Shown here: piece by piece, positions 1 to 64,000 of the stretch | How the letters are laid out: each line of letters opens with the position of its first letter | Position numbering within the stretch: position 1 is the stretch's first letter | Assembly: GCA_964502145.1 (NCBI GenBank) | Contig: CAZCVI010000002.1 | Location: forward strand, 117,383-181,382 | Reading direction: 5' to 3' | DNA from: an uncultured Clostridia bacterium | GTDB lineage: Bacteria > Acidobacteriota > Aminicenantia > UBA2199 | Length of the DNA stretch: 64,000 nucleotides | Program-made: the position numbers and the translations under genes | The notes under the pieces: generated by a model | What the model was told of the DNA's origin: nothing | The model's database searches: none | The model's input: the letters and a program-made list of their open reading frames with translations, nothing else

Positions 1-1
1 C

Positions 2-277
2 TTAAAACAACTGGAGAAGGCAGCAGCCGATAAAGACTTACTGCGCCAATTAGAGTTAGAGGAAATGGCCTATCGAGAATATGACAGTACAATCGGCATG
101 TTGGAGAGAAAGTTAGGCGAAAAAGAGCAAGCCTTAAACGAAAAAAATCAAGCCTTAAACGAAAAAGAGCAGGCTTTGAACGAAAAAGATCAGGAGCTCA
201 ACGAAAATAAACGTATGATTGAAGAGAAAAATCAATACATTGCAGAACTCTTAAAAAAGCTGGAAAAAGAAAAATAG
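2..277 (+). CDS. PD-(D/E)XK nuclease-family (Rpn/YhgA-like 'transposase') protein, C-terminal fragment; 5' end outside window
   Basis: The frame is open from nt 2. The translation LKQLEKAAADKDLLRQLELEEMAYREYDSTIGMLERKLGEKEQ...KLEKEK is near-identical to the C-terminus of the complete paralog at 472..1326. TAG stop at 275-277. Confidence 0.65.
   Translation, partial: LKQLEKAAADKDLLRQLELEEMAYREYDSTIGMLERKLGEKEQALNEKNQALNEKEQALNEKDQELNENKRMIEEKNQYIAELLKKLEKEK
125..208 (+). repeat. In-frame 21-bp (heptad) tandem repeat, 4 units (EKEQALN/EKNQALN/EKEQALN/EKDQELN)
   Basis: Units at 125-145, 146-166, 167-187 and 188-208 (gagcaagccttaaacgaaaaa and variants). The paralog at 1236-1256 has a single unit. 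Confidence 0.9.
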
Positions 278-471
278 TAAAAAGAGAAAGGCAGGAATGT
301 CTAATACTGGAAAAGATGCGTTTTGTTTATGCGCTTACGCCAGCTTGAAATTCAGGAATACCTGTCGCCAGGGGCACATTTTTTTCCATGGATCATGGAA
401 AAAAGTGGATTGGTGTTGACAAGCAGCATCAATTGGATTATTATTTAGATAGGAATCAGGAGGTTCTTTAC

Positions 472-1326
472 ATGTTGATCGCTAACCCCATTTATGACAC
501 TGTTTTTAAATATCTGATGGACAATGCTGAAATTGCCAGAGGAATAATCGCCACCATCATCGGGGAGAACATCGTTCATTTGGATTTACAGGCCCAGGAA
601 AGCCATGTCCAAGTAGAGGGCAGGTTAACCTTTTATCATCTTGATTTTATCGCCAAGATCAAGCAAAAAAACGGGGAATATAAAACCGTGTTGATTGAAC
701 TCCAAAAATCCAGTAACCCCACTGATATTATCCGGTTCCGACGCTACCTGGGCGAGCAATATAGAAAAGAAGAGGATATCTTGGCTGAATCTGGGACCAT
801 TACGAAAGAACCTTTACCCATAATCACCATTTACATTTTAGGTTATTTCTTATCCAAGACTTTGCCCGGGGTAATCAAGGTAAACCGGGTATATAAAGAT
901 TTATTAGGTGGCCAGGAAATTTTTGAGCGGAATGAGTTTATCGAGTGTTTAACCCATGATTCTTATGTCATCCAGATTCCCAGGTTACACTTAGAGATGA
1001 AAAACCGGTTGGAATATATCCTGTCGATATTCAAACAGGAGAGATTTATAGCGGATGATCACCGTTTGAAAGATTATATCTATGAAATCGACGATGAATT
1101 GATGAAAATGATCTTAAAACAACTGGAGAAGGCAGCAGCCGATAAAGACTTACTGCGCCAATTAGAGCTAGAGGAAATGGCCTATCGAGAATATGACAGT
1201 ACAATCGGCATGTTGGAAAGAAAGTTAGGCGAAAAAGAGCAAGAGCTCAACGAAAATAAACGCACGATTGAAGAGAAAAATCAATACATTGCAGAACTCT
1301 TAAAAAAGCTGGAAAAAGAAAAATAA
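472..1326 (+). CDS. PD-(D/E)XK nuclease-family protein (Rpn/YhgA-like, 'transposase_31/PDDEXK_2'-type) with C-terminal coiled coil
   Basis: The ORF track gives 388..1326. I prefer the ATG at 472, which has a GGAGG at 459-463 (8-nt spacing). N-terminus is MLIANPIYDTVFKYLM. The motif D...(V)LIELQK (HLDFIAKIK...TVLIELQKS) fits the D-x(n)-E-x-Q/K nuclease signature of this family. Confidence 0.7.
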   Translation: MLIANPIYDTVFKYLMDNAEIARGIIATIIGENIVHLDLQAQESHVQVEGRLTFYHLDFIAKIKQKNGEYKTVLIELQKSSNPTDIIRFRRYLGEQYRKEEDILAESGTITKEPLPIITIYILGYFLSKTLPGVIKVNRVYKDLLGGQEIFERNEFIECLTHDSYVIQIPRLHLEMKNRLEYILSIFKQERFIADDHRLKDYIYEIDDELMKMILKQLEKAAADKDLLRQLELEEMAYREYDSTIGMLERKLGEKEQELNENKRTIEEKNQYIAELLKKLEKEK

Positions 1327-1384
1327 TAGAAAAGTTGGAAGAAATTCCTTACAACATTCTAATTATACCACTATTGAAAAAGTT

Positions 1385-1431
1385 CCGCAAAACTTCTGAT
1401 CTTGATGTCTCCTATCTCAGAAGTTTTGCGG
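1385..1431. terminator. 15-bp perfect inverted repeat between convergent genes (putative bidirectional terminator hairpin, no clear U-tract)
   Basis: ccgcaaaacttctga (1385-1399) and tcagaagttttgcgg (1417-1431) with a 17-nt loop. It lies between the + gene ending at 1326 and the - gene ending at 1453. Confidence 0.4.
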
Positions 1432-1452
1432 ATAATTCAGGCACCAGGATTG

Positions 1453-4400
1453 TTACTTAAAAACATCCTGGCTATCAGAGGCTGTGATATGGATTTCTAC
1501 TATATTCTTATAAGATCCACCCGCCCTATCTTTCACCACGAACACCAAGCGATACCTCCCCAGGAACCCAGGCCCTGGCGACCAATAAAAAGTCCGCTTA
1601 TCATTCACCACCGTGGAACCAACAGGCAATGGCTTTAACCCAGTAGGGGAGAGCCGATACCCCTGGATTTCCACACTGTTTTCTGGAAAGAAAATTTCCA
1701 CATGCTCCAGTTCCTTAAGCGTGATCTTACGCACTCCCTTTTCATCTGCAACAAGGGTTAGTGGTTCTCCATGGGTATTAAAACCAGTCCTGTATGTTAA
1801 CGATTCCAATACATCATTGGTTAGAACGCTGGAAGCATCCATGGCTTGGCTTGCTACCCTGGAACTGCCACTATTAAAGATAGTCATGTAACGACTACCA
1901 ATACCGTCTGTATTCCCTGCATTGTCCGTCACGGTCCACTGGATGGAATGCACCCCATTGGTATAACCGGTAGTGTTCAAATAAAAATACCCGACGGCAC
2001 CACCACTGTTGTTGTAACCAGGAAATAGAGTGCTAATGTCCTCACGGTAAAGATTGTAGGTGGGAGAACCAAGATTCACACCATCCACCCATACATTGAT
2101 AGTAGAACCATTGCTAGGGATGGTGTTGGGCAAGGGTGTTAATGCCCAACCCCAATTCAAAAAAGCACGACCAGAAGCTAAACCTCCCTGAGTCGGTGTA
2201 TCAATGGCACCAAACGGTTTGACGGCGTGGGCATTGTCCACGGTAATGGTTTTGGTGCCCAAGATGACCTCGTTACCTTCCTCATCCACAGCCACAGCAT
2301 AAAGGGTAAACGACCCATTGCCACCATTGGGGAGAAAGTTGGTCAGTAACATGTAACCCCAACCCGCCAAATAATTCTTGGGGTAATCAGGGTAAGTTAA
2401 TTCCACATCGGGCCTCATTCCTTCCACAAAGATGGCTTGACCAATATAAACCGGAGTGTTTTCCTCGCCACTAACCGGGGCGCGTTTGATATAAACCGCA
2501 TCCACCCCCACATCATCCAAAACCCAACCGGTTACGGCGATACTGCTCCTCACTGTAGCTCCTTCGGTGGGTGTTTCAAAAATACCGAAAGGGGAAGAAC
2601 TCCCTGACAAATTATTCACAGTCACGGCTATAGTCTGGGGCGAGTTGGCGGCATGATCATCGGATACTGTAATGGTACCACTGTAAGTACCAATACTCAA
2701 TCCGGTAGGATTCACACTCACGGTGATGCTTCCATTACCCGTGCCTGAAATGGGGGTTACGCTTAACCAACTGCGATCTGACGATGCGCTCCAAGATAAT
2801 GTACCAGTACCACTGCTGCCAATAAAAACCTGCTGCGCGGGAGTTACAGTACTCCCATTCACGGCACTAAAAAGAAGGGCGGCACGATTTAATTGGATCG
2901 TAATCCCAGAAATAACATTGGTAATAGTAAACACGGCATCACTACTATCGGTTATACCGGTATCAGTAGTGCTGCTGATTCGGATCAGACAAAACGTGGA
3001 CGGGGTGGCAGAGGGAACGAGCCAATTAAAATTGCCAGTATTGGTGGTCGAACTGGCCACAGTGCTCCAACTACTGCCATTATTTGACGAAAACTCGATT
3101 TTTACATTGGCTATCGTGCCACTGGAAGTCCAGGTAATAGCATGGGTAGAACCCAGCAACCAGATTTGCCCGCCATTGGGAGAGGTCAGGGTTAAACTGG
3201 AGACCGCACCACCATTTTCAGCAGCAAAATAATACTGCCCAAACCGATTGGACCAACCATGAACTTTTACCTCGGTATCGGGGTACACATTTGAATTGTA
3301 AGACGTGGGCGAGCGCAGTGAAGAATCCTCTATATAGAGATTCCCCGGCGATATCAAGAAATACCGAATATAATCCTGGAACGCAGGACGCATATAATTT
3401 CTGTAGGAGACTTCCCCGGTTTCCGTATAACAAAAGCCAGCGGCGTTCAGGGTCATAAACACGTAGGTCGGTTCACCATTGGTTTGCACCAAGAGAGAAC
3501 GGTCAACCATATAAGGCAGTTGCCGTGCCCGGTATTGACCGAGCTCATTGGTATCACCACCAAAAGTGATACTCATCAACCAGGTGGTCATACGCCGGAT
3601 TAACCCCAATAGGGAAGTGGCATAGGTATTATCACGACCCTTGAATACTTCAGCGTAAGCTTTAATTGCAGGTTCTAAGAAATAACAATTCATCAGGGGC
3701 TGCGATAAGTTAGGGTCATCATTGGCATACACATACCCATGACCGCCAGCAGCAGTCTCCCTGTCAAACACGCCTTTTAACACATCTTTGAGAGCTTGCT
3801 GGATGGTTTTAGTGCCATAATCACTAGTATGGAACGTAGCATTGGGATTCATACGCCATTGGGTCACCAGATTATCCACGATCCAGCCCGCAATACGGAT
3901 TTCATCGGTATCAATATAGCCATTGATGTTAAAGGATTCATACACATATTGCCGCATCCCCTCCACCAATTCATCGTAAATATCCTTGCCCCGGGGTTCA
4001 CCAGTGAGCAACCAATAGAGGGCATAACCCTGGACCCAGGTATGACTGGGACGGCCAGGACCAAAACAGTTGTCAGGGGAATCATTGGATGGACGGGTCT
4101 CCCAGTTCTTCTGATAATTATAGGCGGTGCCATTGGCGTTGGTATGGTAGATATCAAAATCTATTTCATGTTTGACAAACACACGGGCAGCGTCCAAGAA
4201 GGCCATATGGCCAGTGCGCATGAAATGCAAGAACATGCCGTACCCCCAGTCATAACTGTTCCCAGAATACACACCACAACCACCCCCCCATTGCAGGTCG
4301 CCATAATTGTTCCAACTGTTGATATCCTGGTACAGAGAACCCCAAACAGTGATACCCGTAGTGCCCGATGGGCTGACAACATCGGCCTGGATCACTTTGG

Positions 4401-5424
4401 ACCGTTGTAATTTTTCATAGAGGTCAAAATCGGCTTGCAGGGAAGTTTCAAAACCAGTCTTCGGCAGAGTGACCTGCCCCCAGGCACGGGTAGCGGCATA
4501 ATAGGCGGGTGTGGCCACAGCCAATGGCCGGGGCGTGGTATAACCGTCGGCTAACACACCGGTTGCAGTGTAACGACTCTCCCGTTTGACGGGACTACCA
4601 CTTTGGGGCACATCCAGTTCAAAGGTTTTTTCCACACCCTGACCAAACACATAACTTCCACCCTGGTTTAATAAGGGAACCCCAAACGTGGCACCACTCA
4701 AGGTCACGGCTGGACCCTGGGGATTATAGTTCCAGCCAAAGGAATTGTTGTTGCGAAGGGTGAACTGGGCACGGATGGAGGAGTGGTTTTTAAAAAAGAA
4801 GAACCGGGCGCGAAAACCCACCAGGGCGTTACTCAACCGCGTGCTGCCATTGTAAAAATTCCCTTCCACCCTGACAATGGTTTTTAGCGGGCCGGACTCT
4901 TCCACGGTCCATAACCCGCTACCGGGAACAGCCAGATAGGTAGTACCACCAGCAGTGACAGAGAAATTTTTTCCCGCTACTACCAGTTCGCTTTTATTAA
5001 AGGTAAAGCTGGTGGTCCCAGTATTCACGGTCAGGTTGGAACTTTGGTTGTTAACAATAATCCCGGTCACTGTAGCGGGTGTAGCCCCAGTGCGCAGGGT
5101 AAGGGAAACCGTATCGGTAGCCGGCAGGTCGAGTTGAAAATCCAACAGCAACCAACGAATACTACCATCGGGCCAAACAGCCAATGTACGAAATTGGCAG
5201 GGAATCTCGGTGCTGCCTTGCATAAGTTTGACTGTCGTGGTGCCTGTTTGAAGCCCCTCGGCAAAGGGAATACCGGAAGTGATAGGTTCTGCCGTTTTAG
5301 CCACCGCTTCCCGGTTGGTAACGGTCAAAGCCACATCCAAGGCTGCCAAAAAAAACGTGCAAGAACAAAATATCAGACAAAATACAAAAACCGCCATTAT
5401 CCTCTGTTTGTTCACATTTCTCAT
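1453..5424 (-). CDS. Large secreted multidomain protein (N-terminal ~750-aa catalytic-looking region of unknown family; BACON-like and Ig-like beta-sandwich repeats at C-terminus)
   Basis: The track ORF is 1453..5538. I chose the internal ATG at 5424, preceded by GGAGG 8 nt upstream. It starts MRNVNKQRIMAVFVFCLIFCSCTFFLAA (signal peptide). The segment LSWSASSDRSWLSVTPISGTGNGSITVSVNPTGLSIGTYSGTITV is BACON-like. Several Ser/Thr-rich Ig-like segments follow. Confidence 0.75.
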   Translation of the reverse strand: MRNVNKQRIMAVFVFCLIFCSCTFFLAALDVALTVTNREAVAKTAEPITSGIPFAEGLQTGTTTVKLMQGSTEIPCQFRTLAVWPDGSIRWLLLDFQLDLPATDTVSLTLRTGATPATVTGIIVNNQSSNLTVNTGTTSFTFNKSELVVAGKNFSVTAGGTTYLAVPGSGLWTVEESGPLKTIVRVEGNFYNGSTRLSNALVGFRARFFFFKNHSSIRAQFTLRNNNSFGWNYNPQGPAVTLSGATFGVPLLNQGGSYVFGQGVEKTFELDVPQSGSPVKRESRYTATGVLADGYTTPRPLAVATPAYYAATRAWGQVTLPKTGFETSLQADFDLYEKLQRSKVIQADVVSPSGTTGITVWGSLYQDINSWNNYGDLQWGGGCGVYSGNSYDWGYGMFLHFMRTGHMAFLDAARVFVKHEIDFDIYHTNANGTAYNYQKNWETRPSNDSPDNCFGPGRPSHTWVQGYALYWLLTGEPRGKDIYDELVEGMRQYVYESFNINGYIDTDEIRIAGWIVDNLVTQWRMNPNATFHTSDYGTKTIQQALKDVLKGVFDRETAAGGHGYVYANDDPNLSQPLMNCYFLEPAIKAYAEVFKGRDNTYATSLLGLIRRMTTWLMSITFGGDTNELGQYRARQLPYMVDRSLLVQTNGEPTYVFMTLNAAGFCYTETGEVSYRNYMRPAFQDYIRYFLISPGNLYIEDSSLRSPTSYNSNVYPDTEVKVHGWSNRFGQYYFAAENGGAVSSLTLTSPNGGQIWLLGSTHAITWTSSGTIANVKIEFSSNNGSSWSTVASSTTNTGNFNWLVPSATPSTFCLIRISSTTDTGITDSSDAVFTITNVISGITIQLNRAALLFSAVNGSTVTPAQQVFIGSSGTGTLSWSASSDRSWLSVTPISGTGNGSITVSVNPTGLSIGTYSGTITVSDDHAANSPQTIAVTVNNLSGSSSPFGIFETPTEGATVRSSIAVTGWVLDDVGVDAVYIKRAPVSGEENTPVYIGQAIFVEGMRPDVELTYPDYPKNYLAGWGYMLLTNFLPNGGNGSFTLYAVAVDEEGNEVILGTKTITVDNAHAVKPFGAIDTPTQGGLASGRAFLNWGWALTPLPNTIPSNGSTINVWVDGVNLGSPTYNLYREDISTLFPGYNNSGGAVGYFYLNTTGYTNGVHSIQWTVTDNAGNTDGIGSRYMTIFNSGSSRVASQAMDASSVLTNDVLESLTYRTGFNTHGEPLTLVADEKGVRKITLKELEHVEIFFPENSVEIQGYRLSPTGLKPLPVGSTVVNDKRTFYWSPGPGFLGRYRLVFVVKDRAGGSYKNIVEIHITASDSQDVFK

Positions 5425-5831
5425 TTTAACGCCCTCCGTAACGGCGTGTTTAATTCTTACTGGCACGATGCTATTCAAATAACCATTCAAATAATATGAC
5501 CTATAAGAAATTTTAAACATCAAACAAGCGAAAGTCAACCATTAATAAAAAAAAAGTAGGAAGGAAAAATAGAGAACTGTAACGAGAACAGTTGATAATG
5601 TTTTGCCTCTCATAAAATTGGAGTTTTCAAAAGTTTCCTTAGCATTATAATATAACTTGGAAGAAACCGCTGAGCGAAAAATACCATATTCATCCCACGC
5701 AATTGGTGAGGAGGAAAAAGCAGTTATTCGAAGGTGCGTCCGAAATATTCAATCGTAGTAACACCGGGCGAATCTACTGTGAACACAAGGAGGCTGTCCC
5801 CTCCCATCCTCCTGTAACCGTAAACAGTGAT

Positions 5832-7337
5832 TTAATACCGCACCCCTTTTTGGTATAACATCGCTTCGTAAGCAGCCATCACTTCGGCCCACTGGTCAAT
5901 AGGTATTTGGTGGGTAAATGGATTTCTTATCTCGAATACACCGGCTTCTCCCTCTTCTTTGTTAACATGAAGCAAGCTGGAGTCTGTATTTTTTAAAATA
6001 GCTTCTGCTTGCGTCTCTTGAGTCTTACGATTTTTAATCAATATCTTCTCTCCCCTTAAAACCGCGAGTGTATCATTTAAGGCACTTATTTTCAGAAAAT
6101 TGGCATGGAAAATATTCGGACCTTGGGTTATCTTATCTTGAAGTTTTGCAATTCTAAAATCTAAATCGAGATTCTTAAGTTGTTCCATCCAACCCTCTGG
6201 TTTCCCATTTATAAGATGATCCATTTTTTCTAATAGACTATATGTTTCTAAGTCCTCTTTATCGCTGGGAATATTCCCTTCTGCCAATTTTGGATAGTCA
6301 GTGGCATCAAATGCTTCTTTTAAAGTTGCTGGGAACAGACCTGCCGTTTTAGGATCAACTGTTGAGTCTTTTAAAGCACTTGTCCACAATTCTTGAATAT
6401 TGGCACGTGGTAATGCGTCGAGTATGTTTTTATCTATTATATCTTTTGTGGGGCTAAAAAAATCTTCCTGAGATCTCAAATACTTAAAGTATGAAACTCT
6501 TGGCACATTCACCAACGCCCTTATGGTTGATTTTAAGATGGATGGAAGTTCGGCTCCTAACTTTTTACTCAATATTTCCACTATATTATTATATAATTGG
6601 ATAGAGAATTGTTTGGCGTTGTCCAGGCAGGTATTGACGGTTTTTTCCTGTACTATTAGAACATGGTCTTCAAATGTAAAGCTATTGATTAAATCGAAAA
6701 TATCGAGGAAGGTTGAAGATGTCGCCTTGGTGGGGGAGACGTTTATTTGAAATGCACCTTGAGAACCTTCTTGGACTTGAAGGATTGGCCCTTGTCTATT
6801 ATTTACTTCAGCCCATTTTGCTTCTAACGCCATTAAGGGCATATCTTTTAAAAGCGATTTCCCTCTGATTTTGGCGATTTTTACAAAATCGGCCAGATAG
6901 GCGACCTGAAATGTGAGGCTCAGGGGATTCTCGGGCGGATATTGATCATGGAGCCCTGTGGCCAGTTCAAAAGTAGCATATTTTTTATTTGGAGCTTCGA
7001 GATGAATTTCTGTCTCTATTCCAGGTACGATAGCCCCTACTTTTTCGCCCTGGGATACACTAGTGCCAACATCATAATCCAATGTAGCCCCAACTACTTC
7101 TATTTCCGCCCCAATTTTTCTTTGTATTGAATTCGTTTGCTTGTTGGATAGATTCCCTTCTGTTGCTTCGGTTTCGCCGTCCAAATTTCCGGATGGCGTC
7201 ATAACCGTTTCTTCACCAAAAATAGGGGGATGGTGATTTGTTTTTTTATTATTTGCACTCTTTATCTGCTGGGCAACGGCTTCAGCAGCCGCCATACTTT
7301 TATTCTCATTCTTTGTCTTCATTGCTGCGGCATACAT
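5832..7337 (-). CDS. Hypothetical protein, 501 aa (no confident family; weak amidoligase/GS-like end motifs)
   Basis: Long ORF with a GAGGAAA RBS-like element about 5 nt upstream of the ATG at 7337. Low-complexity N-terminus (...NKQTNSIQRK), then IGAEIEVVG. C-terminus reads GVFEIRNPF...IDQWAEVMAAYEAML. Confidence 0.6.
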   Translation of the reverse strand: MYAAAMKTKNENKSMAAAEAVAQQIKSANNKKTNHHPPIFGEETVMTPSGNLDGETEATEGNLSNKQTNSIQRKIGAEIEVVGATLDYDVGTSVSQGEKVGAIVPGIETEIHLEAPNKKYATFELATGLHDQYPPENPLSLTFQVAYLADFVKIAKIRGKSLLKDMPLMALEAKWAEVNNRQGPILQVQEGSQGAFQINVSPTKATSSTFLDIFDLINSFTFEDHVLIVQEKTVNTCLDNAKQFSIQLYNNIVEILSKKLGAELPSILKSTIRALVNVPRVSYFKYLRSQEDFFSPTKDIIDKNILDALPRANIQELWTSALKDSTVDPKTAGLFPATLKEAFDATDYPKLAEGNIPSDKEDLETYSLLEKMDHLINGKPEGWMEQLKNLDLDFRIAKLQDKITQGPNIFHANFLKISALNDTLAVLRGEKILIKNRKTQETQAEAILKNTDSSLLHVNKEEGEAGVFEIRNPFTHQIPIDQWAEVMAAYEAMLYQKGVRY

Positions 7338-7616
7338 ATTTCTTTCCTCATTATTTCATCCATATTAATTCTAACACAAGAAATATAAAGAAACAAGGAG
7401 AATTACAGCCCTGGATTCCCCGCCAAATTTCTGGAAAGCTTCGACTTACAGAACCTTCTGGACCAACTGGACTTCCCAAAACCTTATAATTTTGTATAGC
7501 TTGTCCAGTATAAAGTATCGAATAGGCTGTTCGAGGCGCATTGTCCCTGGTTTCTTTTTCATATCCCTTTGTAGACTCCTGGTCATCCCACCATCCGACG
7601 AATCACGGTTCAGAAA

Positions 7617-7667
7617 CTGTCTCCCCCATTTTTCCAAGTAGAAAAACTGTGCCCAGTGCTTTACTTC
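7617..7667 (+). repeat. 51-bp direct repeat, copy 1 (upstream of higBA)
   Basis: ctgtctcccccatttttccaagtagaaaaactgtgcccagtgctttacttc is identical to 8408-8458 except for one base (c/g). Confidence 0.95.
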
Positions 7668-7711
7668 ATTTTTGATTTGACATTTTGTCGTTTATAAGCT
7701 ACCATTATACT

Positions 7712-8056
7712 ATGGCCAACACACAGAGGATTTTGAAAGTTTATATGGATTCCCGCGGTAAAGAGCCTTTTATTGAGTGGTTGGAATCGATAAAGGACCG
7801 TAAAAACAGAAGTAGGATTATTACTAGATTGGATCGTTTGGAAGTCGGTAATCCCGGTGATTCCCGCCATTTGGGTAATGGGTTGTTTGAACTACGCTTG
7901 GACTTTGGCCCCGGCTTTCGGATTTATTATGGTGAAGATGACGCGGTGATCCTAATTTTGCTGGTGGGTGGCGATAAAGGGACGCAATCCGCAGATATCA
8001 AAAAAGCCCAATCTTATTGGAAGAGGTATCAGGAGGAAAAAAATGAGAAATTTTAG
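7712..8056 (+). CDS. higB: Type II toxin, RelE/ParE superfamily (HigB-like 'addiction module killer protein')
   Basis: MANTQRILKVYMDSRGKEPFIEWLESI...GNGLFELRLDFGPGFRIYYGEDDAVILILLVGGDKGTQSADIKKA is the typical HigB/TIGR02683-like pattern. The ATG at 7712 is preferred over the TTG at 7685. It overlaps the downstream antitoxin gene. Confidence 0.8.
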   Translation: MANTQRILKVYMDSRGKEPFIEWLESIKDRKNRSRIITRLDRLEVGNPGDSRHLGNGLFELRLDFGPGFRIYYGEDDAVILILLVGGDKGTQSADIKKAQSYWKRYQEEKNEKF

Positions 8057-8369
8057 AGATTATCTAAAAGATAAATTGGTCGATCAAGCAGAAGCAGTTT
8101 CTTATCTAAATGTCGCCCTGGAAGAGTATGAAAAAGATCACGATGCCGATGCTTTTTTGCTGGCACTACGTACAGTTACCGAGGCAAATGGCGGTATCTC
8201 TGAATTGGCAAAAAAAACCAATCTAAACAGGCAACACCTGTATCGGTCATTATCAAACAAAGGAAATCCCAGACTGATTACACTGGAAACAGTTTTGCAT
8301 GGACTGGGACTCCGGTTGTCTATTGTCCCTCTTGGAAACAAAAGTCTGGAGACGGAGCACAGAGTATAA
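8043..8369 (+). CDS. higA: Type II antitoxin, HigA-like HTH 'addiction module antidote protein'
   Basis: MRNFRDYLKDKL...AFLLALRTVTEANGGISELAKKTNLNRQHLYRSLSNKGNPRLITLETVLHGLGLRLSIVPL contains an HTH and matches the TIGR02684-like pattern. The ATG at 8043 overlaps the higB stop by 14 nt. Confidence 0.8.
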   Translation: MRNFRDYLKDKLVDQAEAVSYLNVALEEYEKDHDADAFLLALRTVTEANGGISELAKKTNLNRQHLYRSLSNKGNPRLITLETVLHGLGLRLSIVPLGNKSLETEHRV

Positions 8370-8407
8370 ATTTCCTGGCTGTTTCTTCCATCAAGTAGGG
8401 GCTTGAG

Positions 8408-8458
8408 CTGTCTCCCCCATTTTTCCAAGTAGAAAAACTGTGGCCAGTGCTTTACTTC
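8408..8458 (+). repeat. 51-bp direct repeat, copy 2 (downstream of higBA)
   Basis: 50/51 identical to 7617-7667. Confidence 0.95.
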
Positions 8459-8504
8459 TTTACTTTATATTTGTTCAATTGCAAGAAGTAAAGAAGTAAA
8501 ACAC
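8447..8504. repeat. 19-bp imperfect inverted repeat (large hairpin) overlapping the end of direct-repeat copy 2
   Basis: gtgctttacttctttactt (8447-8465) pairs with aagtaaagaagtaaaacac (8486-8504) at 18/19 complementarity, with a 20-nt loop. Confidence 0.8.
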
Positions 8505-8652
8505 CGTCCCCTTTTTTGGCCAAGGAATCAATAAATGGCAAATTAAAAGTGCTTCAGCGGGAACCGTATCACCTTTTTTGATCACGTTTTGGCCTTACCA
8601 ATGACATAAATTTTCATACCACCTTTCCTTTATCAAAACAGTCACGTTCACA

Positions 8653-8997
8653 CTATAATGAGAGTACTTTCTTTATGCCCTGTTCGACTTTTTTAAGATA
8701 TTTGGTACCAATTTTCCCGACGAATTCTGTCAATACCTCTTTATCAATGGTAATCAATTGGGAAACGTTTATGACTGAATCCTTTGTTAACGCGGACTCT
8801 TCTTTCTTTAAAAAAACGTTCCCAGGAGCTTCGGCCAATCTAAGATTGCTGGTTATAACCACCACCACAACTGTATTGATTTTACTCCTGTTAAAGGTAT
8901 CGGCCTGCATGACCAGCACAGGTCGTCTGTACCCGGGACCTGAACCTGAGGGTAAATCCAAATCAGCCCACCAAATGGACCCCCGCTCAATTACCAT
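8653..8997 (-). CDS. mazF: Type II toxin, PemK/MazF-family endoribonuclease
   Basis: MVIERGSIWWADLDLPSGSGPGYRRPVLVMQADTFNRSKINTVVVVVITSNLRLAEAPGNVFL is the canonical MazF/PemK N-terminal pattern. Confidence 0.85.
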   Translation of the reverse strand: MVIERGSIWWADLDLPSGSGPGYRRPVLVMQADTFNRSKINTVVVVVITSNLRLAEAPGNVFLKKEESALTKDSVINVSQLITIDKEVLTEFVGKIGTKYLKKVEQGIKKVLSL

Positions 8998-9233
8998 TCT
9001 TCTTTTTGCACTATTTTCAACTGTGCCTGATAAAGCCCTTTATCCATTACCGAGGGATTCGTTTGATCTTCATACAATGCATTTAACTGCTGTGTTACAT
9101 TTTCCTCTTTTTTATCCTTCAGATACTCTTCTATTGCCCTCGCATAAAATTCACTGCGAGTTACCTTTAATTGGTGGGCGATTTTCTCGGCCAATGCAAA
9201 TATATTATCCGGTATGTATACTGCTGTTTTCAT
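8991..9233 (-). CDS. Ribbon-helix-helix (CopG/MazE-like) antitoxin
   Basis: MKTAVYIPDNIFALAEKIAHQLKVTRSEFYARAIEEYL shows an RHH pattern. There is a 7-nt overlap with the downstream mazF-like gene. Confidence 0.75.
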   Translation of the reverse strand: MKTAVYIPDNIFALAEKIAHQLKVTRSEFYARAIEEYLKDKKEENVTQQLNALYEDQTNPSVMDKGLYQAQLKIVQKEEW

Positions 9234-9536
9234 GCTTAAAGTATAATCCCAATAGAGGCGAATGTCAAATAAAAAACTTCCCCACGTACCGATGGAAATT
9301 AAGAGGTTAGTTGCGCCAAACTAAGCCCAGGAATTTGGGACATGTCAGTGATTCTCATTATTCTCGTTATTCTTTTTCCTCCCATTCTTCGCATTTTGTC
9401 CTAGGGATTTCCAAACTTTTGGTGGTTGTTCCAGGTGAAACTACAAAACTTGCAGATAAAAGTTGCGTATATTATAGTGCTGATTCTAATGCCTAGTATA
9501 ATATATACTTTTAAAAACGAAATGGAGGTTATAAAT

Positions 9537-11594
9537 ATGGAACTATCTTTTATGATTGCAGGTGGTGTGGGAGTTTTTGTTTTTCTCCTGGTGATTGCAT
9601 CCTTCACTAATATTGGCCCGACCCAGGTGGGGTTAGTGATGAAACGGTTCTCTTTAAAAAAGCTTCCTGGAGATAACCCAATCGCGTTTAATGGGGAAGC
9701 GGGATATCAAGCCAAATTGCTAATGCCAGGGTTGCGTTGGAAGTTTATATTGTTATATCAAGTACGAAAATTCCCCTGGGTGCAAGTACCAGCGGGGGAA
9801 ATCGGCGTGATGATATCCCAGATCGGGGCTGCACTCCCTATCGGTGCCAAATCGGCGTTTTATAAAAACGAGTTCGGGAACTTCTCCGACTTAAAGAATT
9901 TTATCTCCCAAGGCGGCCAAAAAGGTGTGCAACGCCCCGTGCTACCTCCGGGAACATTAATTCCTTTTCATCCGGTGGCGTTCCTGGTAATTACCGCTAA
10001 ACAGGTGTATGGCGTACCAGTAGACCCAGAACTGGTCAGATTGGAAGCCAGAACGGGGCGCTTAATGCCCCAATCTTTTGGTCTTGAACCAGACCAATTA
10101 AAACTGGTGATGATCCAACCGGCACCGCATGGCGAAGGCAGTGAATTGATTGATATGGTGGGTATTGTCACTACCTTGGAAGGAGACCCATTGCCTTCTG
10201 GTGCCATTGCCAGCCGCTTGAATGATTTTTACGATATCCAGGAACTGGAAGACGCAGGCAAAGATGATTCCGCCTTAATCGAAGTCCTGCTGGGTAGTAA
10301 AAATGGCTTGCATAACAATTACCAGGATTATCAGGCTTTCTTGGAAAACGGCGGACGCATCGGATTGCAACATGACCCGTTGTTGTATGGTGCATACGCA
10401 TTGAATCCGTTCCTGGTTCGGGTGGAACGTATGCCCATGCTGGTGGTGAAACAGGGTGAAGTGGCTGTTATTAAAGGGTATGTGGGCTTGCCCACCAAGG
10501 ATACTTCGGGTGATAAGTTCAAGTATGGGTCCCTGGTACGACCTGGCCACCGCGGCATCTGGCAAGAACCGTTACGAACAGGTAAATTCGCTATCAATCC
10601 TCGCTGTTACCAACCCGTGATTGTATCCACGGCTATCCTAACATTGAATTGGGCAGAAGCAGTTTCGCGGGCCCATAACTTGGACCGGCAATTATGTCAA
10701 ATTGAAGCTAAAAGTAATGAAGGATTTGTCTTTAGAATTGATCTGCAAGTGCAGATACATGTGGCCGATACCCATACACCACGGGTGATTTCCATGGTAG
10801 GAACAATGGAAAATCTGGTCAACGAAGTATTGCAAGCAGCAGTAGGAAACCACTTCCGCGATAAATTACAAAGTATGCCCGCGGTTGATTTTATTAAGAA
10901 GAGACAGGAAGTTCAAGAACAAGCGCTTATCCATGTCCGGGATCATCTGGCTTTATATCAGGTGGAAACCCGTGGGGTTTATATTCAAGATGTGGTGTTA
11001 CCCAAAGAGTTGGTCAAGGTGTTAACAGAGCGAGAAATCGCCAATCAGAACATCGAAACCTTCAAAAAAGAAAAAGAAGCAGAAGATCAACGCATCGCCA
11101 AACAGCAGGCCATGGGTACGGCAGACATGCAGTTGGCATTAGCCAAGTCGCAGGTGGAAGTGGAAATCAACACCAACCGGGCCAAAGCCCGCAAAGCAGA
11201 AGCGGATGGTGAAGCCACATACATCGAGAAAACGGGTGCGGCGCATGGTGCCAAAATACGTGCGGTAGGGTTGGCTCGTGCCGAAGGTTACGAGGCACAG
11301 GTCAAAGCGTTGGGGCAAATTCCCACGGCATTAGTTAATGCGATTAATGCTCTGTCTGAAGGCAATATGAAGATCATACCCGATGTTTTAGTCACTGGCG
11401 GTTCAGGTTCTCTGGAAGGTTTGGCTGCGACCCTAATAAAAAAATTCACCCCTAAAGCAGAATATCCCGTGGAAGAGAAGCAAAAAAGCGAAGAAATAAT
11501 GGCCAGAACAGCCGATAGGGCTGAAGATAAAGCCATGGAAGATATCGCTTGGTCAGTAAGACCAGAATTCCCAGAGGAAGTACCCACCGTATAA
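9537..11594 (+). CDS. SPFH/band-7 domain protein, flotillin (YqiK)-like, long form (685 aa)
   Basis: ATG at 9537 with GGAGG at 9524-9528. There is an N-terminal TM helix (FMIAGGVGVFVFLLVIASF), then an SPFH-like core. The C-terminal region is Ala/Glu/Lys-rich, typical of flotillins (EREIANQNIETFKKEKEAEDQRIAKQQA...). Confidence 0.75.
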   Translation: MELSFMIAGGVGVFVFLLVIASFTNIGPTQVGLVMKRFSLKKLPGDNPIAFNGEAGYQAKLLMPGLRWKFILLYQVRKFPWVQVPAGEIGVMISQIGAALPIGAKSAFYKNEFGNFSDLKNFISQGGQKGVQRPVLPPGTLIPFHPVAFLVITAKQVYGVPVDPELVRLEARTGRLMPQSFGLEPDQLKLVMIQPAPHGEGSELIDMVGIVTTLEGDPLPSGAIASRLNDFYDIQELEDAGKDDSALIEVLLGSKNGLHNNYQDYQAFLENGGRIGLQHDPLLYGAYALNPFLVRVERMPMLVVKQGEVAVIKGYVGLPTKDTSGDKFKYGSLVRPGHRGIWQEPLRTGKFAINPRCYQPVIVSTAILTLNWAEAVSRAHNLDRQLCQIEAKSNEGFVFRIDLQVQIHVADTHTPRVISMVGTMENLVNEVLQAAVGNHFRDKLQSMPAVDFIKKRQEVQEQALIHVRDHLALYQVETRGVYIQDVVLPKELVKVLTEREIANQNIETFKKEKEAEDQRIAKQQAMGTADMQLALAKSQVEVEINTNRAKARKAEADGEATYIEKTGAAHGAKIRAVGLARAEGYEAQVKALGQIPTALVNAINALSEGNMKIIPDVLVTGGSGSLEGLAATLIKKFTPKAEYPVEEKQKSEEIMARTADRAEDKAMEDIAWSVRPEFPEEVPTV

Positions 11595-11924
11595 GTAAAA
11601 ATGGTTCAGAGTAAAGGGGCGGTCTTTTGATAAGGTCGCCCCTGTACCTGCACAGATTCCCCGCAGTTGGAGTCTGTTCCGTTTGCGTCATTTTTTCTTA
11701 CCGCCTAAGATTCACCATCGTATATCTATCGGCATACCTTTTTTTAAGAATCTAATCGTGGATTTAGGAAAAAAGTCAATGCCGTCGCGTGAAAAACAGA
11801 AGAAATTAACCCGTTGAAATAACAGGTGGAAATACATGTAATTCAGGTTTGTTTATTGGCATGATCTAAGGCAAAACAAGAAAACAATGCCTGAAAATCT
11901 AGAATAAATATTCATAAAATTTGC

Positions 11925-11953
11925 TTGACTGTTTTTTTTTGCTATGCTACTAT
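11925..11953 (+). promoter_or_regulatory. Putative sigma70-type promoter of the RiPP-like operon (TTGACT-17-TACTAT) with a T9 tract in the spacer
   Basis: TTGACT at 11925-11930, a 17-nt spacer gtttttttttgctatgc, and TACTAT at 11948-11953. It lies about 125 nt upstream of the rSAM gene. Confidence 0.4.
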
Positions 11954-12004
11954 TATTTTTAACCTCTTAAACAAAAACCTAGGTAAAATAAATTGGGTGA
12001 AATA

Positions 12005-12082
12005 ATGCAAGTTAAAAAAAGAGTTGTCAGGCAATGGGAAAACTTTTTCCAGACGACAATTTTCTCGGGTATGTGTAAATGA
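12005..12082 (+). CDS. Candidate small ORF (25 aa, MQVKKRVVRQWENFFQTTIFSGMCK), ATGA-coupled to the rSAM gene
   Basis: Not in the ORF track (shorter than 60 aa). GGGTGA lies 6 nt upstream of the ATG at 12005. Its TGA stop (12080-12082) overlaps the ATG (12079) of the downstream gene. Confidence 0.25.
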   Translation: MQVKKRVVRQWENFFQTTIFSGMCK

Positions 12083-13923
12083 TCGAAGCCAACGAAGTCA
12101 AAAAGCACCTCCTTTCCGTTTTAAAAGGTGAGTCGCTCCTGCTGATTGTTCCACCTTTTGTTAATACGCGGACTCCCATCATGGGTCCTCATATCCTGCA
12201 AACCATTGCCCAACAGCAGGGTTATGCAGTAGATATTCTATATGTGAATCTTCTGCTGGCCTCACTCATTGGTACCCAGTTGGTCGAAAGCATCAGCTAC
12301 GGTCAACCTTTTCGTTTATTAGGCGAGCGTTTATTTGCCCGTAGCGCCTATGGATTACCACCATTGGGAAAATTTCCAGAACTCTGTTTGGACGCGGTGA
12401 AATCGGTGTTCGGCGATAAAGAAGAATATCCCATGGAAGCCTTTGAATACAAGTATTATGAGACAACCGATTTCCAAGCCGATACGTACCACCACCTGGA
12501 AAATATCTGCTATGATCTGGTAACAGAGATATCAGAAACCATTGCGGGTATGAATTATCAGATGGTGGGTTGTTCGAGTAACTGGGAACAAAACAATTGC
12601 TCCATCGCCTTGATCAATGCGATCAAAAAACGTCGACCCGACATTATTACCTTGATGGGCGGCTCCAACTGCGAGGGGGAAATGGCAGAAGGAATTGCTT
12701 CACTCAGCCACTCTATTGATTATATCTTTTCCGGGGAGAGCGATCTTACCTTCCCTGACTTCTTAAAAAAACATAAAGCTGGCCAATTACCCTCGAACCG
12801 GATTATCGTGGGCGAACCGGTTACTGACCTGGATAATATCCCGCTCCCCTGTTATGATAGTTATTTCCAACAATCGCGTTGTTTTTTCGGCGCTCAGCCC
12901 AGCGGAGAAAATATCCTGGCCTATGAAACCAGCCGCGGTTGCTGGTGGGGACAATGTACCTTTTGCGGGCAAAATGGCAAACGGAGCCGTTTTCGCCCCA
13001 AAGCTGCCAAGAAAGTCGCTGCTGAATTGGGTGAAATGAATCGCCAGTACCCGGATAAACGCATTCTGCTCATAGATAAAGTGATGCCCATCTCTATCTA
13101 CAACGAACTGCTCCCCTTGTTAGAGCAAAACGGAGTGACAGCACCCATGAGCTGTGAACACCGGCCAGACCTATCCTTTCAAGAACTGCTGGACTTAAAA
13201 AAAGCCAATGTGAATATCATCAAGTTCGGTATTGAAACGCTGTCCAGCGGATTATTAAAACTAATGAATAAAGGCGTGATTGCCGCGCAGAATATTTCTC
13301 TACTTCGCCATGCTGCGGCCTGCGGCGTGCTAATCGATTGGAATATGCTGTGGGGGTTCCCCAATGACAGGTTAGAACACTACCAGGAGATATTGGAACT
13401 GCTGCCTTTACTCCATCATCTCTGTCCCCCTGCGGTATTTCGTCACCTTAGTTTGGATCGCTTTTCTCCTTATTTCGAGAAGCCCCAGAAATATAATATC
13501 CGTAACCTCCGTCCCTGGGCGGTGAACGATATGGTTTACCCGGAGTGGGCAGATATGGAGAAACTAGCTTACCGCTTCATCGGCGATTATCCCAGTGACT
13601 CTCACGACCACCCAGAAATAATCGGCGCCATCTCCCGAGAAGTGGAAAACTGGCAAGCTTCCAGAAAAGATGCCAAGTTGCATCTGAAGGCTGTCGGTTA
13701 TCATTATATTCTCCAAGATACCCGGAAAATAAAAGCGGGCTGCAAACCCCAATTACTGGATGAAGAACAAGCCAGGGCCGTGATGACACCATCCGCCTAC
13801 AAGACTTCAAGCGGACAAGAATGGGCGGTGACTGAAAAACTGGGGGTAGTGGTGGATGGTTTGTACGTTCCCCTGGTGACCGCTTCCCCAGAATTATTAT
13901 TACACTTTATGGAGGAATCATGA
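12079..13923 (+). CDS. B12-binding-domain radical SAM enzyme, RiPP-maturation C-methyltransferase-like (TIGR03975-like)
   Basis: N-terminal B12-like Rossmann segment (LLLIVPPFVNTRTPIMGPHILQTIAQQQGYAVDILYVNL). Cys cluster SRGCWWGQCTFCGQNG at nt 12940-12966. The architecture and the CWWG motif are typical of the rSAM family associated with NHLP/Nif11 precursors. Confidence 0.8.
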   Translation: MIEANEVKKHLLSVLKGESLLLIVPPFVNTRTPIMGPHILQTIAQQQGYAVDILYVNLLLASLIGTQLVESISYGQPFRLLGERLFARSAYGLPPLGKFPELCLDAVKSVFGDKEEYPMEAFEYKYYETTDFQADTYHHLENICYDLVTEISETIAGMNYQMVGCSSNWEQNNCSIALINAIKKRRPDIITLMGGSNCEGEMAEGIASLSHSIDYIFSGESDLTFPDFLKKHKAGQLPSNRIIVGEPVTDLDNIPLPCYDSYFQQSRCFFGAQPSGENILAYETSRGCWWGQCTFCGQNGKRSRFRPKAAKKVAAELGEMNRQYPDKRILLIDKVMPISIYNELLPLLEQNGVTAPMSCEHRPDLSFQELLDLKKANVNIIKFGIETLSSGLLKLMNKGVIAAQNISLLRHAAACGVLIDWNMLWGFPNDRLEHYQEILELLPLLHHLCPPAVFRHLSLDRFSPYFEKPQKYNIRNLRPWAVNDMVYPEWADMEKLAYRFIGDYPSDSHDHPEIIGAISREVENWQASRKDAKLHLKAVGYHYILQDTRKIKAGCKPQLLDEEQARAVMTPSAYKTSSGQEWAVTEKLGVVVDGLYVPLVTASPELLLHFMEES

Positions 13924-13950
13924 CTCCTCTAAAGAGCTGAAAAAACTACC

Positions 13951-16215
13951 ATGTTAGAAAATCCTATACTGAAACCCTGTTACGGTGCCGAATGTATCGA
14001 CACCGATCACGTCTTGTTAATATCGGAAAAAGACAATGTCTTATTAACCGGGAAACTTTACAACCTGGTACTGTCTGAAATTTGTGGCAGCACGCTTTCG
14101 TTGGCTGAAGTGGTGGACCGATTGCGTGGAAAACTTTCTGAAATGGAAATCTATTTAGCGCTGGAATCTCTGGAAAAGAAAGGGTACATCACTGAAGCTG
14201 CACCAGCACTACCACCAGAAACCTCTGCTTATTGGAGCAGCCAGGGGATGGAGATCAATCGGTTTCTCACGGTTTTGCAGGAAAAGACCATTACCCTTAC
14301 ATCTGTTGGTTCCCTTGCAACCGAATTATTTAGTCAGGCATTCGCTTTAACTGGCCTTAAATGCAGTGAAACCGGGGCGTTGCATGTTTATATTACCGAT
14401 GATTACCAGCGCCATCAGTTTGCCACCATCAATCAGGACGCTCTAAAAACCGGGCAGCCCTGGATGCTGGTTAAACCGGTGGGTGTGGAACTGTGGGTGG
14501 GGCCGATTTTCCTGCCAGGACAAACGGGTTGTTGGGAATGCTTGAAACAGCGCTTGGATATGAACCGTCCTGTAGATGCGTTTTACAAGACCCAGAAAAA
14601 CACCCGTCATCACCTATCTCTTCCCGCTGCTTTTTCCCCGCTTTCCTGGCAAATTGCCGCCAATATGACCGCGCTGGAGATAACCAAATGGCTTTATGCC
14701 GGGCATAATGAGCGGTTGGACGGCAAACTTATTTCTTTTGATACAGCGACCATGAACACCCAATCCCATGTACTGGTCAAACGCCCCCAATGCTCCTCCT
14801 GCGGCGAACCCGGTTATTTACGCGCAGAATCCCTTCCCATTATTCCGGTGCGACGATCGTCTTGCAGTGTGACCGCATTGGGTGGCTACCGCGAAGTAGA
14901 CCCCGAAGCTACTATTGAAAAATACCAGCATCACGTTAGCCCTATTACCGGAGTGATGCCGAAACTGGAACCGTATTACCATGTCAAAGGCACACCATTA
15001 TATAACTACTCTTCGGGTCGCAATATTGCACTGCGCAGTAAATCGTTATTCTGGTTGAACCAGCATCTCCGTAGCGGCAATGGCGGCAAAGGAAAAAATT
15101 GGACCCAGGCCAAAGTCGGGGCATTGTGCGAGGCGGTGGAACGGTATTGTTTCACCTATCACGGTGACGAACCCCATATCACCACCAGTTTAAAGAATTT
15201 AGATGGCAAGGGCATCCATCCCAATACCTGCATGAATTTTAGTGACACCCAATACCAGAATAGGGTAGAGAGTAACCGGAACTGCGGTAAATTTTATTCC
15301 ATGGTGCCTATTCCCTTTGATTCTGCCCGCGAAATGGATTGGACCGCCGTGTATTCGTTGACCCACCAGATGTTCAAGTATCTGCCCTCCTGTTTTTGTT
15401 ATGCCCAATATCCGGCTGAAGATGAATTAAATCTTTTTTCCTATCCAGACAGTAATGGGTGTGCCGCTGGGAATTCCATTGAAGAAGCCATATTACAGGG
15501 TTTTCTCGAACTCGTTGAACGAGATGCTGTGGCATTATGGTGGTACAATATGCCCCGCCGAACCGCCGTGGACCTCTCTAGTTTTAACGAACCTTATTTT
15601 TTACAATTAATAGACTATTATCAGTCATTACAACGAAGTCTTTATGTATTGGATTTAACCTCTGATTTAAACATTCCCACCTTTGGCGCTGTGTCTCATC
15701 AGCTAGATGGTGGCACACAGGATATTATTTTCGGCTTTGGTTCCCACGTGGACGCCCGGATCGCATTGGAAAGAGCACTGGTAGAATTAAACCAACTTTT
15801 ACCCATCGTTGATGGTCCCGAAGTTGATAGAGCCAAAGGGAAATATTTGACCCAGGATAATAACTTTCTCCATTGGTTAAAAACCGCGACCATGGAAAAT
15901 CAACCCTATTTAGCGCCCCAGCAAGACATCGCTCCCAAAACCGCAACGGATTACCCCCAGTTATGTGAACCCACCATCTATGATAGTCTGATGTTCTGTG
16001 TAAATACAGCAGCTCAACACGGCTTGGAAACATTGGTACTTGATTTGACCCGCCCCGACATCGGGCTTAGCGTCGTCAAGATCGTTGTGCCTGGTTTAAG
16101 GCATTTCTGGCAACGTTTGGCACCTGGACGATTGTATGATGTCCCCGTTCAGATTGGCTGGCTGGCTACCCCCCTCCATGAAGCCCAGTTAAATCCCATG
16201 CCTTTATTTATATAA
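13951..16215 (+). CDS. Fused E1-like (leader-binding, RRE-containing)/YcaO cyclodehydratase, PatD/TruD-type
   Basis: N-terminal winged-helix RRE-like segment (LSLAEVVDRLRGKLSEMEIYLALESLEKKGYI). E1-like part with the Zn-tetrad-like CWECLKQRL...CSSCG. YcaO part GKGKNWTQAKVGALCEAVERYC...NGCAAGNSIEEAILQGFLELVERDAVALWWYN. Pro-rich C-terminus LNPMPLFI. Confidence 0.85.
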   Translation: MLENPILKPCYGAECIDTDHVLLISEKDNVLLTGKLYNLVLSEICGSTLSLAEVVDRLRGKLSEMEIYLALESLEKKGYITEAAPALPPETSAYWSSQGMEINRFLTVLQEKTITLTSVGSLATELFSQAFALTGLKCSETGALHVYITDDYQRHQFATINQDALKTGQPWMLVKPVGVELWVGPIFLPGQTGCWECLKQRLDMNRPVDAFYKTQKNTRHHLSLPAAFSPLSWQIAANMTALEITKWLYAGHNERLDGKLISFDTATMNTQSHVLVKRPQCSSCGEPGYLRAESLPIIPVRRSSCSVTALGGYREVDPEATIEKYQHHVSPITGVMPKLEPYYHVKGTPLYNYSSGRNIALRSKSLFWLNQHLRSGNGGKGKNWTQAKVGALCEAVERYCFTYHGDEPHITTSLKNLDGKGIHPNTCMNFSDTQYQNRVESNRNCGKFYSMVPIPFDSAREMDWTAVYSLTHQMFKYLPSCFCYAQYPAEDELNLFSYPDSNGCAAGNSIEEAILQGFLELVERDAVALWWYNMPRRTAVDLSSFNEPYFLQLIDYYQSLQRSLYVLDLTSDLNIPTFGAVSHQLDGGTQDIIFGFGSHVDARIALERALVELNQLLPIVDGPEVDRAKGKYLTQDNNFLHWLKTATMENQPYLAPQQDIAPKTATDYPQLCEPTIYDSLMFCVNTAAQHGLETLVLDLTRPDIGLSVVKIVVPGLRHFWQRLAPGRLYDVPVQIGWLATPLHEAQLNPMPLFI

Positions 16216-16322
16216 ATAAGGATCGTAGATCATGTTGTGTACTATTTTCAACGTATTATCCAATAACTTTGGCGTAACACATAAGAAAAATAAAATATAA
16301 ACCAAACAAAGGAGATTTAGCC

Positions 16323-16820
16323 ATGAAAGAGAAAAATTTTACGATTACCGAAAACACGAAACCGCAGGATGTAAAAAAAATCAGGGACATTTATACCAAT
16401 TACCTGAGAGTCATGCTCAAGTGTGCTGAAGACCAAGCTTATTTTGTAGAATTTCAGAAGAACACCCGTGATATCCTGGTCAATGAAGTAGGGATGACCA
16501 TCCCGGAAGGAGTCCCAATTGTTCTTGATGACAATGTAAGATGGGCATCACTGGTCTTAAATGCAAAAGGTGCCGATGGTAGCAATTATGTGGTAAAAGA
16601 AATGGAACTGGGTATCAAAGCCTATGAAACTTGGGCTGATGGAGAACTTGAAGCGTCTATTACCCAACTTACCCATGAAGCCTGCGTTGAAGTTGATATT
16701 AAAGCCGAATTCAAGAATTTTACACCAGCAATTCGTATCCCATTTATTGATGTAACCAAGGATTTACTGGGTGAAATTAGCTTTAATAAGAAGACTGAAA
16801 TCGTTTTAACTTGTTGCTAG
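16323..16820 (+). CDS. NHLP (nitrile-hydratase-alpha-like leader) family RiPP precursor candidate, 165 aa, C-terminus ...EIVLTCC
   Basis: AAGGAG RBS 8 nt upstream. Residues ~30-85 (MLKCAEDQAYFVEFQKNTRDILVNEVGMTIPEGVPIVLDDNVRWASLVLNA) follow the NHLP pattern (A..D..F...L......L.E.G...PEGV...V.......LVL). It lies directly downstream of the rSAM and YcaO genes. Confidence 0.65.
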   Translation: MKEKNFTITENTKPQDVKKIRDIYTNYLRVMLKCAEDQAYFVEFQKNTRDILVNEVGMTIPEGVPIVLDDNVRWASLVLNAKGADGSNYVVKEMELGIKAYETWADGELEASITQLTHEACVEVDIKAEFKNFTPAIRIPFIDVTKDLLGEISFNKKTEIVLTCC

Positions 16821-16833
16821 CCGTTGTTGATTT

Positions 16834-16871
16834 AGTGGGCTTCCCGGTTTTTTTTTATCAGGAAGCCCACT
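16834..16871 (+). terminator. 11-bp perfect inverted repeat after the precursor gene (putative terminator/processing hairpin; T9 tract lies in the loop)
   Basis: agtgggcttcc (16834-16844) and ggaagcccact (16861-16871) with loop cggtttttttttatca. Confidence 0.4.
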
Positions 16872-16969
16872 GCGGACTCTGTAAAAAGAAGACTTTTATT
16901 AAACGTGGCTCTTGTTTGGGCATTGACTGATCTTAATTAATAATTTATACTTTAGTATACTTTTTATAT

Positions 16970-17034
16970 TATACTTATTTTCGTGTACTTATTTTCGTGT
17001 ACTTATTTTGTTGTATTTATTAGTGTATTTTTCT
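16970..17034 (+). repeat. ~14-bp degenerate tandem repeat (TGTACTTATTTTCG, ~4.5 units) upstream of the kinase gene
   Basis: tatacttattttcg tgtacttattttcg tgtacttattttgt tgtatttattag tgtatttttctg. Confidence 0.8.
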
Positions 17035-17060
17035 GTAGAAGAACTTTTACGAGGTGAAAT

Positions 17061-20000
17061 ATGAAAATTGCAGATTATTTTGTACTGGAGACGCTGTCAC
17101 ACGGACCAAGAGTTACCGTTTATAAAGCAAAAAAAGAAAACAATACTACCTCTGTTGTCTTAAAGGTCACCGAAAAAAAAACAGCCGAGAAACTTGATAT
17201 TGTTCGCTCCCTGGAACATGAATACCAATACATCAAGCAGGTGGATTCCGACTTTGTGATCAAAGGGATTCACTGGCAAGAGGAAAAAGAGGTTGCTTTT
17301 ATCGTATTGGAAGATATTGATGCTCAATCACTTAAACACTTCATCAAGGAGAAACAGCTCTCTATCCCACAGTTTTTGGACCTCGCCAAAAAGATTGTCG
17401 ATGGACTGGCAGCCATACACAGACAAAACATCATTCATAAAGATATCAATCCATCCAATATCATATGGAATCCAGAAACCGGTGGCCTAAAGATAATCGA
17501 TTTTAATATCGCCTCTAAATTCGATTTAAAATTGTCCTACCTGGGCAACCCGGAAAAACTTAAAGGCACCCTCGCTTATATCTCCCCGGAACAAACCGGT
17601 CGCATGAATCGGCGGGTGGACCAACGAACCGATCTCTATTCCCTGGGTGTCACTTTTTATGAAATGCTGACAGGCAAACTGCCCTTCGACTCAAACCAAC
17701 CCATGGAAATCGTTTATGCCCACTTGGCCAAAGAACCCCAATCCCCGCACCTACTAAATGAAGCTATCCCGGAAATTATTTCCCGGATCATCCACAAATT
17801 AATGGCCAAAAACCCAGAAGATCGCTATCAATCCGCTGAAGGCTTAAAATATGATCTGGAAAAATGTGCTCTATCACACCCGCAAACCTTTGCCCTGGGC
17901 GAAAATGATTACTCTGGCAAACTCCAAATCCCGGAAAAACTTTATGGACGTGAAGAAGAATTAGAACAACTTTTAGCAGTGTACCATCGTGTCAGTCAAG
18001 GCAACAAAGAAATGATCCTGGTGTCCGGATTCTCCGGTTCTGGGAAAACCACTTTGGTGAATGAAATTCATAAATCTATTGCCAAGGACCGGGGCTATTA
18101 TATCAGTGGAAAATTTGATCAGCTTCAACGCACGATTCCCTATTTTGCTTTTATCCAGGCACTTAACCAGTTCTGCCAGTTACTGCTGACTGAAAAACAG
18201 GAAGTGTTGAACCTATGGAAAGTAACTATCTTAAATGCCGTTGGCAAACTGGGGAGAATTCTGACCGATATTATCCCCCAATTGGAAGCTGTGATCGGGA
18301 ACCAACCGGAAGTTCCCGAAGTCAACGGTGACGATGCCAAAAAACGGTTTAATTATGTGTTTTTATGTTTTTTAAATGCCGTGGCCACTGTGGAGCATCC
18401 CCTGGTCATGTTTATCGATGATCTACAGTGGGCCGATCTGGCCTCCTTGAGCTTGCTGCAATTGATCATGGAAGACCGGAAAAGTTGCTATATATTCTTG
18501 ATAGGCGCTTACCGGGATAATGAAGTATCCCTCTCCCATCCCTTGATAACCACTCTGGCGGAATTAAAAAAACAAGCTATCCCCATCCATACTATTCCCG
18601 TTAAAAATCTCTCCCGGCAAAATGTGTCGGCGTTGCTAGTGGATACGTTTAAGACCCCAAGGAACAAAAACCAGGAGGAATTGGACGCATTGACCACTTT
18701 GATCTATCAAAAAACACAGGGTAATGCTTTTTTTACCCTTCAATTTATTGAAAACCTTTTTAAGGAAAACCTATTGTCGTTTGATTTTAAGAAATCCAGG
18801 TGGATATGGGATATCAAAAATATCGAAAAACAGAACATTACCGACAACGTGGTGGCATTACTGGTCAAAAAAATTAAAACATTGCCGGAAAAGACCCAGG
18901 AAGTTTTAAAACTGGCCGCCGCTATTGGCAATACCTTTGAATCGCCAACCTTGTCCGTTATTTCCGGGGCAACGGAAGCAGCCCATCGCCAAGCTTTGGA
19001 ACCCTCGTTGGCGGAACATCTGGTCTATCCCATAGATATAGGTATTTACAAATTTGTTCATGACCGTATTCACCAGGCTATCTACTCCATGGTACCCGAT
19101 GAAGACAAAAAACATTTGCATCTCAAAATCGGCAGATTACTGCTGGAAACATTTGACCTCCAGGATACATCAACACTTTCAAAAGAGACGGATCAGCGAA
19201 TTTTTGATACTGTTAACCATTTGAATATCGGAATTGACCTGATCATTGATGAACGGGAAAGAATTCATTTGGCCACACTGAACCTTAAAGCCGCTAAACA
19301 TGCCCGGGTAGCTGCCGCTTTTTCTATCGGTGTCGTGTATGTACGGACTGCCATACGTTTATTACCAGACAATAGCTGGCAGCAGCATTACGATCTGACT
19401 CTGTCCGTGTACAACGAGGCTGTGCTCGCCTCCTACTTATTCTTAAACCTAGCGGAGATGGAAAAATATGTTGAAATCATATTGTCCTCCACGCAAAATA
19501 TTTTACATCGCTCGGTGGCGTATGAATACCGCCTTTTGAGTTTAATCGGACAGAATAAATCCCAACAGGCCGTTGAAGCAATCTTAACCATTTTTAACCT
19601 TCTGGGAGTGACTATTCCCCCCGAACCCAGTGGTCCAGAAACAATGGCCATATTTGGAGAAGTTCAAACCATGTTAACCAGTATGAATCAGGAGACGATT
19701 GCCAATCTTCCCCTGATGACAGACGAAGCGAAATTGCAAGTGTTACGCCTTTTTTATATGGCTGGCCTTTCCTTTATGCATGGCCGTCCAACGGCATGGC
19801 CCTATGTGATCAGTAAAATGATCCATCTTATACTCACTTATGGCTTGACAGCGGAAACTCCCTATGTGATATCTCTTTATGGTGTGATCAAGGTTGTTAT
19901 GGGTGATTTTCCCAGTGCCTACCAATTGGGAGAAATGGCAGGGGAATTATTGGCCCGGGGTATCGGTAATCAAGCCATCCAGGTCAGAACCATCGGCATT

Positions 20001-22337
20001 ATCTGTTTTTATCTGCGGGGGTATAGAACCCATTTTAAAAAAATAGCCAAGGAGATGATGGATACCTACTCCCTGTGCATGGAAGTGGGTGATTTTGAAT
20101 ATGCGGGATATTCATTGGGCAATTACCTCTGGTGCCTCAATCGTACAGATACCCCGTTGGAAGAGGCATATCAGAAAGCATTGAATTGCCGGGAAACAGT
20201 CCTACAATTAAAACAACCCCTTCCGATACCACCCATATTCATTGAAATTACCATTTGCGAGAATTATCTCGGCAAAGCGGTTGATCCGGCTGTTTTGGCT
20301 ATCAACTATGATGAACTTTTTAAAAACCTACCGATTGGTTCTACTGGAATATTTAGTTGTGGGGCCAATATAAAACAAGCGATATTATTCTTCTTTTTTG
20401 AGCGGTACGATAACGTTTTGGAGTTAATGGTTTCAACTGAAAACCAATATAATGCCTTGAATATGCCGCTTACCTATTTTAGAAGCGATATCCACTTTTA
20501 TTTTACCCTGATCTATATTGAACTTTATACACGCAGTGAATCGGAAAGTGAAAAAGAAATCTGTATTACTAAGATAAACGAGAATAGAACTATTATGAAA
20601 CAGTTGGCTGAATTCGGCCCGGTAAATTTTCTGCATAAGTATTACTTGTTGGAAGCTGAATATGGCAGGGTTACCGGTAACAATAATCAAGCGCCAGAGT
20701 TCTATGACAAAGCCATAGAAACGGCTTATGAAAACGAATATATCAACGAGGCGGCCCTAGCCAACGAACTGGCCGCAAAATATTATATCCGGGAAAACCG
20801 CCGCAAATTCGCCACCTTCTACTTCATGGAAGCACGAAACTGTTATGTCCGGTGGGGCGCACTGGCAAAAGTCAAGCATTTGGATGACAACTATCCCAAA
20901 TACTTGAGTCTTGGACTCCCCGATTCTTCCTTGAGCCGCTCCTCCCTCTCCAGTACTTCAACCGGAACCGCTGGCGATTTCCTGGATGTCAAGAGTATCA
21001 TCAAAGCGTCGCAAACCCTGTCTGGTGAAGTTCAGTTAAAAAGCTTGTTGGAAAAATTAATGCAGATATTGATTGAGAATGCCGGGGCCCAAAAAAGTAT
21101 CTTGATCGAAAATAATGGCGGACGCTTGCTCATTCAAGCAGAAGGTAATACCAATGGTGTATCCGGTATTTTGCATGAGCTGCCAGTGGACGAGTCGGAT
21201 AAAATACCATTGTCCATCATCCATTATGTGGCCCACAGTAAACGGCAATTGGTTTTTGATAACCTATCTACAGACCCCAATTATACGACCGACGAATATA
21301 TCCAAAAAAATCAGCCCAAATCCGTGGTGTGTTTTCCCATCTTAAGTAAGGGGGAAGTTTCTGCCATTGTTTATTTGGAAAACAATCTGGTGGAAGGTGT
21401 ATTTACTCCAGCCCGGTTGGAAGTGCTCAATATGCTTTCGTCGCAAATCGCCATTTCAGTGGAAAATACCCATCTGTATGAGACGCTTGAAGAAAAAGTA
21501 AGGCAGCGTACTATTGCATTGCAAAAAGCACATCAAGAACTGGAGAAGAATCATAAAGAACTGGCGGAAAGTCATAGGAAAATCAATGACAGCGTGAACT
21601 ATGCCAGCAAGATACAAGAGGCGGTTTTACCCGGCGAGGAAATCCTCAACACCCTTCTTCCCCAACACTTTGTCTTCTATCGGCCCTGCTCGGTGGTCAG
21701 CGGTGATTTTTATTGGATCAAACCGGTGGGACAAAAAATAGTGGTGGCTACTGCCGACTGTACTGGCCACGGGATTCCCGGTGCCTTGCTAAGTATGCTG
21801 GGCATGACCTTTCTGAGCGAAATCGTGCCCCACCTGGCCGAACAAAACCAACTGAGCGCGGCCAATGTACTGGACCAATTACGCCAAAAAGTCAAAATCT
21901 CCTTGAAACAAGAAGGAAAGGTTCGTCAACAAAGAGATGGGATGGATATTGCGCTGTGCATCATCGATCCTGCGGATAAGCAATTGCAATATGCCGGTGC
22001 TTATAATCCGTTTTACTTGATCAAGGATAATCATCTTCTGGAAACAAAAGCAGACACCATGCCCATTGGTTTTTCCACCAAAGAACGCCCCTTTACCAAT
22101 CATGATGTCAGGTTTGAAAACGGGAGTATGGTTTACCTTTTCTCCGATGGGTACGCCGATCAAAACGGTGAGGATGGCGAGGTGAATTTTAGCAGGGTGA
22201 AATTTAAGAAATTGTTGACGGAAATCAGCAGGGAACCGGTAGCCAAACAAAAAGAAGTGTTAATCCAACGCTTCGAGCAATGGCGGGGTGACCTGCCACA
22301 ACGTGACGATGTCCTGGTCCTGGGAATAAGACTATAA
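17061..22337 (+). CDS. Multidomain signalling protein: Ser/Thr protein kinase - STAND/AAA ATPase - helical repeat region - GAF - coiled coil - PP2C (SpoIIE-type) phosphatase
   Basis: Kinase motifs HKDINPSNIIW, DFNIAS and GTLAYISPEQ. P-loop GFSGSGKTTL at nt ~18026-18052. GAF-like region LLEKLMQILIENAGAQKSILIE...VYLENN. The C-terminus (SGDFYWI...ADCTGHGIPGALLSM...RDGMDIALC...SDGYADQ...RDDVLVLGIRL) is SpoIIE/PP2C-like. Confidence 0.85.
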   Translation: MKIADYFVLETLSHGPRVTVYKAKKENNTTSVVLKVTEKKTAEKLDIVRSLEHEYQYIKQVDSDFVIKGIHWQEEKEVAFIVLEDIDAQSLKHFIKEKQLSIPQFLDLAKKIVDGLAAIHRQNIIHKDINPSNIIWNPETGGLKIIDFNIASKFDLKLSYLGNPEKLKGTLAYISPEQTGRMNRRVDQRTDLYSLGVTFYEMLTGKLPFDSNQPMEIVYAHLAKEPQSPHLLNEAIPEIISRIIHKLMAKNPEDRYQSAEGLKYDLEKCALSHPQTFALGENDYSGKLQIPEKLYGREEELEQLLAVYHRVSQGNKEMILVSGFSGSGKTTLVNEIHKSIAKDRGYYISGKFDQLQRTIPYFAFIQALNQFCQLLLTEKQEVLNLWKVTILNAVGKLGRILTDIIPQLEAVIGNQPEVPEVNGDDAKKRFNYVFLCFLNAVATVEHPLVMFIDDLQWADLASLSLLQLIMEDRKSCYIFLIGAYRDNEVSLSHPLITTLAELKKQAIPIHTIPVKNLSRQNVSALLVDTFKTPRNKNQEELDALTTLIYQKTQGNAFFTLQFIENLFKENLLSFDFKKSRWIWDIKNIEKQNITDNVVALLVKKIKTLPEKTQEVLKLAAAIGNTFESPTLSVISGATEAAHRQALEPSLAEHLVYPIDIGIYKFVHDRIHQAIYSMVPDEDKKHLHLKIGRLLLETFDLQDTSTLSKETDQRIFDTVNHLNIGIDLIIDERERIHLATLNLKAAKHARVAAAFSIGVVYVRTAIRLLPDNSWQQHYDLTLSVYNEAVLASYLFLNLAEMEKYVEIILSSTQNILHRSVAYEYRLLSLIGQNKSQQAVEAILTIFNLLGVTIPPEPSGPETMAIFGEVQTMLTSMNQETIANLPLMTDEAKLQVLRLFYMAGLSFMHGRPTAWPYVISKMIHLILTYGLTAETPYVISLYGVIKVVMGDFPSAYQLGEMAGELLARGIGNQAIQVRTIGIICFYLRGYRTHFKKIAKEMMDTYSLCMEVGDFEYAGYSLGNYLWCLNRTDTPLEEAYQKALNCRETVLQLKQPLPIPPIFIEITICENYLGKAVDPAVLAINYDELFKNLPIGSTGIFSCGANIKQAILFFFFERYDNVLELMVSTENQYNALNMPLTYFRSDIHFYFTLIYIELYTRSESESEKEICITKINENRTIMKQLAEFGPVNFLHKYYLLEAEYGRVTGNNNQAPEFYDKAIETAYENEYINEAALANELAAKYYIRENRRKFATFYFMEARNCYVRWGALAKVKHLDDNYPKYLSLGLPDSSLSRSSLSSTSTGTAGDFLDVKSIIKASQTLSGEVQLKSLLEKLMQILIENAGAQKSILIENNGGRLLIQAEGNTNGVSGILHELPVDESDKIPLSIIHYVAHSKRQLVFDNLSTDPNYTTDEYIQKNQPKSVVCFPILSKGEVSAIVYLENNLVEGVFTPARLEVLNMLSSQIAISVENTHLYETLEEKVRQRTIALQKAHQELEKNHKELAESHRKINDSVNYASKIQEAVLPGEEILNTLLPQHFVFYRPCSVVSGDFYWIKPVGQKIVVATADCTGHGIPGALLSMLGMTFLSEIVPHLAEQNQLSAANVLDQLRQKVKISLKQEGKVRQQRDGMDIALCIIDPADKQLQYAGAYNPFYLIKDNHLLETKADTMPIGFSTKERPFTNHDVRFENGSMVYLFSDGYADQNGEDGEVNFSRVKFKKLLTEISREPVAKQKEVLIQRFEQWRGDLPQRDDVLVLGIRL

Positions 22338-22345
22338 AATGGCCA

Positions 22346-22374
22346 TAAAAAGGAGGCACATAGCCTCCTTTTTA
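22346..22374. terminator. Bidirectional intrinsic terminator between convergent genes
   Basis: The sequence reads aaaaAGGAGGCacataGCCTCCTtttta. It has a 7-bp GC-rich stem (22351-22357 / 22363-22369) flanked by A-run and T-run. Confidence 0.7.
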
Positions 22375-22381
22375 TGTTTGA

Positions 22382-22633
22382 TTATTTAATTTTTTTCCTT
22401 TCCGCATTGTTTTTTAATGCATTGGCAATAATCCATTCTTGCTTTTGTTGATTGGCATCTTCAATGGTTCGGTACTTAAAAACTCCGTGAGGAAAATTCG
22501 GAGGACAAAGACGATTGGCTAAATCCCAGAGTTTAACTACCTGTTTATAGTATTCTTCGTCGGGGTCAAAGCACCAGAGGGCTCTTTCAGCCTCTTGAAA
22601 ATCTTTAAACTTTTGAATTGCCATTTGGGTCAT
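22382..22633 (-). CDS. Hypothetical 83-aa protein (possibly the C-terminal part of the upstream NTase-like gene, separated by a frameshift)
   Basis: MTQMAIQKFKDFQEAERALWCFDPDEEYY...GVFKYRTIEDANQQ. It overlaps the upstream ORF by 29 nt in another frame. A G5 run (C5 on + strand at 22634-22638) sits at the junction. Confidence 0.5.
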   Translation of the reverse strand: MTQMAIQKFKDFQEAERALWCFDPDEEYYKQVVKLWDLANRLCPPNFPHGVFKYRTIEDANQQKQEWIIANALKNNAERKKIK

Positions 22634-23099
22634 CCCCCTTTTGTCTCATAAGCTCATATAAAAAGAAGGCATCCCTTTTATCTTCAGATCGAAGAGTATC
22701 TTTTTTTAGTTTGAAAAGAGTCTGCGCTGTGGCCACATTTATTGGAATTTCATCAAAAGTCATAATCTCATATTCCAGATCATCATATGTCGCAAACTCT
22801 CCTAATCTGGCCATAATATCTATATAAAACCCATCTGGAGCGCCATATCGAATTACTGAATACTGATTTAATTCCTCAAAGGTAATATCAAAGATACATT
22901 CATCTTGAAAAACGTCATCTAGTGCTTTTTGAAGCTTCTTGATATTTTCGGAATTCATTTTTACAAATATATCAATATCCTGAGTAAGACGAGGTAAACC
23001 ATGGAGAATAACTGCAAATCCTCCGATTAGGATGTAGTCCACCTTTTCTTTACCTAGAGCTTTAAGTACTTTCAAAAATTTCTCGAATAATTCTGTCAT
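22605..23099 (-). CDS. Nucleotidyltransferase-fold protein (MNT/AbiEii-like small NTase)
   Basis: KVDYILIGGFAVILHGLPRLTQDIDIFV shows the G-x-x-A...hG..R.T.DiD pattern of minimal nucleotidyltransferases. Confidence 0.55.
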   Translation of the reverse strand: MTELFEKFLKVLKALGKEKVDYILIGGFAVILHGLPRLTQDIDIFVKMNSENIKKLQKALDDVFQDECIFDITFEELNQYSVIRYGAPDGFYIDIMARLGEFATYDDLEYEIMTFDEIPINVATAQTLFKLKKDTLRSEDKRDAFFLYELMRQKGDDPNGNSKV

Positions 23100-23204
23100 C
23101 TTTATTATCCTTATAGAAGATTTATAACAGATAAGAAATGAAAAATCAATCCCCAGCTTCCCAAGGTTGACCGCTGGTGGTAAAAAAATTATTTTTAATC
23201 CATT

Positions 23205-25769
23205 TTAATCCACGGTAATTGACTTGCTGACGTTTTTGGGGACGTCGGGGTGGACGCCGTGGTTTTCCACGTGGCATTTGTTGAGGTATTTCATCTTGGT
23301 CACGGACATTTTCATGGCCAATAATTGTAATACCAGTGCAGCCACAAAAACGAAAATCTGGCGGTCGCCGGTTTTGGGTAGTTCGATATATTGGGAGTAG
23401 TATTTTTCAAAACCCGAGGGTTTGCCTGCCACTGCTTTTCTTAGTTCGTCGTCGTCCTCGGCAATCAGGATGATGTCGGCGCCACGTATTTTATGGGTGT
23501 GAATCTGGGTGATCGTGATGCGTTTGTCCCGTTCATCTGGCGGGCATAAAAAGATCAACGGGTAAGTGGAGAAATAGGATTCCACAGAAATGGTATTGCG
23601 ATAATCTTCCAGTATTTCGCGGAGGCGTAATTTATCGTTGCCGTTAGCGTGGGCCAGGGAGTCCAGCGGTACCTGGTCATCCAAACGCTGCAATTTGAAA
23701 CTCTTGGCGATATTGAGAAATTCATAGATGGCTGGTCGGCTGGAAGGGTCCATTTCCAAATATTGCATGATTTTTTCAAAGGATTCCAACATATCGGTAT
23801 GCAGGTGTTCCATATCGCGGAGCGAGAAAATAGTATTTTTACCCAGGATCGTATTGGGCCCATGTTTGAATTCTGCCGCGTCATATCCTTCCGTGTGGTT
23901 GAGTACTACTTCCCTGATCTTTAGTGCCCCCTCTTTGGAAAGCCCTTCCATGGAGGTGCCCAGAATATGCAGGGAGGGTCTTAAGAATATCTTTAATGCC
24001 AGAGTGCTGATTTCATGGTCGGTGTGGGCCAGAGTAAAGTCCATATAATACTTGATTTTGGCCATTTTTTTGCAAACCGTGGCCTCATTTTCTTTAATAC
24101 TGGCGGCCAAGATATAAAACAGGGCGATCTGGCTGATAAAAGATTTGGTAGCAGCCACGGCGATTTCTGGACCGCACATGACGGGCAGGTAAAAATCCGA
24201 TTTCTCTTGTGGCAGGGTGGAATTCTCATTGTTGACAATGGAGAAAAGCAAAATTTTTTTATCGTACATTTTGCGGATATCATTGAAGATGTCTACGAGG
24301 TCCTTGGTTTCACCGGATTGACTGACGCCAATTACCATATCTTTCTCGGACAGTGATTGGAGGTAAAGTGAACGGAACATGCCGGGTATGGCAGGAATAA
24401 TGGGAATACTGGCCATGGTGTTAAAAAAATACCCGCCTACCAGCGCGGCGTGGGCAGAAGTGCCGGAAGCAACAACAAAAATTCGGCTACCGTTGGTAGC
24501 AATCTTTTTAAAGAAGTCGATCACCTGGTTTTTGAAACGAATGATCATCCGTTTCTTTTTCCAGATGAGCATCAGGTCCAGAATAAACAGTTCGGGGAAG
24601 TAACTTTCATTGATGCCCAGTATCTCGTTTAATAGGGCCGCTTCTTCTGAAGTAAAACCATGGGATTGAAAGCGTTTGCGGATATGGTGGTTGTTTTTGA
24701 AGATGTCAGCGGACACGGTTTTGAACGTTTCGCTGGCCAGGATGGTTTCGAATTCTGTTTTCAGGCGGGGCAGATCGAAAATGTCGTAGAGTTTCAGCAG
24801 AGTGTAGAGCAGTTCGCGACAACTGTCCAATTTATTTTCGAAGACCTCGAAAAAGGGTTTTTCTTCTTCATCGTTAAAGTAGTATTTGACCAATTGATCG
24901 ATATTCTGGGAGGCGGTGAAAATTTCTTGTTCCATGAAGTAGTGGTATTTGGGGGCGAGGGCGATATCGGAGATATTGAGGCGGCTACGGGTGAGGGCCG
25001 GGGTAAATTCCTGGTTGTCGGTCAGCCCGAAGACGCGGTAGGAGGTGCTGGTGAAGTACATGCCCTGACCTTCGGTCAGAGGGATGAGGAACCGGGTTTT
25101 AGCGAGTATAGAGGTAAGGTCAGAACTGACCACGATAAATTCACCTCCGGCATCCTGGCCTTTGCCCGCGTAGAGCGAGGAACCCGATTTAATGGCAAAT
25201 ATGCCGGTAATATCCGGGGCGGTAATGCAAGCGGCATAGGAACCATCGGCCATTTCGCCAGCTTTACGGATGGCTTGCATGAATAGGTTGACGCGTTCTT
25301 TTTCGCTGGTGTTTTTGCCAGGAGAATCGGCGATTAAGCGGGCATAGAAGTGTTCTATCAGGTGTACGAGCATTTCGCCGTCGTTATCTGACACGACTTG
25401 GTGTCCGGTTTCGAGTAAGAACTCTTTGAGGGAATCGGTATTGGAGAGGTTGCCGTTATGGCCGCCCACGAGGTGGGTTTTGCAATTAACGTCGTGGGGT
25501 TGGGCGTTTTCGTCGGTGACGGAGCCGTAGGTAGCCCAGCGTACTTGGCCGATGAAGCGAATACCGGACATTTTGTCCATTTCCAGGTCGATGGTGACGC
25601 GGGAGGGGGCGCCGACTTTTTTCTTTAATTGGATGGTGCCGTCTTTTTTAATGAATGCACCGCCGGTGGAATCATAGCCCCGGTACTCTAATTTTTTCAA
25701 TAAAAAAACACCCTCATTGCCGAGGTTTTCATTGTGTTTACCATATATAATCGAAACTATTCCGCACAT
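23205..25769 (-). CDS. GlmS-like glutamine amidotransferase (class II) with two SIS domains, atypically long (854 aa)
   Basis: N-terminal MCGIVSIIYG (catalytic Cys2). The sequence KYHYFMEQEIFTASQ is the GlmS-like YxHxMxKEIxEQP equivalent. SIS motifs VVASGTSAHAA and GVSQSGETKD. C-terminus ...NVSKSITVD resembles the GlmS C-tail. Extra segments lie between the GATase and SIS1 domains and within the SIS region. Confidence 0.7.
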   Translation of the reverse strand: MCGIVSIIYGKHNENLGNEGVFLLKKLEYRGYDSTGGAFIKKDGTIQLKKKVGAPSRVTIDLEMDKMSGIRFIGQVRWATYGSVTDENAQPHDVNCKTHLVGGHNGNLSNTDSLKEFLLETGHQVVSDNDGEMLVHLIEHFYARLIADSPGKNTSEKERVNLFMQAIRKAGEMADGSYAACITAPDITGIFAIKSGSSLYAGKGQDAGGEFIVVSSDLTSILAKTRFLIPLTEGQGMYFTSTSYRVFGLTDNQEFTPALTRSRLNISDIALAPKYHYFMEQEIFTASQNIDQLVKYYFNDEEEKPFFEVFENKLDSCRELLYTLLKLYDIFDLPRLKTEFETILASETFKTVSADIFKNNHHIRKRFQSHGFTSEEAALLNEILGINESYFPELFILDLMLIWKKKRMIIRFKNQVIDFFKKIATNGSRIFVVASGTSAHAALVGGYFFNTMASIPIIPAIPGMFRSLYLQSLSEKDMVIGVSQSGETKDLVDIFNDIRKMYDKKILLFSIVNNENSTLPQEKSDFYLPVMCGPEIAVAATKSFISQIALFYILAASIKENEATVCKKMAKIKYYMDFTLAHTDHEISTLALKIFLRPSLHILGTSMEGLSKEGALKIREVVLNHTEGYDAAEFKHGPNTILGKNTIFSLRDMEHLHTDMLESFEKIMQYLEMDPSSRPAIYEFLNIAKSFKLQRLDDQVPLDSLAHANGNDKLRLREILEDYRNTISVESYFSTYPLIFLCPPDERDKRITITQIHTHKIRGADIILIAEDDDELRKAVAGKPSGFEKYYSQYIELPKTGDRQIFVFVAALVLQLLAMKMSVTKMKYLNKCHVENHGVHPDVPKNVSKSITVD

Positions 25770-25866
25770 GTGAATCTCCTTTTTTACTGTGAAAGTATTA
25801 TTGTACCAGTAAATGATGTTATTGAAAAGAGTTATTCTTAAAAGAGTACTTACTGGATATACGGTA

Positions 25867-26961
25867 CTATCTGGGTAAATTTAGCGTGAATGACATTTCT
25901 GCCAGTTCTTCGCCATTGATGATGATGGAAATCTTATGCTGGCCGGGGTAGTGTTTGCGGGTGGAGTAGTCTTGGAAGGAGTGTTTGCGTTTGAAGGGGT
26001 GAGTGCCGGGTAGGTAGGTGTTTTCGGTGATTTTGAAGACTTTTTTGGATAATTTGCCATTGGCTTTCATAAAATAGAGGCCGTATTCAAGGCGGACGTT
26101 ACTTTCTGTTTTTTCTGTTAGGATTAGATCGAAGGAGAAGGTGAGGGGTTCGCCGATGGCGAGGATTTCTTGATCCAGTTTGAGGTTTTCCACGTTCATT
26201 TGGGTGGTAGTGCCGAAGCCGAAGAATTTCATGGCTCGTTTATTGCCCGCTTTCATCATGGAGCGACAGGCGTGTTTGATGATGGCGTCGGTGTTTTTAT
26301 TATGGCCGTACCATTTTTCACTGATATCTAAGAGCAGTTCGGGGTTATCTTTGGAGATATCGTTGAGGTTATTGGCGACACTGCGACGTACATCTTCGGA
26401 GGGGTCATTTTTTAATTTTTCCAAGATGGGTAGGATTGGGGCGGGATCTTTCTTGAATTTGGGTAAAGCCATCGCCCAGGGGAGCCGTGGTCGGCAGCCT
26501 TCGCTGGCGAGGCGGCGCACACGGGGATTCTCATTGGTGGCAAAAGCCAACATGTAACCCAGTGCTTTCTTGGGGTCGCGATCTAAAAATGGGCGGACGG
26601 CAAATTCGGAAGAGGAATAACCGGTGAATACTTCAAGCGCTTGAAAAGACAGGTCCCACTCTTCTTCCATGCCGTACAGTTCCACAAAATCGGGTAATGA
26701 CATGGCTTCAAAGCCTTTTACATAAGGTGCGGCTTCTTTTAGAATTGCGACTGCTTGCATGTAGGATGGGGGGAGGGTGTGGTGTAAGCATTGGGTGGTG
26801 TGGCGCATTTTTGCTTTTAATTCCAACGCTTCCCAGCCGGGATAGTGGATCAGTTCAAGAAACCGCTCCTTATCAAATGGGGGGTAGAACCGTTTCATAA
26901 TATCTGCCATTGCATTCATAGAATCTTGGGTGAAAAAGATTTTCTTTAATTGTTCAGCCAT
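25867..26961 (-). CDS. DNA alkylation repair protein, HEAT-like repeat family (AlkC/AlkD-like) with C-terminal beta-domain
   Basis: ATG at 26961 with an AAGGAG RBS. NPRVRRLASEGCRPRLPWAMALPKFKKDPAPILPILEKLKNDPSEDVRRSVANNLNDISKDNPELLL is the typical pfam08713-type pattern. The ~100-aa C-terminal extension is reminiscent of the AlkC Ig-like domain. Confidence 0.7.
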   Translation of the reverse strand: MAEQLKKIFFTQDSMNAMADIMKRFYPPFDKERFLELIHYPGWEALELKAKMRHTTQCLHHTLPPSYMQAVAILKEAAPYVKGFEAMSLPDFVELYGMEEEWDLSFQALEVFTGYSSSEFAVRPFLDRDPKKALGYMLAFATNENPRVRRLASEGCRPRLPWAMALPKFKKDPAPILPILEKLKNDPSEDVRRSVANNLNDISKDNPELLLDISEKWYGHNKNTDAIIKHACRSMMKAGNKRAMKFFGFGTTTQMNVENLKLDQEILAIGEPLTFSFDLILTEKTESNVRLEYGLYFMKANGKLSKKVFKITENTYLPGTHPFKRKHSFQDYSTRKHYPGQHKISIIINGEELAEMSFTLNLPR

Positions 26962-27011
26962 ATTTAAAAACTCCTTTTTTTTAATCTGTATCATCATTTT
27001 AATCTGTGTAA

Positions 27012-27665
27012 TCAGTGGACTTTTTTTTCAATCTTTTTTGTATGTTTTCCTTGGCATGAGGATTTAAGCAGACAATGGCGGCAATCCGGTGTTTGGGGTT
27101 TGCAGATTTTATGGGTGAAATCGAGGATGGCAAAGAGGAACGTACCGGGTTCTTTGGTGTTGAAGAGTTCTTTGGCCAAGTGGATGATTTGTTTTTTACG
27201 GGGGATGTCGCCGGTTAGGTTTAGGCCGTGGTAACGATTAATGAAGCGGGCGATGTTGCTGTCTATGGCGTGTTCGGGTTTGTTGAAGCAGATGGACAGA
27301 ATAGCGCCGGCAGTGTAGTGGCCAATACCGGGGATTTTTAATAAATCGCGGCGGATGTCGGGGAATTCACCGTCGAATTGTTCCACCACATATTGGGCGG
27401 CTTCGATGAGCTGGGTACTGCGGCAGTGGAGACCGAGATGTTCGGTAACGCTTTTGATTTCGGTTTCGTTAGCATAGGCGAGGGCTTCGACCACGGGGTA
27501 TTTTTGGATGAAGGCTTGGTAAATAGTAGCGGCTTGTTCAGCACGGGTGCGGCGTAACAGGAATTCGGCAATCATGATGAAATAGGGGTTACTATAATTC
27601 CGCCAGGGGAACTCTCTTCTGTGTTTGGCAAACCAGTTGAATATTTTACGATGCATGTTAATCAT
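27012..27665 (-). CDS. HhH-GPD base-excision DNA glycosylase with 4Fe-4S cluster loop (MutY/Nth-like, short form)
   Basis: FPWRNYSNPYFIMIAEFLLRRTRAEQA...LLKIPGIGHYTAGAILSI (HhH-GPD). C-terminal Cys cluster CKPQTPDCRHCLLKSSC. Confidence 0.75.
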   Translation of the reverse strand: MINMHRKIFNWFAKHRREFPWRNYSNPYFIMIAEFLLRRTRAEQAATIYQAFIQKYPVVEALAYANETEIKSVTEHLGLHCRSTQLIEAAQYVVEQFDGEFPDIRRDLLKIPGIGHYTAGAILSICFNKPEHAIDSNIARFINRYHGLNLTGDIPRKKQIIHLAKELFNTKEPGTFLFAILDFTHKICKPQTPDCRHCLLKSSCQGKHTKKIEKKVH

Positions 27666-27843
27666 AGAAATAGGGTTCGCTGCTGCTTTTTTGGGTTATC
27701 ATGCGAGTATTTTAAAGGAAAGCAGCCAAAAAAGCAAGGGAATTAATAATTCTGGATTTACCTTCTATTTGTTTTCCTCTTGACTTTACGGGGAATTATC
27801 TTTATAGTTTCTTTTGATAAATAATTTTAATGAAGGATATGAC

Positions 27844-29202
27844 ATGCCTGAAACAAATAATGAACCAAGATTCACGTGCGATTGGATTTTTAATATACTG
27901 GTGGTCTTAAGCGACGGGAAAGTGGTGTGCGGGTGCGCGGACCCTTATGGTCAGAGACCTCTGGGCCATTTACAGGAAAAGGGAATCTACGAGATTTGGA
28001 ATTCTGAGCCAGTGAAACAAATCCGCCGGGATTTGAACGCGGGACATGCCGATTTCTGCGGTCCCTGCGGTTTGAAACGGTTCCTCAAAGAAAACGAAAC
28101 GCTACCACAAGCACCGGAACACCTGGACGTATTACCCCGACTATTTTTGGAACCGACGGTGTTATGCAACCTGAACTGCTTCAAAGCGGTGTGCAGCAAA
28201 GAAGCGGATATCTTAAAATCGCGCACACGGACTATTTTTCCGGTTGAAGAATTTAAAAGTCTTTTAGATCAAGTGTGGGAGAAACTGATCCGCTTGGATT
28301 TTTTTAACTACGGCGACCCTTTTGTTCATCCACAAGCGGCGGAAATGATGGCTTATATTAAAGAAAAATACAGGCATATCTATCTGTATGTGAGTACGAA
28401 CGGATTGATGCTGGATGAAGAGAAAATAAAAATTCTGGCGGCTTCGGGGGTGGATGAGATTACATTTTCGGTGGATGGGGTAGATCAGGAATCGTATGGT
28501 CACTACCGACAGGGCGGGGATTTTAATAAAGTGCTGGGGCTGATGGCCAAAATGGTAGCGGAGCGAAATAAAATAGGTCGCGAAGTGCCTTTTATTAACT
28601 GGCGTTATATTCTGTTTAATTGGAACGATTCCGTTGCGCAGATGAAACGGGCGAAAAAACTGGCGGCCAAAATCGGCGTCGATCGTTTTACCTGGGAAAT
28701 CACGGATCACCCAGTAGAAGGGAAATCGGAAAAATACCAGATCGGCACGGAGGCATGGAAAAAGATATATTATGAAATCTGGGATACGAGCCAAATTGGC
28801 AACGTGGTGAAAAAGAATCGTTTCATGGCAAAAATAAAGGTCTTGTCTGGACGGGTGGATATGGCGGTTGGGGGTGACGCTGTGAATGTCCGGGTGCAAG
28901 TGAAAAACAAGGGGGGCGCACTGTGGCGGAAAGTAACGTGGTCGGGTCGTAGACTGGTTCGCCTGGGCGCACAATGGTATGACAGGGATAAAAAACTGCT
29001 GGACCTGAATTATGCACGGGTGTTTTTAAATAAAGACTTGGGTTATCGGAAAAAAGATATCTTAACGATCACGTTACCGCCATTATCGCAACCTGGGGAG
29101 TATTTTCTGAAGTTTGATATGGTTTCGGAGGGCAATGATTGGTTTGAAAACGGGGGCTCGCCAGTGGTGTGGGTGCCGTTTAGGGTTTATGCGGGGGGGT
29201 AA
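27844..29202 (+). CDS. Radical SAM protein with N-terminal SPASM/twitch-like Cys-rich domain and C-terminal Ig-like domain
   Basis: ATG at 27844 (AAGGA 6 nt upstream) is preferred over the TTG at 27814. The N-terminus (CDWIFNILVVLSDGKVVCGC...LGHLQEKGIYEIWNS...CGPCGLK) looks like a SPASM/twitch domain. The core has CNLNCFKAVC (nt 28165-28194, Cx3Cx4C), YGDPFV, STNGLML and FSVDG. The C-terminal ~130 aa is beta-sandwich-like. Confidence 0.65.
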   Translation: MPETNNEPRFTCDWIFNILVVLSDGKVVCGCADPYGQRPLGHLQEKGIYEIWNSEPVKQIRRDLNAGHADFCGPCGLKRFLKENETLPQAPEHLDVLPRLFLEPTVLCNLNCFKAVCSKEADILKSRTRTIFPVEEFKSLLDQVWEKLIRLDFFNYGDPFVHPQAAEMMAYIKEKYRHIYLYVSTNGLMLDEEKIKILAASGVDEITFSVDGVDQESYGHYRQGGDFNKVLGLMAKMVAERNKIGREVPFINWRYILFNWNDSVAQMKRAKKLAAKIGVDRFTWEITDHPVEGKSEKYQIGTEAWKKIYYEIWDTSQIGNVVKKNRFMAKIKVLSGRVDMAVGGDAVNVRVQVKNKGGALWRKVTWSGRRLVRLGAQWYDRDKKLLDLNYARVFLNKDLGYRKKDILTITLPPLSQPGEYFLKFDMVSEGNDWFENGGSPVVWVPFRVYAGG

Positions 29203-29254
29203 TGGGAGGAATGGGAAGTATGGGAATTATGGGAGTTATGGGAAGAATGGGATA
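29201..29254 (+). repeat. 9-bp tandem repeat, 6 units ([A/T]ATGGGA[A/G]N), starting at the stop codon of the rSAM gene
   Basis: aatgggagg aatgggaag tatgggaat tatgggagt tatgggaag aatgggata. The reverse complements (cctcccatt, attcccata, actcccata...) are the same units found in-frame at 39832-39885 and 54091-54153. Confidence 0.95.
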
Positions 29255-29356
29255 TTTAGAACTATTTCTGAAAACACTGAATTTTATTAAAATAAGCTTG
29301 TAAGATTTTTAAATATTTTATATGATATCAGGGTAAATAATGAATTGGAGGTTGTT

Positions 29357-30148
29357 ATGGATTTAAAAATTAAAGGAAAAGTGGCGGTAGTCACGGCTTG
29401 CAGTAAGGGGTTGGGTTTTGCTGTGGCTGAAGCTCTGGCTGCAGAAGGGGTGAACCTGGCGATTTGTTCGCGGAATAAAGAAAAAATCGCGGAAGTGGCC
29501 GATTACCTGCGTGCGATGTATGAAGTAGACGTGCTGCACGATGTCTGCGATGTGACGGATAATGAGGGTATTGTGGCTTTTAAAGAGAAGGTGATCGAGC
29601 GTTTTAAAACCTGCGATATTCTGTTTACGAATGCGGGCGGCCCGAAACCAGGGAAAATTGAGGATTTTACAGGCGCGGATTTTAAAAAAGCCATTGATTT
29701 GAATCTGATGAGCACGATTAATTTGATATATGCTTTTTTGCCTTATATGAAACAACAAAAGTGGGGCCGGATCTTGGCTTTGACTTCTATCTCGGTGAAA
29801 CAACCAATTCCAACGCTGGTGCTTTCCAATGTATCGCGGGCTGGGGTGGTGGCGTTTATCAAGAGTTTGGCCCGGGAAGTGGCACCCCTTAATATCACGG
29901 CCAATACAATCGCCCCGGGGTACTTGATGACGGAACGGGTGAAAGACCTCCTGGAAGTGAAAGCAAAAAACGAGGGGATTACCTACGAACAAGCCAGAAC
30001 GGGAACAATTGAACTGATCCCGGTACATAAAATCGGGGCACCCCAGGACCTGGGGGCATTATGCGCCTTCCTGGCCTCGGAACATGCTTCCTATATCACG
30101 GGGGGAACACATCTGATTGACGGGGGAATGTATGGTGGTTTGATGTGA
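29357..30148 (+). CDS. Short-chain dehydrogenase/reductase (SDR, FabG-like)
   Basis: ATG at 29357 with GGAGG at 29347-29351. GKVAVVTACSKGLGFAVAEALAAEG is the TGxxxGxG-like cofactor motif. NAGG is present, along with a Ser...Y/K-type region and C-terminal ITGGTHLIDGG. Confidence 0.8.
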   Translation: MDLKIKGKVAVVTACSKGLGFAVAEALAAEGVNLAICSRNKEKIAEVADYLRAMYEVDVLHDVCDVTDNEGIVAFKEKVIERFKTCDILFTNAGGPKPGKIEDFTGADFKKAIDLNLMSTINLIYAFLPYMKQQKWGRILALTSISVKQPIPTLVLSNVSRAGVVAFIKSLAREVAPLNITANTIAPGYLMTERVKDLLEVKAKNEGITYEQARTGTIELIPVHKIGAPQDLGALCAFLASEHASYITGGTHLIDGGMYGGLM

Positions 30149-30152
30149 CAAC

Positions 30153-30224
30153 AGCGGGCAACGGGGCTCGAACCCGTAGCATCCAGCTTGGGAAGCTGAT
30201 ACTCTACCATTGAGTTATGCCCGC
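30153..30224 (-). tRNA. tRNA-Gly (anticodon CCC)
   Basis: The reverse complement reads GCGGGCATAACTCAATGGTAGAGTATCAGCTTCCCAAGCTGGATGCTACGGGTTCGAGCCCCGTTGCCCGCT. It has a 7-bp acceptor stem GCGGGCA/TGCCCGC, anticodon stem TCAGC/GCTGG with loop TTCCCAA, T-arm GGGTTCGAGCCCC, and discriminator U. CCA is not encoded. Confidence 0.9.
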
Positions 30225-30561
30225 ACTGTTGAAAAATAGTATTTTATAAAAAAAATCATTGAAATGCAATAGGTTCGCGCATTTTTTTTGCATTTTATTT
30301 TTTTAGAAAGGGTCTGCAAGAATAGATAGTGAAGGGAAGTGATTGTAGGGATGGTTCAAAATGGGTGTATAAAAAAAAGGCAGGCTGACGAATGAACCAT
30401 CGACTCATGTATTTCAAACGTCAGTCTGCATTTAACGGACTTTTATGTCGGTGTTACACTAACACCATGTTTTCATACCATATATTATATATAAAAATGG
30501 CGAATTTTCAATTTATTTTTTTTAATATATAATGTAAGAAAACTGTGAAGTACTTGAATAC

Positions 30562-31173
30562 TTAGATGACACCTGCCTTTTTGAGGTATGCGATGACGGT
30601 TTCCACTTCTTGGTCAATGGTGTGGGTATCGGCGTCAAGTATGATCTCGGCGCGTAATGGTTCTTCGTAAGGGGCGGAAATACCGGTAAACTCTTTGATC
30701 TCGCCATTCTTGGCTTTTTTATACAGTCCTTTGGGGTCTCGTTGTTCGCAGGTATCTATGGACGCTTTGACATAAATTTCGATAAAGCGACCAGCCCCGA
30801 GGAGTTCTCTGCCAAAATCGCGGTCTTTGCGATAAGGGGAAATAAAGGCGGTGGTGGTAATGACGCCCGCATCGGCGAACAGGTTACCTACTTCTGCAAT
30901 ACGACGGATATTCTCTTCGCGATCAGCGGGGGAAAAACCGAGGTTCTTGTTGAGACCGTGACGGATATTGTCGCCATCCAGTACATAGGTTAATTTACCG
31001 ATTTGATGCAGCCGGGCAGTCACCTCGTTGGCAATAGTGGATTTGCCACTGGCGGAAAGTCCGGTAAACCATAATAATACGCCTTTTTGTTTGAGAAGGG
31101 CTTCACGCTCTTCACGACTTACTTTGTGCTCGTGCCAAGTGATGTGGGTGGCTTTCTGAAAATTGCTATTCAT
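30562..31173 (-). CDS. cysC: Adenylylsulfate (APS) kinase
   Basis: [21 protein letters not shown] (P-loop), [33 protein letters not shown] and FISPYRKDR are canonical CysC motifs. Confidence 0.9.
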
Positions 31174-31310
31174 TGCTGTACTTATCCTCCAAAGGGTGAT
31201 GTTGTGTTTTCTTTTTTGTTTTCTTTTTATTATTATTTTATTTTAAACAATAAAAGGTAACGATAGCAAATTATTGGCATAAATGCAAGGAATTTGTGCG
31301 GAAAAAAATG

Positions 31311-31346
31311 TGGACGATATGGACAGTATGGACGATATGGACGATG
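31311..31346 (+). repeat. 9-bp tandem repeat, 4 units (TGGACGATA family)
   Basis: tggacgata tggacagta tggacgata tggacgatg. The same family occurs in inverse orientation at 37776-37811. Confidence 0.9.
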
Positions 31347-31358
31347 GGGATGGTGAAT

Positions 31359-32006
31359 TTATTCTAGAGAGGGGGATTTGACTTTGAGAGAGAGGGTGTT
31401 TTTCTGGTCGATCATCATTAATTCGAGGTTTAGAACTTTGGCAATATAATGGAAGGTTTTGGGGGTGAAGAAGGAGATGTGGGTGGCATCGCGGCGATAC
31501 CACCACTGGAAGAATTGTGCAGCCACGGGAGTTTGCAGGGGATGGAATAGGGTCATAATGGCCAATATGCCACCGGGATTGAGCAATTCTTTTAATAAGG
31601 TGAGTGTCTCAAAGGGATTTTTGAGATGTTCCAGTACCTCGGTACAGGTGATGAGATCATAGGTGTGCCCAAAATATATTTTTTCCGGGGCAAAGTAGGG
31701 GTCATAGACGTGTACGTCGTATCCTCTTTTTTTTAAGAGTGAGGCCAACACAGGGCCAGGACCGCTACCGAAATCAAGGGCGGTTTGGATGTGGGGGTGG
31801 AAAGGGTGAATGCTTTTTGCTATGAACTGTTCTAACATGGACACGTATCCACATTCTTCGACAGTATTTATATGTTGGAGATATCTTTGCCGTTCTTGTT
31901 CGGGAGGAAGTATTTTTGACTCTGCAATGGCAATAAAATAGCACTTGGGGCAGAAATAGTAATAAAGGATAGGGCACAACGGCCCGGCACAAATTTTACA
32001 GCCCAT
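31359..32006 (-). CDS. Class I SAM-dependent methyltransferase with N-terminal Cys-rich (zinc-ribbon-like) segment
   Basis: CKICAGPLC...CPKC at the N-terminus. LDFGSGPGPVLASLL is SAM-binding motif I, followed by DLITCTEVLEHL. Confidence 0.7.
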   Translation of the reverse strand: MGCKICAGPLCPILYYYFCPKCYFIAIAESKILPPEQERQRYLQHINTVEECGYVSMLEQFIAKSIHPFHPHIQTALDFGSGPGPVLASLLKKRGYDVHVYDPYFAPEKIYFGHTYDLITCTEVLEHLKNPFETLTLLKELLNPGGILAIMTLFHPLQTPVAAQFFQWWYRRDATHISFFTPKTFHYIAKVLNLELMMIDQKNTLSLKVKSPSLE

Positions 32007-32019
32007 CAGGGGGAATTTA

Positions 32020-32490
32020 TTACTCCTTTATAAAGGGTGGAAGTTCTTTATAACTCTTCTGGGTCAGAAAGAGACTGCTGTCATAGTAATATTTATCCGC
32101 TTCTTTAACGAGAATGATGACAAAAATTTCACCACCGACTTTTTTCACCATGCCAGCCATTCCGTCTTTACCTTCAAAGGTAGTCATCAGGCGGAACTCA
32201 GTGACGTCAATGATGTCCTTGGCATTGGCCTTGTATTTGGTAAAAATGCGATCCATATCGGCTGGGTTCTGGGAGATTATGGCTTGGTATTCACTCCGTT
32301 TTTCTTCGGGCATTAGCGCGATGATGGTGGTATAGTCACTGGTTTGGAGTGCTAAAAGGATTGCCTTGGTCACGGCATTGGGATCGGCTTGATCCACTTC
32401 GGCAGCCTGTAAAAGAGAATAAAAACCGTAAAATCCCAACGCCAAGAAGCATACAATATAAATACATCGGCTGGTTGCTTTAAGCATCAA
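32020..32490 (-). CDS. Hypothetical exported protein (156 aa)
   Basis: N-terminal signal-like hydrophobic segment CIYIVCFLALGFYGFYSLLQAAEV. No recognisable family. Confidence 0.55.
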   Translation of the reverse strand: MMLKATSRCIYIVCFLALGFYGFYSLLQAAEVDQADPNAVTKAILLALQTSDYTTIIALMPEEKRSEYQAIISQNPADMDRIFTKYKANAKDIIDVTEFRLMTTFEGKDGMAGMVKKVGGEIFVIILVKEADKYYYDSSLFLTQKSYKELPPFIKE

Positions 32491-32685
32491 ATCCTCCTAA
32501 AAGCTTTTATTCTTCATCTTCCACTGTTCTTGGCTTTCTCCTGCGATACTAACCGATTTTATAATATTATATCATACCAGCTTATTAAAAAAAAAACAAG
32601 TAGAAAAACAGCCTAAATTCACTGCCGTGTTAAAAAAAATTATGGTTTCGAGATTATGGCAGTGAATTTAGGCAGTAGAAAGTAT

Positions 32686-34866
32686 TTATTTGATATTCAT
32701 TTCGGTTATGAGGTGTCCGGCGCCAGCGAATTTATCGAGGAACCAGAGAATATACCGAATATCAACGCCGATGGAACGACTGTATTTTTCATCCCAGCCA
32801 AAATCGTTGATCGTGGCTTCATACACGCGGTCGAAATTAAGGCCGATCAATTGACCCCAGGCATTTAAAACGGGGCTTCCCGAATTGCCGCCGGTGGTGT
32901 CCATATTAAAAAGGATGTTAACGGGAACATCTTTTAATCCGGGATGCATAAACATACCGTATTCTTTGTTTTTGGAGAGGTTCAGCAATCGTTCGGGGGC
33001 GATATAGGGGGGCAGGCCGGTATTTTTTTCTACTACGCCGCTTAGAGTGGTAAATGGTTTGTAATACACGGCATCGGCGGGAGAATAGCCGCGAATATGA
33101 CCATAAGTTAATCGTAACGTGCTGTTGGCATCAGGAATAAAGTGGGTGCCTTTAAACTCTTTTTTGACATCGATCAATTGCGCGGATAATTCATCAAGTA
33201 TTCCTTTTTGTTGTTCCTCTTTATTTTTCTTATTTTGGAACGTCGGATAGAGCGCGGCAGCCAGTCGGAGGAAGGGATCATCGATTTGCTGTAATTCGAG
33301 GGTGCTCTTGGAGAATAAACCGATGAGGTAATCGTTTTCATAGAGCTTTGAAGTGCTGTAGGCTTTTTCTATGAAGGAATCGACAGCTTTTTCCACTTCC
33401 ACTTCAACACCTTCTTTTCTGGCCAGGATAAGTTCTTCCACGGCAGGCACGCGATAGGGGACGGGCATGGTAGCGGCTCTCATCAAGACCGCTTTTAAGA
33501 TGATTTTATCGGCTGCGGGCACATAGTTTCGTAAACCCAGGGTCATGAATTGTTTGGTGCGGTCGAAATTACGCTCCATATATTCGGATTCACGGTCGGT
33601 GTCTTTCTTTTTTAATTCGATAGAGGCTTCATATACGGTATACGCATTGGCTAACATGGCACTGCTACGATTGAAGAATTGCAGCAGGAGGTCATAATTG
33701 GCGTCCTTGCGTTTTTCGCTGTAAAGCTCTTTAAGCCGTTCCAAGACTGTGCCGTATTTTTGCTGGCGTTTGGGATCGGCATTGATAAAGGCCAACATCT
33801 CTTTTTCTTCTTGTTGTTTTTTTTCGGTCAGTTTCAGGGCTTTTAGTGCTTTTAACTGGCCTTTATAGGATTTCATGGTATTCCACAAGCCTTTCAGTTG
33901 CGGGGCCAATTTGATCTCTGTGTCACGGTCTTTTTTGCTCAGTTCTTCCAGCACGTGGATGTTCCAACTGAATAATTCGACGACGTATGGTTTGCGTATT
34001 TCTTCTTCGAAAGCGTAAAAATAGGAGGAGCGATGTCTGAAAGTCGAGCCGGGGTAGCCAAGAATAAACACGAAATCTTCTTCTTTGACTCCTTCTGGGG
34101 CCACTTGGAGGTATTTTTTAGGGTGGAAGGGGATATTTTTTTCCGAGTATTCAGCGGAGGAACCATCTGGGGCGACATAGGCTCTCATGAAGGTAAAATC
34201 GCCGGTATGTCTGGGCCACATCCAGTTATCGAGTTCGCCACCGTATTCACCGATACTACGGGGTGGGGCATACACGAGGCGGATGTCTTTTAAATAGGTA
34301 TAGATAAATAATATGTAGGTTTTACCCTGGAACATCTCGGCGACTTCGGCGCGGCGACCGGGTAATTTTTTCTCTGTGAGCACGACCATATCTTTGATTG
34401 TTTTTTCAATGGCTTTGGTACGTTCTGCATAGGTCATTTTTTTCTTGATGGCTTTTAAGATGTCTTGGGAGACATCCTGGTAGGATTCGATTAAACGAAC
34501 AGTGTATCCTTTGGCGGGTAATTCGGTGGCGCGTTCCATGGCGGTAAAACCGGTGAGCATATAATCTTTATCCTGGGTGGTGACGGATTGAATAGCGCGA
34601 AAGGCGCAATGGTAATTGGTTAGTATTAAACCCTCGGGTGACACAAAGGAGGCGGTACAGCCGCTTAAATTAATAATGCCATCAATCACGCTGACGCCAG
34701 CGGGATTGTACAGCTCCTTGGAATCGAGTTGAAAGCCAAGGACTTTGAGGTCCAGTTTACTTATTTCACTCAATGGGATCATGCCCTCTTCAGAATAAAG
34801 GGCGAGGGGTAACGAACAGCAAAGCAACAGGATTGCTGCGAATAGAATACATCTTTTTAATGTCAT
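32686..34866 (-). CDS. Peptidase family S46 (dipeptidyl-peptidase 7/11-like serine protease)
   Basis: Signal peptide. CTASFVSPEGLILTNYHCAF (catalytic His region) and TTGGNSGSPVLNAWGQLIGLNFDR (catalytic Ser). The ~720-aa length with a helical insert is typical of S46. Confidence 0.8.
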   Translation of the reverse strand: MTLKRCILFAAILLLCCSLPLALYSEEGMIPLSEISKLDLKVLGFQLDSKELYNPAGVSVIDGIINLSGCTASFVSPEGLILTNYHCAFRAIQSVTTQDKDYMLTGFTAMERATELPAKGYTVRLIESYQDVSQDILKAIKKKMTYAERTKAIEKTIKDMVVLTEKKLPGRRAEVAEMFQGKTYILFIYTYLKDIRLVYAPPRSIGEYGGELDNWMWPRHTGDFTFMRAYVAPDGSSAEYSEKNIPFHPKKYLQVAPEGVKEEDFVFILGYPGSTFRHRSSYFYAFEEEIRKPYVVELFSWNIHVLEELSKKDRDTEIKLAPQLKGLWNTMKSYKGQLKALKALKLTEKKQQEEKEMLAFINADPKRQQKYGTVLERLKELYSEKRKDANYDLLLQFFNRSSAMLANAYTVYEASIELKKKDTDRESEYMERNFDRTKQFMTLGLRNYVPAADKIILKAVLMRAATMPVPYRVPAVEELILARKEGVEVEVEKAVDSFIEKAYSTSKLYENDYLIGLFSKSTLELQQIDDPFLRLAAALYPTFQNKKNKEEQQKGILDELSAQLIDVKKEFKGTHFIPDANSTLRLTYGHIRGYSPADAVYYKPFTTLSGVVEKNTGLPPYIAPERLLNLSKNKEYGMFMHPGLKDVPVNILFNMDTTGGNSGSPVLNAWGQLIGLNFDRVYEATINDFGWDEKYSRSIGVDIRYILWFLDKFAGAGHLITEMNIK

Positions 34867-34935
34867 GGGAAATTCTCCTAATCTGTTTTGTTATTAAACG
34901 ACTAAATAAAAATTATTTTACCGGATTTGCTCGTA

Positions 34936-37242
34936 TTAGTCAATTGTTTGGTTATTGGGTTGGGCTTTTATTTCGAGGTAAAGACTCTGCAAAATATCCT
35001 TGATGATGCGGTAAAAAGAGAATGGAAAGACAAAGGTGCGGACATTATAGGCTTTGAATTCGGCGAATCCCTCGGATTTGTCTAAAAAGAGGTAGATGCG
35101 TTGGGGCAGGGTCAGGCCACGGAGAAGAAATTCGCGTAACATTTCGGGGTCGCAGAGCAGGATATCCATTTCTTTCATCTGGGGCTCGTTGTATACGACC
35201 ACTGTATCCAGTGTCGTTTCGGCTAGGGATTCGAGTAGTGCGGCGGTTAATTGCCGGTGGTGGAAATTTAATAGAATGCGTGGCGCGGTGGGCTCCAAAA
35301 ACTGGGAAAAGGGGATTTTATCCTGGTTTAACATTGCCTCGTTTCCGGGTACTTTCTTCTGGATAATAGGGGCCAGCATCTGGGCGATATGGGGGAACCG
35401 TGTGAAAAATCGCATCCAATCGCCCAGGTTGATGTGACTGCATGTAGTAAACGCATGGGCGAGATAGTCGTTGAGCAGTTCTTTTTTCATGACCAGTGTC
35501 ATGCGATGCTCGATGATGGCTCGTTCCAAGAGTTCAAAATCAAAGTCCTGGGATTGGATTAATCGTTTCAAGGCTGTGAACCCCTCTTCTATGCGCTTGA
35601 ATTCCAGGAACATATCATGGAAACTGGTTTTTATGCGTCGTAGTTCGCCTTTTTCCTGGGGGGTGAGGTTGGTTTCCCGTTTGGTTATAAAAAGGGACAA
35701 TGATTCGTTGATATTGTGGTAGGTGTCGATATCCAGGGTTTTTATGTATTTGAAGATGTTCAGAAACAGCAGGGTTAATTCGAGATTGTTGGCATTGATG
35801 ATCTTGGCAAACAATTTGGCAATGAACTCTTTGTCCTTAAAATTGAAGATCAGTTCCATGGGTATTATTTTTTCGATCAGTTGCAGGTATTTTTTGGTTT
35901 TGGAGACTGCCAGGTCTTCTACCACGATTTTTTCTAACAGGCGTTTGACTGTGGTTACTGGGAACAATTGGGATATGGTGTCAAAGTAGTCCTGGCCCAT
36001 AAAAAAGAATTCCCGTTCCCGTTCGGGGTCAAACAAGAGGTCTTTAACTTTAAACTCGTAATTCTCTTTTACTTTTGTCAGCAGTAGTTCTTTGAGGCGG
36101 TAGGTATCGGACAAAAAAATATTTTTGACCAATTCTACCAGATCGGGTACATCGTTATAGGGGAGGAAGCGCACAATGATGGCTTGGTCCTCGAAAGAAA
36201 GGGTAAAAAAGTGGTGGACAAAATAATCCAAGCCCTCTTTGAGGGAGAGGAGGGTACGGATGATTGATTCGTTAAGGGGTTCTTTTGCCCTGTAGAGGGT
36301 GAAAAGGAAGGGCGAGGCGACATCGTTTCCAGCCAGTTCTTCGATGATCGTGGGGCGTAGTTTTTCATCATCCGAATAGGTGGCTTCGATAAAGGAGATG
36401 ATTTCATCTTTTTTGCTTTTGCAGATCATGGCCAGTAGGAGTTGTCGCACGCGGATATCGCGGACATGGGCGAACTTTTCTTGTAAATTTCCAAGTTGTT
36501 CTTCCATGATAAATTGGTAGCGGGTGAGGTATTGTTTGAAATGATGGGTGAGCAGGTACAGTTCATCGCATTCTGGGGCGGTGATGCAGGGAATCTGGTG
36601 GAATCGGGTTTCGTAGAATCCTAAAATCTCGTTATCGTGGAAAATATCGCCGGTGATGCAGAGGATTTCAAAGGCGCCGTTTTGGATGAGTGGGTCCGGG
36701 CTGTTGAGGAATTTGGTGAACACGGTGACGTGTTCGGGGGTGAGGATACGTCGTAATATATCGAGGGCGATTTTAAAGGATTTGGGGTTCTTCTGGCCTT
36801 CCAGGAAACGGGGCATGAGGGCCAGGATGGGGTTATTTTCCTTGATGCGGCTGATTTCGGCGTTGATTGTGCTCAAGAGCATCGGATTATTTATCTTTTG
36901 CAGGGTTTGATTTAGAATGTTGAGGGCGGAGCGGTCGTTAAATTTTGAAACGGAGATGATCGCTTCTTGTTGGAGGCGGGAGTGTTGCACCGTGTCGATG
37001 ATTTTTTTCAAGGCAAACAGGAAGGATGGGCATCGCAGGTAACCGGCGACGCGGATAATTTCCATGCGTAAATCTGGGACCAGTGAGGAATCGTTTAACA
37101 GGCTGATCATTAATTCTTCGGCGGGCTTTTCGCCTTCTTTGACCAGGTTTTCAAGGGCCATGCGGAATTCCATTCCTTTGAATTGACTGGCATGGGTTAC
37201 AAGTGTTTTGATCTTTTCTAATATTGTATTTTTTTCGTCCAT
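34936..37242 (-). CDS. Hypothetical alpha-helical (HEAT/ARM-like repeat) protein, 769 aa
   Basis: The ATG at 37242 (MDEKNT...) is preferred over the TTG at 37266. The protein is helix-rich and has no catalytic motif I can recognise. It is divergent from the NRPS gene. Confidence 0.55.
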   Translation of the reverse strand: MDEKNTILEKIKTLVTHASQFKGMEFRMALENLVKEGEKPAEELMISLLNDSSLVPDLRMEIIRVAGYLRCPSFLFALKKIIDTVQHSRLQQEAIISVSKFNDRSALNILNQTLQKINNPMLLSTINAEISRIKENNPILALMPRFLEGQKNPKSFKIALDILRRILTPEHVTVFTKFLNSPDPLIQNGAFEILCITGDIFHDNEILGFYETRFHQIPCITAPECDELYLLTHHFKQYLTRYQFIMEEQLGNLQEKFAHVRDIRVRQLLLAMICKSKKDEIISFIEATYSDDEKLRPTIIEELAGNDVASPFLFTLYRAKEPLNESIIRTLLSLKEGLDYFVHHFFTLSFEDQAIIVRFLPYNDVPDLVELVKNIFLSDTYRLKELLLTKVKENYEFKVKDLLFDPEREREFFFMGQDYFDTISQLFPVTTVKRLLEKIVVEDLAVSKTKKYLQLIEKIIPMELIFNFKDKEFIAKLFAKIINANNLELTLLFLNIFKYIKTLDIDTYHNINESLSLFITKRETNLTPQEKGELRRIKTSFHDMFLEFKRIEEGFTALKRLIQSQDFDFELLERAIIEHRMTLVMKKELLNDYLAHAFTTCSHINLGDWMRFFTRFPHIAQMLAPIIQKKVPGNEAMLNQDKIPFSQFLEPTAPRILLNFHHRQLTAALLESLAETTLDTVVVYNEPQMKEMDILLCDPEMLREFLLRGLTLPQRIYLFLDKSEGFAEFKAYNVRTFVFPFSFYRIIKDILQSLYLEIKAQPNNQTID

Positions 37243-37371
37243 TGGTTTTATTATAGCAAAAATCAAATTGTTTTAGAATCATCTGGAAAAAATATAAATT
37301 CCTCTTAATTCGGAACTGTTCGGGTAAGATGATCGATGAGTACGATATTCATCGTGATTGCAGAAAACAAA

Positions 37372-37381
37372 GGGGGGGGGG
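37372..37381. repeat. Homopolymeric G10 tract in the divergent intergenic region
   Basis: The sequence reads aaaGGGGGGGGGGc. Confidence 0.9.
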
Positions 37382-37430
37382 CTTAAGTGGTGAAAATATG
37401 TTTCGTCCGTTGGGTTTTTGTAATTATTTA

Positions 37431-37550
37431 TAGAACTGTCTATCTTTTTGTAGAATTATCTATCTTTTTGTAGAATTTTCCTGTTTTTCGTAGAATTTTT
37501 TGGTTTTAGAGACAAATTTCTAATTTCAGTTACAATTTTTTAATAATTTT
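37431..37550 (+). repeat. 20-bp tandem repeat array (4 clear + 2 degenerate units; TAGAATTnTCTATCTTTTTG) upstream of the NRPS promoter
   Basis: tagaactgtctatctttttg / tagaattatctatctttttg / tagaattttcctgtttttcg / tagaattttttggttttaga / gacaaatttctaatttcagt / tacaattttttaataatttt. The embedded TTGTAG motif recurs at 37598, 37618, 37678, 37693 and 37725. Confidence 0.85.
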
Positions 37551-37775
37551 TAAAAAATTGCGGTTACAGGGACAATTTTTTAAAAATTCCTTGAAAATTG
37601 TAGTGGTGCGGAGAAAATTGTAGCCATGGGGACTTTTTTTTAAATATTTTTGAAAACATGCACCTACAGGTCCAATTTTGTAGGCAGGGAGTTTGTAGGC
37701 AGTGTTTACATATTTGGATGGCTATTGTAGATGCGACATCTTGTCGCATTGATAAAGGCATAAAGCAAAATAGAT

Positions 37776-37811
37776 ACGGTCCACTTAGTCCATATCGTCC
37801 ACATCGTCCAC
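37776..37811 (-). repeat. 9-bp tandem repeat, 4 units (GTGGACGAT family, inverse orientation of 31311-31346)
   Basis: The + strand reads acggtccac ttagtccat atcgtccac atcgtccac. Confidence 0.9.
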
Positions 37812-37858
37812 AACGATTTCAACAATGTGGCGGTGGATTTAGGAAAATAGTGAGGTGT

Positions 37859-37886
37859 TTGAAAAAATATTACTATGTGGTATAAT
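37859..37886 (+). promoter_or_regulatory. Near-consensus sigma70 promoter for the NRPS-PKS operon (TTGAAA-16-TATAAT, TG-extended -10)
   Basis: TTGAAA at 37859-37864 and tgtggTATAAT with TATAAT at 37881-37886. This predicts a ~180-nt 5' UTR before the ATG at 38071. Confidence 0.5.
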
Positions 37887-38070
37887 GCGTGTTGAATCAG
37901 ATTGCTATGATTCTGATATGAATCAGATTGAATTTCAAACACACACACATGTTGATAAGAAAAATGCGTGTCCCATAAGAGGCGGAAGCCTACCTAAATA
38001 TAGTGCCACTGTTTCCAGCACTATTTCAAAACCAATTTCCCAATAATTAAAGGTCTCTCCGGGTGATAAA

Positions 38071-41000
38071 ATGAGTCAATTAGAAAGAAAGAAAATTGCG
38101 GATATTCTGATGTTAACGCATTTGCAAGAAGGGATTCTATTTCACTATCTGCAAGAACCCAAAAGCGCGCAGTATTTTGAACAATTAAGCCTGGAAATCT
38201 CGGGGGAGATCAATCTGGAACTATTCAAAACCGCATGGCATACGGTCATCCAAACCAATGAGATGCTGCGCACTGTATTCCGCTGGGAAAAAATGGAGAA
38301 ACCAACCCAGATTATCTTAAAAGAACATACCTGCGACATCACTTTTTACGACCTGACAGATGAAGCGACAAACAGGCAAAAATCCCGGCTGCAAGAGATT
38401 AAAGACAAGGATAAACAAACACCCTTTGACTTGCAAGAAGTGCCCATGCGAATTATGTTGTGCAAGCTAGGGACACACGATTATGAAATGATCATCAGCA
38501 ACCACCATATCATCTATGATGGCTGGAGCAACGGGATCATTCTGAAGGAATTCTTCAGGGCATACTATGGGCTAAGCGCGGGAAAACCTGCGCTCCTCCC
38601 GGACAAACCCTCTTTCAAAGAATTTATCAAATGGCTTCAAAACGAGGATAAATACGAAAAGGATAAACAAAAAGCGTTTTGGCGCGATTATCTAGCAGGT
38701 TTAGACGGTCAGACGGAATTACCGCTAAAAAACATAAAAAATAGAAAAAACACTGGCTCCAAGCAGGTAGAACACTATTCACTGGTTCTTGAACCGGAGT
38801 TAAAAGAGAGGTTGGAGGCGTTTGCCAAAACCAAGCGGTTCACTTTGGCCGGGGTGTTCTACACTGTCTGGGGGTTATTGCTACACCAGTATTGCAACAG
38901 CCAGGATGTTCTGTTTGGCACAACTGTAGCCGGTCGTTCCGCACGGATAAAAGGCATAGAAGAGATGGTGGGGCTGTTTATCAATACGATTCCATTACGA
39001 ATCCAAACGACTCCTGGTGAAAAAATGGTGGCGGTGGTCAGCGGCGTGGATCACGCGTTACAGGCCCGTGAACTTTTTGAGAATACACCGTTGTTGGATA
39101 TCAGAAATTACAGTGGCTTGTCTGGTTATGTATCGCTGTTTGATACGTTGGTAGTGATTGAGAATTATCCATTGGATAGTCGTTTACTGCCCGAAGAAAG
39201 CGGGTTGTCAGTTCATGCTTTTACTATTGCTGAAATGACCCATTATGATTTAACCGTGGGCATTGTGCTTTTTAATGAGATAGCCGTCACGTTTTCCTAT
39301 AACCCGGAATTATTCGCCCAGGAAATGATTGCCCATTTGGCCGGGCATTTTTTGTCTCTGGTACAGATGATTATAGAAAACGGCGAACAGGACATTTGCG
39401 CCATAGAAATAATCTCCCCTGAAGAAAAGCACCGCGTATTATATGAATTTAATAATACCGCCGCAGAATACCCATCAAACAAAACGATTCCCCAATTATT
39501 CATGGAACAATCCGCCCGGACCCCAGACTACATCGCCCTTATCTGGGAAAAAAGCGGGGCGTGCCATATATCCTATGCCGAATTAAATGAACTATCCAAC
39601 CGTCTGGCCTATTGGTTGCAAACAGAAGGCATTAGGCCCGATACTATCGTGGCTATAATGGTAAATCGTTCCATTGAAATGATTGTGGGCCTCATGGGTA
39701 TTTTAAAAGCCGGTGCCGCCTATTTACCGATTAACCCGGAATACCCGGCTGAACGAATTCAATTTATGCTGCAAGACAGCACCGCAAAAATCGTGCTCAC
39801 CGAACCAATCATCCAAGCAACCACTTCCCATATTCCCATTCCTCCCATAATTCCCATAATTCCCATTCCTCCCATAACTCCCAGTAATTTAGCCTATGTA
39901 ATATACACTTCCGGCACCACCGGCAAACCCAAAGGCGTTTTAGTAGAACATCAAAATGCCGTTAATGTGGTGTGCTGGTTAGGGCGAAAATATCAATTAA
40001 ACCCCGATACCCATATTATCTTGATGTCCGATTATACCTTTGATGCCAGTATTGATCAAATCTTCGGTGCCTTGTTGCATGGTGCCTCTCTTTATATCGC
40101 CAGTAAAGAGTTCATGTTGGATATGGATGCTTTACGCCATTACATCAATAAAAATCGGATCAATTTTATTAATTTTGTGCCGCTAGTGCTCAATGAATTG
40201 CTGGGCTATCGGGAGAAATTGCCCAGCTTAAACACCGTGATTTCCGGTGCAGAGCGGTTGGACGATACTATCAAAGATAATATCCTGAAGCGCGGCTATC
40301 ATTTATATAATCATTATGGTCCCACAGAAACCACGGTGGAGACACTGGTCTTCACTTGTACAGACGCTCCAGTTTACCTGGGGAAACCCATAGCCAATAC
40401 AAAAATTTATATACTTGATCAATGGGAACATATCGTTCCAATCGGCGTACCTGGAGAATTGTATATTGCCGGGGCCGGATTGGCCAGGGGGTATTTGAAC
40501 CGGTCCGATTTAACGGCGGAGAAATTCGTGGCCACACCCCATGGTGTAGAGAATGACCCTGTATCTCGAACCTATCGAACCGGGGACCTGGGGTGTTGGC
40601 TGCCCGATGGAAATATTGCGTTTCTGGGACGCATTGATCAGCAGGTTAAGATCCGGGGGTTCCGTGTTGAACTGGGAGAAATCGAAGCACAATTGCGCAC
40701 TTTCCCGGAAATAAAGCAGGTCGTGGTGAGCGCAAAAGAAGATAACCGTGGTGATAAAACGCTTTGTGCCTATATTGTATCCCGGCAGCTTTCTACAGGC
40801 CCCACTGCCCCCCTTGACCCAGCCGTGCTAACCACCTATTTAGCCGGTATCTTACCCGATTACATGATTCCCGCCTATTATGTCCAGTTGGCAGAAATTC
40901 CCCTGTTGCCCAATGGCAAAGTGGACCGCAAGAACTTGCCTGAGCCTGTTTTTATTGCCACCCAAGCATACCAGGAACCACGGCATGAACTGGATCGCAG

Positions 41001-41230
41001 ATTGCAAACGATATGGACGAGCGTTTTATTTGGAAACGTGCTTTCAGAAGATTCATCCGCACCACCACCTAAACCCATCGGGATTGATGATAATTTCTTT
41101 CATATGGGCGGACACTCCCTGAAGATCATGAATATGGCAGCTAAAATTCACAAGGAGTTGAACCTGGAAATACCAGTGCAAGAACTATTCACCCATCCCA
41201 CTATCCGGGTTTTGGCCAATTATATAAACA
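38071..41230 (+). other. Module 1: C (HHIIYDGWS at ~38503) - A (A3 motif ~39889-39939) - T (Ser 41116-41118)
   Basis: Motifs were read from the translation. My hand-extracted specificity code is D-A-D-N-I-G-H-V-E-K, which I cannot assign. Confidence 0.8.
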
Positions 41231-44200
41231 CGCGGGAACACACTAAAAATATCACTAAAAATAACTTTGCAGAGATCGCCGCTATTGAAGTAAAAGAATA
41301 CTATCCACTCTCTTCGGCCCAGAAAAGAGTTTATATTTTATACCTCATGGAAACCGATAGCATCAATTACAACATGCACGAGGTATTCCGCCTGGAAGGG
41401 GAACTGGACGTGGGCCGCTTGGAAAAAAGCTTTACCCAATTGATTCGCAGACACGAAAGCTTAAGAACTTCCTTTTTCTTACTCCATGATGAACCGGTCC
41501 AGAAGATTGTGGCCGCCAGTGATGTACCATTCGCCAGCGAATTTTTTGATCCAAACGAAAAAGACACCCTGGTCGAACCTGCCCTAAACGACACCGCGTT
41601 AATGGAAAATACCACTGTTTATGACATCAACCAGCGTTTTTTAAGACCCTTTGATTTGACTCAAGCGCCCCTGTTCCGCGTCGGGCTTATTAAAATCGCC
41701 AAGAACAGCCATATCTTGATGGCAGGAATGCACCATATTATTTCCGATGGCATATCAATTGACCTATTTATCACTGATTTTGTCGCCCTCTACCGTGGCC
41801 AGAACTTACCCCCCTTGCCCATTCAATACAAAGAGTATGCCCACTGGCAGCACCAGAAAAAAGCGCAGGGCGCCTTTAATAGCCAACGCTCCTACTGGTT
41901 GCATGAATTTGCCGGTGAGCTTCCCGTATTAACCATGCCCTATGATTTCCCCAGGCCAGCCGTGCAGAGTTTTGCCGGCGACAAATATTATTTTAACCTC
42001 CCCGCATACGAAACCAAAACGTTAATAAAACGGTGCCAGGAAGAAGCGGTGACTCTTTTTATGATGCTCAGCGCTATCTATTATGTGATGCTGTGGAAAC
42101 TGAGCGGTGCCGAAGAGATCGTGGTGGGAAGCCCCACGGCTGGACGCAGACACGCTGATCTGGAATCCATTTTAGGAATGTTTGTCAACACCCTGGCAGT
42201 AAAAACCAGCCCTGCCAAGGAAACACGCTTCAAACCCTTTTTGGCACAAGTCAAACAAAAGAACCTGGCAGCTTTTGAAAACCAGGAGTACCAATTTGAT
42301 GATCTGGTGGAGGAACTATTACCCGCACGGGATTTAGGTCGCAACCCGTTATTCGACATGATGTTCATCTTGCAAAATATGACCGGCACAACTAACACGG
42401 CGATAAATATTCCGGGCTTAAAAATAACCCGCCTTCCTTTTGAAACGCATATCGCGCCTTTTGATTTTTACCTCATGGCTGAAGAACGACAGGAGTCTAT
42501 CTATTTTACCGTGGGTTATTGCACCAAATTGTTTACGCTGGAAACCGTGCGTCGGTTCATGGGGTATTACCGAGAAATTCTGGCCACAGTGGTCACCCAA
42601 CCCGAGGTGGAACTGGCACGTATAGACATATTATCCCCGGCAGAGAAACGCCAATTAGTGCAGGAATTTAATAATACCCAACGACCGTACCCACAGGGTC
42701 AAACCATTCCGCAATGGTTTGCAGAGCAGGCCGCACGAACCCCAGAAGCCATTGCCGTGGTAGGGGAGGGGGTCATCACCTATCGGGAATTAAATCAACG
42801 GGCCAATCAATTGGCCCACCTGTTGCGACAAAAAGGAGTGGCCCCAGATACCATTGTTGCCCTCTTTATGTTTCGTTCTATCCAGATGGTTGTTGGTATC
42901 CTCGGCATATTAAAAGCGGGCGGCGCTTATTTGCCGATCAACCCCGTGTATCCTGGGCAACGTGTGTTGTCTATCCTGGAAGATAGCGGTGGCAATTATT
43001 TTATAAGCGATGAAAAAACATCCCGCCCTCTTTCTTTTACCGGTTTACAGCGTTTGGATGTGCCCGAAGTGACGCCCCTGGTTACAGCCAAACGACCCCA
43101 GATCACAAATTTTGATAGCTTGCCCCATCCCGATCGTACATTGATTGATTACAGCAAATATCATCGTTATATTGGTATTGCACCCGCCAAATACACCGTC
43201 AGTATCCAGGCCACTCGCGGCTGCCCGTATCAATGTGCCTACTGCCATAAAATATGGCCCAAAACACATGTCATGCGGCGGGCTGAAGATATATTCGCCG
43301 AGATTAGCGCCTGCTATCAGGCGGGGGTGAAACGATTTGTATTTATCGACGATGTCTTCAACCTCAATAAAAAGAACAGCGGCCAATTATTTCAAACCCT
43401 GATCGACCACCACTATGATGTGCAGCTCTTTTTTCCCAACGGGTTACGCGGCGATATCCTGACCCCCGATTTTATTGACCTCATGATTGAAGCAGGCACT
43501 GTTAATATTGATCTGGCCCTGGAAACGGCCTCGCCCCGCTTGCAGAAACTGATCAATAAACAATTGAACCTGGAAAAATTCGCGGCCAACGTCCATTATA
43601 TCACCCAGAAACATCCCCATGTCGTGTTGGAGATGGAGATGATGATTGGCTTTCCCACGGAAACGGAAGCGGAAGCTTTACAAACCCTGGAATTATTGCA
43701 GAGTTTTAAATGGGTCCATTTCCCCAACCTGAATATCCTCAAAATTTATCCCAATACTGACATGGCCCAACTGGCAATTGAAAACGGGGTCAGTCGTAAA
43801 TTGATTCATTCCTCCACCACCCTTGCATTCCATGAGTTGCCAGAAACACTCCCTTTTTCAAAAGATTTTGTCCGGGAGTATCAGGCACGCTTTACCAACC
43901 AGTATTTTCTTTCCCAGGAACGGTTGCGCCATGTATTAAAACAGCAGGTCAAGAGCTTCACCGCCGATGAGCTCGTGCAAAAGTACGACAGTTATTTACC
44001 CGTGGAGATCAAGTCTTTTGCCGATATTCTCAAGTGTGCTGACATCTCCAGCGCTGCATTGGGGCCCATTGAATTTATTCCCGAAGCCCGCTTTGCCGCT
44101 CCCGATTTTAACCAGCGGATCAAGGCTTTTTTCCCCTCCCGCCCCAGCTCGGAAAATGCTTTTCGTCTCTTGTTTCTTGACCTGTCGCAATCCTTTCGCG

Positions 44201-47200
44201 CCGATATGGGCCATACCCTTTACGATGTCGGAGCCGAACCCTTGGGGTTGATGTATCTCGCCTCCTATCTCCAAGAACAACTCGGCCCACACGTTCGGGT
44301 CAAAGTGTTGAAGTCGCGCATTGATTTTGATAGTTATGCCCAATTGCAAGAACAGATCACGTTGTTCCAGCCCCATTTAATTGGTCTGCGCACCCTATCC
44401 TTGTACAAGGATTTTTTTCATCGCACTGTTTCCCTGTTGCGGCAATGGGGCATTACCGCGCCTATTATTGCTGGTGGACCCTATGCCACCAGCGATTACA
44501 AACAAATGCTCCAGGACCCACACATCCATCTCGCCGTGCTGGGAGAAGGAGAAGCCACTACCCTCCATCTGGTTAAAGAGATGATGACCAAAAACAATAC
44601 CTGGCCCGCCGACGACGTATTGGAAACCATTCCCGGTCTCGCCTTTATTCGCCAATCAGAGCGAATGTTAACCACCGCCCCCCAGCGGCAGGTGCTCTTG
44701 TTGGACCAGATTTCTGGTCCATTGGCCCACTTTCCCACCACCAATCCCCAGAACGTCAATCACCCCGGTGATTTGCTATATTTGATCTCCACTTCCGGGT
44801 CTACCGGGAAACCCAAGAGCGTGATGGTCGAGCATCGCACCCTGGTTAATTTGCTGCATTTTCAATTCCATCATACAGCCATCCATTTTTCCCGTGTCTT
44901 GCAATTTGCCGCCATCGGGTTTGATGTCTCCGTGCAAGAGATTTTTTCTGCCTTACTCGCCGGTGGCACTTTATATCTTCCTGACGAAGATATGAAAAGC
45001 GATGTGCCCCGGTTGTTCCAGTTTATCCAGCAGAACCAGATCGAAATTCTGTTTCTGCCTCCTGCATTTTTGAATTTTGTTTTTTCTGACCCCGACTATA
45101 TCCCATTATTTCCCGACTGTGTGCGCCATATTATAGCTGCTGGCGAACAATTGATCGTGAACGAGGCGTTACGATTGTTCCTGAAGCAGCGGCACGTGTA
45201 TCTCCATAATCATTATGGCCCCTCTGAGACCCATGTTGTCACCACCTTGACCATGGATCCCACCCAGGAAATCCCCCATTTCCCCGGTATTGGCAGCCCC
45301 GTATCCAACACCGGCATTTATATCTTGGATAGCCAAAGCAATCTTTTGCCCCTGGGTGTTAGCGGCGAATTAAACATTGGCGGTATCCAGGTCGGGCGTG
45401 GTTATTTGGGTAATGTGGCGTTGACTGCCGAGAAGTTTGTGCCGAATCCCTTTGTCCCCGGTGATCGCTTGTATCGCACCGGTGATATGGCCCGATGGTG
45501 GTCAAATGGGAGTATTCAGTTCTTGGGACGCTTGGATTTCCAGATCAAAATCAGGGGTTTTCGTATTGAACCCGGTGAAATCGAGGGACAATTAAAAAAA
45601 CACCCGGATATTAAAGAAACAATTGTCCTGGCTCTGGCAGATAATAAGGGCGAGCTCTATCTGGTGGCTTATGTAGTGTTACAGCCGCAGACTACCATGC
45701 CCCTCTTACGGGAATTTTTATTGAACCGATTGCCGGATTATATGGTTCCCGCCCATTTTATCCCTCTGGCACGAATTCCCTTGAACGCCAGCGGGAAAGT
45801 CGACCGTCATGCGTTACCACCACCGGAAAATACACCGGGAAACGGGCATGTAGCACCACGGGACCCCATGGAAAAAAAATTGGCCGCTATCTGGTGTACC
45901 GTGTTGGGGAAAGATGTTGCCCAAGATACAGTCAGTATTGATGATAATTTTTTTCAAATGGGTGGGCACTCCTTAAAAGCCACCGCCCTCACCTCCAGGC
46001 TAGCCAAAGAGTTTCATGTTAAAGTGCCCCTCGTGGAGATTTTTAAAGAGCCCACCATCCGGGGCCTTTCCGGTTATATTGCCCATTCTATGGTGGAGCA
46101 ATACGCTGGCATAACTCCTGTAGAAGAGCAGGAATACTACCCCTTATCGTCAGCGCAGAAACGATTGCACTTTTTACAACAAATGGATAAAGCGGGAACC
46201 ACCTATCATCTGACTAGTAACTGGCTGTTGGAAGGTGTTGTCGCTAAAAACCACCTGGAACAATCGCTGCTAAAACTGCTACAACGCCATGAGAGTTTAC
46301 GCACTTCCTTTGATATCATAGCCGAAGAACCCGTGCAAATCATCCACCCGAAATTAGCATTTGTTATTGAAGATGAACATGCTACCATGGATTCTTTCCT
46401 GCGTCCATTTGCATTATCACATGCCCCGTTGCTGCGCGTCGGATTGGTAAAAATAGCAGCCGAAAAGTTTCTCTTACTCGTGGATATGCATCATATTATT
46501 TCCGATGGGTTGTCCATGGATATTCTGAGCCGTGAATTCACCGCTCTTTTGGCAGGCGTAGAACTCCCCCCATTACGTCTCCAATACAAGGATTATGCCG
46601 CGTGGCAGAGTTCTGAAAAAGAGAGCCCCCACTTCCGTCAACAAGAATTATTTTGGCAGCAAGAGTTTAGCGGCGCCATACCCGTGCTCGATTTGCCCGT
46701 TGATTATAGCAGACCACCCGTTCAAAGTTTCGCCGGGGCATCACTTCCTTTTGCCCTATCTCGTGATAGCGTTGTTTCCTTGCAAGCCATAGCAGTAGAA
46801 GCCAGTGCCACAATGTACATGGTGCTGCTCACATGTTATACTATCTTTTTAGCTAAAATGAGCAACCAGGAAGATATTGTCATTGGCACACCCATTGCCG
46901 GTCGCAGGCATGCAGACCTGGAGAAAATTATCGGGATGTTTGTCAACACATTGGTGTTGCGGAACTATCCGGTAGCGGAGAAAAAATTCAGCGATTTCCT
47001 GGCTGAGGTCAAAGAGAGAACATTAAAAGCATTTGAAAACCAGGAGTACCCGTATGAAGATTTGGTAGACAAAGTCACGATCACCCGTGACGTCTGTCGC
47101 AATCCCTTATTTGATACCATGTTTGTATTGCAAAATGCCACCCCACCACCCGTGGACATTCCCGGCTTAAAAATAGCGCCCGTGCCGCAGGAAAACAAAA

Positions 47201-50200
47201 CCGCCAAATTTGATCTGACTCTAACAGCAGTGGAAACCCCGGAAAAAATAGAATTGAACTTCGAGTACTGTACTAAATTATTTAAAAAGGAATCCATCCA
47301 CCGGTTTATCACCTATTTTACCAATATCATCGACTCCGTTCTGGCAGACCCCTTCATTGTCTTGGGTCAGATTCCCCTGCTCTCCCCAGCACAACGAGAG
47401 CAACTGCTGGTGGAGATCAACGCACCCGCCATCCGCTATCCTAATTTCAAGACCATTCAGGGTTTATTCGCCGAGCAGGTCAAAAAAACGCCGGATCGGC
47501 CAGCACTAACCGGTATCAGGTATGATCAAGCAGAAACTCACCTGACTTACCGGCAATTGGACCAGCTTTCCCGACAGTTGGCCCACCAGTTAACGGGTAG
47601 GGGATTGGGTCCTAACAAGCGAGCAGCCATAATGGTAGGCCGAAACGTGGAAATGATTATTGCCATTCTTGGAATTATTCAGGCCGGGGCCGCGTATGTT
47701 CCCTTGGACCCCCAGGCCCCTGTCGAACGATTGCACTATGTATTGGCTGATTGTGGCGCAGAATTATTATTAACCTTCCGCCCATTGGCTGCACGATTGG
47801 CTCCCGCCATAGATACACTTTACCTGGAAGAGTTTACCACCCTCCCTGCCACCCCTCCCGATGCCGTTCTCTCCGGTCATCCTGATGATCTCGCCTATAT
47901 TATATATACATCCGGCTCAACCGGTAGGCCCAAAGGTGTTCCTATTTGCCACCGCAATGTATCGCCCTTATTGTTTTGGGGGTATCGGTACTTAGGGATT
48001 TGTCGTCTAGATCGTGTTATCCAGAGTCCCTCCTATTATTTCGACTGGTCTGTCTGGGAGATATTTATTACCCTTACCAGCGGGGCCCATTTGGTAATGA
48101 TTAGCGAGGAGCTTGTACTTGATCCCCCGGCGTTGGTGGAATTTATCCGGCAGCACGCCATTACCACCCTGCACATCACCCCCACCCAGTTAAGTTATCT
48201 CGTGAATAGCAGACGCCCTATGCTCTCGTTGCACCATCTCTGTATTGGCGCCGAGAAATTAACCTATGATCTTGTAGCCCGTGCTCTTCCCCTGCTTGCA
48301 ACCGATTGCCGGATTTACAATATGTACGGTCCCACCGAAGCCACCATCATTTCCGCTGTGGCCGAGATTGACCGTGAGCAAATTCCGTTCTATCTCAAAC
48401 TGCCCAGTATCCCTATTGGTCACACCATCGCCAATACCACCCTGTTCGTATTGGATCATTCTATGAACCCCTGTCCCATCCATGTTGTTGGTGAACTGTA
48501 CATTGCCGGGGATGCCTTGGCCCGTGGTTATCTCAATGATCCAGAAAAGACCGTAGCCAGTTTCGTCACCAATCCCTTTGCCGAGATTTGCGGTCCCTAC
48601 CTCTACAAAACCGGTGATCGCGTTCGTCGCCTGGAGGATGGCAGCATTCTCTTTTTAGGTCGCGCCGATGATCAGGTAAAAATACGCGGCTATCGCATCG
48701 AGTTGGGGGAAATTGAGAACTGGCTGCTACACTATCCACACGTCAAAGATGCTCTCGTGCTGGTCAAAGCGGATCATCTACAGGAGAAATATTTATGTGC
48801 CTATGTGGCGTGTCCCATTGAATTGGATACCGCCGAATTAAGGGATTTCCTCGCCGCCAGACTTCCCGCCTATATGATCCCCGCCCATTTTATCACGCTT
48901 GAACATATGCCCCTCAACCCCAATGGCAAAGTCGATAAAAAACGCCTGCCCCTCCCTGAAATGCAAACAAGCCCACAAGTCGTCGCCCCCAAAAACGATC
49001 TGGAAAAAACCATCCTCTCTATCTGGCAAGACGTACTTGGACTCGACCACGTAGGCACCACGGATAATTATTTTGAACGGGGTGGCAATTCCATGAATAT
49101 CGTTAAAGTCAGTCACCGTTTAAAAAGTGTATTGAACCGCGATATCCCCGTGATGGACCTGTTCCGTTACCCCACCATCAAAACCCTGGCCGCTTACCTC
49201 AACCAGAGCCCCGGCCATGTCCCTTTCACCCCGTCGGAGATAGGGGAGTCCCTCCTACTTAATCAACCCGAAATACCCCGACATGAGAGTGTTTCTACCA
49301 CTCCCGCGATTGCCGTGATTGGTATGGCCGGAAGGTTGCCCGGTGCGAACACTATTTCCGCATTCTGGAACAATCTCAAGCATGGTGTCGAATCCATTGC
49401 TTTTTTCTCCCCCGCAGAATTCGCAGACAACGGGGGTGATCCCCGGTCCGTGAACCTGCCCAATTATGTTAAAACCCGCTGTGACTTGCAAGATATCCAG
49501 TATTTTGACAGTTCATTTTTTGGGTACACCCCCGTGGAAGCCGAAATAATAGACCCCCAGATGCGCCTATTTCATGAATGTGTCTGGGAAGCTTTTGAAG
49601 ATGCCGGTTATGAGTCCGGTTCTTATGCCGGTCGTATCGGGCTTTATTCCGGTGGGGAATCCAGTTCTTTCTGGGAAACATTAACCTCTTTATCCCAGAT
49701 TGGTCAGTTGATGAATCCCTTGATTCTGGGCAATTTAAATAATAAAGATTACCTCAGTTCCCGTATTGCCTATAAATTTAATTTACGCGGGCCATCCGTC
49801 ACCATGAACACCGCTTGTTCCACCTCACTTGTCGCCATTCATTTTGCTGTTCAGGGTTTGCTCAACCGCGAGTGTGAGATCGCCCTGGCCGGTGGCGTGC
49901 GGGTCATGCTGCCCGGAAAAACCGGCTATCTCTATCAAGAGGGTATGATTCAATCCCCAGATGGTCATTGCCGTGCCTTTGATGCCAGGGCCAATGGCAC
50001 CGTGGGTGGCGATGGCGTCGGTGTTGTAGTCTTAAAAACTCTGGCACGGGCCCAGGTGGATGGCGATCATATTTATGCTGTCATCAAAGGTTCTGCCATT
50101 AATAATGATGGTATTGGCAAAGTAGGTTACCATGCCCCCAGCATCAATGGTCAGGCTGCCGCCATTCGCGCCGCGTGTGCCAATGCTGCCATTGATCCCG

Positions 50201-53200
50201 GTAGTATCGGTTATATTGAAACCCATGGGACCGGCACCCAGTTGGGGGACACCGTGGAGATAGAGGCATTAAAACTCGTTTTTAACGCCCTCGTCTTGCC
50301 CCAGCATAAAAATACCTGCGCTATCGGGTCAGTCAAAACCAATTTTGGTCACCTGGGCAGTGCCGCCGGGGTGGCTGGATTCATTAAGACCGTATTGACC
50401 TTAAAACACCGCCTCATTCCACCCAGCTTGCACTTTGAACGCCCCAACCCGAAGATTGATTTTGAAAACAGCCCCTTTTACGTCAACACCCAATTAACCC
50501 CGTGGCCCTCCACCCTTCTTCCCGCGCGGGCCAGTGTCAGTTCCTTTGGCATAGGCGGCACCAACGCCCATATTATTTTGGAAGCCGTGGCCCCTACCAG
50601 CCCCGCATTCCCCGCCAGCGCCCGTCCCGATCAATTGCTATTATTATCCGCCCGCACCCCCGCTGCCCTGCACACCATGTCCGTCAATCTGCTGGAGTAT
50701 TTAAAAGAAAACCCGGTGCTTTCCCTGGCCGATGTGGCCTACACCTTGCAAGTGGGCAGAAAGCGTATGGCAATCAGGAGAAAGCTGGTATGTTCCACTT
50801 CCGCCCAGGTGATTGACCAGCTTGCTGCTTCCGGGCCCGCCCATGTCGGCGCTTACACCGCCTTGGTCGCCGATGAAGATAGGAAAGTTATATTTATGTT
50901 CCCTGGTCTTGGTGCGCAGCACGTTAATATGGGGCGCGGGCTTTATCACACCGAACCCATCTTCCGCGATGTGATGGACCGTTGTTTTGCTATATTAAAA
51001 GACCTGTACCCCGTGGACATAAAAGAAATTCTGTACCCTGCCGGGGAAATCTCGCCGGCATCAAACAGCCAATTCCACTCCTTTGAAGTCGAGCAACTCG
51101 TGTTGTTTGTGTTTGAATATGCCTTGGCCAGACTCATTTTGTCGTGGGGCATTCAGCCCCATGCCATGATCGGTTACAGTTTTGGCGAGTATGTGGCCGC
51201 CTGTTTAGCCGGGGTGTTTCGCTTGCAGGATATCTTAAAGTTGCTGGTCGTCCGTGGGCGGCTCATTTCCCAGCTTCCCGCCGGTGCCATGTTAAGTGTT
51301 CCCCTGCCAGTGGAAGCCGTGCAGCCTTTTCTTCCCGCCGAATTATCCATCGCCATAGACAACCGTTCCTCCTGCGTAGTTTCCGGGCCCGCCCAGGCCG
51401 TGGCTTCCTTTGCTCAGCAGATGAAAGCCAAGAAGCTCTTGTGTCCGCCCTTTGAATCCCCCTTTGCCGCGCATTCGTCGCAGTTGGACCCCATATTGGC
51501 GGAGTTTCACAAGGAAGTCGCTACAATTTCCCTCCAGACCCCGCAAATACCCTATATTTCAACCTGTACTGGCACATGGATCACTGTTGCCGACGCGCAG
51601 TCCCCAGAGTATTGGGTCAAACAACTCAGGTCCACCGTTTATTTTGTCCGCGGTATTCATCAGATTATAGAAGGGGTCTCCCCGGTATTTCTAGAAATGG
51701 GCCCCGGACGCGACATGAGTGCCCTGGTGAACCGTGAGATCACCGCTAAAACCGGCATACAGACCATGAACCTCCTCCGTCATCGCGGTTCCTTAAAAGA
51801 GCGCACCGATGAAGATTACTTGCTGGATAAAATCGGTCGCTTATGGTTGTATGGCGTGAATATAGACTGGCAAGCCTATCATTCCGGCCAGAGACGAAGT
51901 CGTCTCTCATTGCCTACCTATCCCTTTGAGAAAAAGCGGGCCTGGAAAATTATGGAAAATTATCACGCCGGTCAATATTCCTATCTACCCGGCGCCCCCG
52001 GTGCGCCAGAGAGTTCGCACCCGGCCCAAGGAACACCTCTGGCAGAAACACCGGGTGATCATTGGACACAAGAGCCCCCCCATCTCGAATGGAATGCTAG
52101 GCCGCAACTTTCCACCTCATATGTCGCTCCCCGCGATGAGGTGCAACAAGTCCTGCTTGATATCTGGCAGCATTTTTTTGGTATTCAAGAGATCGGTATC
52201 ACCGATGATTTTTTTGAATTGGGTGGCGATTCATTAAAAGCCACCACCCTGTTATCCACCCTGCACAAGGAAGCCAATATACTCGTCCCCCTCACTTATT
52301 TCTTCGATAATCCTACCATTGAAAAAATCGCCGCTTATGCCATAACCAGTGAAAATGACGCAGACCCAGGCGAAAAAGAGTTCCATGCCATCCAACTTTT
52401 GGAACAGAAAGAGTATTACCCCCTCTCTTCCGCGCAAAAGCGCATGACCTTTTTTCAGCAGTTGGACCAGACCAGTATCGGATACAACCTGGTGCTGGCA
52501 AACACCATCCAGGGCAATCTGGATACCCTAAAACTGGCCGCCATATTCACCAAACTAAGCGCACGGCACGAGATTTTGCGTACCTCTATTGAAGAGATAC
52601 AGGGTGAAACCGTCCAAAGAATTCATCCACATATTGCTGCCACACTGATCACCGGTCATGGAGAGTCCCCCGAAGTATTTATCGCCCAGTTCATCCGTCC
52701 CTTTGATTTAGCCCGTGCCCCCCTCATGCGGGTCGGGTTGTTGTCTATGGCCGAGCAGCAGTATTTATTAATCGTCGACATGCATCATATCATCTCTGAT
52801 GGCACGTCATTGGCCGTATTGATCGGAGAGTTTTTGGCTCTGTATCAGGAAAAAGAGTTGCCTGTTCTGTTGTTGCAGTATAAAGATTACGCTGTCTGGC
52901 AGAACCAGGAAATGGCCGGTGGGTTGTTTGTTTCGCAGCGGGATTACTGGATAAAGACATTTGCCGGTGAAGTTCCCGTGCTTGAATTGCCTTATGATTG
53001 TATCAGGCCGTTGGATCGCACCTATGCTGGCGATCTGTTGGCCTTTGAAATTGATCGTGCAGAGACTTCGGCGTTAAATCATTTCGCCAGTCAGCAGGGG
53101 GTCACATTGTACATGGTGTTGCTCTGCTTAACCACTATCCTTTTAGCCAAGTTAAGTGGTCAGGAAACCGTGGTCGTAGGAACTCCCATTGCCGGTCGTA

Positions 53201-56200
53201 CCCATGCGGACCTGGGCCGGATTATCGGCATGTTTGTCAATACCCTGGCCATGAAGAATGAACCCAATGGCCAAAAAACTATCCAGGAATTTTTAAAGGA
53301 AGTCAAAGAAAACACCTTGAGTGCTTTTGCCAACCAGAACTACCAGTATGAAGAACTGGTCGAGCACCTGCCCATAGATCGCAGTCTAGGCCATAACCCC
53401 TTGTTTGACACCCTGTTGGTCTTGCAAAACATGGCTCTGCCCAATATCAATATTCCCGAATTGACCTTAACACCCTATCCGTATCATACCGGTTTGGTAA
53501 ATTTTGATTTGACTTTCCTGTGTGTTGAAACCCCAGCTACCCTCTCGTTCACCCTTGAATACAGTACAGAACTCTTTAAAAAAGAAACCGCCCAACGCTT
53601 TATCGGTTTTTTCAAAAAGATATTAACCACCGTATTGGCGCACCCCGAAGGAAAAATATCCCAGATCGAGATAATATCCCAGCCAGAAAAAACCCAGATT
53701 TTATATGATTTCAACAACACCACCGTTACATACCCGGCCAACCAAACCCTTCCCCAATTATTTTCCGACCAAGCCGCACGAACCCCAGACCATATCGCCA
53801 TTATTGGTCCCACCCTGGCTCTAACCCACTGCCAATTAACCTACTCCCAATTAAACGAAGCATCCAATCGCCTCGCCCATTGGTTACTTTCCACTGGCGT
53901 CCGTCCCAATACCATCGTCGCCATCATGATCGAACGTTCCATTGAATTGATCATCGGCATTATCGGCATATTAGAATCCGGTGCCGCCTATCTTCCCATC
54001 GATCCCCAATACCCCGAGGAGCGAAAACAATATATACTAGCAGACAGCAATACAACCCTCATCCTAACCCAACACTCCATCCAACAAGCCATTCCCATCA
54101 CTCCCATCACTCCCAACACTCCCATAATTCCCATACTTCCCATCACTCCCATAAATCTCGCCTATATCATCTACACTTCCGGTTCCACCGGCAGACCCAA
54201 GGGCGTCATGGTAGACCATCACAGCATCGCCAACACCTTGTATTACCGCTGCCAGGAATATCGTATCGTGCCCAGTGATCGTGTACTCCAATTGTTTTCC
54301 TTTGCTTTTGATGGATTTCTCACCTCTTGTTTTACCCCCCTGCTTTCTGGCGCATCTGTCGTGCAGTTAAGCCAGGAGGACATAAAAGATATCTTCCGTA
54401 TCAAAGAGATGATTGTCGCCCAACGAATCACCCACTTTATCGCTGTCCCGTCCCTGTACCGCTCTTTATTGGAAGTCGCCACTGCCCTTGAGTTATCCCA
54501 CCTAAAAATCGTAACCCTTGCCGGTGAGCAGGTGCCCCCCGACCTCGTGGTAAAAAGTAAGTCTTTAAACCCCTTGTTGGAATTGGTCAATGAGTACGGT
54601 CCCACCGAGAGCAGTGTCCTGACCTCCATACACAGAAACCTCGAACCCGGTGCCATTATTTCCATCGGTAAACCCATAGCCAATACCCGGATTTATATTC
54701 TTGATCAAGATGATCATGTTGCCCCCATCGGGTTACCCGGTCAACTCGTTATATCTGGTCTTGGTTTGGCCCGCGGGTATCTCAATAATCCCCAACTCAC
54801 CGCCGCTACATTTTTCTCTTTAGCCCATTCAGCCACCTTCGCCACCCTCTCACCAAAACTCTATAAGAGCGGTGATTTGGCCCGCTGGTTGCCAGATGGA
54901 AACATAGAGTTCCTCGGTCGCATTGATCAGCAGGTTAAAATCCGTGGCTTCCGTATTGAATTGGGCGAGATCGAAAACCAACTGCTTCGCCATCCCCAGA
55001 TCAAAGAGGCAGTAGTGGATGTTAGAACCGAAAACAGCGGCGATCACTATTTATGCGCTTATATTGTCACCCAGGGCGAATGGGACATCTCCCAGGCAAG
55101 AGAATATCTGGCCAAGACCTTACCCGATTACATGATTCCCGCGCATTTTGTCGCCTTGGAGAAAATCCCCTTGTCCCCCACTGGCAAGATTCTACGTTCA
55201 GCCTTACCCCAACCGCAATTAAAAAGCGCGGCCCAGTACGTGCCCCCCCGCAATGACATAGAACAACAATTGGTAGAGATATGGACCGAGATTTTGGGCA
55301 GTGATCCATTGTTTGCCTCTTTTTTACATCCCTCTATAGGCATTGATGATAACTTTTTCCATCTCGGTGGGCACTCCTTAAAAGCCATGACCATGGTCAC
55401 CAAGCTCCATAAAGCCCTAAATGTTAAAGTGCCCTTGGTGGAAGTCTTTAAAACCTTGACCATCAGGAAACTGGCCGCCTATATTTTAGGTTTAAAAAAA
55501 GAGTTATACACCGCCATCCAACCCGCTGAAACCAGAGAGTATTATGACTTATCCTCTGCCCAGCGCCGGTTTTATATCTTGCAGCAAATGGAGCTGGACA
55601 GTTTTGCCTACAACAATTTTTCCGTCATGGTTTTGGACGGATTATTTGATAAAGAGAAATTTGGCCACGCGTTAAACCAATTGATCGCCAGACATGACAG
55701 TTTAAGAACCTCTTTTGAATTAATCGGAGGTGAACCTTTCCAAAAGATACATCAACAAGTAGTCGCGGAAATCGCTTATTTTGATTTCACCCCTCCCGGA
55801 AAAAGTCAGCTCTTAGAATCCACCATCCAACATTTTAACCGTCCTTTTGATTTATCTCATGCCCCCTTGCTCAGGTTCGGCATTATTCTCGTGGAGCAGC
55901 AAAAATCCTTGTTGCTGTTAAGCCTCCACCATATCATCAGTGACGGCACATCCATCGGCACCTTTATGAACGAGTTAATTTATTTATACCTGGGCCGAGA
56001 ACTCCCACCCCTGCGATTGCAATATCACGATTTCTCCCAGTGGCAAAAAAACCTCCTGGTTTCCGGGGCATTAAAGACCCAGGAAGAATACTGGTTAAAA
56101 GTTTTTGCCGGGGAACTGCCCGTTCTTGAAATGCCCACCGATTACCCCAGACCAGCCGTGCAAAGTTTTGCCGGTCACAGTATCGATTTCTTTCTGGAGG

Positions 56201-56889
56201 AAGATGTCGCCCGGCAGTTGGAAACCCTGGTGAAAGAAACTGGCACCACGTTATATATTTTGTTATTGGCCCTGTACAGTATCTTGTTAAGCAAATTTAC
56301 CGGGCAGAAAGACATCATCATCGGCTCTCCTATTGCCGGGCGCAACCACGCTGATTTAGAAGGGCTGATCGGGTTATTCATTGAGACCATCGTGATCCGC
56401 TGTTTTCCCCTCGGAGATAAACCCTTTTTGGAATTCTTGGCAGAGGTGAAAAGCAATACCTTTAATGCCTATGAGAACCAGGGTTATCCCTTCGGGGAAT
56501 TATTAAAGCACGTGGGCACCCAGCAGTGGGATGGCAGTCGGAACCCCTTGTTTGATGCCATGTTAATTGTTCAGAATGTCACCCAGGATTTTAAAGTGAT
56601 GTTATTGGAAGATGTAAAGATCAGCCCTTATGTGGCCAGTGACCACCGGGTCTCTAAAATGGATATTACCCTGGAGGTCATCGAAGCCCCCGGCAGAATT
56701 CATTGTAACCTGGAATACTGTACCGCGCTATTCACACACGAGACCATGGCAGCCTTTATCGCTTCTTTTCAGAAAATCGTGGCCATTGTTTTAGAAAATA
56801 ATAACATAAGATTGCAAGACATCCAATTGTCCCATGAATTAAAAGGTGCCACCGCCTCTATTTACGATGACGCCGAAATAGAGTTTTAA
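38071..56889 (+). CDS. Hybrid NRPS-PKS megasynthase, 6272 aa: C-A-T / C-A(rSAM-B12 insertion)-T / C-A-T / KS-AT-T / C-A-T / C
   Basis: There are five HHxxxDG condensation motifs: HHIIYDGWS, then HHIISDG four times. Four A domains carry the motifs LKAG(A/G)AY(L/V)P(I/L)(N/D)P, (Y/S)TSG(T/S)TG(K/R)PK, (Y/N/H/E)YGP(T/S)E, Y(R/K)(T/S)GD and GK(V/I)(D/L)R. Five carrier Ser motifs are present (GGHSL x3, GGNSM, GGDSL). KS motifs are TACSTSLVA, ETHGTGTQLGD and NFGHLGSAAG. The AT motif is GYSFGEYVAA. Confidence 0.95.
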   Translation: MSQLERKKIADILMLTHLQEGILFHYLQEPKSAQYFEQLSLEISGEINLELFKTAWHTVIQTNEMLRTVFRWEKMEKPTQIILKEHTCDITFYDLTDEATNRQKSRLQEIKDKDKQTPFDLQEVPMRIMLCKLGTHDYEMIISNHHIIYDGWSNGIILKEFFRAYYGLSAGKPALLPDKPSFKEFIKWLQNEDKYEKDKQKAFWRDYLAGLDGQTELPLKNIKNRKNTGSKQVEHYSLVLEPELKERLEAFAKTKRFTLAGVFYTVWGLLLHQYCNSQDVLFGTTVAGRSARIKGIEEMVGLFINTIPLRIQTTPGEKMVAVVSGVDHALQARELFENTPLLDIRNYSGLSGYVSLFDTLVVIENYPLDSRLLPEESGLSVHAFTIAEMTHYDLTVGIVLFNEIAVTFSYNPELFAQEMIAHLAGHFLSLVQMIIENGEQDICAIEIISPEEKHRVLYEFNNTAAEYPSNKTIPQLFMEQSARTPDYIALIWEKSGACHISYAELNELSNRLAYWLQTEGIRPDTIVAIMVNRSIEMIVGLMGILKAGAAYLPINPEYPAERIQFMLQDSTAKIVLTEPIIQATTSHIPIPPIIPIIPIPPITPSNLAYVIYTSGTTGKPKGVLVEHQNAVNVVCWLGRKYQLNPDTHIILMSDYTFDASIDQIFGALLHGASLYIASKEFMLDMDALRHYINKNRINFINFVPLVLNELLGYREKLPSLNTVISGAERLDDTIKDNILKRGYHLYNHYGPTETTVETLVFTCTDAPVYLGKPIANTKIYILDQWEHIVPIGVPGELYIAGAGLARGYLNRSDLTAEKFVATPHGVENDPVSRTYRTGDLGCWLPDGNIAFLGRIDQQVKIRGFRVELGEIEAQLRTFPEIKQVVVSAKEDNRGDKTLCAYIVSRQLSTGPTAPLDPAVLTTYLAGILPDYMIPAYYVQLAEIPLLPNGKVDRKNLPEPVFIATQAYQEPRHELDRRLQTIWTSVLFGNVLSEDSSAPPPKPIGIDDNFFHMGGHSLKIMNMAAKIHKELNLEIPVQELFTHPTIRVLANYINTREHTKNITKNNFAEIAAIEVKEYYPLSSAQKRVYILYLMETDSINYNMHEVFRLEGELDVGRLEKSFTQLIRRHESLRTSFFLLHDEPVQKIVAASDVPFASEFFDPNEKDTLVEPALNDTALMENTTVYDINQRFLRPFDLTQAPLFRVGLIKIAKNSHILMAGMHHIISDGISIDLFITDFVALYRGQNLPPLPIQYKEYAHWQHQKKAQGAFNSQRSYWLHEFAGELPVLTMPYDFPRPAVQSFAGDKYYFNLPAYETKTLIKRCQEEAVTLFMMLSAIYYVMLWKLSGAEEIVVGSPTAGRRHADLESILGMFVNTLAVKTSPAKETRFKPFLAQVKQKNLAAFENQEYQFDDLVEELLPARDLGRNPLFDMMFILQNMTGTTNTAINIPGLKITRLPFETHIAPFDFYLMAEERQESIYFTVGYCTKLFTLETVRRFMGYYREILATVVTQPEVELARIDILSPAEKRQLVQEFNNTQRPYPQGQTIPQWFAEQAARTPEAIAVVGEGVITYRELNQRANQLAHLLRQKGVAPDTIVALFMFRSIQMVVGILGILKAGGAYLPINPVYPGQRVLSILEDSGGNYFISDEKTSRPLSFTGLQRLDVPEVTPLVTAKRPQITNFDSLPHPDRTLIDYSKYHRYIGIAPAKYTVSIQATRGCPYQCAYCHKIWPKTHVMRRAEDIFAEISACYQAGVKRFVFIDDVFNLNKKNSGQLFQTLIDHHYDVQLFFPNGLRGDILTPDFIDLMIEAGTVNIDLALETASPRLQKLINKQLNLEKFAANVHYITQKHPHVVLEMEMMIGFPTETEAEALQTLELLQSFKWVHFPNLNILKIYPNTDMAQLAIENGVSRKLIHSSTTLAFHELPETLPFSKDFVREYQARFTNQYFLSQERLRHVLKQQVKSFTADELVQKYDSYLPVEIKSFADILKCADISSAALGPIEFIPEARFAAPDFNQRIKAFFPSRPSSENAFRLLFLDLSQSFRADMGHTLYDVGAEPLGLMYLASYLQEQLGPHVRVKVLKSRIDFDSYAQLQEQITLFQPHLIGLRTLSLYKDFFHRTVSLLRQWGITAPIIAGGPYATSDYKQMLQDPHIHLAVLGEGEATTLHLVKEMMTKNNTWPADDVLETIPGLAFIRQSERMLTTAPQRQVLLLDQISGPLAHFPTTNPQNVNHPGDLLYLISTSGSTGKPKSVMVEHRTLVNLLHFQFHHTAIHFSRVLQFAAIGFDVSVQEIFSALLAGGTLYLPDEDMKSDVPRLFQFIQQNQIEILFLPPAFLNFVFSDPDYIPLFPDCVRHIIAAGEQLIVNEALRLFLKQRHVYLHNHYGPSETHVVTTLTMDPTQEIPHFPGIGSPVSNTGIYILDSQSNLLPLGVSGELNIGGIQVGRGYLGNVALTAEKFVPNPFVPGDRLYRTGDMARWWSNGSIQFLGRLDFQIKIRGFRIEPGEIEGQLKKHPDIKETIVLALADNKGELYLVAYVVLQPQTTMPLLREFLLNRLPDYMVPAHFIPLARIPLNASGKVDRHALPPPENTPGNGHVAPRDPMEKKLAAIWCTVLGKDVAQDTVSIDDNFFQMGGHSLKATALTSRLAKEFHVKVPLVEIFKEPTIRGLSGYIAHSMVEQYAGITPVEEQEYYPLSSAQKRLHFLQQMDKAGTTYHLTSNWLLEGVVAKNHLEQSLLKLLQRHESLRTSFDIIAEEPVQIIHPKLAFVIEDEHATMDSFLRPFALSHAPLLRVGLVKIAAEKFLLLVDMHHIISDGLSMDILSREFTALLAGVELPPLRLQYKDYAAWQSSEKESPHFRQQELFWQQEFSGAIPVLDLPVDYSRPPVQSFAGASLPFALSRDSVVSLQAIAVEASATMYMVLLTCYTIFLAKMSNQEDIVIGTPIAGRRHADLEKIIGMFVNTLVLRNYPVAEKKFSDFLAEVKERTLKAFENQEYPYEDLVDKVTITRDVCRNPLFDTMFVLQNATPPPVDIPGLKIAPVPQENKTAKFDLTLTAVETPEKIELNFEYCTKLFKKESIHRFITYFTNIIDSVLADPFIVLGQIPLLSPAQREQLLVEINAPAIRYPNFKTIQGLFAEQVKKTPDRPALTGIRYDQAETHLTYRQLDQLSRQLAHQLTGRGLGPNKRAAIMVGRNVEMIIAILGIIQAGAAYVPLDPQAPVERLHYVLADCGAELLLTFRPLAARLAPAIDTLYLEEFTTLPATPPDAVLSGHPDDLAYIIYTSGSTGRPKGVPICHRNVSPLLFWGYRYLGICRLDRVIQSPSYYFDWSVWEIFITLTSGAHLVMISEELVLDPPALVEFIRQHAITTLHITPTQLSYLVNSRRPMLSLHHLCIGAEKLTYDLVARALPLLATDCRIYNMYGPTEATIISAVAEIDREQIPFYLKLPSIPIGHTIANTTLFVLDHSMNPCPIHVVGELYIAGDALARGYLNDPEKTVASFVTNPFAEICGPYLYKTGDRVRRLEDGSILFLGRADDQVKIRGYRIELGEIENWLLHYPHVKDALVLVKADHLQEKYLCAYVACPIELDTAELRDFLAARLPAYMIPAHFITLEHMPLNPNGKVDKKRLPLPEMQTSPQVVAPKNDLEKTILSIWQDVLGLDHVGTTDNYFERGGNSMNIVKVSHRLKSVLNRDIPVMDLFRYPTIKTLAAYLNQSPGHVPFTPSEIGESLLLNQPEIPRHESVSTTPAIAVIGMAGRLPGANTISAFWNNLKHGVESIAFFSPAEFADNGGDPRSVNLPNYVKTRCDLQDIQYFDSSFFGYTPVEAEIIDPQMRLFHECVWEAFEDAGYESGSYAGRIGLYSGGESSSFWETLTSLSQIGQLMNPLILGNLNNKDYLSSRIAYKFNLRGPSVTMNTACSTSLVAIHFAVQGLLNRECEIALAGGVRVMLPGKTGYLYQEGMIQSPDGHCRAFDARANGTVGGDGVGVVVLKTLARAQVDGDHIYAVIKGSAINNDGIGKVGYHAPSINGQAAAIRAACANAAIDPGSIGYIETHGTGTQLGDTVEIEALKLVFNALVLPQHKNTCAIGSVKTNFGHLGSAAGVAGFIKTVLTLKHRLIPPSLHFERPNPKIDFENSPFYVNTQLTPWPSTLLPARASVSSFGIGGTNAHIILEAVAPTSPAFPASARPDQLLLLSARTPAALHTMSVNLLEYLKENPVLSLADVAYTLQVGRKRMAIRRKLVCSTSAQVIDQLAASGPAHVGAYTALVADEDRKVIFMFPGLGAQHVNMGRGLYHTEPIFRDVMDRCFAILKDLYPVDIKEILYPAGEISPASNSQFHSFEVEQLVLFVFEYALARLILSWGIQPHAMIGYSFGEYVAACLAGVFRLQDILKLLVVRGRLISQLPAGAMLSVPLPVEAVQPFLPAELSIAIDNRSSCVVSGPAQAVASFAQQMKAKKLLCPPFESPFAAHSSQLDPILAEFHKEVATISLQTPQIPYISTCTGTWITVADAQSPEYWVKQLRSTVYFVRGIHQIIEGVSPVFLEMGPGRDMSALVNREITAKTGIQTMNLLRHRGSLKERTDEDYLLDKIGRLWLYGVNIDWQAYHSGQRRSRLSLPTYPFEKKRAWKIMENYHAGQYSYLPGAPGAPESSHPAQGTPLAETPGDHWTQEPPHLEWNARPQLSTSYVAPRDEVQQVLLDIWQHFFGIQEIGITDDFFELGGDSLKATTLLSTLHKEANILVPLTYFFDNPTIEKIAAYAITSENDADPGEKEFHAIQLLEQKEYYPLSSAQKRMTFFQQLDQTSIGYNLVLANTIQGNLDTLKLAAIFTKLSARHEILRTSIEEIQGETVQRIHPHIAATLITGHGESPEVFIAQFIRPFDLARAPLMRVGLLSMAEQQYLLIVDMHHIISDGTSLAVLIGEFLALYQEKELPVLLLQYKDYAVWQNQEMAGGLFVSQRDYWIKTFAGEVPVLELPYDCIRPLDRTYAGDLLAFEIDRAETSALNHFASQQGVTLYMVLLCLTTILLAKLSGQETVVVGTPIAGRTHADLGRIIGMFVNTLAMKNEPNGQKTIQEFLKEVKENTLSAFANQNYQYEELVEHLPIDRSLGHNPLFDTLLVLQNMALPNINIPELTLTPYPYHTGLVNFDLTFLCVETPATLSFTLEYSTELFKKETAQRFIGFFKKILTTVLAHPEGKISQIEIISQPEKTQILYDFNNTTVTYPANQTLPQLFSDQAARTPDHIAIIGPTLALTHCQLTYSQLNEASNRLAHWLLSTGVRPNTIVAIMIERSIELIIGIIGILESGAAYLPIDPQYPEERKQYILADSNTTLILTQHSIQQAIPITPITPNTPIIPILPITPINLAYIIYTSGSTGRPKGVMVDHHSIANTLYYRCQEYRIVPSDRVLQLFSFAFDGFLTSCFTPLLSGASVVQLSQEDIKDIFRIKEMIVAQRITHFIAVPSLYRSLLEVATALELSHLKIVTLAGEQVPPDLVVKSKSLNPLLELVNEYGPTESSVLTSIHRNLEPGAIISIGKPIANTRIYILDQDDHVAPIGLPGQLVISGLGLARGYLNNPQLTAATFFSLAHSATFATLSPKLYKSGDLARWLPDGNIEFLGRIDQQVKIRGFRIELGEIENQLLRHPQIKEAVVDVRTENSGDHYLCAYIVTQGEWDISQAREYLAKTLPDYMIPAHFVALEKIPLSPTGKILRSALPQPQLKSAAQYVPPRNDIEQQLVEIWTEILGSDPLFASFLHPSIGIDDNFFHLGGHSLKAMTMVTKLHKALNVKVPLVEVFKTLTIRKLAAYILGLKKELYTAIQPAETREYYDLSSAQRRFYILQQMELDSFAYNNFSVMVLDGLFDKEKFGHALNQLIARHDSLRTSFELIGGEPFQKIHQQVVAEIAYFDFTPPGKSQLLESTIQHFNRPFDLSHAPLLRFGIILVEQQKSLLLLSLHHIISDGTSIGTFMNELIYLYLGRELPPLRLQYHDFSQWQKNLLVSGALKTQEEYWLKVFAGELPVLEMPTDYPRPAVQSFAGHSIDFFLEEDVARQLETLVKETGTTLYILLLALYSILLSKFTGQKDIIIGSPIAGRNHADLEGLIGLFIETIVIRCFPLGDKPFLEFLAEVKSNTFNAYENQGYPFGELLKHVGTQQWDGSRNPLFDAMLIVQNVTQDFKVMLLEDVKISPYVASDHRVSKMDITLEVIEAPGRIHCNLEYCTALFTHETMAAFIASFQKIVAIVLENNNIRLQDIQLSHELKGATASIYDDAEIEF
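39832..39885 (+). repeat. In-frame 9-bp tandem repeat (6 units) encoding IPIPPIIPIIPIPPITPS in the A2-A3 loop of A domain 1
   Basis: attcccatt cctcccata attcccata attcccatt cctcccata actcccagt. It lies immediately before NLAYVIYTSGTTGKPKG. Confidence 0.95.
41290..46090 (+). other. Module 2: C (HHIISDG ~41731) - interrupted A (N-part 42630-43020; C-part 44755-45830) - T (Ser 45970-45972)
   Basis: A2 motif LKAGGAYLPINP at 42910-42945. A3 motif LYLISTSGSTGKPK at ~44779-44817. Later motifs NHYGPSE, GELNIGG..GRGY, YRTGD, KIRGFRIEPGEIE and NASGKVDR are intact. The hand-extracted code DVQFIAHVVK matches the Pro code DVQLIAHVVK at 9 of 10 positions. Confidence 0.8.
43021..44754 (+). other. ~580-aa insertion inside A domain 2: radical SAM core followed by a B12-binding-like Rossmann domain (permuted order)
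   Basis: FDSLPHPDRTLIDYSKY...IQATRGCPYQCAYCHK (Cys at 43222, 43234, 43243), FVFIDDVFNL, NIDLALETASPRLQKLINK and MIGFPTETEAE. From ~44161 onward: FRLLFLDLSQ...EPLGLMYLASYLQEQ...PHLIGLRTLS...APIIAGGPYATSD...LAVLGEGEATTLHLV (B12-binding-domain-like). Confidence 0.75.
46130..49210 (+). other. Module 3: C (HHIISDGLS ~46489) - A (A3 ~47890-47940) - T (GGNSM, Ser 49090-49092)
   Basis: Motifs as listed. The hand-extracted code D-W-W-H-C-G-M-I-I-K is unassigned. Confidence 0.8.
49300..52340 (+). other. Module 4 (PKS): KS (Cys 49816-49818) - AT (GYSFGE ~51175) - PCP-like carrier (FFELGGDSLKAT, Ser 52231-52233); no KR/DH/ER/MT
   Basis: IAVIGMAGRLPGA...TACSTSLVA...ETHGTGT...NFGHLGSAAG. VIFMFPGLGAQ...GYSFGEYVAACLAG. 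Post-AT linker PTYPFEKKRAW. The carrier is preceded by YVAPRDEVQQVLLDIWQ, which is NRPS-style. Confidence 0.8.
52400..55480 (+). other. Module 5: C (HHIISDGTS ~52786) - A (A3 ~54160-54210) - T (Ser 55375-55377)
   Basis: The hand-extracted code DGTITAEVLK matches the Tyr code DGTITAEVAK at 9 of 10 positions. Confidence 0.75.
54091..54153 (+). repeat. In-frame 9-bp tandem repeat (7 units) encoding IPITPITPNTPIIPILPITPI in the A2-A3 loop of A domain 4
   Basis: attcccatc actcccatc actcccaac actcccata attcccata cttcccatc actcccata. It lies immediately before NLAYIIYTSGSTGRPKG. Confidence 0.95.
55530..56886 (+). other. C-terminal condensation domain (HHIISDGTS ~55927) with no following A/T in the same protein
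   Basis: EYYDLSSAQRRFYIL...LHHIISDGTS... The ORF ends 3 nt before the next megasynthase gene. Confidence 0.8.
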
Positions 56890-56891
56890 CA

Positions 56892-59800
56892 ATGTCTAAA
56901 GGAAAAGAAACCATGAGAAAACAAACCAATGCCCCCTCCAAACTAGCTTTTGTTTTTCCCGGAATTGGTTCTTTATGGAAACAAATGGGCCTTCGCTTAT
57001 TACAAGAAGACGTTTTTCGCACGACGATCCAGGAATGCGATGAGGCCTTTCGTTTGAATCCCTCAGTCGCTTGGTCAATTGTAGAAGAGATCAACGCCCC
57101 GGTAGCGCTTTCAAGAATCGAAGATATCTGTATCGGTTATCCCTGCGGCTTGGCTATTGAGATAGCCTTAACCGCCTTATTAAAAAGCCGTGGTATCCTC
57201 CCCCATGCTGTAATCGGTCACAGTGGTGGCGAAATTCCCGCGGCTTATGCCGCAGGCATTCTGAATTTACCCGATGCCTTTCGCGCTATCTGGGGTCACT
57301 ATATGGAAATGAGCAAAAGAAACAACGCGGTCAACATGGCCTATATCGGCTTGCCCGTAACCAAAGTGGCGCAAACCATACAACTCCACCACGCCCAATC
57401 CCGCATATTCATCGCCGCTGTAAACAGTCCTAAATCCACCATCATCTCCGGTCACACAGACGCCATTAAACCCCTGCTGGAATCTCTCGCCAAAGAAAAA
57501 GTATTTTGCCGCATCTTGGACACCCTGGGCGCGTTTCATTCTCCGATCATGGAAGAGAATAGAACGGAAATTTATACCCGCTTAAAAGACATCCAAGCCA
57601 AAGAAGCCACCATCCCCTTTTACTCCTCCCTGTTAGGCAAATTGGGACACGATAATCTTGCGCTACCCTTGTACTGCACCAATCTGATGATACAACCCGT
57701 GTTGTTTGCCGATGGCATTCAAGCCCTGATTAAAGATGGCTATACCACCTTTTTAGAGATCAGCCCCCATCCCGTTCTTTCCAGAAATATCCAGGAAATA
57801 CTCGAAGCATGCAACCTAGAGAACGCACAGGTTCTGCCAACCTTAAAACGCGATGAGGACGACAAAAGAATGTTCGCAGAATGTCTCGACCATCTTGCCA
57901 CAGCCCACCCCGCATCACACACTTTCTTTTCGTCCCCGCCACCCACCATTGACCCCGCCCAAAAGAAAGCCTTTATCGTAACAACAATCACCCAATCCAT
58001 CCAGGACCTTTTAAAATGCCCCCCTGTTTCCCCTGTGGATGTCTACCTCGGTTTTTTTGATATGGGCTTTGATAGCATGAAAGCATTACAATTTAAAGAT
58101 ATATTATCCCAACGACTCGGTTTATCTCTCCCCGTGACCTTGATCTTTGATTATCCTGATATTCATTCCCTGAGCCACTATTTACTCTCCAGATTTACCC
58201 TATCAACCCCTGCCACAGAGGACAATAACCCGCTCCTTGAAACCAGTACAGAACCCATCGCCATCGTTGGCATGGCGTGTCGTTTTCCTGGTGGTGCCAA
58301 TACCCTCGATACCTTCTGGGACCTATTAAAAAACGGGCGGGATACCGTAAGCGATATCCCCGAGGAGCGTTGGAATGGTCAGATGTATTATTCTCCAGAG
58401 ATCACACCCGGAAAAACCAACACCCACCGGGGAAATTTTATTTCTGGTATTGATATCACCACCTTTGACGCCAATTTTTTCAAGATTTCACCCAAGGAAG
58501 CCAGAGCATTGGACCCCCAGCATCGGCTTCTTTTAGAAGTAACTGTTGAAGCTTTGGAAAATGCCGCCATTCCGCTGTTAAGTATCAGAGATAAACAAGT
58601 CGGCGTGTTTATCGGCATATGTTCCGATGATTATAAATTAGCCCACCTCCATGCCGCCGATTTAACCCACATGGATGCATACGCCGCCTCTGGTTCCATG
58701 CTTGGACCCGCCGCGGGCAGGATATCTTATTTCCTTGGGCTCAGAGGACCATCCCTGTCCGTTGATACCGCGTGCTCTTCTGCCCTGACCGCCCTTCATT
58801 ATGCAGTGTTATCGCTCCGCCACCGTGAATGTGAGACCGTCATCACCGGTGGCGTAAACTGTTTGTTATCCCCTAATATGTTCGTGTATTTGAGCCAGCT
58901 CAATACCTTGTCCCAAGATGGGACATGTAAAACCTTTGATGAAAAAGCCGATGGTTTTGGTAGGGGAGAAGGGTGTGGCGTTTTAGTATTAAAGCGCTTG
59001 TCCGATGCCCGGCGCGACAACGATAATATCTGGGCCATTATCCAGGGTTCCGCCGTGAACCACGATGGCGCCAGTGCCGGTTTCACCGCTCCCAATGGCG
59101 TCGCCCAGCAAGAAGTGATCCAAAAAGCCCTGTTAGATGCCCGTGTTTCCCCTGCCAGTGTCGATTATATTGAAACCCATGGAGCAGGCACGCCACTGGG
59201 CGACCCCATCGAAATACAAGCTATAGCGGAAGTATACGGTAAAAATCGGGCCCAAGATGTGCCCCTTCTCGTGGGCGCTGTAAAAACAAATATCGGACAC
59301 TTGGAAGCTGCCGCTGGCGTAGCTGGAATGATCAAAACCATCCTCTCCTTACATCACCACATCATCCCCCCTCACCTCCATGTCTCCCACCCCAACCCCC
59401 AGATCAACTGGGAACAGATCCCGGTAAAAATAAATACCGGTTTAACCCCCTGGTTCCCCCGTGAGCAACCCAGGCGTGCCGCCATCAGCGGTTTTGGCTT
59501 CAGCGGAACCAATGCCCACGTGATTATTCAAGAACCACCCCTTTGGGCAGATGAAACCAACACCACATCAGACCCATATCCCGTTCATATGTTGAATTTA
59601 TCCGCCAAAACCCCCCGTGCCTTAAACGAATTGGCCCGGTTATACACGGACTATCTTTCCAATCCATCTTTGCCTGATTTAGGCGATATATGTTATACTG
59701 CTGCCACCGGTCGTTCTCATTTTTCTTTTAGATATTCCGCCGTGGGCAAAGATGTTTCTGAAATCAAGCATAAGCTCGAATACTTCCTGGCCAATCAAAC

Positions 59801-62800
59801 CAATCATTCCACTGTCACCCAAGATAAAAACGAGCTGAATAAAAAAATCGCTTTCCTTTTCACCGGGCAGGGGTCGCAGTATGTTGGCATGGGCAAAGAG
59901 TTATACCATGCCGAACCCATATTTAAAGCCGCCTTAACCACCTGCGACCAACTCTTCCAAAAAGTACTGGACCTATCCATCATCGAATTATTGTATGCCC
60001 CCCTATCTACCGATGAGATCGTCGCCCAAGCCATTCATGCCCAACCCATTATTTTTGCCATCCAATATGCCCTGGTCAAACTCTGGCAATCCTGGGGCAT
60101 AGAACCCGCCCTGGTTATCGGACACAGCATCGGCGAATATGCCGCCGCGTGTACCGCTGGCGTTTTTAGCTTGGAAGATGCCGTCAAACTCGTGGCCATC
60201 CGGGGTCGATTAATGCAATCCGTCAGCCAATCCGGGCGCATGGCCGGTATTCTAACCTCCGAGGAAAACGCCCGCGCCTTTATCGCCCCCTATCAAAACG
60301 ACGTGTCCATCGCTGCTGTTAATGCCCCTGAAAATGTCACCATCTCCGGTAGCCTAGAATCCATAAACAACGTGTTGGCCCATGTTAAACAGGCAAAAAT
60401 TTTTATCGAACAACTTCCTATTTCCCATGCCTTTCATTCCGTGCTCATGGAACCCTATGTAGAGTCATTCAGTCGCGAAATCGCTGGAATTGTGTTCTCC
60501 CCCCCACAATTACCTTTCATTTCAACCGTTACCGGTTTACCCGCCCACCAAGAAATAACCCAGCCCCAGTATTGGGCGCAGCATTTTTGCCGTACCGTGC
60601 GCTATTATGACAGTATCACCTTGGCTCACACCCAGGGCGTCCAAATTTTTCTCGAAATCGGCGGCACTGCCACCCTAACAGGGCTCGCCGCCCAGTGTTT
60701 GCCCGCCACAAATGCCCTTTTTATTCCTTCCTTGCGAAAAGGAAAGTCTGCCTGCCAACAACTATTAACCAGTCTCTCCCAATTGTATACCCACGGCATA
60801 AATATCCAGTGGCAAAAATTTTATCACCCCTTTCAGTATAAAAAAGTAATCCTTCCCAACACCCCTTTTTTGCGTGAAAGGTTCTGGATGGATAACCTTC
60901 TTCCAGTCTTACCCACCCAGAAAAATGAATTAGTACAACCTATACCAGAGGAAATCGTGATCGAGGACACTAATAATATGGAAAATACAGCACACATTCT
61001 TATTGAAATAAAAGAGATGGTTCATACTATTTCCGGTTTGCGCCCCGAAGCGCTTGATGATGATTCCGAATTGTTTGCCATGGGACTCGATTCATTGATG
61101 ATGACCGAGTTACGGCGCAAAATAACCGGCCAGTATGGCATAGATATTTCTCTGAATGAATTTTTCATGGAATTAACCACCCTGCACAAAATAGCCCGAC
61201 ATCTCCAGCATAAGTTCCACCCCCTGGCAAAGAAAACGGCAGTCACCCCCCAGTTTATAGATACAATGACTATTCCAGCCCCGCAGGCAGGTGAAACCAT
61301 GCCTGTTTCCACCATGGAACGTATCCTGACGCAACAAATGGAGGCCATGAAAGAGCACTCTTTACGGATCTCCGATTTAGCGTTAAAACAATTGGAAGCC
61401 CTAAAGAATCTGCAGGTTCCCGTTCCTCCAGTTCCCCCCGTGGTCGCTCCTACTGTTGTAGCCGAACCTATCACCAAACCCCTTCACTTTTCCGCTACCG
61501 CCGATCTGCGCCAGCGCGGTTTGACCCTGCGGCAGCAGGAGCACTTGGATAGACTTATACAGCGTTATACCGCGCGCACCCATTCCTCCAAAGAACAGAC
61601 CCGCCACGACCGCGACGTCCTCGCCGATAGTAAAGGGACAGTCGGGTTTAATCTTGCCACCAAGGAAATGTTGTACCCCCTCATTGGCAAGTCTGCCAAA
61701 GGCTCCCGTATCTGGGATATTGATGGTAATGAATACGTCGACATCACCATGGGCTTTGGCGTCTATCTGTTTGGTCATCATCCCGAATTTCTCAAGAAAG
61801 CCTTCCGTGAACATCACGAAGATGCACCCGAATTAGGCCCCCGTTCCCCCTGGGTGGGCAAGGCCGCTGCTTTAATTGCGCAATTCACCCGTTTGGAACG
61901 TGTCGCTTTTGCCAATACCGGCACTGAAGCTGTCATGACCGCTATTCGTCTCGCCCGTGCCGCGACCGGACGCACCAAAATCGCCATGTTTTCCCGTTCT
62001 TACCACGGCCATTCCGATGGCACCCTGGCTGTCTCCACCATACGTAACGGTCAACTTTTTTCCGAACCCGTTTCACCCGGAATTCCCCATAGTGTTGTCC
62101 AGGAAACGATTGTTTTGGATTACCTCGAACCCCACGCCCTGGAGATTATCCGCCAACAGGGGCCCCAACTGGCTGCCGTGCTGGTTGAACCCGTGCAAAG
62201 CCGGTATCCCGATGTCAACCCCGCCCCATTTCTCCACGAATTAAGACGTATCACCCGGGAAACAGGTTGCCTGTTGATATTTGATGAAATGATTACCGGG
62301 TTCCGTATTCATCCTGGTGGCGCCCAGGCGTATTTTAATGTTGAGGCCGATATCTGTGTCTATGGAAAAATTATCGGTGGCGGTTTACCTATCGGTGTCA
62401 TTGCCGGGAAAGCCCACTATATGGATCACATCGACGGCGGTACCTGGGACTATGGCGATACCTCGTACCCTGCCGTGGAAAGAACCTTTTTCGGCGGCAC
62501 ATTCTGCCAGTACCACCAGGCCATGTTGGCCGCTACTACGGTTTTAGAATACCTCCAAGACCAGGGCCCCCAATTGCAACACCAATTGAATCTCAAAACA
62601 AAACAATTGGCCGATACACTCAATACTTATTTTGAAGAAAACAATATCACCATCCGTGTGCTTTATTTTGGTTCCATTTTCCGTTTCGAAATCCAGGGTG
62701 GTCTCGATTTATTTTACTTTCATATGTTGGAAAAAGGCGTGTACATCTGGGAGTGGCGTAATTGTTTCCTTTCTACCGCCCATACCCAGGAAGACCTGGA

Positions 62801-64000
62801 TCATATTTTTCGCGCCGTCAAAGAGACCGTGACCGAACTGGAACAAGGCGGTTTTTCCCTCCATAGCGGGCACTCCGCCACCTCCCAATCACATTCCGGG
62901 GACTACTATCCCATGTCCTCCGTGCAAAAACGATTGTTTGTGTTGAGTCAATCCCAGGAAGGGGACCGCGCCTACCATGTGCCTATTGCCGTGCAAATCG
63001 AGGGCCCAGTAAATATTGAAAAATTCCAGGCCATTTTCAAAGAGTTATTCCTGCGCCACGAGATATTTCGTACTGGCTTGGAAATAAAAGAGGAGCAGTG
63101 GGTGCAACATGTTTATCCAGTCGATGAAGTGGCATTTTCTATCCGTCATGTTAACATTAAAGAAACCGATATCAATACATTATTGGCAGAGCTGTTACGT
63201 CCCTTTGATCTATCCAAGCCCCCATTGTTACGTGCCACCATGGGTGAAATTTCTCCCACTCGCTTCGTATTCATTTTAAATTTCCATCACACCGTGATCG
63301 ATGGCGCTTCATTTACCCTCTTTATGCAAGACTTTTTCAATCTTTATAACCACCATCCGCTTCCCCCCGTCAAGATGCAGTATAAAGAATACACCCAGTG
63401 GGAACAACAGTACCTAAAGTCACCCGATTTTAAAGCCCAGGAGGAATATTGGTTGCACCAATTGGGCGGTGAACTCCCCCTGCTGGAATTACCCACCGAT
63501 TTTCCCAGGCCGCCCATTTTAGACTTTGAAGGCGATGTCTTCCGCTTTAAAATCCAGATTGATAAAGTCGACAGGGTGAAAGCACTGGCCAAAAAAACGG
63601 GTTCCAGTTTGAACATGCTGCTACTGGCTATATATAATGTACTCCTCTTTAAATTGACCCAGCAAGAAGACATGCTCGTGGGCATCCCCGCCAGTGTCAT
63701 CTGGAATGAGCAATTCGAGCGCACCGTCGGCATGTGTACCAATACCCTCGTCATCCGCAATTGTCCCGCCGGGAATAAACCCTTCACCCGCTTTTTAAAA
63801 GAAGTGAAAACCAATTGTTTACAAGCCTACTCCCACCAGGAATACCCCTATGAAGAATTGGTCAGTAAATTCCCAGGCAAACGAGATATTAGTCACAACC
63901 CGTTTGTGGATGTGATGTTTGTCTATGAAAACGGTAACAGTCGCTTATATGATCTGGCTGATCTGACCGTTACCCCCCGTGATATCAACGTGGGCGCCTC
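56892..64000 (+). CDS. Hybrid PKS-NRPS megasynthase, N-terminal >=2369 aa (3' end outside window): AT-ACP-KS-AT-ACP-aminotransferase-C...
   Basis: It is not in the supplied ORF track because no stop codon falls in the window. My manual translation from the ATG at 56892 is open to nt 64000 (the ATG at 56913 is an alternative start). The translation begins [33 protein letters not shown]... Confidence 0.9.
   Translation, partial: [2369 protein letters not shown]
56930..58200 (+). other. Loading-type AT (GHSGGE, Ser 57222-57224; GAFHS) - ACP (GFDSM, Ser 58074-58076)
   Basis: [11 protein letters not shown]...[17 protein letters not shown]...LGAFHSPIM, followed by [16 protein letters not shown]. 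Confidence 0.8.
58250..61200 (+). other. KS (DTACSSAL, Cys 58773-58775) - AT (GHSIGEY, Ser 60126-60128; HAFHS = malonyl-type) - ACP (GLDSL, Ser 61092-61094)
   Basis: [15 protein letters not shown]...[10 protein letters not shown]...[11 protein letters not shown]...[21 protein letters not shown]...[10 protein letters not shown]...[20 protein letters not shown]. Confidence 0.85.
61500..62830 (+). other. PLP-dependent class-III aminotransferase domain (GSA-aminomutase-like; Lys 62367-62369)
   Basis: [26 protein letters not shown]...[18 protein letters not shown]...[11 protein letters not shown]...[14 protein letters not shown]. It is the same domain type as in MycA/ItuA/McyE beta-amino-forming modules. 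Confidence 0.8.
62900..64000 (+). other. Condensation domain (HHTVIDGAS ~63285), truncated by window end
   Basis: [14 protein letters not shown]...[11 protein letters not shown]... Confidence 0.8.

Follow-up and report, generated by a model that had tools for sequence, protein, structure and literature searches.

In this analysis, we show by homology and synteny that the window, by which we mean the whole 64,000-nt stretch of DNA from an uncultured Clostridia bacterium, carries a cassette of four jointly inherited genes, in the order radical SAM (rSAM) methyltransferase, fused YcaO cyclodehydratase, 165-aa small protein and giant kinase, all on the (+) strand (12079-22337). We propose, with a probability of roughly 45%, that the cassette modifies the tail of a kinase-partnered protein and does not make a secreted antibiotic. 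The tail modification, the modified position and the contact between the small protein and the kinase are what we infer from the sequences.

Layout and inheritance of the cassette

The features of the cassette are collected in Table 1. The sequence-only reading had described a compact three-gene operon reaching from a predicted promoter to a strong inverted repeat at 16871. Its three genes are present as claimed (614, 754 and 165 aa), co-directional and separated by intergenic gaps of 27 nt (rSAM-YcaO) and 107 nt (YcaO-small protein), but the conserved unit does not stop there and runs on into the kinase gene.

Table 1. Positions of the cassette genes and associated elements in the window
Feature	Position	Strand	Basis
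Sigma-70-like hexamer pair TTGACT, 17 nt, TACTAT, with TG	11925..11953	+	9/12 matches
Class B (cobalamin-type) radical SAM C-methyltransferase, PoyB/PoyC-like	12079..13923	+	TIGR03975, Radical_SAM matches
Fused RRE (winged helix)/E1-like/YcaO azoline-forming cyclodehydratase, LynD/TruD/MusD type, 754 aa	13951..16215	+	Profile and structure-sequence matches
Shine-Dalgarno AAAGGAG, strong, 8 nt upstream of small-protein ATG	16308..16314	+	Read from sequence
Acidic 165-aa protein, probable substrate	16323..16820	+	Family, profile, AlphaFold2 evidence
Stem-loop, 11-bp G+C-rich stem, T-rich loop, just past small-protein stop codon	16834..16871	+	Folding
Promoter-like TTGACT, 17 nt, TATACT, upstream of kinase gene	16923..16951	+	10/12 consensus matches, region's best
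14-nt tandem repeat, 3.6 copies (TACTTATTTTCGTG)	16972..17021	+	TRF score 79, 91% matches
1758-aa signalling protein, Pkinase/AAA_16/GAF/PP2C, fourth cassette member	17061..22337	+	Domain matches, synteny

Wherever a locus of the window's clade is informative, the trio and the kinase gene occur together, giving 10 independent cassettes with unrelated flanks, and comparison of the flanks of related loci places the cassette in unrelated genomic contexts. The kinase is carried by all seven window-clade loci with enough flank (7/7) and also by L091, L092 and L171, the last of which was recovered by the small-protein search alone. Of the 44 YcaO loci in the wider set whose flanks extend 8 kb or more in each direction, 25 carry it. 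Where a kinase gene was found, it is downstream of and co-directional with the YcaO in 39 of 47 cases (p = 1e-16 against 0.25), and higher YcaO scores tend to go with higher kinase scores (Spearman 0.42, p = 0.007). The linkage is one-way, as most relatives of the kinase (<= 47% identity) have no YcaO nearby, as would be expected if a general-purpose regulator had been enlisted for a biosynthetic cluster. Toxin-antitoxin and AbiEii-like genes are also found near the cassette within the window.

With regard to the non-coding elements, the predicted operon promoter could not be upheld, since sites of its quality are no commoner than chance in the region (13 found vs 10.8 +/- 3.6 expected) when scored on a sigma-70-like consensus; the window may derive from a member of the FCB group, in which promoters follow other rules. 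The inverted repeat, on the other hand, proved to be a significant hairpin (-27 kcal/mol, z = -4.27, with 0/200 shuffles folding as well), although it does not mark the end of the conserved unit. Because its T-run lies in the loop and no 3' U-tract follows, it is not a canonical intrinsic terminator. An equally strong hairpin of unrelated sequence occupies the same position in 6 of the 7 cassettes tested (0/100 shuffles reach this strength), and the cassettes' other intergenic gaps contain none of such strength; it is probably an attenuating or stabilising element between the small gene and the kinase gene. The Shine-Dalgarno site of the small protein has no comparable counterpart upstream of the rSAM gene and would agree with the small protein being translated more strongly than the enzymes. 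The tandem repeat sits between the second promoter-like site and the kinase start codon and is possibly a candidate operator.

The enzymes, the small protein and the kinase

The first gene had been read as a B12-rSAM C-methyltransferase-like enzyme, and its product scores above the family cutoff of TIGR03975 (437.1 bits vs 281.85, residues 21-559), with a Radical_SAM domain match of 39.4 bits and the CWWGQCTFC cluster at residues 288-296. The three Fe-S cysteines (C288, C293, C296) are kept in 16/16 relatives. The unconventional Fe-S motif of PoyB/PoyC-type class B rSAM C-methyltransferases is Cx7Cx2C (PMC5682303); this spacing is found in 14 of the 16 relatives, and the window enzyme and that of L090 have Cx4Cx2C instead, through a common 3-residue deletion. 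For the N-terminal B12-like domain described earlier, there is a sub-threshold match to PF02310 (20.5 bits, cutoff 32.1) over residues 149-228, a region well conserved among relatives. Related cassettes hold one to three rSAM genes per locus.

The second gene was correctly recognised as a PatD/TruD-style fusion. Residues 7-82 of its product match the winged helix PF21084 (39.4 bits, cutoff 24.1). A ThiF-like region comes next, then a YcaO domain of full length (307 bits), and the product scores above the cutoffs of both TIGR03604 (271.6 > 219.25) and TIGR03882 (158.7 > 36.9). LynD, MusD and TruD align with it end to end, LynD (4v1t) at E = 2e-191 and 641 bits over residues 7-752. The sequence-only reading would have been in doubt had the ATP-binding residues been absent from the alignment, yet the acidic motifs CEAVERY (E394, E397, R398) and ELVERD (E520, E523, R524, D525), corresponding to ExxER and ExxERD, are invariant across 22 YcaO relatives. 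By its sequence, this protein is an azoline-forming cyclodehydratase of the LynD/PatD type with intact ATP/Mg-site motifs.

The third gene encodes, as described, an acidic protein (pI 4.85) ending in KKTEIVLTCC; it has two internal cysteines, C34 and C121, where one had been counted. An NHLP/nitrile-hydratase-alpha-like N-terminal part (~15-100) is followed by a beta-rich extension and a conserved C-terminal tail. The protein falls into no Pfam family and into no NCBIfam family above cutoff, and its own family comprises 44 representatives, most of them aligned over nearly the whole length. The NHLP-like leader seen earlier at ~30-85 does not reach the TIGR03793 cutoff as a single sequence (18.7 bits vs 50.9, E = 1.2e-3, residues 29-82), but the relationship is real at the profile level: 23 of 29 family members touch TIGR03793 at E <= 0.1 (best E = 8.8e-8), two short-form relatives scanned singly reach 42-47 bits, and the family profile finds nitrile hydratase alpha (1v29_A, E = 2.5e-4, profile positions 34-100) and an NHLP leader chimera (8tb1_A, E = 0.01) among PDB sequences. 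The small protein belongs, with NHLP support at the level of the family profile only, to a family of the NHLP clan that existing models do not cover.

The C-terminal block is conserved across the family and not hypervariable. Over 68 tails from 70 unique members, the literal TCC is not kept, but the tail follows a pattern of Glu, three hydrophobic residues, Ser/Thr and two final positions rich in Ser/Thr/Cys: the Ser/Thr anchor is present in 66/68, the Glu ahead of the triplet in 54/68, exactly two residues beyond the anchor in 50/68, and Cys in 54/68, the other 14/68 having Ser/Thr only. Some members are 300-357 aa long with the tail unchanged, and one L006 paralogue lacks a Ser/Thr/Cys tail entirely. 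Several tandem paralogous genes occur in some relatives (pairs or multiples in L006, L090 and L012-L017), with a single copy in the window. Short cyanobacterial relatives are ordinary precursors with a leader and a Cys-rich tail, adjoining the same YcaO subfamily. As stated earlier, the long part after the leader holds no GG-type cleavage motif, and Gly-Gly is absent from both the window protein and the family consensus.

AlphaFold2, from 29 sequences, predicts one compact whole-chain fold for the small protein (pLDDT 92.7, pTM 0.82), with the lowest confidence in its last block (pLDDT 72). Searches of solved structures with this model gave no match, and neither the NHLP nor the nitrile hydratase fold came up. 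A last strand that is buried would have to unfold to enter a YcaO active site.

The giant kinase consists of an atypical Ser/Thr-kinase domain (9-263), an AAA_16/STAND NTPase (293-475, with a weak nSTAND6 match), an unannotated region of ~850 aa, a GAF domain (1326-1466) and a SpoIIE/PP2C phosphatase (1558-1757) that is SiaA-like at 208 bits. Its match to TIGR03903 (136.3 bits, cutoff 705.75) covers residues 293-699, the AAA_16 region only. The kinase domain has a degenerate Gly-loop and the motifs HKDINPSN and DFN; since the Gly-rich loop, the catalytic-loop Lys and the DFG Gly are missing, its catalytic activity is uncertain. While the output is PP2C in the window, relatives include histidine kinase or cyclase-like outputs, and SiaC/DUF6272 partner-switch genes occur among the neighbours of related cassettes.

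Proposed role and competing explanations

In the reading that we prefer, the 165-aa NHLP-derived protein would be the substrate and its NHLP-like N-terminal part would probably dock on the RRE/E1 of the YcaO fusion. The LynD-type YcaO would then form one or more azolines in the tail E-I-V-L-T-C-C by ATP-driven cyclodehydration, the likeliest sites being the Ser/Thr anchor, which hardly varies, and/or the Cys after it; the azolines would remain unoxidised because no oxidase is present. The PoyC-type B12-rSAM enzyme may C-methylate nearby side chains, probably in the aliphatic I-V-L stretch. The product would be neither cleaved nor exported as an antibiotic, staying in the cytoplasm as a modified protein or tail fragment that partners the kinase/STAND/GAF/PP2C protein, most plausibly as a ligand or switch for its STAND/TPR or GAF part. 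Signalling could then proceed through PP2C in the window protein and through a histidine kinase or cyclase in relatives, and the hairpin and the strong ribosome-binding site would keep the small protein in excess over the kinase. Weighing against this reading are the one-way linkage, the non-standard Fe-S spacing of the rSAM enzyme, the uncertain activity of the kinase domain, the 29-sequence basis of the fold model with its possibly buried tail, and the fold searches that did not return the NHLP fold.

The earlier reading had left open whether the product is a large secreted peptide or the enzyme pair acts on a small folded protein. The second option is favoured by the predicted folding of the entire chain, by conservation of the C-terminal half and by the lack of export and cleavage genes in about 10 cassettes, although the resemblance to McrA modification suggested with it does not extend to family membership. 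The genes called around the cassette, in the window and at those ~10 related loci, include no protease, transporter or azoline oxidase, which extends the earlier observation that no SagB-type dehydrogenase, protease or exporter is adjacent. The same holds for ABC transporter/peptidase or HlyD-type export genes (TIGR03794, TIGR03796, TIGR03797) in the window, L005, L006, L087-L090, L171 and L172, as judged on the neighbours' Pfam labels and not on TIGR models. Proteusin clusters can use proteases and exporters encoded elsewhere, so that these absences are weak evidence.

It is possible, though we would not bet on it, that the locus is a conventional proteusin-type RiPP cluster in which the enzymes methylate and heterocyclise a C-terminal stretch of anything between a few residues and ~70 aa, the protease and exporter lie elsewhere and the kinase regulates only expression. 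A hairpin is common after the precursor gene in RiPP operons, and one stands 3' of this gene; the tandem small-protein paralogues and one to three rSAMs per locus in relatives are likewise typical of RiPP clusters, and the kinase family is mostly found without YcaO linkage. An NHLP-clan precursor alongside TIGR03975 and TIGR03882/TIGR03604 enzymes is the co-occurrence described for NHLP-type precursors (Haft 2010, PMC2887384), and nostatin A is a real secreted product of an NHLP leader, a YcaO and a class B rSAM C-methyltransferase. Against this, the protein offers neither Gly-Gly nor any other recognisable cleavage site, its supposed core is conserved and predicted to lie inside one compact fold with a low Ser/Thr/Cys content (17% of the last 70 residues), and the same tail terminates members of 300-357 aa. 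Besides the missing protease, exporter and oxidase, most outputs of the kinases (PP2C, cyclase-like, histidine kinase) are not DNA-binding.

A conflict or anti-phage role, with the STAND NTPase/kinase as sensor of an invader and the YcaO/rSAM-modified protein as toxic effector or immunity component, seems unlikely. The AAA_16 domain with its nSTAND6 match and the kinase N-terminus do resemble STAND defence architectures, the cassette moves among unrelated contexts, and toxin-antitoxin and AbiEii-like genes are close by; yet the PADLOC matches (PD-T4-6, Mad6, MkoA) are limited to the generic kinase domain, the YcaO and the small protein have none, the rSAM has a weak one (27 bits to PDC-M51A), and the cassette holds no nuclease, pore-forming or NADase effector. 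Moreover, GAF, PP2C, histidine-kinase and cyclase outputs together with SiaC/DUF6272 neighbours are what one would expect of physiological signalling. Even less credible to us is a reading in which the small protein acts in an accessory, scaffold or chaperone capacity and the enzymes' target is an unrecognised short peptide or the kinase. Its fully folded prediction, the protein-like nature of NHLP-like domains and the tailless L006 paralogue would suit such a role, but inspection of the cassette gaps revealed no short-ORF substrate candidate, the kinase C-terminus has no tail motif of the E-hydrophobic-S/T type, and the azoline-competent extreme C-terminus is the most conserved feature of a family whose short cyanobacterial forms are ordinary precursors beside the same YcaO subfamily.

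Comparison with known systems

NHLP-Burk clusters combine TIGR03795 precursors, a TIGR03882 cyclodehydratase and the TIGR03903 'TOMM system kinase/cyclase' (Haft, Basu and Mitchell 2010, PMC2887384). The window shares with them an NHLP-related precursor without Gly-Gly, modifiable residues at the extreme C-terminus (Cys or Cys-Cys; TCC in the window) and the fused TIGR03882-type cyclodehydratase. In Bacteroidota loci, the window's small-protein family and YcaO are paired with true TIGR03903 kinase/cyclase/AAA_16/TPR proteins, two of which reach 990 and 1051 bits (cutoff 705.75). The differences are that the window protein has no TIGR03795 match (cutoff 41 bits) and an extra beta-rich domain; one of 29 family members matches TIGR03795 (E = 0.022), full-domain relatives do not, and short forms reach 19-25 bits. 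In addition, the window kinase stays below the TIGR03903 cutoff with GAF and PP2C in place of a cyclase-like domain, window-type cassettes add one to three PoyC-type rSAM methyltransferases, and the window has one precursor gene in contrast to the tandem or fused pair of NHLP-Burk. The gene combination has been in databases since 2010, and the literature searched holds neither an experimental study of it nor a report on the product or function of the NHLP-Burk class.

Cyanobactin enzymes (LynD, TruD, PatD, MusD) have the same three-domain build of RRE winged helix, E1-like and YcaO parts, end-to-end homology and intact ATP/Mg acidic motifs. The window, in contrast, lacks PatA/PatG proteases and cyanobactin-type precursor cassettes, and the putative substrate there is an NHLP-derived protein in which one site, at the C-terminus, is conserved. 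McrA, with its YcaO/TfuA thioglycine and B12-rSAM methylations, resembles the role proposed for the window pair in that a YcaO and a B12-rSAM enzyme act on a folded protein; the window YcaO, however, is of the azoline-forming E1/RRE-fused type, with no TfuA among the called neighbours. McrA-modifying enzymes were considered as candidates and rejected (TIGR03266, 134 bits vs cutoff 365; TIGR04014, 35.5 vs 360).

In bottromycin, the C-terminal Cys-derived thiazoline is formed by a YcaO. Its aliphatic residues are beta-methylated by Cx7Cx2C B12-rSAM methyltransferases (PMC5682303). Both steps resemble what is proposed for the window. The bottromycin pathway differs in its short precursor, which carries a follower peptide, in its macroamidine, proteases and exporter, and in its YcaOs, which stand alone and are not fused to E1/RRE; it also lacks an NHLP domain and a kinase.

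Proteusins (polytheonamides, aeronamide, landornamide, nostatin A), cited earlier as the precedent, share the NHLP-clan N-terminal domain and class B rSAM C-methyltransferases of the PoyB/PoyC family, with Cx7Cx2C as the family motif, and nostatin A adds the combination of YcaO cyclodehydratase and PoyB/PoyC-type methyltransferase. Their leader is cleavable, their core is variable or rich in Ser/Thr/Cys, and their clusters usually include an epimerase, oxidase, protease and/or transporter; in the window the C-terminal part is conserved and predicted to be folded, those accessory genes are absent and a giant kinase is conserved instead. Of the systems described so far, the kinase-linked NHLP-Burk / TIGR03903 TOMM class comes closest to the window, and not the classical proteusins or McrA.

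Four co-inherited genes

In this study, we show that the cassette is made up of four identifiable parts, a radical SAM (rSAM) enzyme, a YcaO fusion, a small acidic protein and a giant kinase, and that these are inherited together. The three co-directional open reading frames of the sequence-only reading were borne out at 614, 754 and 165 aa, but the unit of three genes ending at a hairpin was drawn too small, the giant kinase being a fourth member in related loci.

Features of the cassette and of the DNA around it (window coordinates)
Feature	Position	Strand	Basis
Upstream toxin-antitoxin-like pairs	~7712-9233		Gp49/HigB-like with HI1420-like; PemK-like with 80-aa partner
SPFH/Band_7 gene	9426-11594
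G+C-rich inverted repeat	11613-11643		AAAGGGGCGGTC...GGTCGCCCCT
rSAM C-methyltransferase, 614 aa	12079-13923	+	TIGR03975, Radical_SAM
RRE/E1/YcaO fusion, 754 aa	13951-16215	+	PF21084, ThiF/E1-like region, complete YcaO
Small acidic protein, 165 aa	16323-16820	+	HMMER family, NHLP-clan profile matches
Hairpin	16834-16871
Best promoter-like site of the region	16923-16951
14-nt tandem repeat	16972-17021		TACTTATTTTCGTG, 3.6 copies
Kinase, 1758 aa	17061-22337	+	Pkinase/AAA_16/GAF/PP2C
Downstream toxin-antitoxin-like pair	22360-23099		weak AbiEii/DUF6036-like 164-aa protein with 80-aa partner
Multi-module NRPS, 6272-aa single ORF	38071-56889	+	Condensation, AMP-binding, PP-binding repeats

The closest YcaO relatives (59-64% identity) lie in the same gene order amid wholly different flanks, the shared order being rSAM (1-3 copies), YcaO, small protein (1-2 copies) and a giant Pkinase/AAA_16/GAF protein whose output domain differs among cassettes (SpoIIE/PP2C, HATPase_c or HisKA-HATPase-REC-HTH); in two related loci, L009 and L087, the small-protein gene is found at another place in the cassette. 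Linkage was surveyed in 85 independent loci holding YcaO relatives. Kinase, small protein and rSAM were all present in the window-clade loci with sufficient flank (7/7), and a close kinase relative in 25 of the 44 YcaO loci flanked on each side by 8 kb or more. The kinase gene was downstream and on the same strand in 39 of 47 (p = 1e-16 against 0.25), at a median distance of 1.9 kb, and the similarity scores of YcaO and kinase are correlated (Spearman 0.42, p = 0.007). Look-ups from sequence-only members of the small-protein family agree with this linkage: one member (P0122) has a truncated YcaO on one side and a 1761-aa kinase on the other, and another (P0161) lies within an rSAM-small-YcaO-rSAM block.

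Moreover, the Bacteroidota loci (Aquimarina, Microscillaceae, Bacteroidales) place members of this small-protein family and the YcaO next to proteins of ~1,360 aa with a Pkinase/cyclase-like/AAA_16/TPR build. At 990 and 1051 bits, where the cutoff is 705.75, these are true members of TIGR03903, 'TOMM system kinase/cyclase fusion'. We take the association of two distinct giant kinase/STAND architectures with one enzyme-substrate pair as the strongest argument for a functional link. The claim of linkage is limited by the reciprocal look-up from the kinase, in which the cassette was upstream only in the closest relatives (at least 58% identity) and was almost never present at 47% identity or below. 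A kinase family wholly dedicated to YcaO systems is ruled out by these mostly unlinked relatives, and the kinase is a member of a large paralogous family, particular branches of which were recruited to the cassette. One related cassette (L005) holds extra rSAM genes and a 51-aa gene with the lanthipeptide-leader domain PF28317 (1909-2064, minus strand), and some cassettes may process additional short peptides.

Modifying enzymes and their presumed substrate

Both enzyme assignments made from the sequence alone held on database search. The rSAM protein scores 437 bits against 'RiPP maturation radical SAM C-methyltransferase' (curated cutoff 281.85), its B12-binding match being sub-threshold in the domain search, and the YcaO fusion, in which PF21084 is a winged-helix RRE, passes TIGR03604 and TIGR03882. 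Over residues 7-752 the latter aligns with LynD, a cyanobactin heterocyclase (E = 2e-191); MusD and TruD align too. The acidic motifs CEAVERY and ELVERD, which we take to be the ATP/Mg-binding motifs of YcaO structures, do not vary across 22 relatives; therefore the loss of ATP-binding residues, named in the sequence-only reading as an outcome against it, was not found. The rSAM family of the cassette carries Cx7Cx2C, the unconventional motif of PoyB/PoyC and of the bottromycin beta-C-methyltransferases (PMC5682303, PMC11285071). The window enzyme itself has Cx4Cx2C (residues 288-296, window 12940-12966), a three-residue deletion relative to the family that is shared, among 16 relatives, by the enzyme of L090 alone. 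Strict membership of the McrA-modifying enzyme families was failed by the window enzymes, and an Rfam scan of 9000-23000 gave nothing above threshold and no cobalamin riboswitch.

As first read, the third protein is an acidic one (pI 4.85) with KKTEIVLTCC as its C-terminus; it has two internal Cys residues, C34 and C121, where one had been counted. Word-indexed protein searches were near-empty, returning the query alone for the single sequence and three proteins when the family profile was used, and the family emerged only from an exhaustive HMMER search; its 44 representatives at 50% clustering mostly align nearly full length (~160 aa), though their alignment diverges too far to serve DNA-pattern scans of metagenomes. 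A variable middle part separates an N-terminal conserved block, NY..LM..CA.D...R..F..NP..YLN..VGM.IP..V.I.LD....RWP.VYI., from a C-terminal one, PFFD...D.L.E.KF.D..EIILS.C. The single sequence matches the proposed NHLP leader only well below threshold (TIGR03793, 18.7 bits against 50.9), and the window protein fails strict membership of that proteusin-precursor model; the family profile does support the NHLP clan, with one match to nitrile hydratase alpha, in its C-terminal part (1v29_A, E = 2.5e-4), and another to 8tb1_A, a solved chimera containing an NHLP leader (E = 0.01). TIGR03793 is touched by 23 of 29 family members at E <= 0.1, and TIGR03795, the precursor model of the kinase-linked class NHLP-Burk, by only one of the 29 (E = 0.022). 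On these profile matches and counts the family is assigned, as judged from sequence, to the NHLP clan, outside every Pfam and NCBIfam model. Proteins of 158-357 aa, from Bacteroidota as well as the window's clade, are matched over the whole length of the profile, and the match invariably lies at their C-terminus; short cyanobacterial relatives (104-144 aa) keep the NHLP part, a short Cys-rich tail and nothing else. The small protein appears to represent a new protein family with a new predicted fold, unseen among solved structures. In two related loci a second paralogue of 209 aa (L006 9034-9663, L007 7774-8403) keeps the N-terminal and middle parts and ends in ...NNIPPFSQEKEGGEE, with no Ser/Thr/Cys tail, and may be a partner that is not a substrate.

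The sequence-only reading had also raised the conservation of the terminal TCC. Tails were compared in 70 unique full-domain members, with counts given out of 68. A Glu (54/68) precedes three hydrophobic residues, directly followed by a Ser/Thr anchor (66/68), beyond which exactly two residues, rich in Cys, Thr and Ser, remain in 50 of the 68. Cys is wholly absent from 14 tails (e.g. LTTT, ATTT, LSSA) and a few run 1-3 residues past the motif (STCAA, TTCVPI), so that TCC is not itself the conserved feature. What is kept, to judge from the alignment, is a Ser/Thr/Cys tail predicted to be azoline-competent, 2-3 residues from the end, with no apparent requirement for a free C-terminal Cys.

The kinase and the surrounding DNA

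The kinase domain is atypical throughout the window clade (window 17061-17850; L005, L006, L009, L087-L090). It lacks the Gly-rich GxGxxG loop (SHGPRVTV in the window); the catalytic loop, canonically HRDxKxxN, has become H[KR]DINPxN (HKDINPSN in the window, with the Lys at D+2 changed to Asn), and DFG is replaced by DF[NSHD] (DFN in the window). SPE is retained, as are the beta-3 Lys and the catalytic Asp and Asn. Cyanobacterial kinase relatives retain DFG, and in the TIGR03903 partners of Bacteroidota the motifs are fully canonical. The best match of the PP2C domain is SiaA (208 bits). Gene pairs of SiaC (PF09345) and DUF6272 adjoin giant kinase genes in several related contigs (L088 7118-7513 and 20783-21794; L172 1923-5012; L110 573-2777; L119 6432-7370), with stand-alone SpoIIE-like phosphatase genes beside them in L172 and L110. 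This neighbourhood suggests that the PP2C output of the kinase family feeds a SiaABC-like partner switch. Such pairs accompany giant kinases whether or not a YcaO cassette is present, and the window has none; they were rejected as a cassette part.

The promoter predicted at 11925 is at chance level, 13 such sites being found against 10.8 expected, and the inverted repeat behind the small-protein gene proved to be a stable hairpin (-27 kcal/mol, z = -4.3, equalled by 0 of 200 shuffles), which has no 3' U-tract. Behind the last small-protein gene, 6 of 7 cassettes have a strong hairpin; the sequences are unrelated, and 0 of 100 shuffles reach this strength. The other intergenic gaps of the cassettes have no strong hairpin. 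The hairpin, together with a strong AAAGGAG ribosome-binding site of the small-protein gene, is compatible with the small protein being made in excess. The 14-nt repeat, a sequence that may be an operator, lies between the promoter-like site and the kinase start codon. Upstream, the G+C-rich inverted repeat directly past the SPFH/Band_7 stop codon probably terminates that transcript and sets the cassette's edge; the SPFH/Band_7 gene, found only in same-genome copies and absent from related cassettes, was rejected as a cassette part. Toxin-antitoxin-like pairs stand on both sides of the cassette. Elsewhere in the window, the NRPS gene is a second, unrelated biosynthetic locus; GC skew is strongly positive (+0.2 to +0.27) over the minus-strand gene block at 24000-38000 and turns negative at ~38 kb, where the NRPS gene starts. 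The window has matches among metagenome contigs only, and BACON and S46 peptidase domains outside the cassette hint at an origin in the FCB group.

Proposed function and relation to kinase-linked TOMM systems

It seems to us, with a probability of about 0.45, that the YcaO/rSAM-modified small protein stays cytoplasmic and works with the kinase as its ligand or switch. The NHLP-like part would dock onto the RRE/E1 part of the YcaO fusion, which would turn the Ser/Thr anchor and/or the next Cys into azolines; these would not be oxidised to azoles because no oxidase is present. The rSAM enzyme would C-methylate neighbouring side chains, probably those of the aliphatic triplet, and the product would remain in the cytoplasm to act with the kinase/STAND/GAF/PP2C protein. 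Should the small protein remain uncut, it would take azoline formation and radical C-methylation beyond peptides and onto a folded protein with a signalling role. The wider idea, that RiPP chemistry is here an intracellular signalling device with the tail of a folded ~165-aa protein, modified by an azoline and C-methyl groups, as dedicated kinase/STAND/GAF ligand or switch, we consider doubtful. As ATP, SAM, cobalamin and an oxygen-sensitive Fe-S enzyme are all required for the modification, the protein's modification state could report metabolic or redox condition to the kinase, and if true, the same logic would explain the whole kinase-linked TOMM class (NHLP-Burk and TIGR03903 systems).

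A conventional proteusin, with protease and exporter encoded elsewhere and the kinase a mere regulator, is the main rival and a possibility to be taken seriously in view of nostatin A, where an NHLP leader, YcaO and class B rSAM are proven to yield a secreted product. However, the core in the nostatin A cluster is rich in Ser, Thr and Cys, and the cluster includes an oxidase and transporters but lacks a kinase. A proteusin from this cassette would be an unusual one, its core being conserved, the cleavage motif missing and the Fe-S motif shortened. A defence system, for which PADLOC gave matches only to generic kinase models, ranks below both the cytoplasmic ligand or switch and the proteusin and is improbable. 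So, to a slightly greater degree, is a small protein that is not the enzymes' substrate, since no plausible hidden short precursor ORF was found upstream of the rSAM gene.

The cassette has its closest described parallel in NHLP-Burk, whose NHLP-related precursors lack Gly-Gly and end in Cys or Cys-Cys, and which has a fused cyclodehydratase and 'a large, Ser/Thr kinase', with the transporter absent (Haft 2010, PMC2887384). Kinase-linked TOMM clusters were flagged in 2010 (Haft 2010, PMC2887384) and have an NCBI annotation name, TIGR03903. Our full-text literature search, thin on subscription journals, returned no experimental study of any such system, and no product, target residue or kinase role is reported in the literature searched. 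The cassette offers a compact, tractable four-gene example with a clear predicted modification site, and opens to test the question of why a RiPP-type YcaO should be coupled to a giant signalling kinase. The cassette is a variant of a class recognised bioinformatically rather than something categorically new: it resembles NHLP-Burk in its working, whereas it fails both defining models, TIGR03795 and TIGR03903, and adds PoyC-type methyltransferases and a beta-rich domain.

Follow-up and report, generated by a model that had tools for sequence, protein, structure and literature searches.

The 64-kb stretch of DNA that was analysed (the window) contains, on its plus strand, a radical SAM (rSAM) gene, a short array of tandem nonamers and a gene encoding a short-chain dehydrogenase/reductase (SDR), as summarized in Table 1. 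The stop codon of the rSAM gene overlaps an ATG (TAATG), and the array begins at this overlap, in the spacer that separates the two genes. Promoter-like sequences, which are consensus matches only, are found ahead of both genes. As read out from the sequence, the rSAM open reading frame encodes 452 aa and not the 453 aa given in the preliminary description, whose assignment of the product to the radical SAM enzymes holds.

Table 1. Features of the rSAM locus and nonamer arrays of the window.
Feature	Position	Strand	Remarks
Promoter-like TTGACT-17-TATAGT	27780..27808	+	Ahead of the rSAM gene; 10/12 match to consensus only
rSAM gene	27844..29202	+	ATG 27844, TAA 29200-29202; 452 aa; large orphan Acidobacteriota/Aminicenantes family
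SPASM/twitch-like auxiliary Fe-S domain (predicted)	27877..28068	+	aa 12-75; PF13186, BtrN and NF033640 matches
Radical SAM core, Pfam extent	28150..28554	+	aa 103-237
Cluster motif CNLNCFKAVC	28165..28194	+	CX3CX4C; C108/C112/C117
C-terminal beta-rich (Ig-like) domain	28828..29190	+	aa 329-449
Nonamer array, six ATGGGANNN units	29202..29255	+	ATGGGA+NNN; begins at TAATG stop/start overlap; judged a non-coding microsatellite
33-aa ORF MGGMGS...KISL	29202..29303	+	Opened by the array; mechanical gene-finder call, no evidence of a gene
Promoter-like TTGTAA-17-TATGAT	29298..29326	+	Precedes the SDR gene; match to consensus only
SDR gene	29357..30148	+	Next gene downstream; of the other loci, only the closest ortholog locus (L086) has it
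Sister nonamer array ATGGACNNN	31307..31345	+	Intergenic, methyltransferase / APS kinase genes
Sister nonamer array (A/G)TGGACNNN	37779..37812	-	Spacer upstream of NRPS gene
ATGGGANNN array	39826..39889	-	In-frame, NRPS adenylation domain 1
ATGGGANNN nonamer array	54093..54152	-	In-frame, NRPS adenylation domain 3

A Pfam search with the whole protein reveals that the SPASM domain (PF13186, 36.7 bits against a cutoff of 21.5, E 5e-9) lies N-terminal to the radical SAM domain (PF04055, 48.9 bits against a cutoff of 29.5) rather than in its usual C-terminal location, and the PF13186 score is 40 bits for the isolated N-terminal domain. This is the permuted order proposed in the preliminary description and, alone among the objections that the description had raised against itself, a failure of the N-terminal motif to score as SPASM was not found. 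Only five cysteines of this domain (C12, C29, C31, C72 and C75) are invariant in the ortholog alignment. A full SPASM domain contains seven or eight cysteines and two auxiliary clusters, whereas a twitch domain contains about four cysteines and one cluster; judged from the sequence, the five invariant cysteines fit better with a one-cluster twitch-like domain than with a full two-cluster SPASM domain. Four of the five may ligate a single auxiliary [4Fe-4S] cluster, and the N-terminal placement of the domain would represent a circular permutation.

The cluster motif of the core, described earlier as a non-canonical CX3CX4C, is strictly retained: CNxxCxxxxC is present in 65 of the 65 full-length orthologs read from the retrieved loci, and the canonical CX3CX2C, which is absent from the enzyme itself, is found in 0/65. 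Variant cluster motifs occur in the radical SAM superfamily, so the CX3CX4C spacing does not exclude membership, and the triad would bind the SAM-cleaving [4Fe-4S] cluster. In the AlphaFold2 model (pLDDT 86.3), the partial TIM barrel extends beyond the Pfam limits of the core to approximately residue 320. Foldseek places the model core closest to BlsE, NifB, SuiB, viperin, MoaA and anSME, with E-values of 1e-9 to 1e-6 for the first five. The C-terminal part of the same model is composed of strands, from residues 329-333 through to 442-449, together with one short helix (433-437), which is consistent with the Ig-like sandwich that had been suggested for the end of the protein; scanned alone against Pfam, this domain matches no family. 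It probably aids substrate binding.

The permuted order is shared with the NCBIfam model NF033640 (N_Twi_rSAM), in which an N-terminal twitch is likewise followed by the core. Within the N-terminal 99 aa of the enzyme, aa 10-75 match positions 3-69 of this 398-position profile, and aa 135-290 match positions 160-313 in a collinear manner, whereas every other rSAM/SPASM model matches the N-terminal domain only by its own C-terminal part. The enzyme reaches 47.6 bits against the NF033640 cutoff of 170 and is not a member of that family, and it carries an additional C-terminal beta domain of ~120 aa. A comparison with BtrN (2-deoxy-scyllo-inosamine dehydrogenase, PDB 4M7T) aligns aa 5-73 of the enzyme with the C-terminal twitch of BtrN (residues 185-256), with E-values of 3e-9 when the whole chain is compared and 2e-4 when only the twitch stretch is. 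In BtrN, BlsE, anSME and SuiB, the auxiliary domain is C-terminal and the cluster motif is CX3CX2C, whereas the enzyme has an N-terminal auxiliary domain and CX3CX4C. Additionally, BtrN takes its first cluster ligand from the end of the core, but that of the enzyme appears to lie elsewhere, at C29 or C31. The open-access literature yielded nothing on an N-terminal SPASM, CX3CX4C or NF033640, an absence that is weak evidence.

The rSAM gene is real and represents a widely conserved, uncharacterised orphan family of Acidobacteriota (Aminicenantes and Vicinamibacteria). More than 2000 homologs were retrieved, the best 120 of which are all full length with 58-81% identity, and 80 of the 245 genome matches in Aminicenantes and Vicinamibacteria were retained. 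A conserved neighbour was sought across 82 loci, and none is kept in more than ~18 of them; the gene lies either in a dnaX-recR-...-rSAM context, with an aminotransferase gene in convergent orientation, or with an ECF sigma factor gene and lysA. No partner is kept across clades, and the assignment of an enzyme function from conserved neighbours was dropped for this reason. From these housekeeping, non-conserved neighbourhoods, we infer that no dedicated precursor peptide encoded next to the enzyme serves as its substrate.

The array itself consists of six exact ATGGGA cores at 9-nt spacing with the variable triplets GGA, AGT, ATT, GTT, AGA and TAT, and a three-unit pattern has 13 matches in the window against 0.01 expected from shuffles. 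Three assemblies contain the identical six-unit array, with no divergent strain among them, and two end inside it; such breakage of the contigs of two independent assemblies within the array is as expected for dispersed repeat DNA. The 33-aa ORF that opens at TAATG was confirmed, with 18 residues encoded by the repeat and not 16 as first counted. The other frames also read as reported, W-E-X behind the TAA and up to a closing TAG in the frame of the rSAM gene and N-G-X in the third frame. The array is open in all three frames largely because only the variable triplet positions could give an in-frame stop, and this openness is therefore no evidence of coding. A 9-nt unit that contains an ATG would yield both the W-E-X reading and the 33-aa ORF as by-products. 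The 101 nt of non-repeat sequence flanking the array have no second copy within the window, and neither inverted repeats nor a stable fold was found, on which grounds a mobile element or MITE was rejected.

Five arrays are present in the 64 kb, every one with a period of 9 and a core plus variable triplet; three consist of ATGGGANNN and two of ATGGACNNN units, and three are intergenic and two in-frame in NRPS. On the plus strand, the array in adenylation domain 1 reads ...IPIPPIIPIIPIPPITP... directly ahead of LAYVIYTSGTTG, and that in adenylation domain 3 reads IPITPITPNTPIIPILPITPI directly ahead of NLAYIIYTSGSTG. The array at 29202 is identical to the former at 39/42 nt (93%) and to the latter at 26/26 nt, in each case on the opposite strand. 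Occurring head to tail at several unrelated loci regardless of frame and strand, the unit behaves as a dispersed tandem repeat. With the same nonamer elsewhere in the window, the simpler explanation that the preliminary description had set against its own proposal, namely another copy of a microsatellite, is favoured. A metagenome-wide scan for (ATGGGANNN)x4 was uninformative for the organism, as the matches listed include contigs of 23-72% GC and many unrelated coding repeats. A replication origin in the spacer at 37.3-38.1 kb was also considered and rejected, with 17 DnaA boxes found against 18 expected.

Comparable short arrays are the STRR heptamers of cyanobacteria and the in-frame and intergenic tandem repeats of archaeal Borg elements. 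The arrays of the window and of the orthologous loci resemble these in their head-to-tail units of 7-9 nt at many, mostly intergenic loci, in the tolerance inside genes of units with a length divisible by 3, and in lineage specificity and rapid turnover. However, STRR and Borg-type units are near-identical copies, whereas the units of the window combine an invariant hexamer with a fully variable triplet. The literature searched contains no described family with an ATGGGA+NNN-type unit, and on tandem repeats of Aminicenantes only one irrelevant paper was found.

An examination of the orthologous loci reveals that the repeat is not retained downstream of the gene. The closest ortholog (L086, 81% identity), which has the same downstream SDR gene, possesses a 63-nt spacer without repeat, and no repeat is present at L087 (77%) or at L001, L003 and L004 (69-73%) either. 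Arrays that follow the gene among the 80 other orthologous loci are mostly of period 7 or 8, and therefore cannot encode triplet peptides; they comprise at least eight unrelated unit types, such as TTCGAAG, CTTCAAC and CGTAACG. A conserved downstream triplet-repeat ORF was looked for in the orthologs and not found, and the period, unit and frame of the repeat likewise vary across the loci. Among the 35 ortholog tails that could be delimited, none (0/35) is a (Wxx)n C-terminal tail. Short tandem arrays number 14 in 5.5 kb of rSAM-downstream spacer against 26 in 32.7 kb of other non-ORF DNA from the same loci, which corresponds to a density ~3-fold higher for loci that are phylogenetically non-independent.

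In the preliminary description, the array was proposed to be a RiPP substrate, translated either as a coupled 33-aa ORF, (M-G-X)6, or by read-through as (W-E-X)6, which would lengthen the rSAM protein by WEEWEVWELWELWEEWDI; the product would be cross-linked by the adjacent enzyme in a triceptide-like manner. The adjacency of gene and array, the TAATG overlap, the SPASM-type auxiliary domain and the W-x-x periodicity in the enzyme's own frame all favour this proposal, as does the fact that aromatic-X-X motifs are the targets of triceptide (three-residue cyclophane) synthases (PMC11499958). The likeness to triceptide synthases and repeat precursors (PMC11499958, PMC11851443) lies in the SPASM-type radical SAM enzyme and in a tract readable as aromatic-X-X. 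Unlike in those systems, the RiPP-maturase models are all below cutoff in the enzyme (WgkB, the best, 31.9 against 650 bits; AlbA 31.3 against 850; PqqE 26.3 against 381), a profile search found no PqqD/RRE domain at E <= 1, the aromatic frame is shut by the enzyme's stop, and the tract is a dispersed, unconserved DNA repeat. The M-G-X frame has no leader and no aromatic residue before the final Y. To reach the W-E-X frame, ribosomes would have to read through a TAA with a T after it, the stop context that terminates most efficiently in bacteria, and a tail of this kind is seen in none of the orthologs with a delimited tail. The proposal is also opposed by the missing repeat in the syntenic 81% ortholog and other close orthologs, by the unrelated period 7/8 units at the equivalent position in other clades, by the nonamer embedded in opposite-strand NRPS coding sequence, and by the conservation of the enzyme family in housekeeping gene surroundings that lack a small partner gene. 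As judged from these sequence comparisons, a RiPP precursor appears largely refuted and is highly improbable. Hardly more credible is a recent co-option in this lineage alone, through which the array, translated via TAATG reinitiation or read-through, would be becoming a substrate of the enzyme; if true, this would catch the birth of a RiPP precursor out of a microsatellite.

Alternatively, the array may be a cis-acting regulatory or structural DNA or RNA element of the rSAM-SDR spacer, either a G-quadruplex-forming tract, in which six GGG runs are separated by loops of 6 nt, or an array bound by a protein, through which read-through into the SDR gene or the activity of its promoter would be modulated. 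That the hexamer is perfectly kept while the triplet varies freely suggests that both the core and its spacing are under selection, and the G3N6G3 spacing is within the usual G-quadruplex pattern. The promoter-like site 43 nt downstream, the enrichment of arrays in spacers adjoining rSAM orthologs and the ATGG-core strand, which follows the local GC skew in 4/5 arrays, point in the same direction. However, the sister ATGGACNNN arrays and most arrays of the relatives, including the three heptamers named above, have no G runs, the same unit is tolerated as NRPS coding sequence, and the closest ortholog maintains the same gene pair without the repeat. Additionally, no RNA family (Rfam), terminator or stable fold is predicted for the array or spacer (secondary structure z = +1.5), and a cis-acting element is considered unlikely. 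Two specific candidates were rejected. A CsrA/Rsm sponge (AUGGA/GGA motifs) is at odds with the GGA strand, which in 4/5 arrays does not correspond to the mRNA of the neighbouring genes, and a Rho-utilisation site was rejected for the 29202 array, which is G-rich on the rSAM transcript. The C-rich, G-poor arrays downstream of the orthologs L012 and L016-L018 could fit Rho-utilisation sites.

The locus is therefore best read, with a probability of roughly 0.85, as two unrelated neighbours: a stand-alone rSAM enzyme that is predicted to be functional and a lineage-specific, non-coding nonamer microsatellite. The tract at 29202-29255 would be one copy of this microsatellite, with its invariant ATGGGA core and variable triplet, born at the DNA level in the rSAM-SDR spacer by slippage or by ectopic copying between arrays, gained once the lineage had diverged from its nearest sequenced relative and probably not translated. 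Several observations count against the microsatellite. A perfect hexamer beside a differing triplet is not an obvious outcome of simple slippage and subsequent neutral decay, and arrays are enriched ~3-fold after rSAM orthologs. The TAATG overlap would allow termination-reinitiation, and gene callers called the 33-aa ORF. The W-x-x periodicity, moreover, is reminiscent of the aromatic-X-X pattern seen in triceptides (PMC11499958).

The chief worth of the analysis is a negative result, which indicates that the reading of a repeat RiPP beside a permuted SPASM enzyme can be dropped. Arrays of an ATG-containing nonamer automatically open all three phases, and gene callers make small "genes" of them, which calls for caution in RiPP mining in repeat-rich phyla. 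Arrays of the type "core plus variable spacer" are common in the phylum, and they can fill a loop of an NRPS adenylation domain in-frame. The orphan rSAM family, which extends from Aminicenantes to Vicinamibacteria and combines an N-terminal twitch, a strict CX3CX4C and an extra beta domain, is a reasonable, though not urgent, target for enzymology.

The radical SAM (rSAM) gene encodes 452 residues; the boundaries given in the preliminary description stand, whereas its length of 453 residues does not. In Pfam, a SPASM match (PF13186, residues 12-75, 36.7 bits against a cutoff of 21.5) precedes the Radical_SAM match (PF04055, residues 103-237, 48.9 bits against a cutoff of 29.5), which places the predicted auxiliary-cluster domain at the N-terminus, so that both profiles bear out the permuted order read earlier from the sequence. 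With a family profile of 25 members, residues 5-73 match the twitch of BtrN (185-256), which is C-terminal in BtrN (E-values of 3e-9 for the whole chain and 2e-4 for the twitch stretch alone); for the core, BlsE and NifB are among the matches. Only five cysteines of the N-terminal domain are invariant (C12, C29, C31, C72 and C75), which suffices for one auxiliary cluster, and the domain would thus be twitch-like rather than a full SPASM. The cluster motif, CNLNCFKAVC, has the non-canonical CX3CX4C spacing noted previously: CNxxCxxxxC is present in all 65 full-length orthologs translated from fetched loci, and the canonical spacing in none. In an AlphaFold2 model built from the family alignment (pLDDT 86.3, pTM 0.80), residues 329-449 are predicted to form a beta-rich domain, consistent with the Ig-like ending suggested before; no Pfam family was found for it. 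By Foldseek, the core is nearest to BlsE, NifB, SuiB, viperin, MoaA and anSME.

The permuted order is not unprecedented, as an N-terminal twitch architecture is already curated in NCBIfam as NF033640 (N_Twi_rSAM). The isolated N-terminal 99 residues match this model best (profile positions 3-69 of 398) and the core matches positions 160-313, in the same order of twitch then core; every other rSAM/SPASM model meets the N-terminal domain only via its own C-terminal part. The enzyme falls outside NF033640, as it reaches 47.6 bits in total where 170 are required; it also differs in the conserved CX3CX4C and the extra C-terminal domain.

More than 2000 database proteins match the enzyme. The top 120 are full length with identities of 58-81%, and the few source names among them point to Aminicenantes and Acidobacteria; 245 hits in species-representative genomes reach Vicinamibacteria at approximately 45% identity. 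No neighbour conserved across clades was found among the ortholog loci: in one clade of Aminicenantes the gene order is dnaX-recR-(roadblock-like)-...-rSAM, followed by an aminotransferase gene in convergent orientation, the Vicinamibacteria loci have an ECF sigma factor gene and lysA nearby, and the neighbours in the closest relatives are patatin/SDR or MFS/MotA (SDR, short-chain dehydrogenase/reductase).

In the sequence TAATG, the last A of the rSAM stop is the first A of the ATG that opens a 33-aa ORF, which exists as described, with 18 rather than 16 residues encoded by the six repeat units. Behind the TAA, the frame of the enzyme reads WEEWEVWELWELWEEWDI (W-E-X) and then TAG, and the third frame reads NGRNGKYGNYGSYGKNGI, both as reported earlier. 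A unit of the form ATG-GGA-NNN leaves every reading frame open almost automatically, so neither the 33-aa ORF nor the W-E-X reading carries weight; gene callers likewise made a 32-aa "gene" of the ATGGAC array. The TAA-T context, which gives efficient termination in bacteria, further disfavours read-through of the rSAM stop into W-E-X.

When periods of 6-12 were tested for arrays of at least four exact 5-mer cores, only period 9 gave such arrays in the window, five in total. With up to two mismatches allowed, a three-unit pattern occurs 13 times in the window, compared with 0.01 expected from shuffles. The two minus-strand ATGGGANNN arrays lie in frame in NRPS adenylation domains and read (X-P-I)n; of the three A domains identified by the A3 motif LAYxxYTSG, two have (X-P-I)6-7 in place of the loop just before this motif, and in the third (~47905) the loop is ordinary and about as long. 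The array behind the rSAM gene matches the first NRPS array at 39 of 42 nt and the second at 26 of 26 nt, and a 24-mer that includes two "variable" triplets is common to 29211-29234 (+) and 54120-54143 (-), a sign that arrays may have been copied from one another instead of arising independently by slippage. No second copy of its non-repeat flank was found in the window. The recurrence of the nonamer on the other strand and in unrelated contexts favours the microsatellite alternative that had been raised. JGI contig Ga0207193_1000010 and two ENA assemblies match the window exactly, the six units included, and in two further assemblies the contigs end inside the array.

Coordinates of the features in the window
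Feature	Position	Strand	Remarks
Ser/Thr kinase-AAA-GAF-SpoIIE protein	17061-22337		1758 aa; adjoins the putative toxin-antitoxin pair
Putative toxin-antitoxin pair	22382-23099	-	small genes, weak DUF6036 and AbiEii hits
rSAM ORF	27844-29202	+	452 aa; TAA at 29200-29202
ATGGGA+NNN array (ATGGGANNN)	29202-29255	+	six units
33-aa ORF	29202-29303	+
SDR gene	29357-30148	+
tRNA gene	30153-30224	-	RF00005, 68.4 bits; between SDR and APS kinase genes
ATGGACNNN array	31307-31345	+	(A/G)TGGAC sister core + variable triplet; intergenic
Degenerate 20-nt repeat (TTTGTAGAATTnTCTATCTT-like)	37427-37690		~13 units
ATGGACNNN array	37779-37812	-	same sister core; intergenic
NRPS ORF	38071-56889	+	~6260 aa, single ORF
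ATGGGANNN array, first in NRPS	39826-39889	-
ATGGGANNN array, second in NRPS	54093-54152	-

Between 23200 and 38070, the plus-strand GC skew is positive in all genes regardless of their orientation (+0.04 to +0.31), and from 38071 onwards the NRPS genes have values of -0.10 and -0.16. The change may reflect a switch related to replication, an inversion or the boundary of an island. The degenerate 20-nt repeat sits in an 800-nt AT-rich spacer that separates the NRPS gene from a divergent HEAT-repeat gene; its pattern is iteron-like or regulator-binding-like, and DnaA boxes are not enriched at this spacer. The NRPS ORF has Radical_SAM and B12-binding Pfam hits between AMP-binding domains and may contain an in-line cobalamin-dependent radical SAM tailoring domain.

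At the locus of the 81%-identical ortholog (L086), which has the same downstream SDR gene, the spacer is 63 nt without repeat or small ORF, and only its promoter-proximal part is recognisably common with that of the window. The repeat is also absent beside the orthologs of 77% (L087/L088) and 69-73% identity (L001, L003, L004); a conserved downstream triplet-repeat ORF is therefore not borne out. Short arrays are found in many of the spacers that follow the rSAM ortholog at the 80 genome loci, but their units are unrelated (CCCTNNN, CTTCAACN, TTCGAAG, CGTAACG, GGTGCCAAG, GTGCACANN and others). Of the TRF arrays in these spacers, 11 of 14 have period 7 or 8 and so cannot encode a triplet-repeat peptide; neither unit nor frame is conserved, and no (Wxx)n tail was found in the orthologs, among the 35 tails whose limits could be set. 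The loci contain 30 strict arrays in 891 kb, period 7 being commonest, then 8 and 9, approximately 10 times denser outside ORFs than inside; density in the post-rSAM spacer is approximately threefold that of other non-ORF DNA (naive Poisson P 2e-4, the loci not being independent). Intergenic arrays with a conserved 4-6-nt core and 2-3 variable bases are numerous in Acidobacteriota and Aminicenantes genomes (L011-L033, L045, L060, L063, L066 and L069-L074). Within one clade, an array almost always separates the rSAM ortholog from the convergent aminotransferase gene, with units differing among sub-clades. Inverted octamer arrays lie just upstream of the rSAM gene in L071, and octamer arrays of related, mutually complementary units occupy the same position in L060.

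The tract behaves as repeat sequence at the DNA level, as it shows no preference for strand or frame, occurs in several unrelated contexts in the same genome and is absent in the syntenic nearest relative. We therefore favour, with a probability of approximately 0.85, two unrelated things side by side: an orphan radical SAM enzyme and a lineage-specific non-coding nonamer microsatellite. That the array has a cis-regulatory or structural function is unlikely: in the spacer between the rSAM and SDR genes, no Rfam match or terminator-like site was found and the fold is not stable (z = +1.5). In favour of such a function, the hexamer is perfectly conserved among the six units and the triplet varies freely, the strand of the ATGG core follows the local GC-skew block in four of the five arrays, and the SDR gene has a promoter-like site 43 nt past the array.

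That the array is a RiPP precursor, expressed as a coupled ORF or by read-through as proposed in the preliminary description, is highly improbable. Triceptide systems have aromatic-X-X motifs in dedicated precursors (PMC11499958), and the enzyme and array show none of the testable defining features of such systems. The W-E-X reading is closed off by TAA-T, the enzyme has no RRE/PqqD domain and no RiPP-maturase model near its cutoff, and the repeat is missing from L086 despite the same SDR neighbour. The enzyme is a variant of the known N-terminal-twitch architecture, and the repeat beside it is ordinary for the phylum.

Follow-up and report, generated by a model that had tools for sequence, protein, structure and literature searches.

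Two adenylation (A) domains of a hybrid NRPS/PKS carry short tandem repeats directly before their A3 cores, in the inter-core region where another A domain of the same protein holds a radical-SAM (rSAM) module. How did the repeats come to be there? An earlier note had proposed that insertions favor the A2-A3 loop as a hot spot and that a nonamer microsatellite resident in the genome had apparently colonised it or been tolerated there. We considered this proposal for the window, by which we mean the whole stretch of 64,000 nucleotides that was analysed, and for related A domains.

Nonamer arrays in two adenylation domains

The features of the window that matter here are:

38071..56889, + strand: hybrid NRPS/PKS open reading frame, 6272 aa (6259 aa from the second Met)
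39463..40935, + strand: A domain 1 (A2 core, 39703-39738; A3 core, 39889-39936)
39826..39885, + strand: nonamer array of A domain 1 (raw sequence, Tandem Repeats Finder, unit tables)
42910..44820, + strand: A domain 2 (A2 core through A3 core), containing a radical-SAM and B12-binding module (CxxxCxxC at 43210-43245)
47677..47943, + strand: A domain 3 (A2 core through A3 core), repeat-free; the segment is an ordinary 63 aa
53707..55206, + strand: A domain 4 (A2 core, 53971-54006; A3 core, 54157-54210)
54091..54153, + strand: nonamer array of A domain 4 (raw sequence, Tandem Repeats Finder, unit tables)
29201..29254, - strand: non-coding nonamer array of the same family (raw sequence, Tandem Repeats Finder)

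The 6272-aa protein has the domain order C-A1-T-C-A2(rSAM/B12 insert)-T-C-A3-T-KS-AT-T-C-A4-T-C. A domains 1 and 4 are NRPS adenylation domains of the ANL superfamily (Pfam AMP-binding, E = 1.9e-154 and 6e-161), with the A2, A3, and A10 core motifs in order; their best solved relatives are LgrA and GrsA. As the note had stated, the rSAM module of A domain 2 shares its region with the arrays, between the A2 and A3 cores: the 613 aa there include Radical_SAM and B12-binding domains, which makes this an interrupted A domain. A domains 1 and 4 have no domain match between these cores and do not belong to that class. The loop of A domain 3 is indeed ordinary, since its length is inside the typical 63-66 aa.

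Both the raw sequence and Tandem Repeats Finder confirm the tandem nonamers before the A3 cores of A domains 1 and 4. The program placed period-9 arrays at 29201-29252, 39826-39883, and 54093-54152, with copy numbers of 6.6 and 6.7 for the two coding arrays. The 9-bp unit is TCCCATNNN, with the core TCCCAT and the codon layout NNT-CCC-ATN. The array of A domain 4 has seven units, with the spacers CAC, CAC, CAC, AAT, ACT, CAC, and AAA. In A domain 1, where six nonamers at 39832-39885 had been reported, the array is present but has seven units and begins at 39826: its first unit, ACTTCCCAT, is shifted by 1 nt (8-nt spacing) and codes for the preceding "SH." The 3-nt spacers of this array are TCC, AAT, AAT, TCC, and AAC, the last unit is degenerate (TCCCAG), and the whole encodes (T)SHIPIPPIIPIIPIPPITPS. 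The translations given earlier, IPIPPIIPIIPIPPITPS for A domain 1 and IPITPITPNTPIIPILPITPI for A domain 4, were exact. Each array encodes an (x-Pro-Ile)n peptide immediately N-terminal of the A3 core, and each tract stops one codon short of that core, (N)LAY(V/I)IYTSG, which begins at 39889 and 54157.

The pattern TCCCATNNNTCCCAT has 13 matches in the window, all of them within the three arrays, compared with 0.02 expected from shuffles. A three-unit pattern with up to 3 mismatches has 17 matches (0.11 expected), and scanning the whole window with it uncovered no array beyond these three.

The six units of the non-coding array read TCCCAT on the - strand and ATGGGANNN on the + strand. The array begins at the stop codon of an rSAM/SPASM open reading frame (27814-29202), and an SDR gene (29345-30148) starts 92 nt downstream of it. 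As had been observed, this array contains the exact reverse complements of the units ATTCCCATA, ACTCCCATA, and CCTCCCAT. Gene callers place a 33-aa open reading frame (MGGMGSMG…) across it; we rejected this as a RiPP precursor for the rSAM/SPASM neighbor, as nothing except adjacency favors it. A role for non-coding arrays as a CsrA sponge or a Rho site was also considered. A search of the window and of 10 loci with arrays against Rfam covariance models gave tRNAs only; no family for the repeat was matched.

Repeat DNA and protein fold

The tracts are an in-frame coding microsatellite: the period is a multiple of 3, and the homogeneity exceeds what the protein would need. The core proline codon of the arrays is CCC in 13 of 13 cases, compared with 59% gene-wide (P of about 0.001), and the codon before it ends in T in 13 of 13, compared with 26% gene-wide. 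Because of this invariance at synonymous sites, and because the units also occur reverse-complemented in non-coding DNA, we agree with the earlier view that the repeat exists at the level of DNA and belongs to the same family as the nearby non-coding array. Four of the eight G3+N1-7 x4 motifs in the window fall in the three arrays; the G-quadruplex motif of the coding arrays is on the template strand, within the gene.

The earlier note had asked for models of the A domains to establish whether the tract is a solvent-exposed loop, and it is modelled as a low-confidence coil in two otherwise confident AlphaFold2 models. In A domain 1 (pLDDT 91.9), the tract spans domain residues 122-142, with a pLDDT of about 50-77; in A domain 4 (pLDDT 93.0), it spans domain residues 127-150, with a pLDDT of about 60-86. 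The A-domain fold is kept despite the tract (best Foldseek TM scores, 0.89 for EntF and 0.86 for LgrA). When aligned to LgrA, the tract falls in the loop before the A3 strand, with a deletion of about 8-10 residues that takes in the preceding strand. Both domains have an A2-A3 distance of 54 aa, although their arrays start at different points. Because this is below the normal distance, the repeat replaces the usual strand and loop without net insertion. It is thus not the added spacer that had been suggested: about 10 aa more are replaced than are contributed. We infer that the enzyme tolerates a Pro/Ile coil of about 3-12 units, and the amino acid sequence of the tract would then be a by-product of the reading frame and not a selected feature.

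Descent, copy number, and rival explanations

We use "R-type" as a label for the clade of A domains that carry the nonamer tract in the variable segment before the A3 core. Six other megasynthetases of this sample set (P0128, P0129, P0132, P0141, P0211, and P0412) contain at least 17 A domains that carry the tract along with homologous flanks (QFIQExT…TPTN followed by LAY); in five of these six proteins, the tracts are known at the protein level alone. The flanks of A domains 1 and 4, (x)IQ(x)A(T) … TP(S/I)N followed by LAY, are common to these domains. The shared flanks indicate that the tract was passed down within the clade, with module duplication or recombination spreading it, which contradicts independent colonisations of A domains 1 and 4. 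A stray genome-wide microsatellite entering the gene is not supported either: in roughly 90 kb of DNA from this lineage, six of the seven arrays are inside A domains. All six are in the same frame and orientation. The hosts of the clade are uncultured freshwater-sediment bacteria; in exact-sequence clusters their proteins are singletons, and judging only from named NRPS homologues, their lineage would be near Aminicenantes and Acidobacteriota.

We also looked for the repeat more broadly. A scan of 185k genomes for the TCCCAT-array pattern returned at least 119 stretches from many phyla, with the source genome absent among those listed, and a permuted-core control on viral contigs returned 80 stretches, compared with at least 120. 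Given this control, the breadth across phyla is weak evidence, and we do not claim a universal repeat family. A metagenome scan for an array plus an A3 core gave one chance two-unit match and missed the window's own contig as well, so it does not count as a negative. Searching other long open reading frames of the fetched loci for arrays in the x-P-I frame identified no A domains; most of the matches were apparently in spurious frames.

Tract length among homologous A domains ranges from 3 to 12 units, and the differences are always multiples of 3 aa; with a 9-nt unit, each change in copy number stays in frame. A sister cluster has four TCCCAT arrays (69, 69, 105, and 87 nt) at the same A-domain site, and the length of one of them differs between two samples: 105 nt (12 units) versus 42 nt (5 units). 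The two contigs, L335 and L336, have 3 mismatches over 23 kb (99.98% identical) and differ by a 63-nt deletion between 24-nt direct repeats. Variation in copy number that preserves the frame, as the note had anticipated, is therefore seen both among homologous domains and between two samples' assemblies. At the window's own arrays, we found no such variation: every assembly covering the window, from JGI, ENA (three samples), and Logan, was 100% identical to it, two of the arrays included.

Could the arrays or the length differences be artifacts of short-read metagenome assembly? Tandem repeats are prone to collapse, the 63-nt difference lies exactly between direct repeats, and the difference between 105 and 42 nt could be due to collapse of the de Bruijn graph in one assembly. 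However, the same arrays were obtained with different assemblers and samples (JGI, and MEGAHIT for the three ENA samples), the 6272-aa open reading frame stays open through them, and homologous tracts are found in six other proteins. Also, at 42-105 nt, the arrays fall short of the final k-mer, which was 141 according to the contig names. We consider an artifact very improbable.

The explanation that we think probable is that the R-type clade carries an in-frame microsatellite that was acquired once or a few times, was spread by duplication and recombination, varies in copy number, and is tolerated. An array would have been gained in an ancestral A domain, where it displaced an edge strand and a surface loop, and then been carried to many modules and clusters via module duplication and recombination. 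The shifts in copy number are observed; they may arise by slipped-strand mispairing or by unequal recombination between units.

That a resident nonamer microsatellite instead colonised A domains 1 and 4 independently, at the site of entry of the rSAM module into A domain 2, seems unlikely to us, even though the same nonamer family is present in non-coding DNA 10 kb upstream and the site does accept other sequences. Methyltransferase domains are documented to interrupt A domains between a2 and a3 (PMC8341866), an rSAM/B12 module is at this site in the Aminicenantes NRPS P0458 as well as in A domain 2, and related A domains have other kinds of short repeats there. Also, in an unrelated A domain (P0279/L334, with P0279 coming from a short-profile homologue search that returned only short fragments), this loop carries an oppositely oriented (ATAGGRCCT)3, which is probably an independent event. 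However, the flanks of A domains 1 and 4 point to common descent, and their A2-A3 distance points to replacement; the concentration of the lineage's arrays in A domains also argues against independent colonisation. Selection on the protein, with (x-Pro-Ile)n forming either a hydrophobic linker that is rigid and polyproline-like or a docking surface (such as for a trans-acting partner) that the DNA repeat merely encodes, is in our view more doubtful still. It would fit with the retention of the tract in many A domains with differing downstream specificity regions, with the equal A2-A3 lengths of A domains 1 and 4 despite differing array starts, and with the shared frame and orientation of the six arrays seen as DNA. 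But it would not account for the invariant synonymous positions, the range in unit number (including 12 versus 5 in nearly identical contigs), the lack of defined structure in the AlphaFold2 models, or the occurrence of the same units on the other strand of non-coding DNA.

Known systems and possible recombination at the A3 core

Our literature search found no description of this repeat or of any tandem repeat in an A domain, and the nonamer array appears to be a new variant of coding microsatellite. The STRR heptamers of cyanobacteria are a dispersed family of 7-nt units that are mostly intergenic. The nonamers are likewise a dispersed family of short tandem repeats typical of certain lineages, but the unit is 9 nt, and in the DNA seen it is mostly inside A domains. 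In-frame VNTRs or simple-sequence repeats occur in bacterial genes, such as those for surface proteins and phase-variable loci. These share with our arrays the head-to-tail units, the length that is a multiple of 3, the homogeneity of the DNA, and copy changes that keep the frame. In contrast, our arrays lie inside a catalytic domain of a cytoplasmic megasynthetase and recur at the homologous site of many paralogous domains, and on/off switching is not expected. Nonanucleotide repeats are mentioned in PMC7383803. Lundy et al. 2020 described A domains interrupted between a2 and a3 (families 3, 4, and 7; PMC8341866); as in those proteins, of which A domain 2 is a case, foreign sequence is tolerated and the fold is kept. 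However, A domains 1 and 4 have no embedded catalytic domain, just a low-complexity repeat of 19-21 aa; their inter-core distance is below the ordinary one, and the inserted element is a DNA microsatellite.

Baunach et al. 2021 described recombination of the A-core subdomain (A3-A9) in NRPS evolution and invoked the conserved core motifs to explain the junctions; natural A-core exchanges are known to have A3 as a left boundary (PMC8097286). Similarly, module similarity here breaks at A3, and the C-A linker and N-terminal A sequence are shared across specificity regions. A tandem repeat abutting A3 is present here but was not described there. Upstream of the tract, R-type domains are 50-76% identical regardless of their downstream group, and between groups the downstream identity is 28-45%. 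In L335, identity between modules a and b is about 78% over 3.4 kb and 94% just before the array, and it falls to about 40% within 50 nt past the array and A3. The end of similarity just past the array and A3 core suggests a recombination junction. However, similarity that stops at A3 is expected from any A-core swap, with no need for an array.

Together with the adjoining A3 core, an array offers a near-identical stretch of 60-160 nt at the left edge of the A-core, which confers specificity. Because of this, the arrays, along with the conserved A3 core, may act as frame-safe junctions for recombination between modules. We hold it possible, but rather doubtful, that the arrays are evolvability elements, or frame-safe recombination "zippers" at the left edge of the A-core, whose antisense strand is predicted to be prone to forming quadruplexes. 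Cahoon and Seifert in 2009 reportedly described gene conversion at Neisseria pilE that depends on a G-quadruplex. There too, a G3N1-7 x4 motif would lie beside a locus whose diversity comes from recombining with paralogous copies, but this is an analogy only: the motif here is predicted from sequence and is on the template strand within the gene.

For metagenomic biosynthetic gene clusters, the arrays are likely spots of misassembly and length polymorphism. More broadly, a catalytic NRPS domain can bear a length-variable microsatellite in its a2-a3 loop across many modules, and this tolerance suggests the loop as a natural permissive site for engineered insertions. If the arrays do act as zippers, then misaligned exchange between modules or clusters would yield in-frame hybrids, and A-cores and modules would be shuffled faster in the many NRPS clusters of this lineage. 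How hybrids are kept in frame and functional is a long-standing question of NRPS evolution and re-engineering. The arrays are placed exactly where natural A-core exchanges begin, and should they promote recombination, module shuffling would have in them a junction that is both built-in and portable.

Nonamer arrays in the window

Tandem Repeats Finder reports period-9 arrays in the window at 29201-29252, 39826-39883, and 54093-54152, and they are also visible in the raw sequence. All 13 matches to TCCCATNNNTCCCAT in the window lie within these three arrays (0.02 expected, from dinucleotide-preserving shuffles), and no fourth array was found in the window, even with 3 mismatches over three units. 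Both coding arrays are in a single open reading frame for a hybrid NRPS/PKS.

29201-29254, - strand: non-coding nonamer array
38071-56889: NRPS/PKS ORF, 6272 aa, domains C-A-T-C-A(rSAM/B12)-T-C-A-T-KS-AT-T-C-A-T-C
39826-39885: coding array in the first A domain (A1)
54091-54153: coding array in the fourth A domain (A4)

The coding arrays stop one codon short of the A3 cores, which begin at 39889 (A1) and 54157 (A4). The tandem nonamers that the earlier note placed before A3 in these two domains are real; its translations of them are exact, and, as it stated, the coding units are found in exact reverse complement within the array at 29201-29254. The latter begins at the stop codon that ends an rSAM/SPASM ORF (27814-29202), and an SDR gene lies 92 nt downstream. 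We treat it as non-coding by default, though gene callers place a 33-aa ORF (MGGMGSMGIMGVMGRMGYLELFLKTLNFIKISL; 29202-29303, + strand) over it, right after the rSAM/SPASM gene. Most of this ORF is the array in its ATG-GGA-NNN reading; although the ORF adjoins the SPASM maturase, it is unlikely to be a gene.

The repeat is a feature of the DNA rather than of the protein. The core prolines of the coding arrays are encoded by CCC in 13/13 cases (59% in the rest of the gene), and the preceding codon, which encodes Ile, Pro, Thr, or Leu, ends in T in 13/13 cases (26% gene-wide). As proteins, A1 and A4 share only 49% identity, and outside the array and the core motifs their DNA is 50-57% identical. 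Also, the nonamer units recur in non-coding DNA, on the opposite strand. The antisense strand of every array matches the canonical quadruplex motif (G3N1-7 x4), and 4 of the window's 8 such motifs are within the three arrays; we take this match as a property of the sequence only.

The window contains several other features. At 12079-16215, a RiPP-type pair forms a second natural-product locus: its first member is a radical SAM C-methyltransferase, which exceeds the cut-off for TIGR03975 at 437 bits, and next comes a fused leader-binding/YcaO cyclodehydratase (TOMM SagD family). A 1758-aa protein at 17061-22337 has Ser/Thr kinase, STAND/AAA ATPase, and SpoIIE phosphatase parts together with a GAF domain. 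The 800-nt gap before the NRPS start contains overlapping AT-rich tandem repeats of 20 and 11 nt (37427-37559), and two Logan contigs end within them, at 37554.

The pre-A3 tract and the A domains that carry it

The earlier note described the repeats as Ile/Pro-rich spacers of variable length. They do not lengthen the loop as an added spacer would: the spacing from the end of the A2 core to the "LAY" of A3 is just 54 aa in A1 and A4, while 63-66 aa is usual among 106 A domains homologous to A1. A domain 3, at 63 aa, does have the ordinary loop that was ascribed to it. When aligned to LgrA, the tract corresponds to the loop preceding the A3 strand, and about 8-10 residues are absent, including the preceding edge strand. 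In the predicted structures, which are otherwise confident (mean pLDDT 91.9 for A1 and 93.0 for A4), the tract is a coil of 21 residues in A1 (pLDDT about 52-77 in 10-residue blocks) and of 24 residues in A4 (about 60-86). Against solved A domains, the A1 model reaches TM scores of up to 0.89 on superposition. This modeling, which the earlier note had proposed, therefore points to a disordered segment or loop replacement within an otherwise normal A domain. Between A7 and A8 there is another loop of low complexity and low pLDDT: SPSTLSISSITSISSMSST in the A domains of P0141, another NRPS protein, and SLAHSATFATLSPK in A4 (aa 5583-5598, about 54817-54864, pLDDT about 68).

The 55-aa A1 tract was the query for an exhaustive HMMER search (1.84 billion representative proteins), which identified five other megasynthetases (P0128, P0129, P0132, P0141, and P0211), and a later search added a sixth tract-bearing protein, P0412. 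Their A domains have a common frame, …LLT.QFIQE(A/S)T–(xPI)n–TPTN and then LAYIIYTSG, which is matched by A1 (PIIQATT…ITPSN, then LAY) and A4 (HSIQQA…ITPIN, then LAY). There are at least 17 of these R-type domains. When 13 equally delimited segments were aligned, their lengths were 101, 104, 107, 110, 113, and 116 aa, and every gap was a multiple of 3 aa, or one nonamer. The R-type proteins share the window's combination of sources (NCBI/JGI/ENA), and Aminicenantes and Acidobacteriota MAGs supply the closest named NRPS homologues. The earlier note was right in part: the repeat is a DNA microsatellite that keeps the reading frame, varies in length, and lies in a permissive loop. Independent insertion into A1 and A4 does not agree with the flanks common to at least 17 domains, which indicate that the two arrays are homologous by descent and are a trait of the clade.

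The suggestion that the A2-A3 loop is an insertion hot spot holds in part: the arrays of A1 and A4 are related by descent, but the pre-A3 segment is generally permissive, since different short repeats and an rSAM module occur at this one site. The rSAM/B12 module of A domain 2 occupies the same inter-core segment as the arrays. TTCATCA-type repeats (IHHSS…), a different family, are in the pre-A3 loop of two Aminicenantes/Acidobacteriota A domains (L131, 455-568; L132, 406-510), and further related A domains have VSKVSKVS or S/T-rich tracts. In another NRPS protein, P0279 (locus L334, 1027-1533), (ATAGGRCCT)3, encoding IGPIGPIGPI, and then (CCCACTCAY)2, encoding PTHPTH, precede A3. The former is the nonamer in its TCCTAT form, oriented the other way, and this repeat is probably an independent event. 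(The called ORF of P0279 ends prematurely.) Permissiveness was already implied by the literature on interrupted A domains: interruption of the A2-A3 segment by methyltransferase domains is documented (PMC8341866), and the a2-a3 entries in a review of interrupted A domains are methyltransferases only.

The radical-SAM and B12-binding module of A domain 2 (42910-44820) is embedded between the A2 and A3 cores, and its top NCBIfam matches are BchE/ApyD/PhpK-like B12-rSAM enzymes, all under the curated cut-offs. P0458, a partial NRPS from an Aminicenantes MAG, has an rSAM-interrupted A domain of the same architecture, whose cluster-binding motif is nearly identical (ATRGCPYNCLYCHKIWPKTHV, following the A2 core).

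Length differences and possible recombination at the arrays

The window, which is included in a 301-kb JGI metagenome contig, matches independent ENA and Logan assemblies of several samples at 100% identity, and two of the arrays are within the matched sequence. Hence the arrays did not arise from a quirk of the assembler, a possibility that the earlier note had raised; by the same token, strain variation is not visible at them. The sister cluster that encodes P0412 is represented by contigs from two samples (L335 and L336). Its NRPS genes contain four TCCCAT arrays in 26 kb (69, 69, 105, and 87 nt), all of which immediately precede A3 cores and share the frame and orientation of the window's coding arrays, as well as a degenerate relic (…ATAFAPLAPLAHSHS, then LAY). 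The two contigs have 3 mismatches over 23 kb, and one array differs between them, with 12 units (105 nt) in L335 and 5 units (42 nt) in L336. The 63-nt difference is in frame, is bounded by 24-nt direct repeats, and agrees with the called products of one of the two giant NRPS genes that flank P0412 (5321 and 5300 aa). Slippage or unequal exchange would produce this outcome, but it may instead reflect assembly collapse. The other flanking NRPS gene is called as 6194 aa in L335 and 7820 aa in L336; this difference is due to a contig end.

Upstream of the tract, R-type domains are 50-76% identical over 125 aa, whatever follows; over the 230 aa after A3, they are 56-77% identical within groups and 28-45% identical between groups. 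At the DNA level, the identity of array-bearing module pairs is highest (67-90%) in the A3 core and over the 150 nt that precede the array, and for most pairs it then falls to 41-56%. The clearest case is modules a and b of L335, with about 78% identity over the 3.4 kb upstream, 94% immediately ahead of the array, 82% over the array and A3, and about 40% from 50 nt beyond. Because identity breaks at the array and A3, and natural A-core exchange units are known to have A3 as their left boundary (PMC8097286), the arrays appear to sit at a recombination boundary. The conserved A3 core could account for this boundary alone, with no contribution from the array, and it seems unlikely that the arrays are frame-safe junctions for the shuffling of A-cores and modules.

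The nonamer beyond this lineage

A scan of one genome per species found nonamers in at least 119 stretches from many phyla. Breadth across phyla means little by itself, since a control with a permuted core found 80 stretches in viral contigs, as compared to at least 120 for the TCCCAT core. Some matches are clearly Met/Gly-rich coding repeats. Among the matches listed, arrays with TCCCAT or TCCTAT cores outnumber all other 9-periodic arrays combined (833 kb of loci), and 17 of the 119 loci carry between two and four distinct arrays, frequently paired in inverted orientation. Many of the listed arrays are non-coding or at gene ends, and several are just past a stop codon in the ATGGGA sense, like the window's array at 29201. 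Dispersed ATRGGANNN/TCCYAT arrays occur in Planctomycetota, Verrucomicrobiota, Acidobacteriota, Bacteroidales, and others (L012-L130), often as inverted pairs or just after the stop codons of co-directional genes; examples are L089 (4249, 5173, and 6250), L071, L129, L022, and L026. We found no Rfam family for these arrays, no paper on this nonamer repeat, and no description in the literature of tandem repeats inside A domains.

Overall, the arrays in A1 and A4 are likely to be a coding microsatellite of one clade of A domains: it would have been inherited within the clade, it would be tolerated by the A domain as a replacement for a loop, and its length would change by slippage.

Follow-up and report, generated by a model that had tools for sequence, protein, structure and literature searches.

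The recognised insertion sites of nonribosomal peptide synthetase (NRPS) adenylation (A) domains lie between cores a2 and a3, a6 and a7, and a8 and a9 (PMC8341866). The first of these is also where TioN and MarQ carry their inserts, methyltransferases that act on the side chain (PMC11355689), and inserts of this type modify the side chain of the loaded residue after it has been tethered (PMC11355689; PMC8341866). In TioN (thiocoraline) and MarQ (maremycin), one ORF carries a catalytic domain in the a2–a3 loop of an otherwise complete A domain, and likewise in the module described here, where the a2–a3 site is occupied by a radical SAM (rSAM) and B12-binding unit. The types described so far (M, KR, Ox, MOx) do not include this insert, which combines Radical_SAM and B12-binding domains. 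Radical SAM is not among the seven catalogued families of A-domain inserts and is nowhere mentioned in two surveys of interrupted A domains (PMC8341866, PMC11355689), and the searchable literature yielded no description of a radical SAM insert in an A domain, in accordance with the initial annotation, which knew of no such case.

The module lies in a stretch of 64,000 nucleotides (hereafter the window), in which a single unbroken frame of 18.8 kb encodes an NRPS/PKS of 6272 aa. Its features, in window coordinates, are as follows:

38071..56889 (+): whole synthetase, C-A-T-C-A(rSAM/B12)-T-C-A-T-KS-AT-T-C-A-T-C
41293..42660 (+): module 2 condensation domain (C2), aa 1075–1530 (best stretch of Pfam PF00668, 1075–1530)
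42718..43017 (+): N-terminal part of the A2 domain with cores a1–a2, aa 1550–1649 (Pfam AMP-binding)
43018..43071 (+): A-domain-derived lead-in to the insert, aa 1650–1667, '..SFTGLQRL..' (boundary approximate)
43072..44670 (+): unit of rSAM, helical and B12 regions, ~aa 1668–2200
43111..43161 (+): N-terminal 'LPxPDR' segment FDSLPHPDRTLIDYSKY, which aligns to AprD4 residues 165–190
43207..43698 (+): radical SAM core with CxxxCxxC motif, aa 1713–1876 (Pfam Radical_SAM)
43222..43245 (+): [4Fe-4S] ligand motif CPYQCAYC, Cys 1718, 1722 and 1725
43768..44160 (+): helical bridging region from rSAM barrel to B12 domain, aa 1900–2030
44236..44568 (+): predicted cobalamin-binding Rossmann domain, aa 2056–2166, in which the motifs GGP and GEGE are invariant
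44671..44760 (+): return strand and loop leading to a3, derived from the A domain, aa 2201–2230, 'VLLLDQISGPLAHFP...'
44761..45840 (+): C-terminal part of the A2 domain with cores a3–a10, aa 2231–2590, code DVQFIAHVVK
45856..46110 (+): thiolation (carrier) domain T2, aa 2596–2680 (Pfam PP-binding at 2603–2670)

The cores of the A2 domain flank the foreign segment in one reading frame, with core a2, LKAGGAYLPINP, at aa 1614–1625 (window 42910–42945) and core a3, HPGDLLYLISTSGSTGKPK, at aa 2231–2249. The N piece matches positions 1–98 of the Pfam AMP-binding profile (E 5.5e-28), and the C piece matches positions 161–384 (E 1.7e-41) together with AMP-binding_C. Within the insert, the Radical_SAM profile scores 59.2 bits over aa 1713–1876 (cut-off 29.5, E 7e-16) and the B12-binding profile 42.5 bits over aa 2056–2166 (cut-off 32.1, E 7e-11). 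Pfam thresholds are exceeded on all parts, bearing out the initial proposal that a radical SAM unit of class-B type interrupts the A domain between a2 and a3, and the motifs quoted with that proposal all lie where it placed them, ATRGCPYQCAYCHK (aa 1714–1727), IIAGGPYATSD (aa 2132–2142) and VLGEGEATTLHLV (aa 2156–2168) included. When the whole domain is modelled with AlphaFold2, its two A halves align, bridging the insert, with the one A core of the Pro-activating GrsB1 (target-normalised TM 0.70 across 918 alignment columns; the C-terminal third of the model, after residue ~840, is of low confidence). This superposition suggests that the two halves would reassemble around the insert as one A-core fold. 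Modelled alone, the insert reaches a pLDDT of 90.6 and a pTM of 0.89.

The initial annotation counted ~580 aa of foreign sequence; a foreign segment is indeed present, but its folded part comes to ~530 aa (~aa 1668–2200) and the remainder is A-domain sequence. The segments at aa 1650–1667 and aa 2201–2230 are missing from stand-alone homologues of the insert and conserved only in embedded ones, in which the return strand reads 'REILLLDE', and the return segment has a parallel in the uninterrupted A3 domain of the same window ('TLYLEEFTTLPATPP...HPDDLAY'). By alignment, these two segments, including VLLLDQISGPLAHFP, are the A domain's own a2–a3 segment; what had been taken for a second, linker-like copy is the strand before a3 rather than a duplicated rSAM linker.

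The insert contains a CxxxCxxC motif with a partial TIM barrel and, as judged from its sequence, a B12-binding Rossmann domain, which we infer to bind cobalamin. A canonical class-B layout, with the B12 domain N-terminal to the rSAM domain, was looked for in the insert and not found: here the rSAM domain comes first and the B12 domain follows, and the 'LPxPDR' segment, whose equivalent in canonical class-B enzymes stands after the B12 domain, is N-terminal. The rSAM part aligns to AprD4 residues 165–396 and, in canonical class-B profiles, to positions ~160–400, the C-terminal part aligns to TokK residues 65–138 and CysS residues 56–151, and matches found by sequential aligners between the insert and canonical class-B enzymes cover one domain at a time. 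The reversed order noted initially is therefore real, but it is not peculiar to this insertion, because it is common to 120/120 of the closest homologues, including dozens of stand-alone proteins of ~550 aa that are colinear with the insert. On this colinearity, the order is a trait of the whole family and was not created by insertion. The bridging region, helical in the AlphaFold2 model, is likewise kept in 120/120 homologues.

The C-A_N-[rSAM-B12]-A_C-T architecture occurs in ~60 modules in GTDB genomes, the cultured Clostridium puniceum DSM 2619 and Desulfosediminicola flagellatus being among the carriers. Core a2 and CxxxCxxC are 103 aa apart in 44 of 56 modules, as they are in the window, and an exhaustive protein search placed 129 of 151 inserts between a2 and a3, a lower bound by which at least 129 inserts share architecture and junction spacing. 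The window module belongs to a large family found in anaerobic bacteria. The stand-alone homologues, 45–57% identical to the insert, are placed between NRPS genes in NRPS clusters. Among 85 aligned sequences, only 45–57% identical to the insert, the three cluster cysteines, GGP, GEGE and ~35 other columns are invariant, which points to functional constraint on the insert.

Positional mapping reproduced the specificity code extracted by hand for the module 2 A domain, DVQFIAHVVK, which is close to DVQLIAHVVK, which we take to be the Stachelhaus code for Pro. In the PDB, the highest single-domain scores belong to the Pro-activating TycB1 (446 bits) and GrsB1 (326 bits over 254 aa), and the Phe-activating tyrocidine synthase 1 (TycA, 283 bits) and GrsA (279 bits) score lower, so that the prediction of a Pro-type domain holds. 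The link between insert and proline, however, stands for the window module and not for the family, in which the predicted substrates are Thr (the commonest), Ile, Glu/Gln, Leu, Asx, Val, Pro, Lys-like and others. Insert clades nevertheless track A-domain specificity: the nine nearest relatives of the window insert, from several phyla, are all in Pro-coded A domains, and the nearest-neighbour insert shares the predicted substrate in 21 of 22 Thr-coded and 12 of 14 Pro-coded modules. This co-variation supports action on the module's own substrate. Gly codes occur in 0/134 interrupted modules against 7/118 plain modules of the same proteins (Fisher p = 0.0045), a depletion that reaches significance in just one of two data sets that partly overlap. 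The lack of a Gly-coded module with an insert points to the side chain rather than the backbone as the target, and so does the a2–a3 position, shared with the side-chain inserts of TioN and MarQ.

We propose that the two A halves join to form an ordinary A core, which would activate L-proline and load it on the adjacent T2, presumably the carrier that presents the substrate to the insert. The surface loop between cores a2 and a3 holds an autonomous unit of ~530 aa in which a radical SAM barrel is joined through a helical bridge to a predicted cobalamin-binding Rossmann domain at the C-terminus, and this unit would act in cis on the prolyl (or nascent peptidyl) thioester tethered to phosphopantetheine. 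Its [4Fe-4S] cluster would cleave SAM, and the resulting 5′-deoxyadenosyl radical would remove hydrogen from an unactivated carbon of the side chain. The radical left on the substrate would then most likely be methylated by methylcobalamin, which would in turn be regenerated by a second SAM, to give a C-methylproline residue. That the insert is a functional in-cis radical tailoring domain we consider highly probable. The enzyme class makes C-methylation a reasonable expectation for its chemistry, at about an even chance, and we also infer both the action on a tethered substrate and the carbon that would be modified. Taken as a whole, a bifunctional interrupted A domain with in-cis radical side-chain tailoring, most plausibly C-methylation, is the probable reading.

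The computed evidence does not separate methylation from other radical chemistry, and an in-cis tailoring domain could instead carry out dehydration or elimination (AprD4-like), desaturation, ring contraction or rearrangement, or the formation of a C–C or C–heteroatom bond on the tethered residue. Both in sequence and in structure, the rSAM half is most like AprD4, which is a diol dehydratase and no methylase, and the commonest predicted substrate of the family, Thr, is a 1,2-amino alcohol. Matches of the insert to curated NCBIfam models, those of the non-methylases BchE, BzaD and HpnJ included, all fall far below cut-offs. The class also contains the non-methylases OxsB and BchE (PMC8950095). 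Against such chemistry, the B12 domain most resembles its counterparts in the methylases TokK and CysS, and most characterised class-B enzymes are methylases. The substrate range of the family is very broad (Ile, Leu, Val, Pro, Glx, Asx and Lys-like besides Thr), which fits generic C–H methylation better than chemistry dependent on a functional group. Non-methyl chemistry is for these reasons possible but unlikely.

Radical SAM peptide epimerases exist (PMC9259500), and most interrupted modules have no E domain, so that the insert could be an epimerase of the PoyD or YydG kind that makes a D-residue in anaerobes in place of an E domain. A canonical E domain is, however, also present in at least five interrupted modules. 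The downstream C domains do not behave as acceptors of D-donors: 29/29, the window's included, cluster with those after ordinary L-modules, and 0/29 group with the six that follow E domains. Replacement of an E domain was rejected on both counts. Moreover, Gly-coded modules are the only obvious gap in the family, pointing to the side chain, and to our knowledge the known rSAM epimerases have no B12 domain. Epimerisation by the insert is thus disfavoured, and we regard it as very improbable.

Equally little credence is given to a decayed or structural relic without catalysis, or to an inactive interrupted A domain whose module is skipped. No observation speaks specifically for either; some interrupted A domains carry inactive inserts, and there are proteins of ~725 aa in which a vestigial A_N fragment is fused to the rSAM unit. 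Conversely, the catalytic motifs of both enzymes are all intact, the cluster cysteines and B12-domain motifs are invariant across the 85 sequences at ~50% identity, and the interrupted architecture is maintained in several phyla. The chance that it is an assembly chimera, or a frameshift fusing separate genes, is negligible: the source sequence is a metagenome contig and an exact-pattern scan of metagenome contigs did not recover the junction, but the 18.8-kb frame is open throughout, the GC and GC3 of the insert are those of its flanks with no Ns, window 42000–47200, a 5.2-kb stretch spanning both junctions, recurs gapless and at 100% identity on a 182,958-bp contig of an independent assembly (ENA ERZ27262927), with no misassembly or frameshift at either junction, and the same junction spacing occurs in more than 50 independent genomes, one a complete chromosome.

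Returning to in-cis radical tailoring, with C-methylation as its likeliest form, the insert can be set beside several known enzymes. TioN and MarQ contain class-I (Rossmann) SAM methyltransferases of ~350–400 aa as inserts, and these carry out polar S-, O- or N-methylation; unlike them, the window insert is, by prediction, an oxygen-sensitive two-cofactor radical enzyme of ~530 aa. Bottromycin BotRMTs belong with the peptide β-C-methylases. PoyB/PoyC, EreB and DscE perform cobalamin-rSAM methylation of unactivated side-chain carbons on many residue types, with Val, Ile, Gln, Ala and Pro among the residues methylated (PMC12858407; PMC9259500), and DscE C-methylates a nonribosomal peptide (PMC12858407); in contrast to the insert, the peptide β-C-methylases are separate proteins of canonical order that act on finished or leader-bound peptides. 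The window itself also encodes a canonical cobalamin-rSAM enzyme (12079–13923, TIGR03975), in a separate RiPP cluster. AprD4, the apramycin 1,2-diol dehydratase, matches the rSAM half with 76.8 bits (Foldseek E 2e-12, 24% identity) and shares an 'LPxRxL' lead-in with it, but is a free-standing aminoglycoside dehydratase whose B12-like domain is N-terminal and is not known to bind cobalamin. The order of the insert, with the rSAM domain N-terminal and the cobalamin-binding domain C-terminal, has a characterised precedent in Mmp10, the methyl-coenzyme M reductase Arg C-methyltransferase (PMC8950095); homology of both domains to Mmp10 was looked for and not found, and the insert was not assigned to the Mmp10 type. 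CysS (cystobactamid) and ThnK/TokK (carbapenems) are cobalamin-dependent rSAM C-methylases that accept pantetheine-linked substrates (PMC8950095), and structures of CysS with a pantetheinylated substrate are on record. These enzymes differ from the insert in being free-standing, in acting in trans and in having an N-terminal B12 domain, with no more than ~15–19% sequence similarity per domain; if our reading is correct, the window module would instead carry out radical side-chain chemistry directly on the assembly line, by means of a two-cofactor, oxygen-sensitive domain.

The synthetase in the window is encoded in one frame without interruption (38071..56889, + strand; 6272 aa) and has the domain order C-A-T-C-A*-T-C-A-T-KS-AT-T-C-A-T-C by Pfam and a local domain map, where A* is the interrupted A domain of module 2. 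The two AMP-binding matches of A* are separated by 581 aa, within which Radical_SAM and B12-binding both match above their Pfam gathering thresholds, far beyond chance. Because every motif quoted in the initial annotation was found in place and the Pfam matches, including the split AMP-binding match, agree, the observation of a radical SAM (rSAM) and B12 insert interrupting an A domain is confirmed. Judged from the alignments, the truly foreign part covers about aa 1668-2200. The parts of the interrupted domain, with A_N and A_C denoting the A-domain parts before and after the insert, are:

aa 1550-1649, + strand: module-2 A domain, N part (A_N), AMP-binding profile positions 1-98
aa 1713-1876, + strand: Radical_SAM in the insert, Pfam 59.2 bits (gathering threshold 29.5)
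aa 1900-2030, + strand: helical bridge of the insert, between rSAM and B12, conserved
aa 2056-2166, + strand: B12-binding in the insert, downstream of Radical_SAM, Pfam 42.5 bits (threshold 32.1)
aa 2231-2590, + strand: module-2 A domain, C part (A_C), AMP-binding profile positions 161-384 plus AMP-binding_C

A C domain stands at the end of this first synthetase, and a further megasynthase ORF (56892-64000, + strand, >2372 aa), which starts with the acyltransferase-like motif FVFPGIGSLW, runs past the window end, so the assembly line continues.

Misassembly or frameshift at the junctions was ruled out by uniform composition, an identical second assembly and conserved junction spacing. The insert has a GC of 0.491 and a GC3 of 0.566, the same as its flanks and the whole ORF, with zero Ns. 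The window sequence is that of JGI metagenome 3300020048, contig Ga0207193_1000010, and the separately assembled ENA ERZ27262927 (182,958 bp), reached via a neighbouring gene, is 100% identical and gapless over window 42000-47200, both junctions included. An exact 118-nt junction pattern run against metagenome_contigs gave zero matches and, missing even the source contig itself, is uninformative. More decisive against an artefact than the second assembly is the recurrence of the fusion in many unrelated genomes. A scan of one genome per species, which yielded 70 loci, found the arrangement C-A_N-[insert]-A_C-T in about 60 modules, and the junction geometry of these embedded inserts is fixed: the A2 core lies 103 aa from CxxxCxxC in 44 of 56 modules, as it does in the window, and GEGE precedes the A3 core by 74-90 aa across modules (83 aa in the window).

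To place the insert among known enzymes, we compared it with NCBIfam and, by profile search, with the PDB. In NCBIfam it matches class-B rSAM families only (BchE, ApyD, PhpK, BzaD, KedN5 and others), all far under cut-offs, and no curated model there is specific to it. The rSAM part aligns to profile positions about 160-400 of these class-B models, and the C-terminal part matches positions 17-177 of the KedN5 profile, in that profile's N-terminal region. The PDB alignments follow the same pattern, with insert 13-245 on AprD4 residues 165-396, insert 437-509 on TokK residues 65-138 and insert 429-529 on CysS residues 56-151. Because the NCBIfam and PDB alignments agree in this way, the insert is best read as a class-B-type rSAM enzyme whose B12 domain has moved to the C-terminus, behind a conserved helical bridge. 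Membership in the Mmp10 type was rejected. The same profile search bears out the earlier guess that FDSLPHPDRTLIDYSKY is an upstream linker, since it is the counterpart of the AprD4 stretch behind that enzyme's N-terminal domain.

The initial annotation had also taken the reversed domain order and an apparent second linker copy, VLLLDQISGPLAHFP, as signs of a circular permutation. The order rSAM then B12 is real, but its creation by the insertion is ruled out because stand-alone homologues have the identical order. The second linker falls as well, because VLLLDQISGPLAHFP is confined to embedded forms: stand-alone homologues stop before it, while embedded ones keep 'REILLLDE...', and the window's uninterrupted A3 domain has an equivalent, 'TLYLEEFTTLPATPP...HPDDLAY'. 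The stretch is therefore a strand of the A domain itself, preceding core a3.

A search with the insert returned 1015 matches at E <= 1e-5, and the best 120 of these, 43-57% identical to the insert, are all colinear with it (rSAM, bridge, B12) when the window segments are mapped onto them. Among these 120 are true interrupted A domains, stand-alone proteins of about 550 aa, many with an acidic tail FNDDLEDE, proteins of about 725 aa with a vestigial A_N fragment, and the architectures A_N-insert-C, A_N-insert-T and A(full)-insert-T-C. The 70 loci of the genome scan belong to Aminicenantes, Deferrimicrobium, Halanaerobiales, Clostridia, Bacteroidales, Omnitrophota and Desulfobacterota; one Aminicenantes MAG has >15 copies of the unit, and the cultured hosts include Clostridium puniceum DSM 2619 and Desulfosediminicola flagellatus IMCC35005. 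Searched exhaustively with an HMM, 1.84 billion representatives (50% identity) gave 5662 proteins at E <= 1e-30. The best 150 of these each score >855 bits, match full-length and are nearly all megasynthases of 1000-7500 aa, six of which carry two inserts (P0121-P0126), and 129 of their 151 inserts occupy the position between cores a2 and a3. The family is thus large, spans phyla, has cultured members and is apparently uncharacterised.

The unit is also found in other placements. At one locus it stands behind the early part of A_C (L014 15951-21716), and at five others (L024, L028, L046, L048, L049) it is again placed differently, in several between a complete A domain and the T domain. Single-module C-A(rSAM/B12)-T-C proteins of about 1870 aa recur (loci L035, L043, L049, L051, L076 and others) and adjoin rSAM genes of about 570 aa with the canonical B12-first order that are distant kin of RiPP C-methyltransferases; the neighbour at L076 14492-16210 reaches 636 bits against the PhpK P-methyltransferase family, for which the cut-off is 600. 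Stand-alone homologues sit between NRPS or PKS genes, one of them in the cultured [Clostridium] polysaccharolyticum DSM 1801, and are often tandem pairs. Those in NRPS clusters frequently have a conserved acidic C-terminal tail, FNDDLEDE or FNDDLENE (proteins P0014, P0016, P0025, P0027, P0033 and many others, e.g. at locus L004 10001-13456), which may serve to dock them to the synthetase. Two Aminicenantes loci (L005 7769-12172, in GCA_050049735.1, and L006) have two genes in tandem, each for a protein of about 725 aa in which a vestigial A_N fragment is followed by the rSAM-B12 unit and a tail of some 50 aa with DYDF at its end. These proteins do not represent the two parts of a split A domain, because the adjoining gene that follows encodes a complete one; they look like embedded units set free to act in trans.

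We asked which residue the module loads. Positional mapping onto GrsA numbering gave DVQFIAHVVK for module 2, reproducing the code that had been extracted by hand. The best single-domain PDB matches of A_C are the Pro-activating TycB module 1 (446 bits) and the GrsB1 A core (326 bits over 254 aa), against 283 bits for the Phe-activating tyrocidine synthase 1 (TycA) and 279 bits for GrsA. A structural model of the whole A(insert)-T stretch is confident over residues 1-840 but poor over its last third, owing to a shallow alignment in that region. The two A halves of this model together superpose on the GrsB1 A core, spanning the insert, with a target-normalised TM of 0.70, and for this reason they are predicted to rejoin around the insert into a normal Pro-type A core.

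The link to Pro holds for the window module but not for the family. With codes translated by published tables, the 64 interrupted modules from genomes comprise about 24 Thr, about 13 Pro, about 9 Glu/Gln and a few Leu, Ile, Val and Asx, and the 134 from the exhaustive search comprise 23 Thr, 16 Ile, 15 Glx, 9 Leu, 9 Asx, 6 Pro, 5 Val and 50 others, Lys-like and Tyr-like among them. All nine inserts nearest to that of the window, from several phyla and at 56-67% identity, lie in Pro-coded domains, and predicted substrates agree between a module and that of its nearest-neighbour insert in 21 of 22 Thr-coded and 12 of 14 Pro-coded cases. The junction sequences also differ upstream of the cluster loop, with IG[IE]AP[AV]K in Pro-coded modules versus IGQAMVK in others. 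This co-variation of insert and A-domain specificity speaks for action of the insert on the residue that its own A domain loads. Gly codes occur in 0 of 134 interrupted versus 7 of 118 plain modules of the same proteins (p = 0.0045), and in a smaller set in 0 of 64 versus 5 of 139, which is not significant; their absence is consistent with a target in the side chain. TioN and MarQ, whose inserts methylate side chains, are interrupted at the a2-a3 site as well (PMC11355689). Specificity codes adjacent to trans-acting homologues showed no pattern.

By analogy, we favour a radical C-methylation that depends on cobalamin and targets an unactivated carbon in the side chain of the T-tethered residue. 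This reading is plausible but unproven, and that cobalamin binds, that a methyl group is transferred and which position is attacked are all inferred; the window module would then make a methylproline on its T domain. The insert's B12 domain is similar to those of TokK and CysS. One bottromycin BotRMT enzyme beta-methylates Pro. CysS, ThnK and TokK take pantetheine-linked substrates (PMC8950095), and DscE, PoyB/C and EreB methylate many residue types (PMC12858407, PMC9259500). A radical reaction other than methylation is still a serious rival to C-methylation, because the closest relative of the insert's rSAM half is the dehydratase AprD4. Epimerisation is disfavoured, as at least five interrupted modules also contain a canonical E domain (HHxxxDG, EGHGRE and FNYLG motifs), and the C domains after interrupted modules, the window's included, group with those after plain modules in 29 of 29 cases and with the six that follow E domains in none.

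Host clusters are rich in further canonical class-B rSAM genes, and the window itself contains a separate RiPP-type cluster at 12079-16820 (+ strand):

12079-16820 cluster, + strand: canonical B12-first rSAM C-methyltransferase, 614 aa, TIGR03975 437 bits (cut-off 282)
12079-16820 cluster, + strand, next gene: fused TOMM leader-binding and YcaO cyclodehydratase, 754 aa, TIGR03882 and TIGR03604 above cut-off
12079-16820 cluster, + strand, third ORF: 165 aa, without matches

Given these genes, the organism likely uses cobalamin-rSAM chemistry. Elsewhere in the window, 27814-29202 (+ strand) encodes a 462-aa radical SAM protein in which Pfam places SPASM (aa 22-85) before Radical_SAM (aa 113-247), the reverse of the usual order; its start codon is TTG, and it is called as 452 aa in two assemblies with identical domain order. 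A 1758-aa protein (17061-22337, + strand) combines Ser/Thr kinase, STAND/AAA_16 ATPase, GAF and SpoIIE phosphatase domains. GC skew is strongly positive (0.2-0.27) over the minus-strand gene block (24000-38000) and negative across the plus-strand synthetase genes.

Interrupted A domains are a textbook example of bifunctional NRPS domains, and to our knowledge all described inserts are ordinary methyltransferases, ketoreductases or oxidases. Both building blocks here, the interrupted A domain and the class-B rSAM enzyme, are of known kinds. The seven families in a 2020 catalogue of interrupted A domains from bacteria all have M-domain inserts, placed at a2-a3, a6-a7 or a8-a9, and the terms 'radical', 'B12' and 'cobalamin' are absent from the catalogue (PMC8341866); a 2024 review has M, Ox and KR inserts only (PMC11355689), and in a 2025 paper even an rSAM C-methyltransferase encoded by its own gene in an NRPS cluster is called 'an unusual enzyme combination' (PMC12858407). 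The claimed lack of precedent holds as far as these surveys and full-text searches of open-access papers and bioRxiv go, which turned up no rSAM domain inside an NRPS; a subscription-journal report is possible.

On balance we lean slightly towards regarding the rSAM-helical-B12 unit as a large undescribed class of tailoring domain, placed in the A-domain a2-a3 loop, between A and T, or in trans (about 550 aa), that performs radical C-H functionalisation of carrier-tethered amino acids of many residue types in anaerobes (Aminicenantes, Clostridia, Halanaerobiales, Desulfobacterota, Bacteroidales and Omnitrophota), replacing oxygen-dependent tailoring. If so, a hidden chemical space of C-alkylated nonribosomal peptides would follow, and product-prediction tools with no model of the insert would overlook the modification in many anaerobe gene clusters. 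Because insert and A-domain specificity change together, substrates and radical enzymes form matched pairs within the family, which could teach how class-B rSAM enzymes choose substrates and help engineer C-methylated residues into peptides, and the family is directly testable because cultured carriers exist (C. puniceum and D. flagellatus, with [Clostridium] polysaccharolyticum for the trans form). A two-cofactor, oxygen-sensitive radical enzyme within an A domain would bring functionalisation of unactivated C-H bonds onto the assembly line itself.
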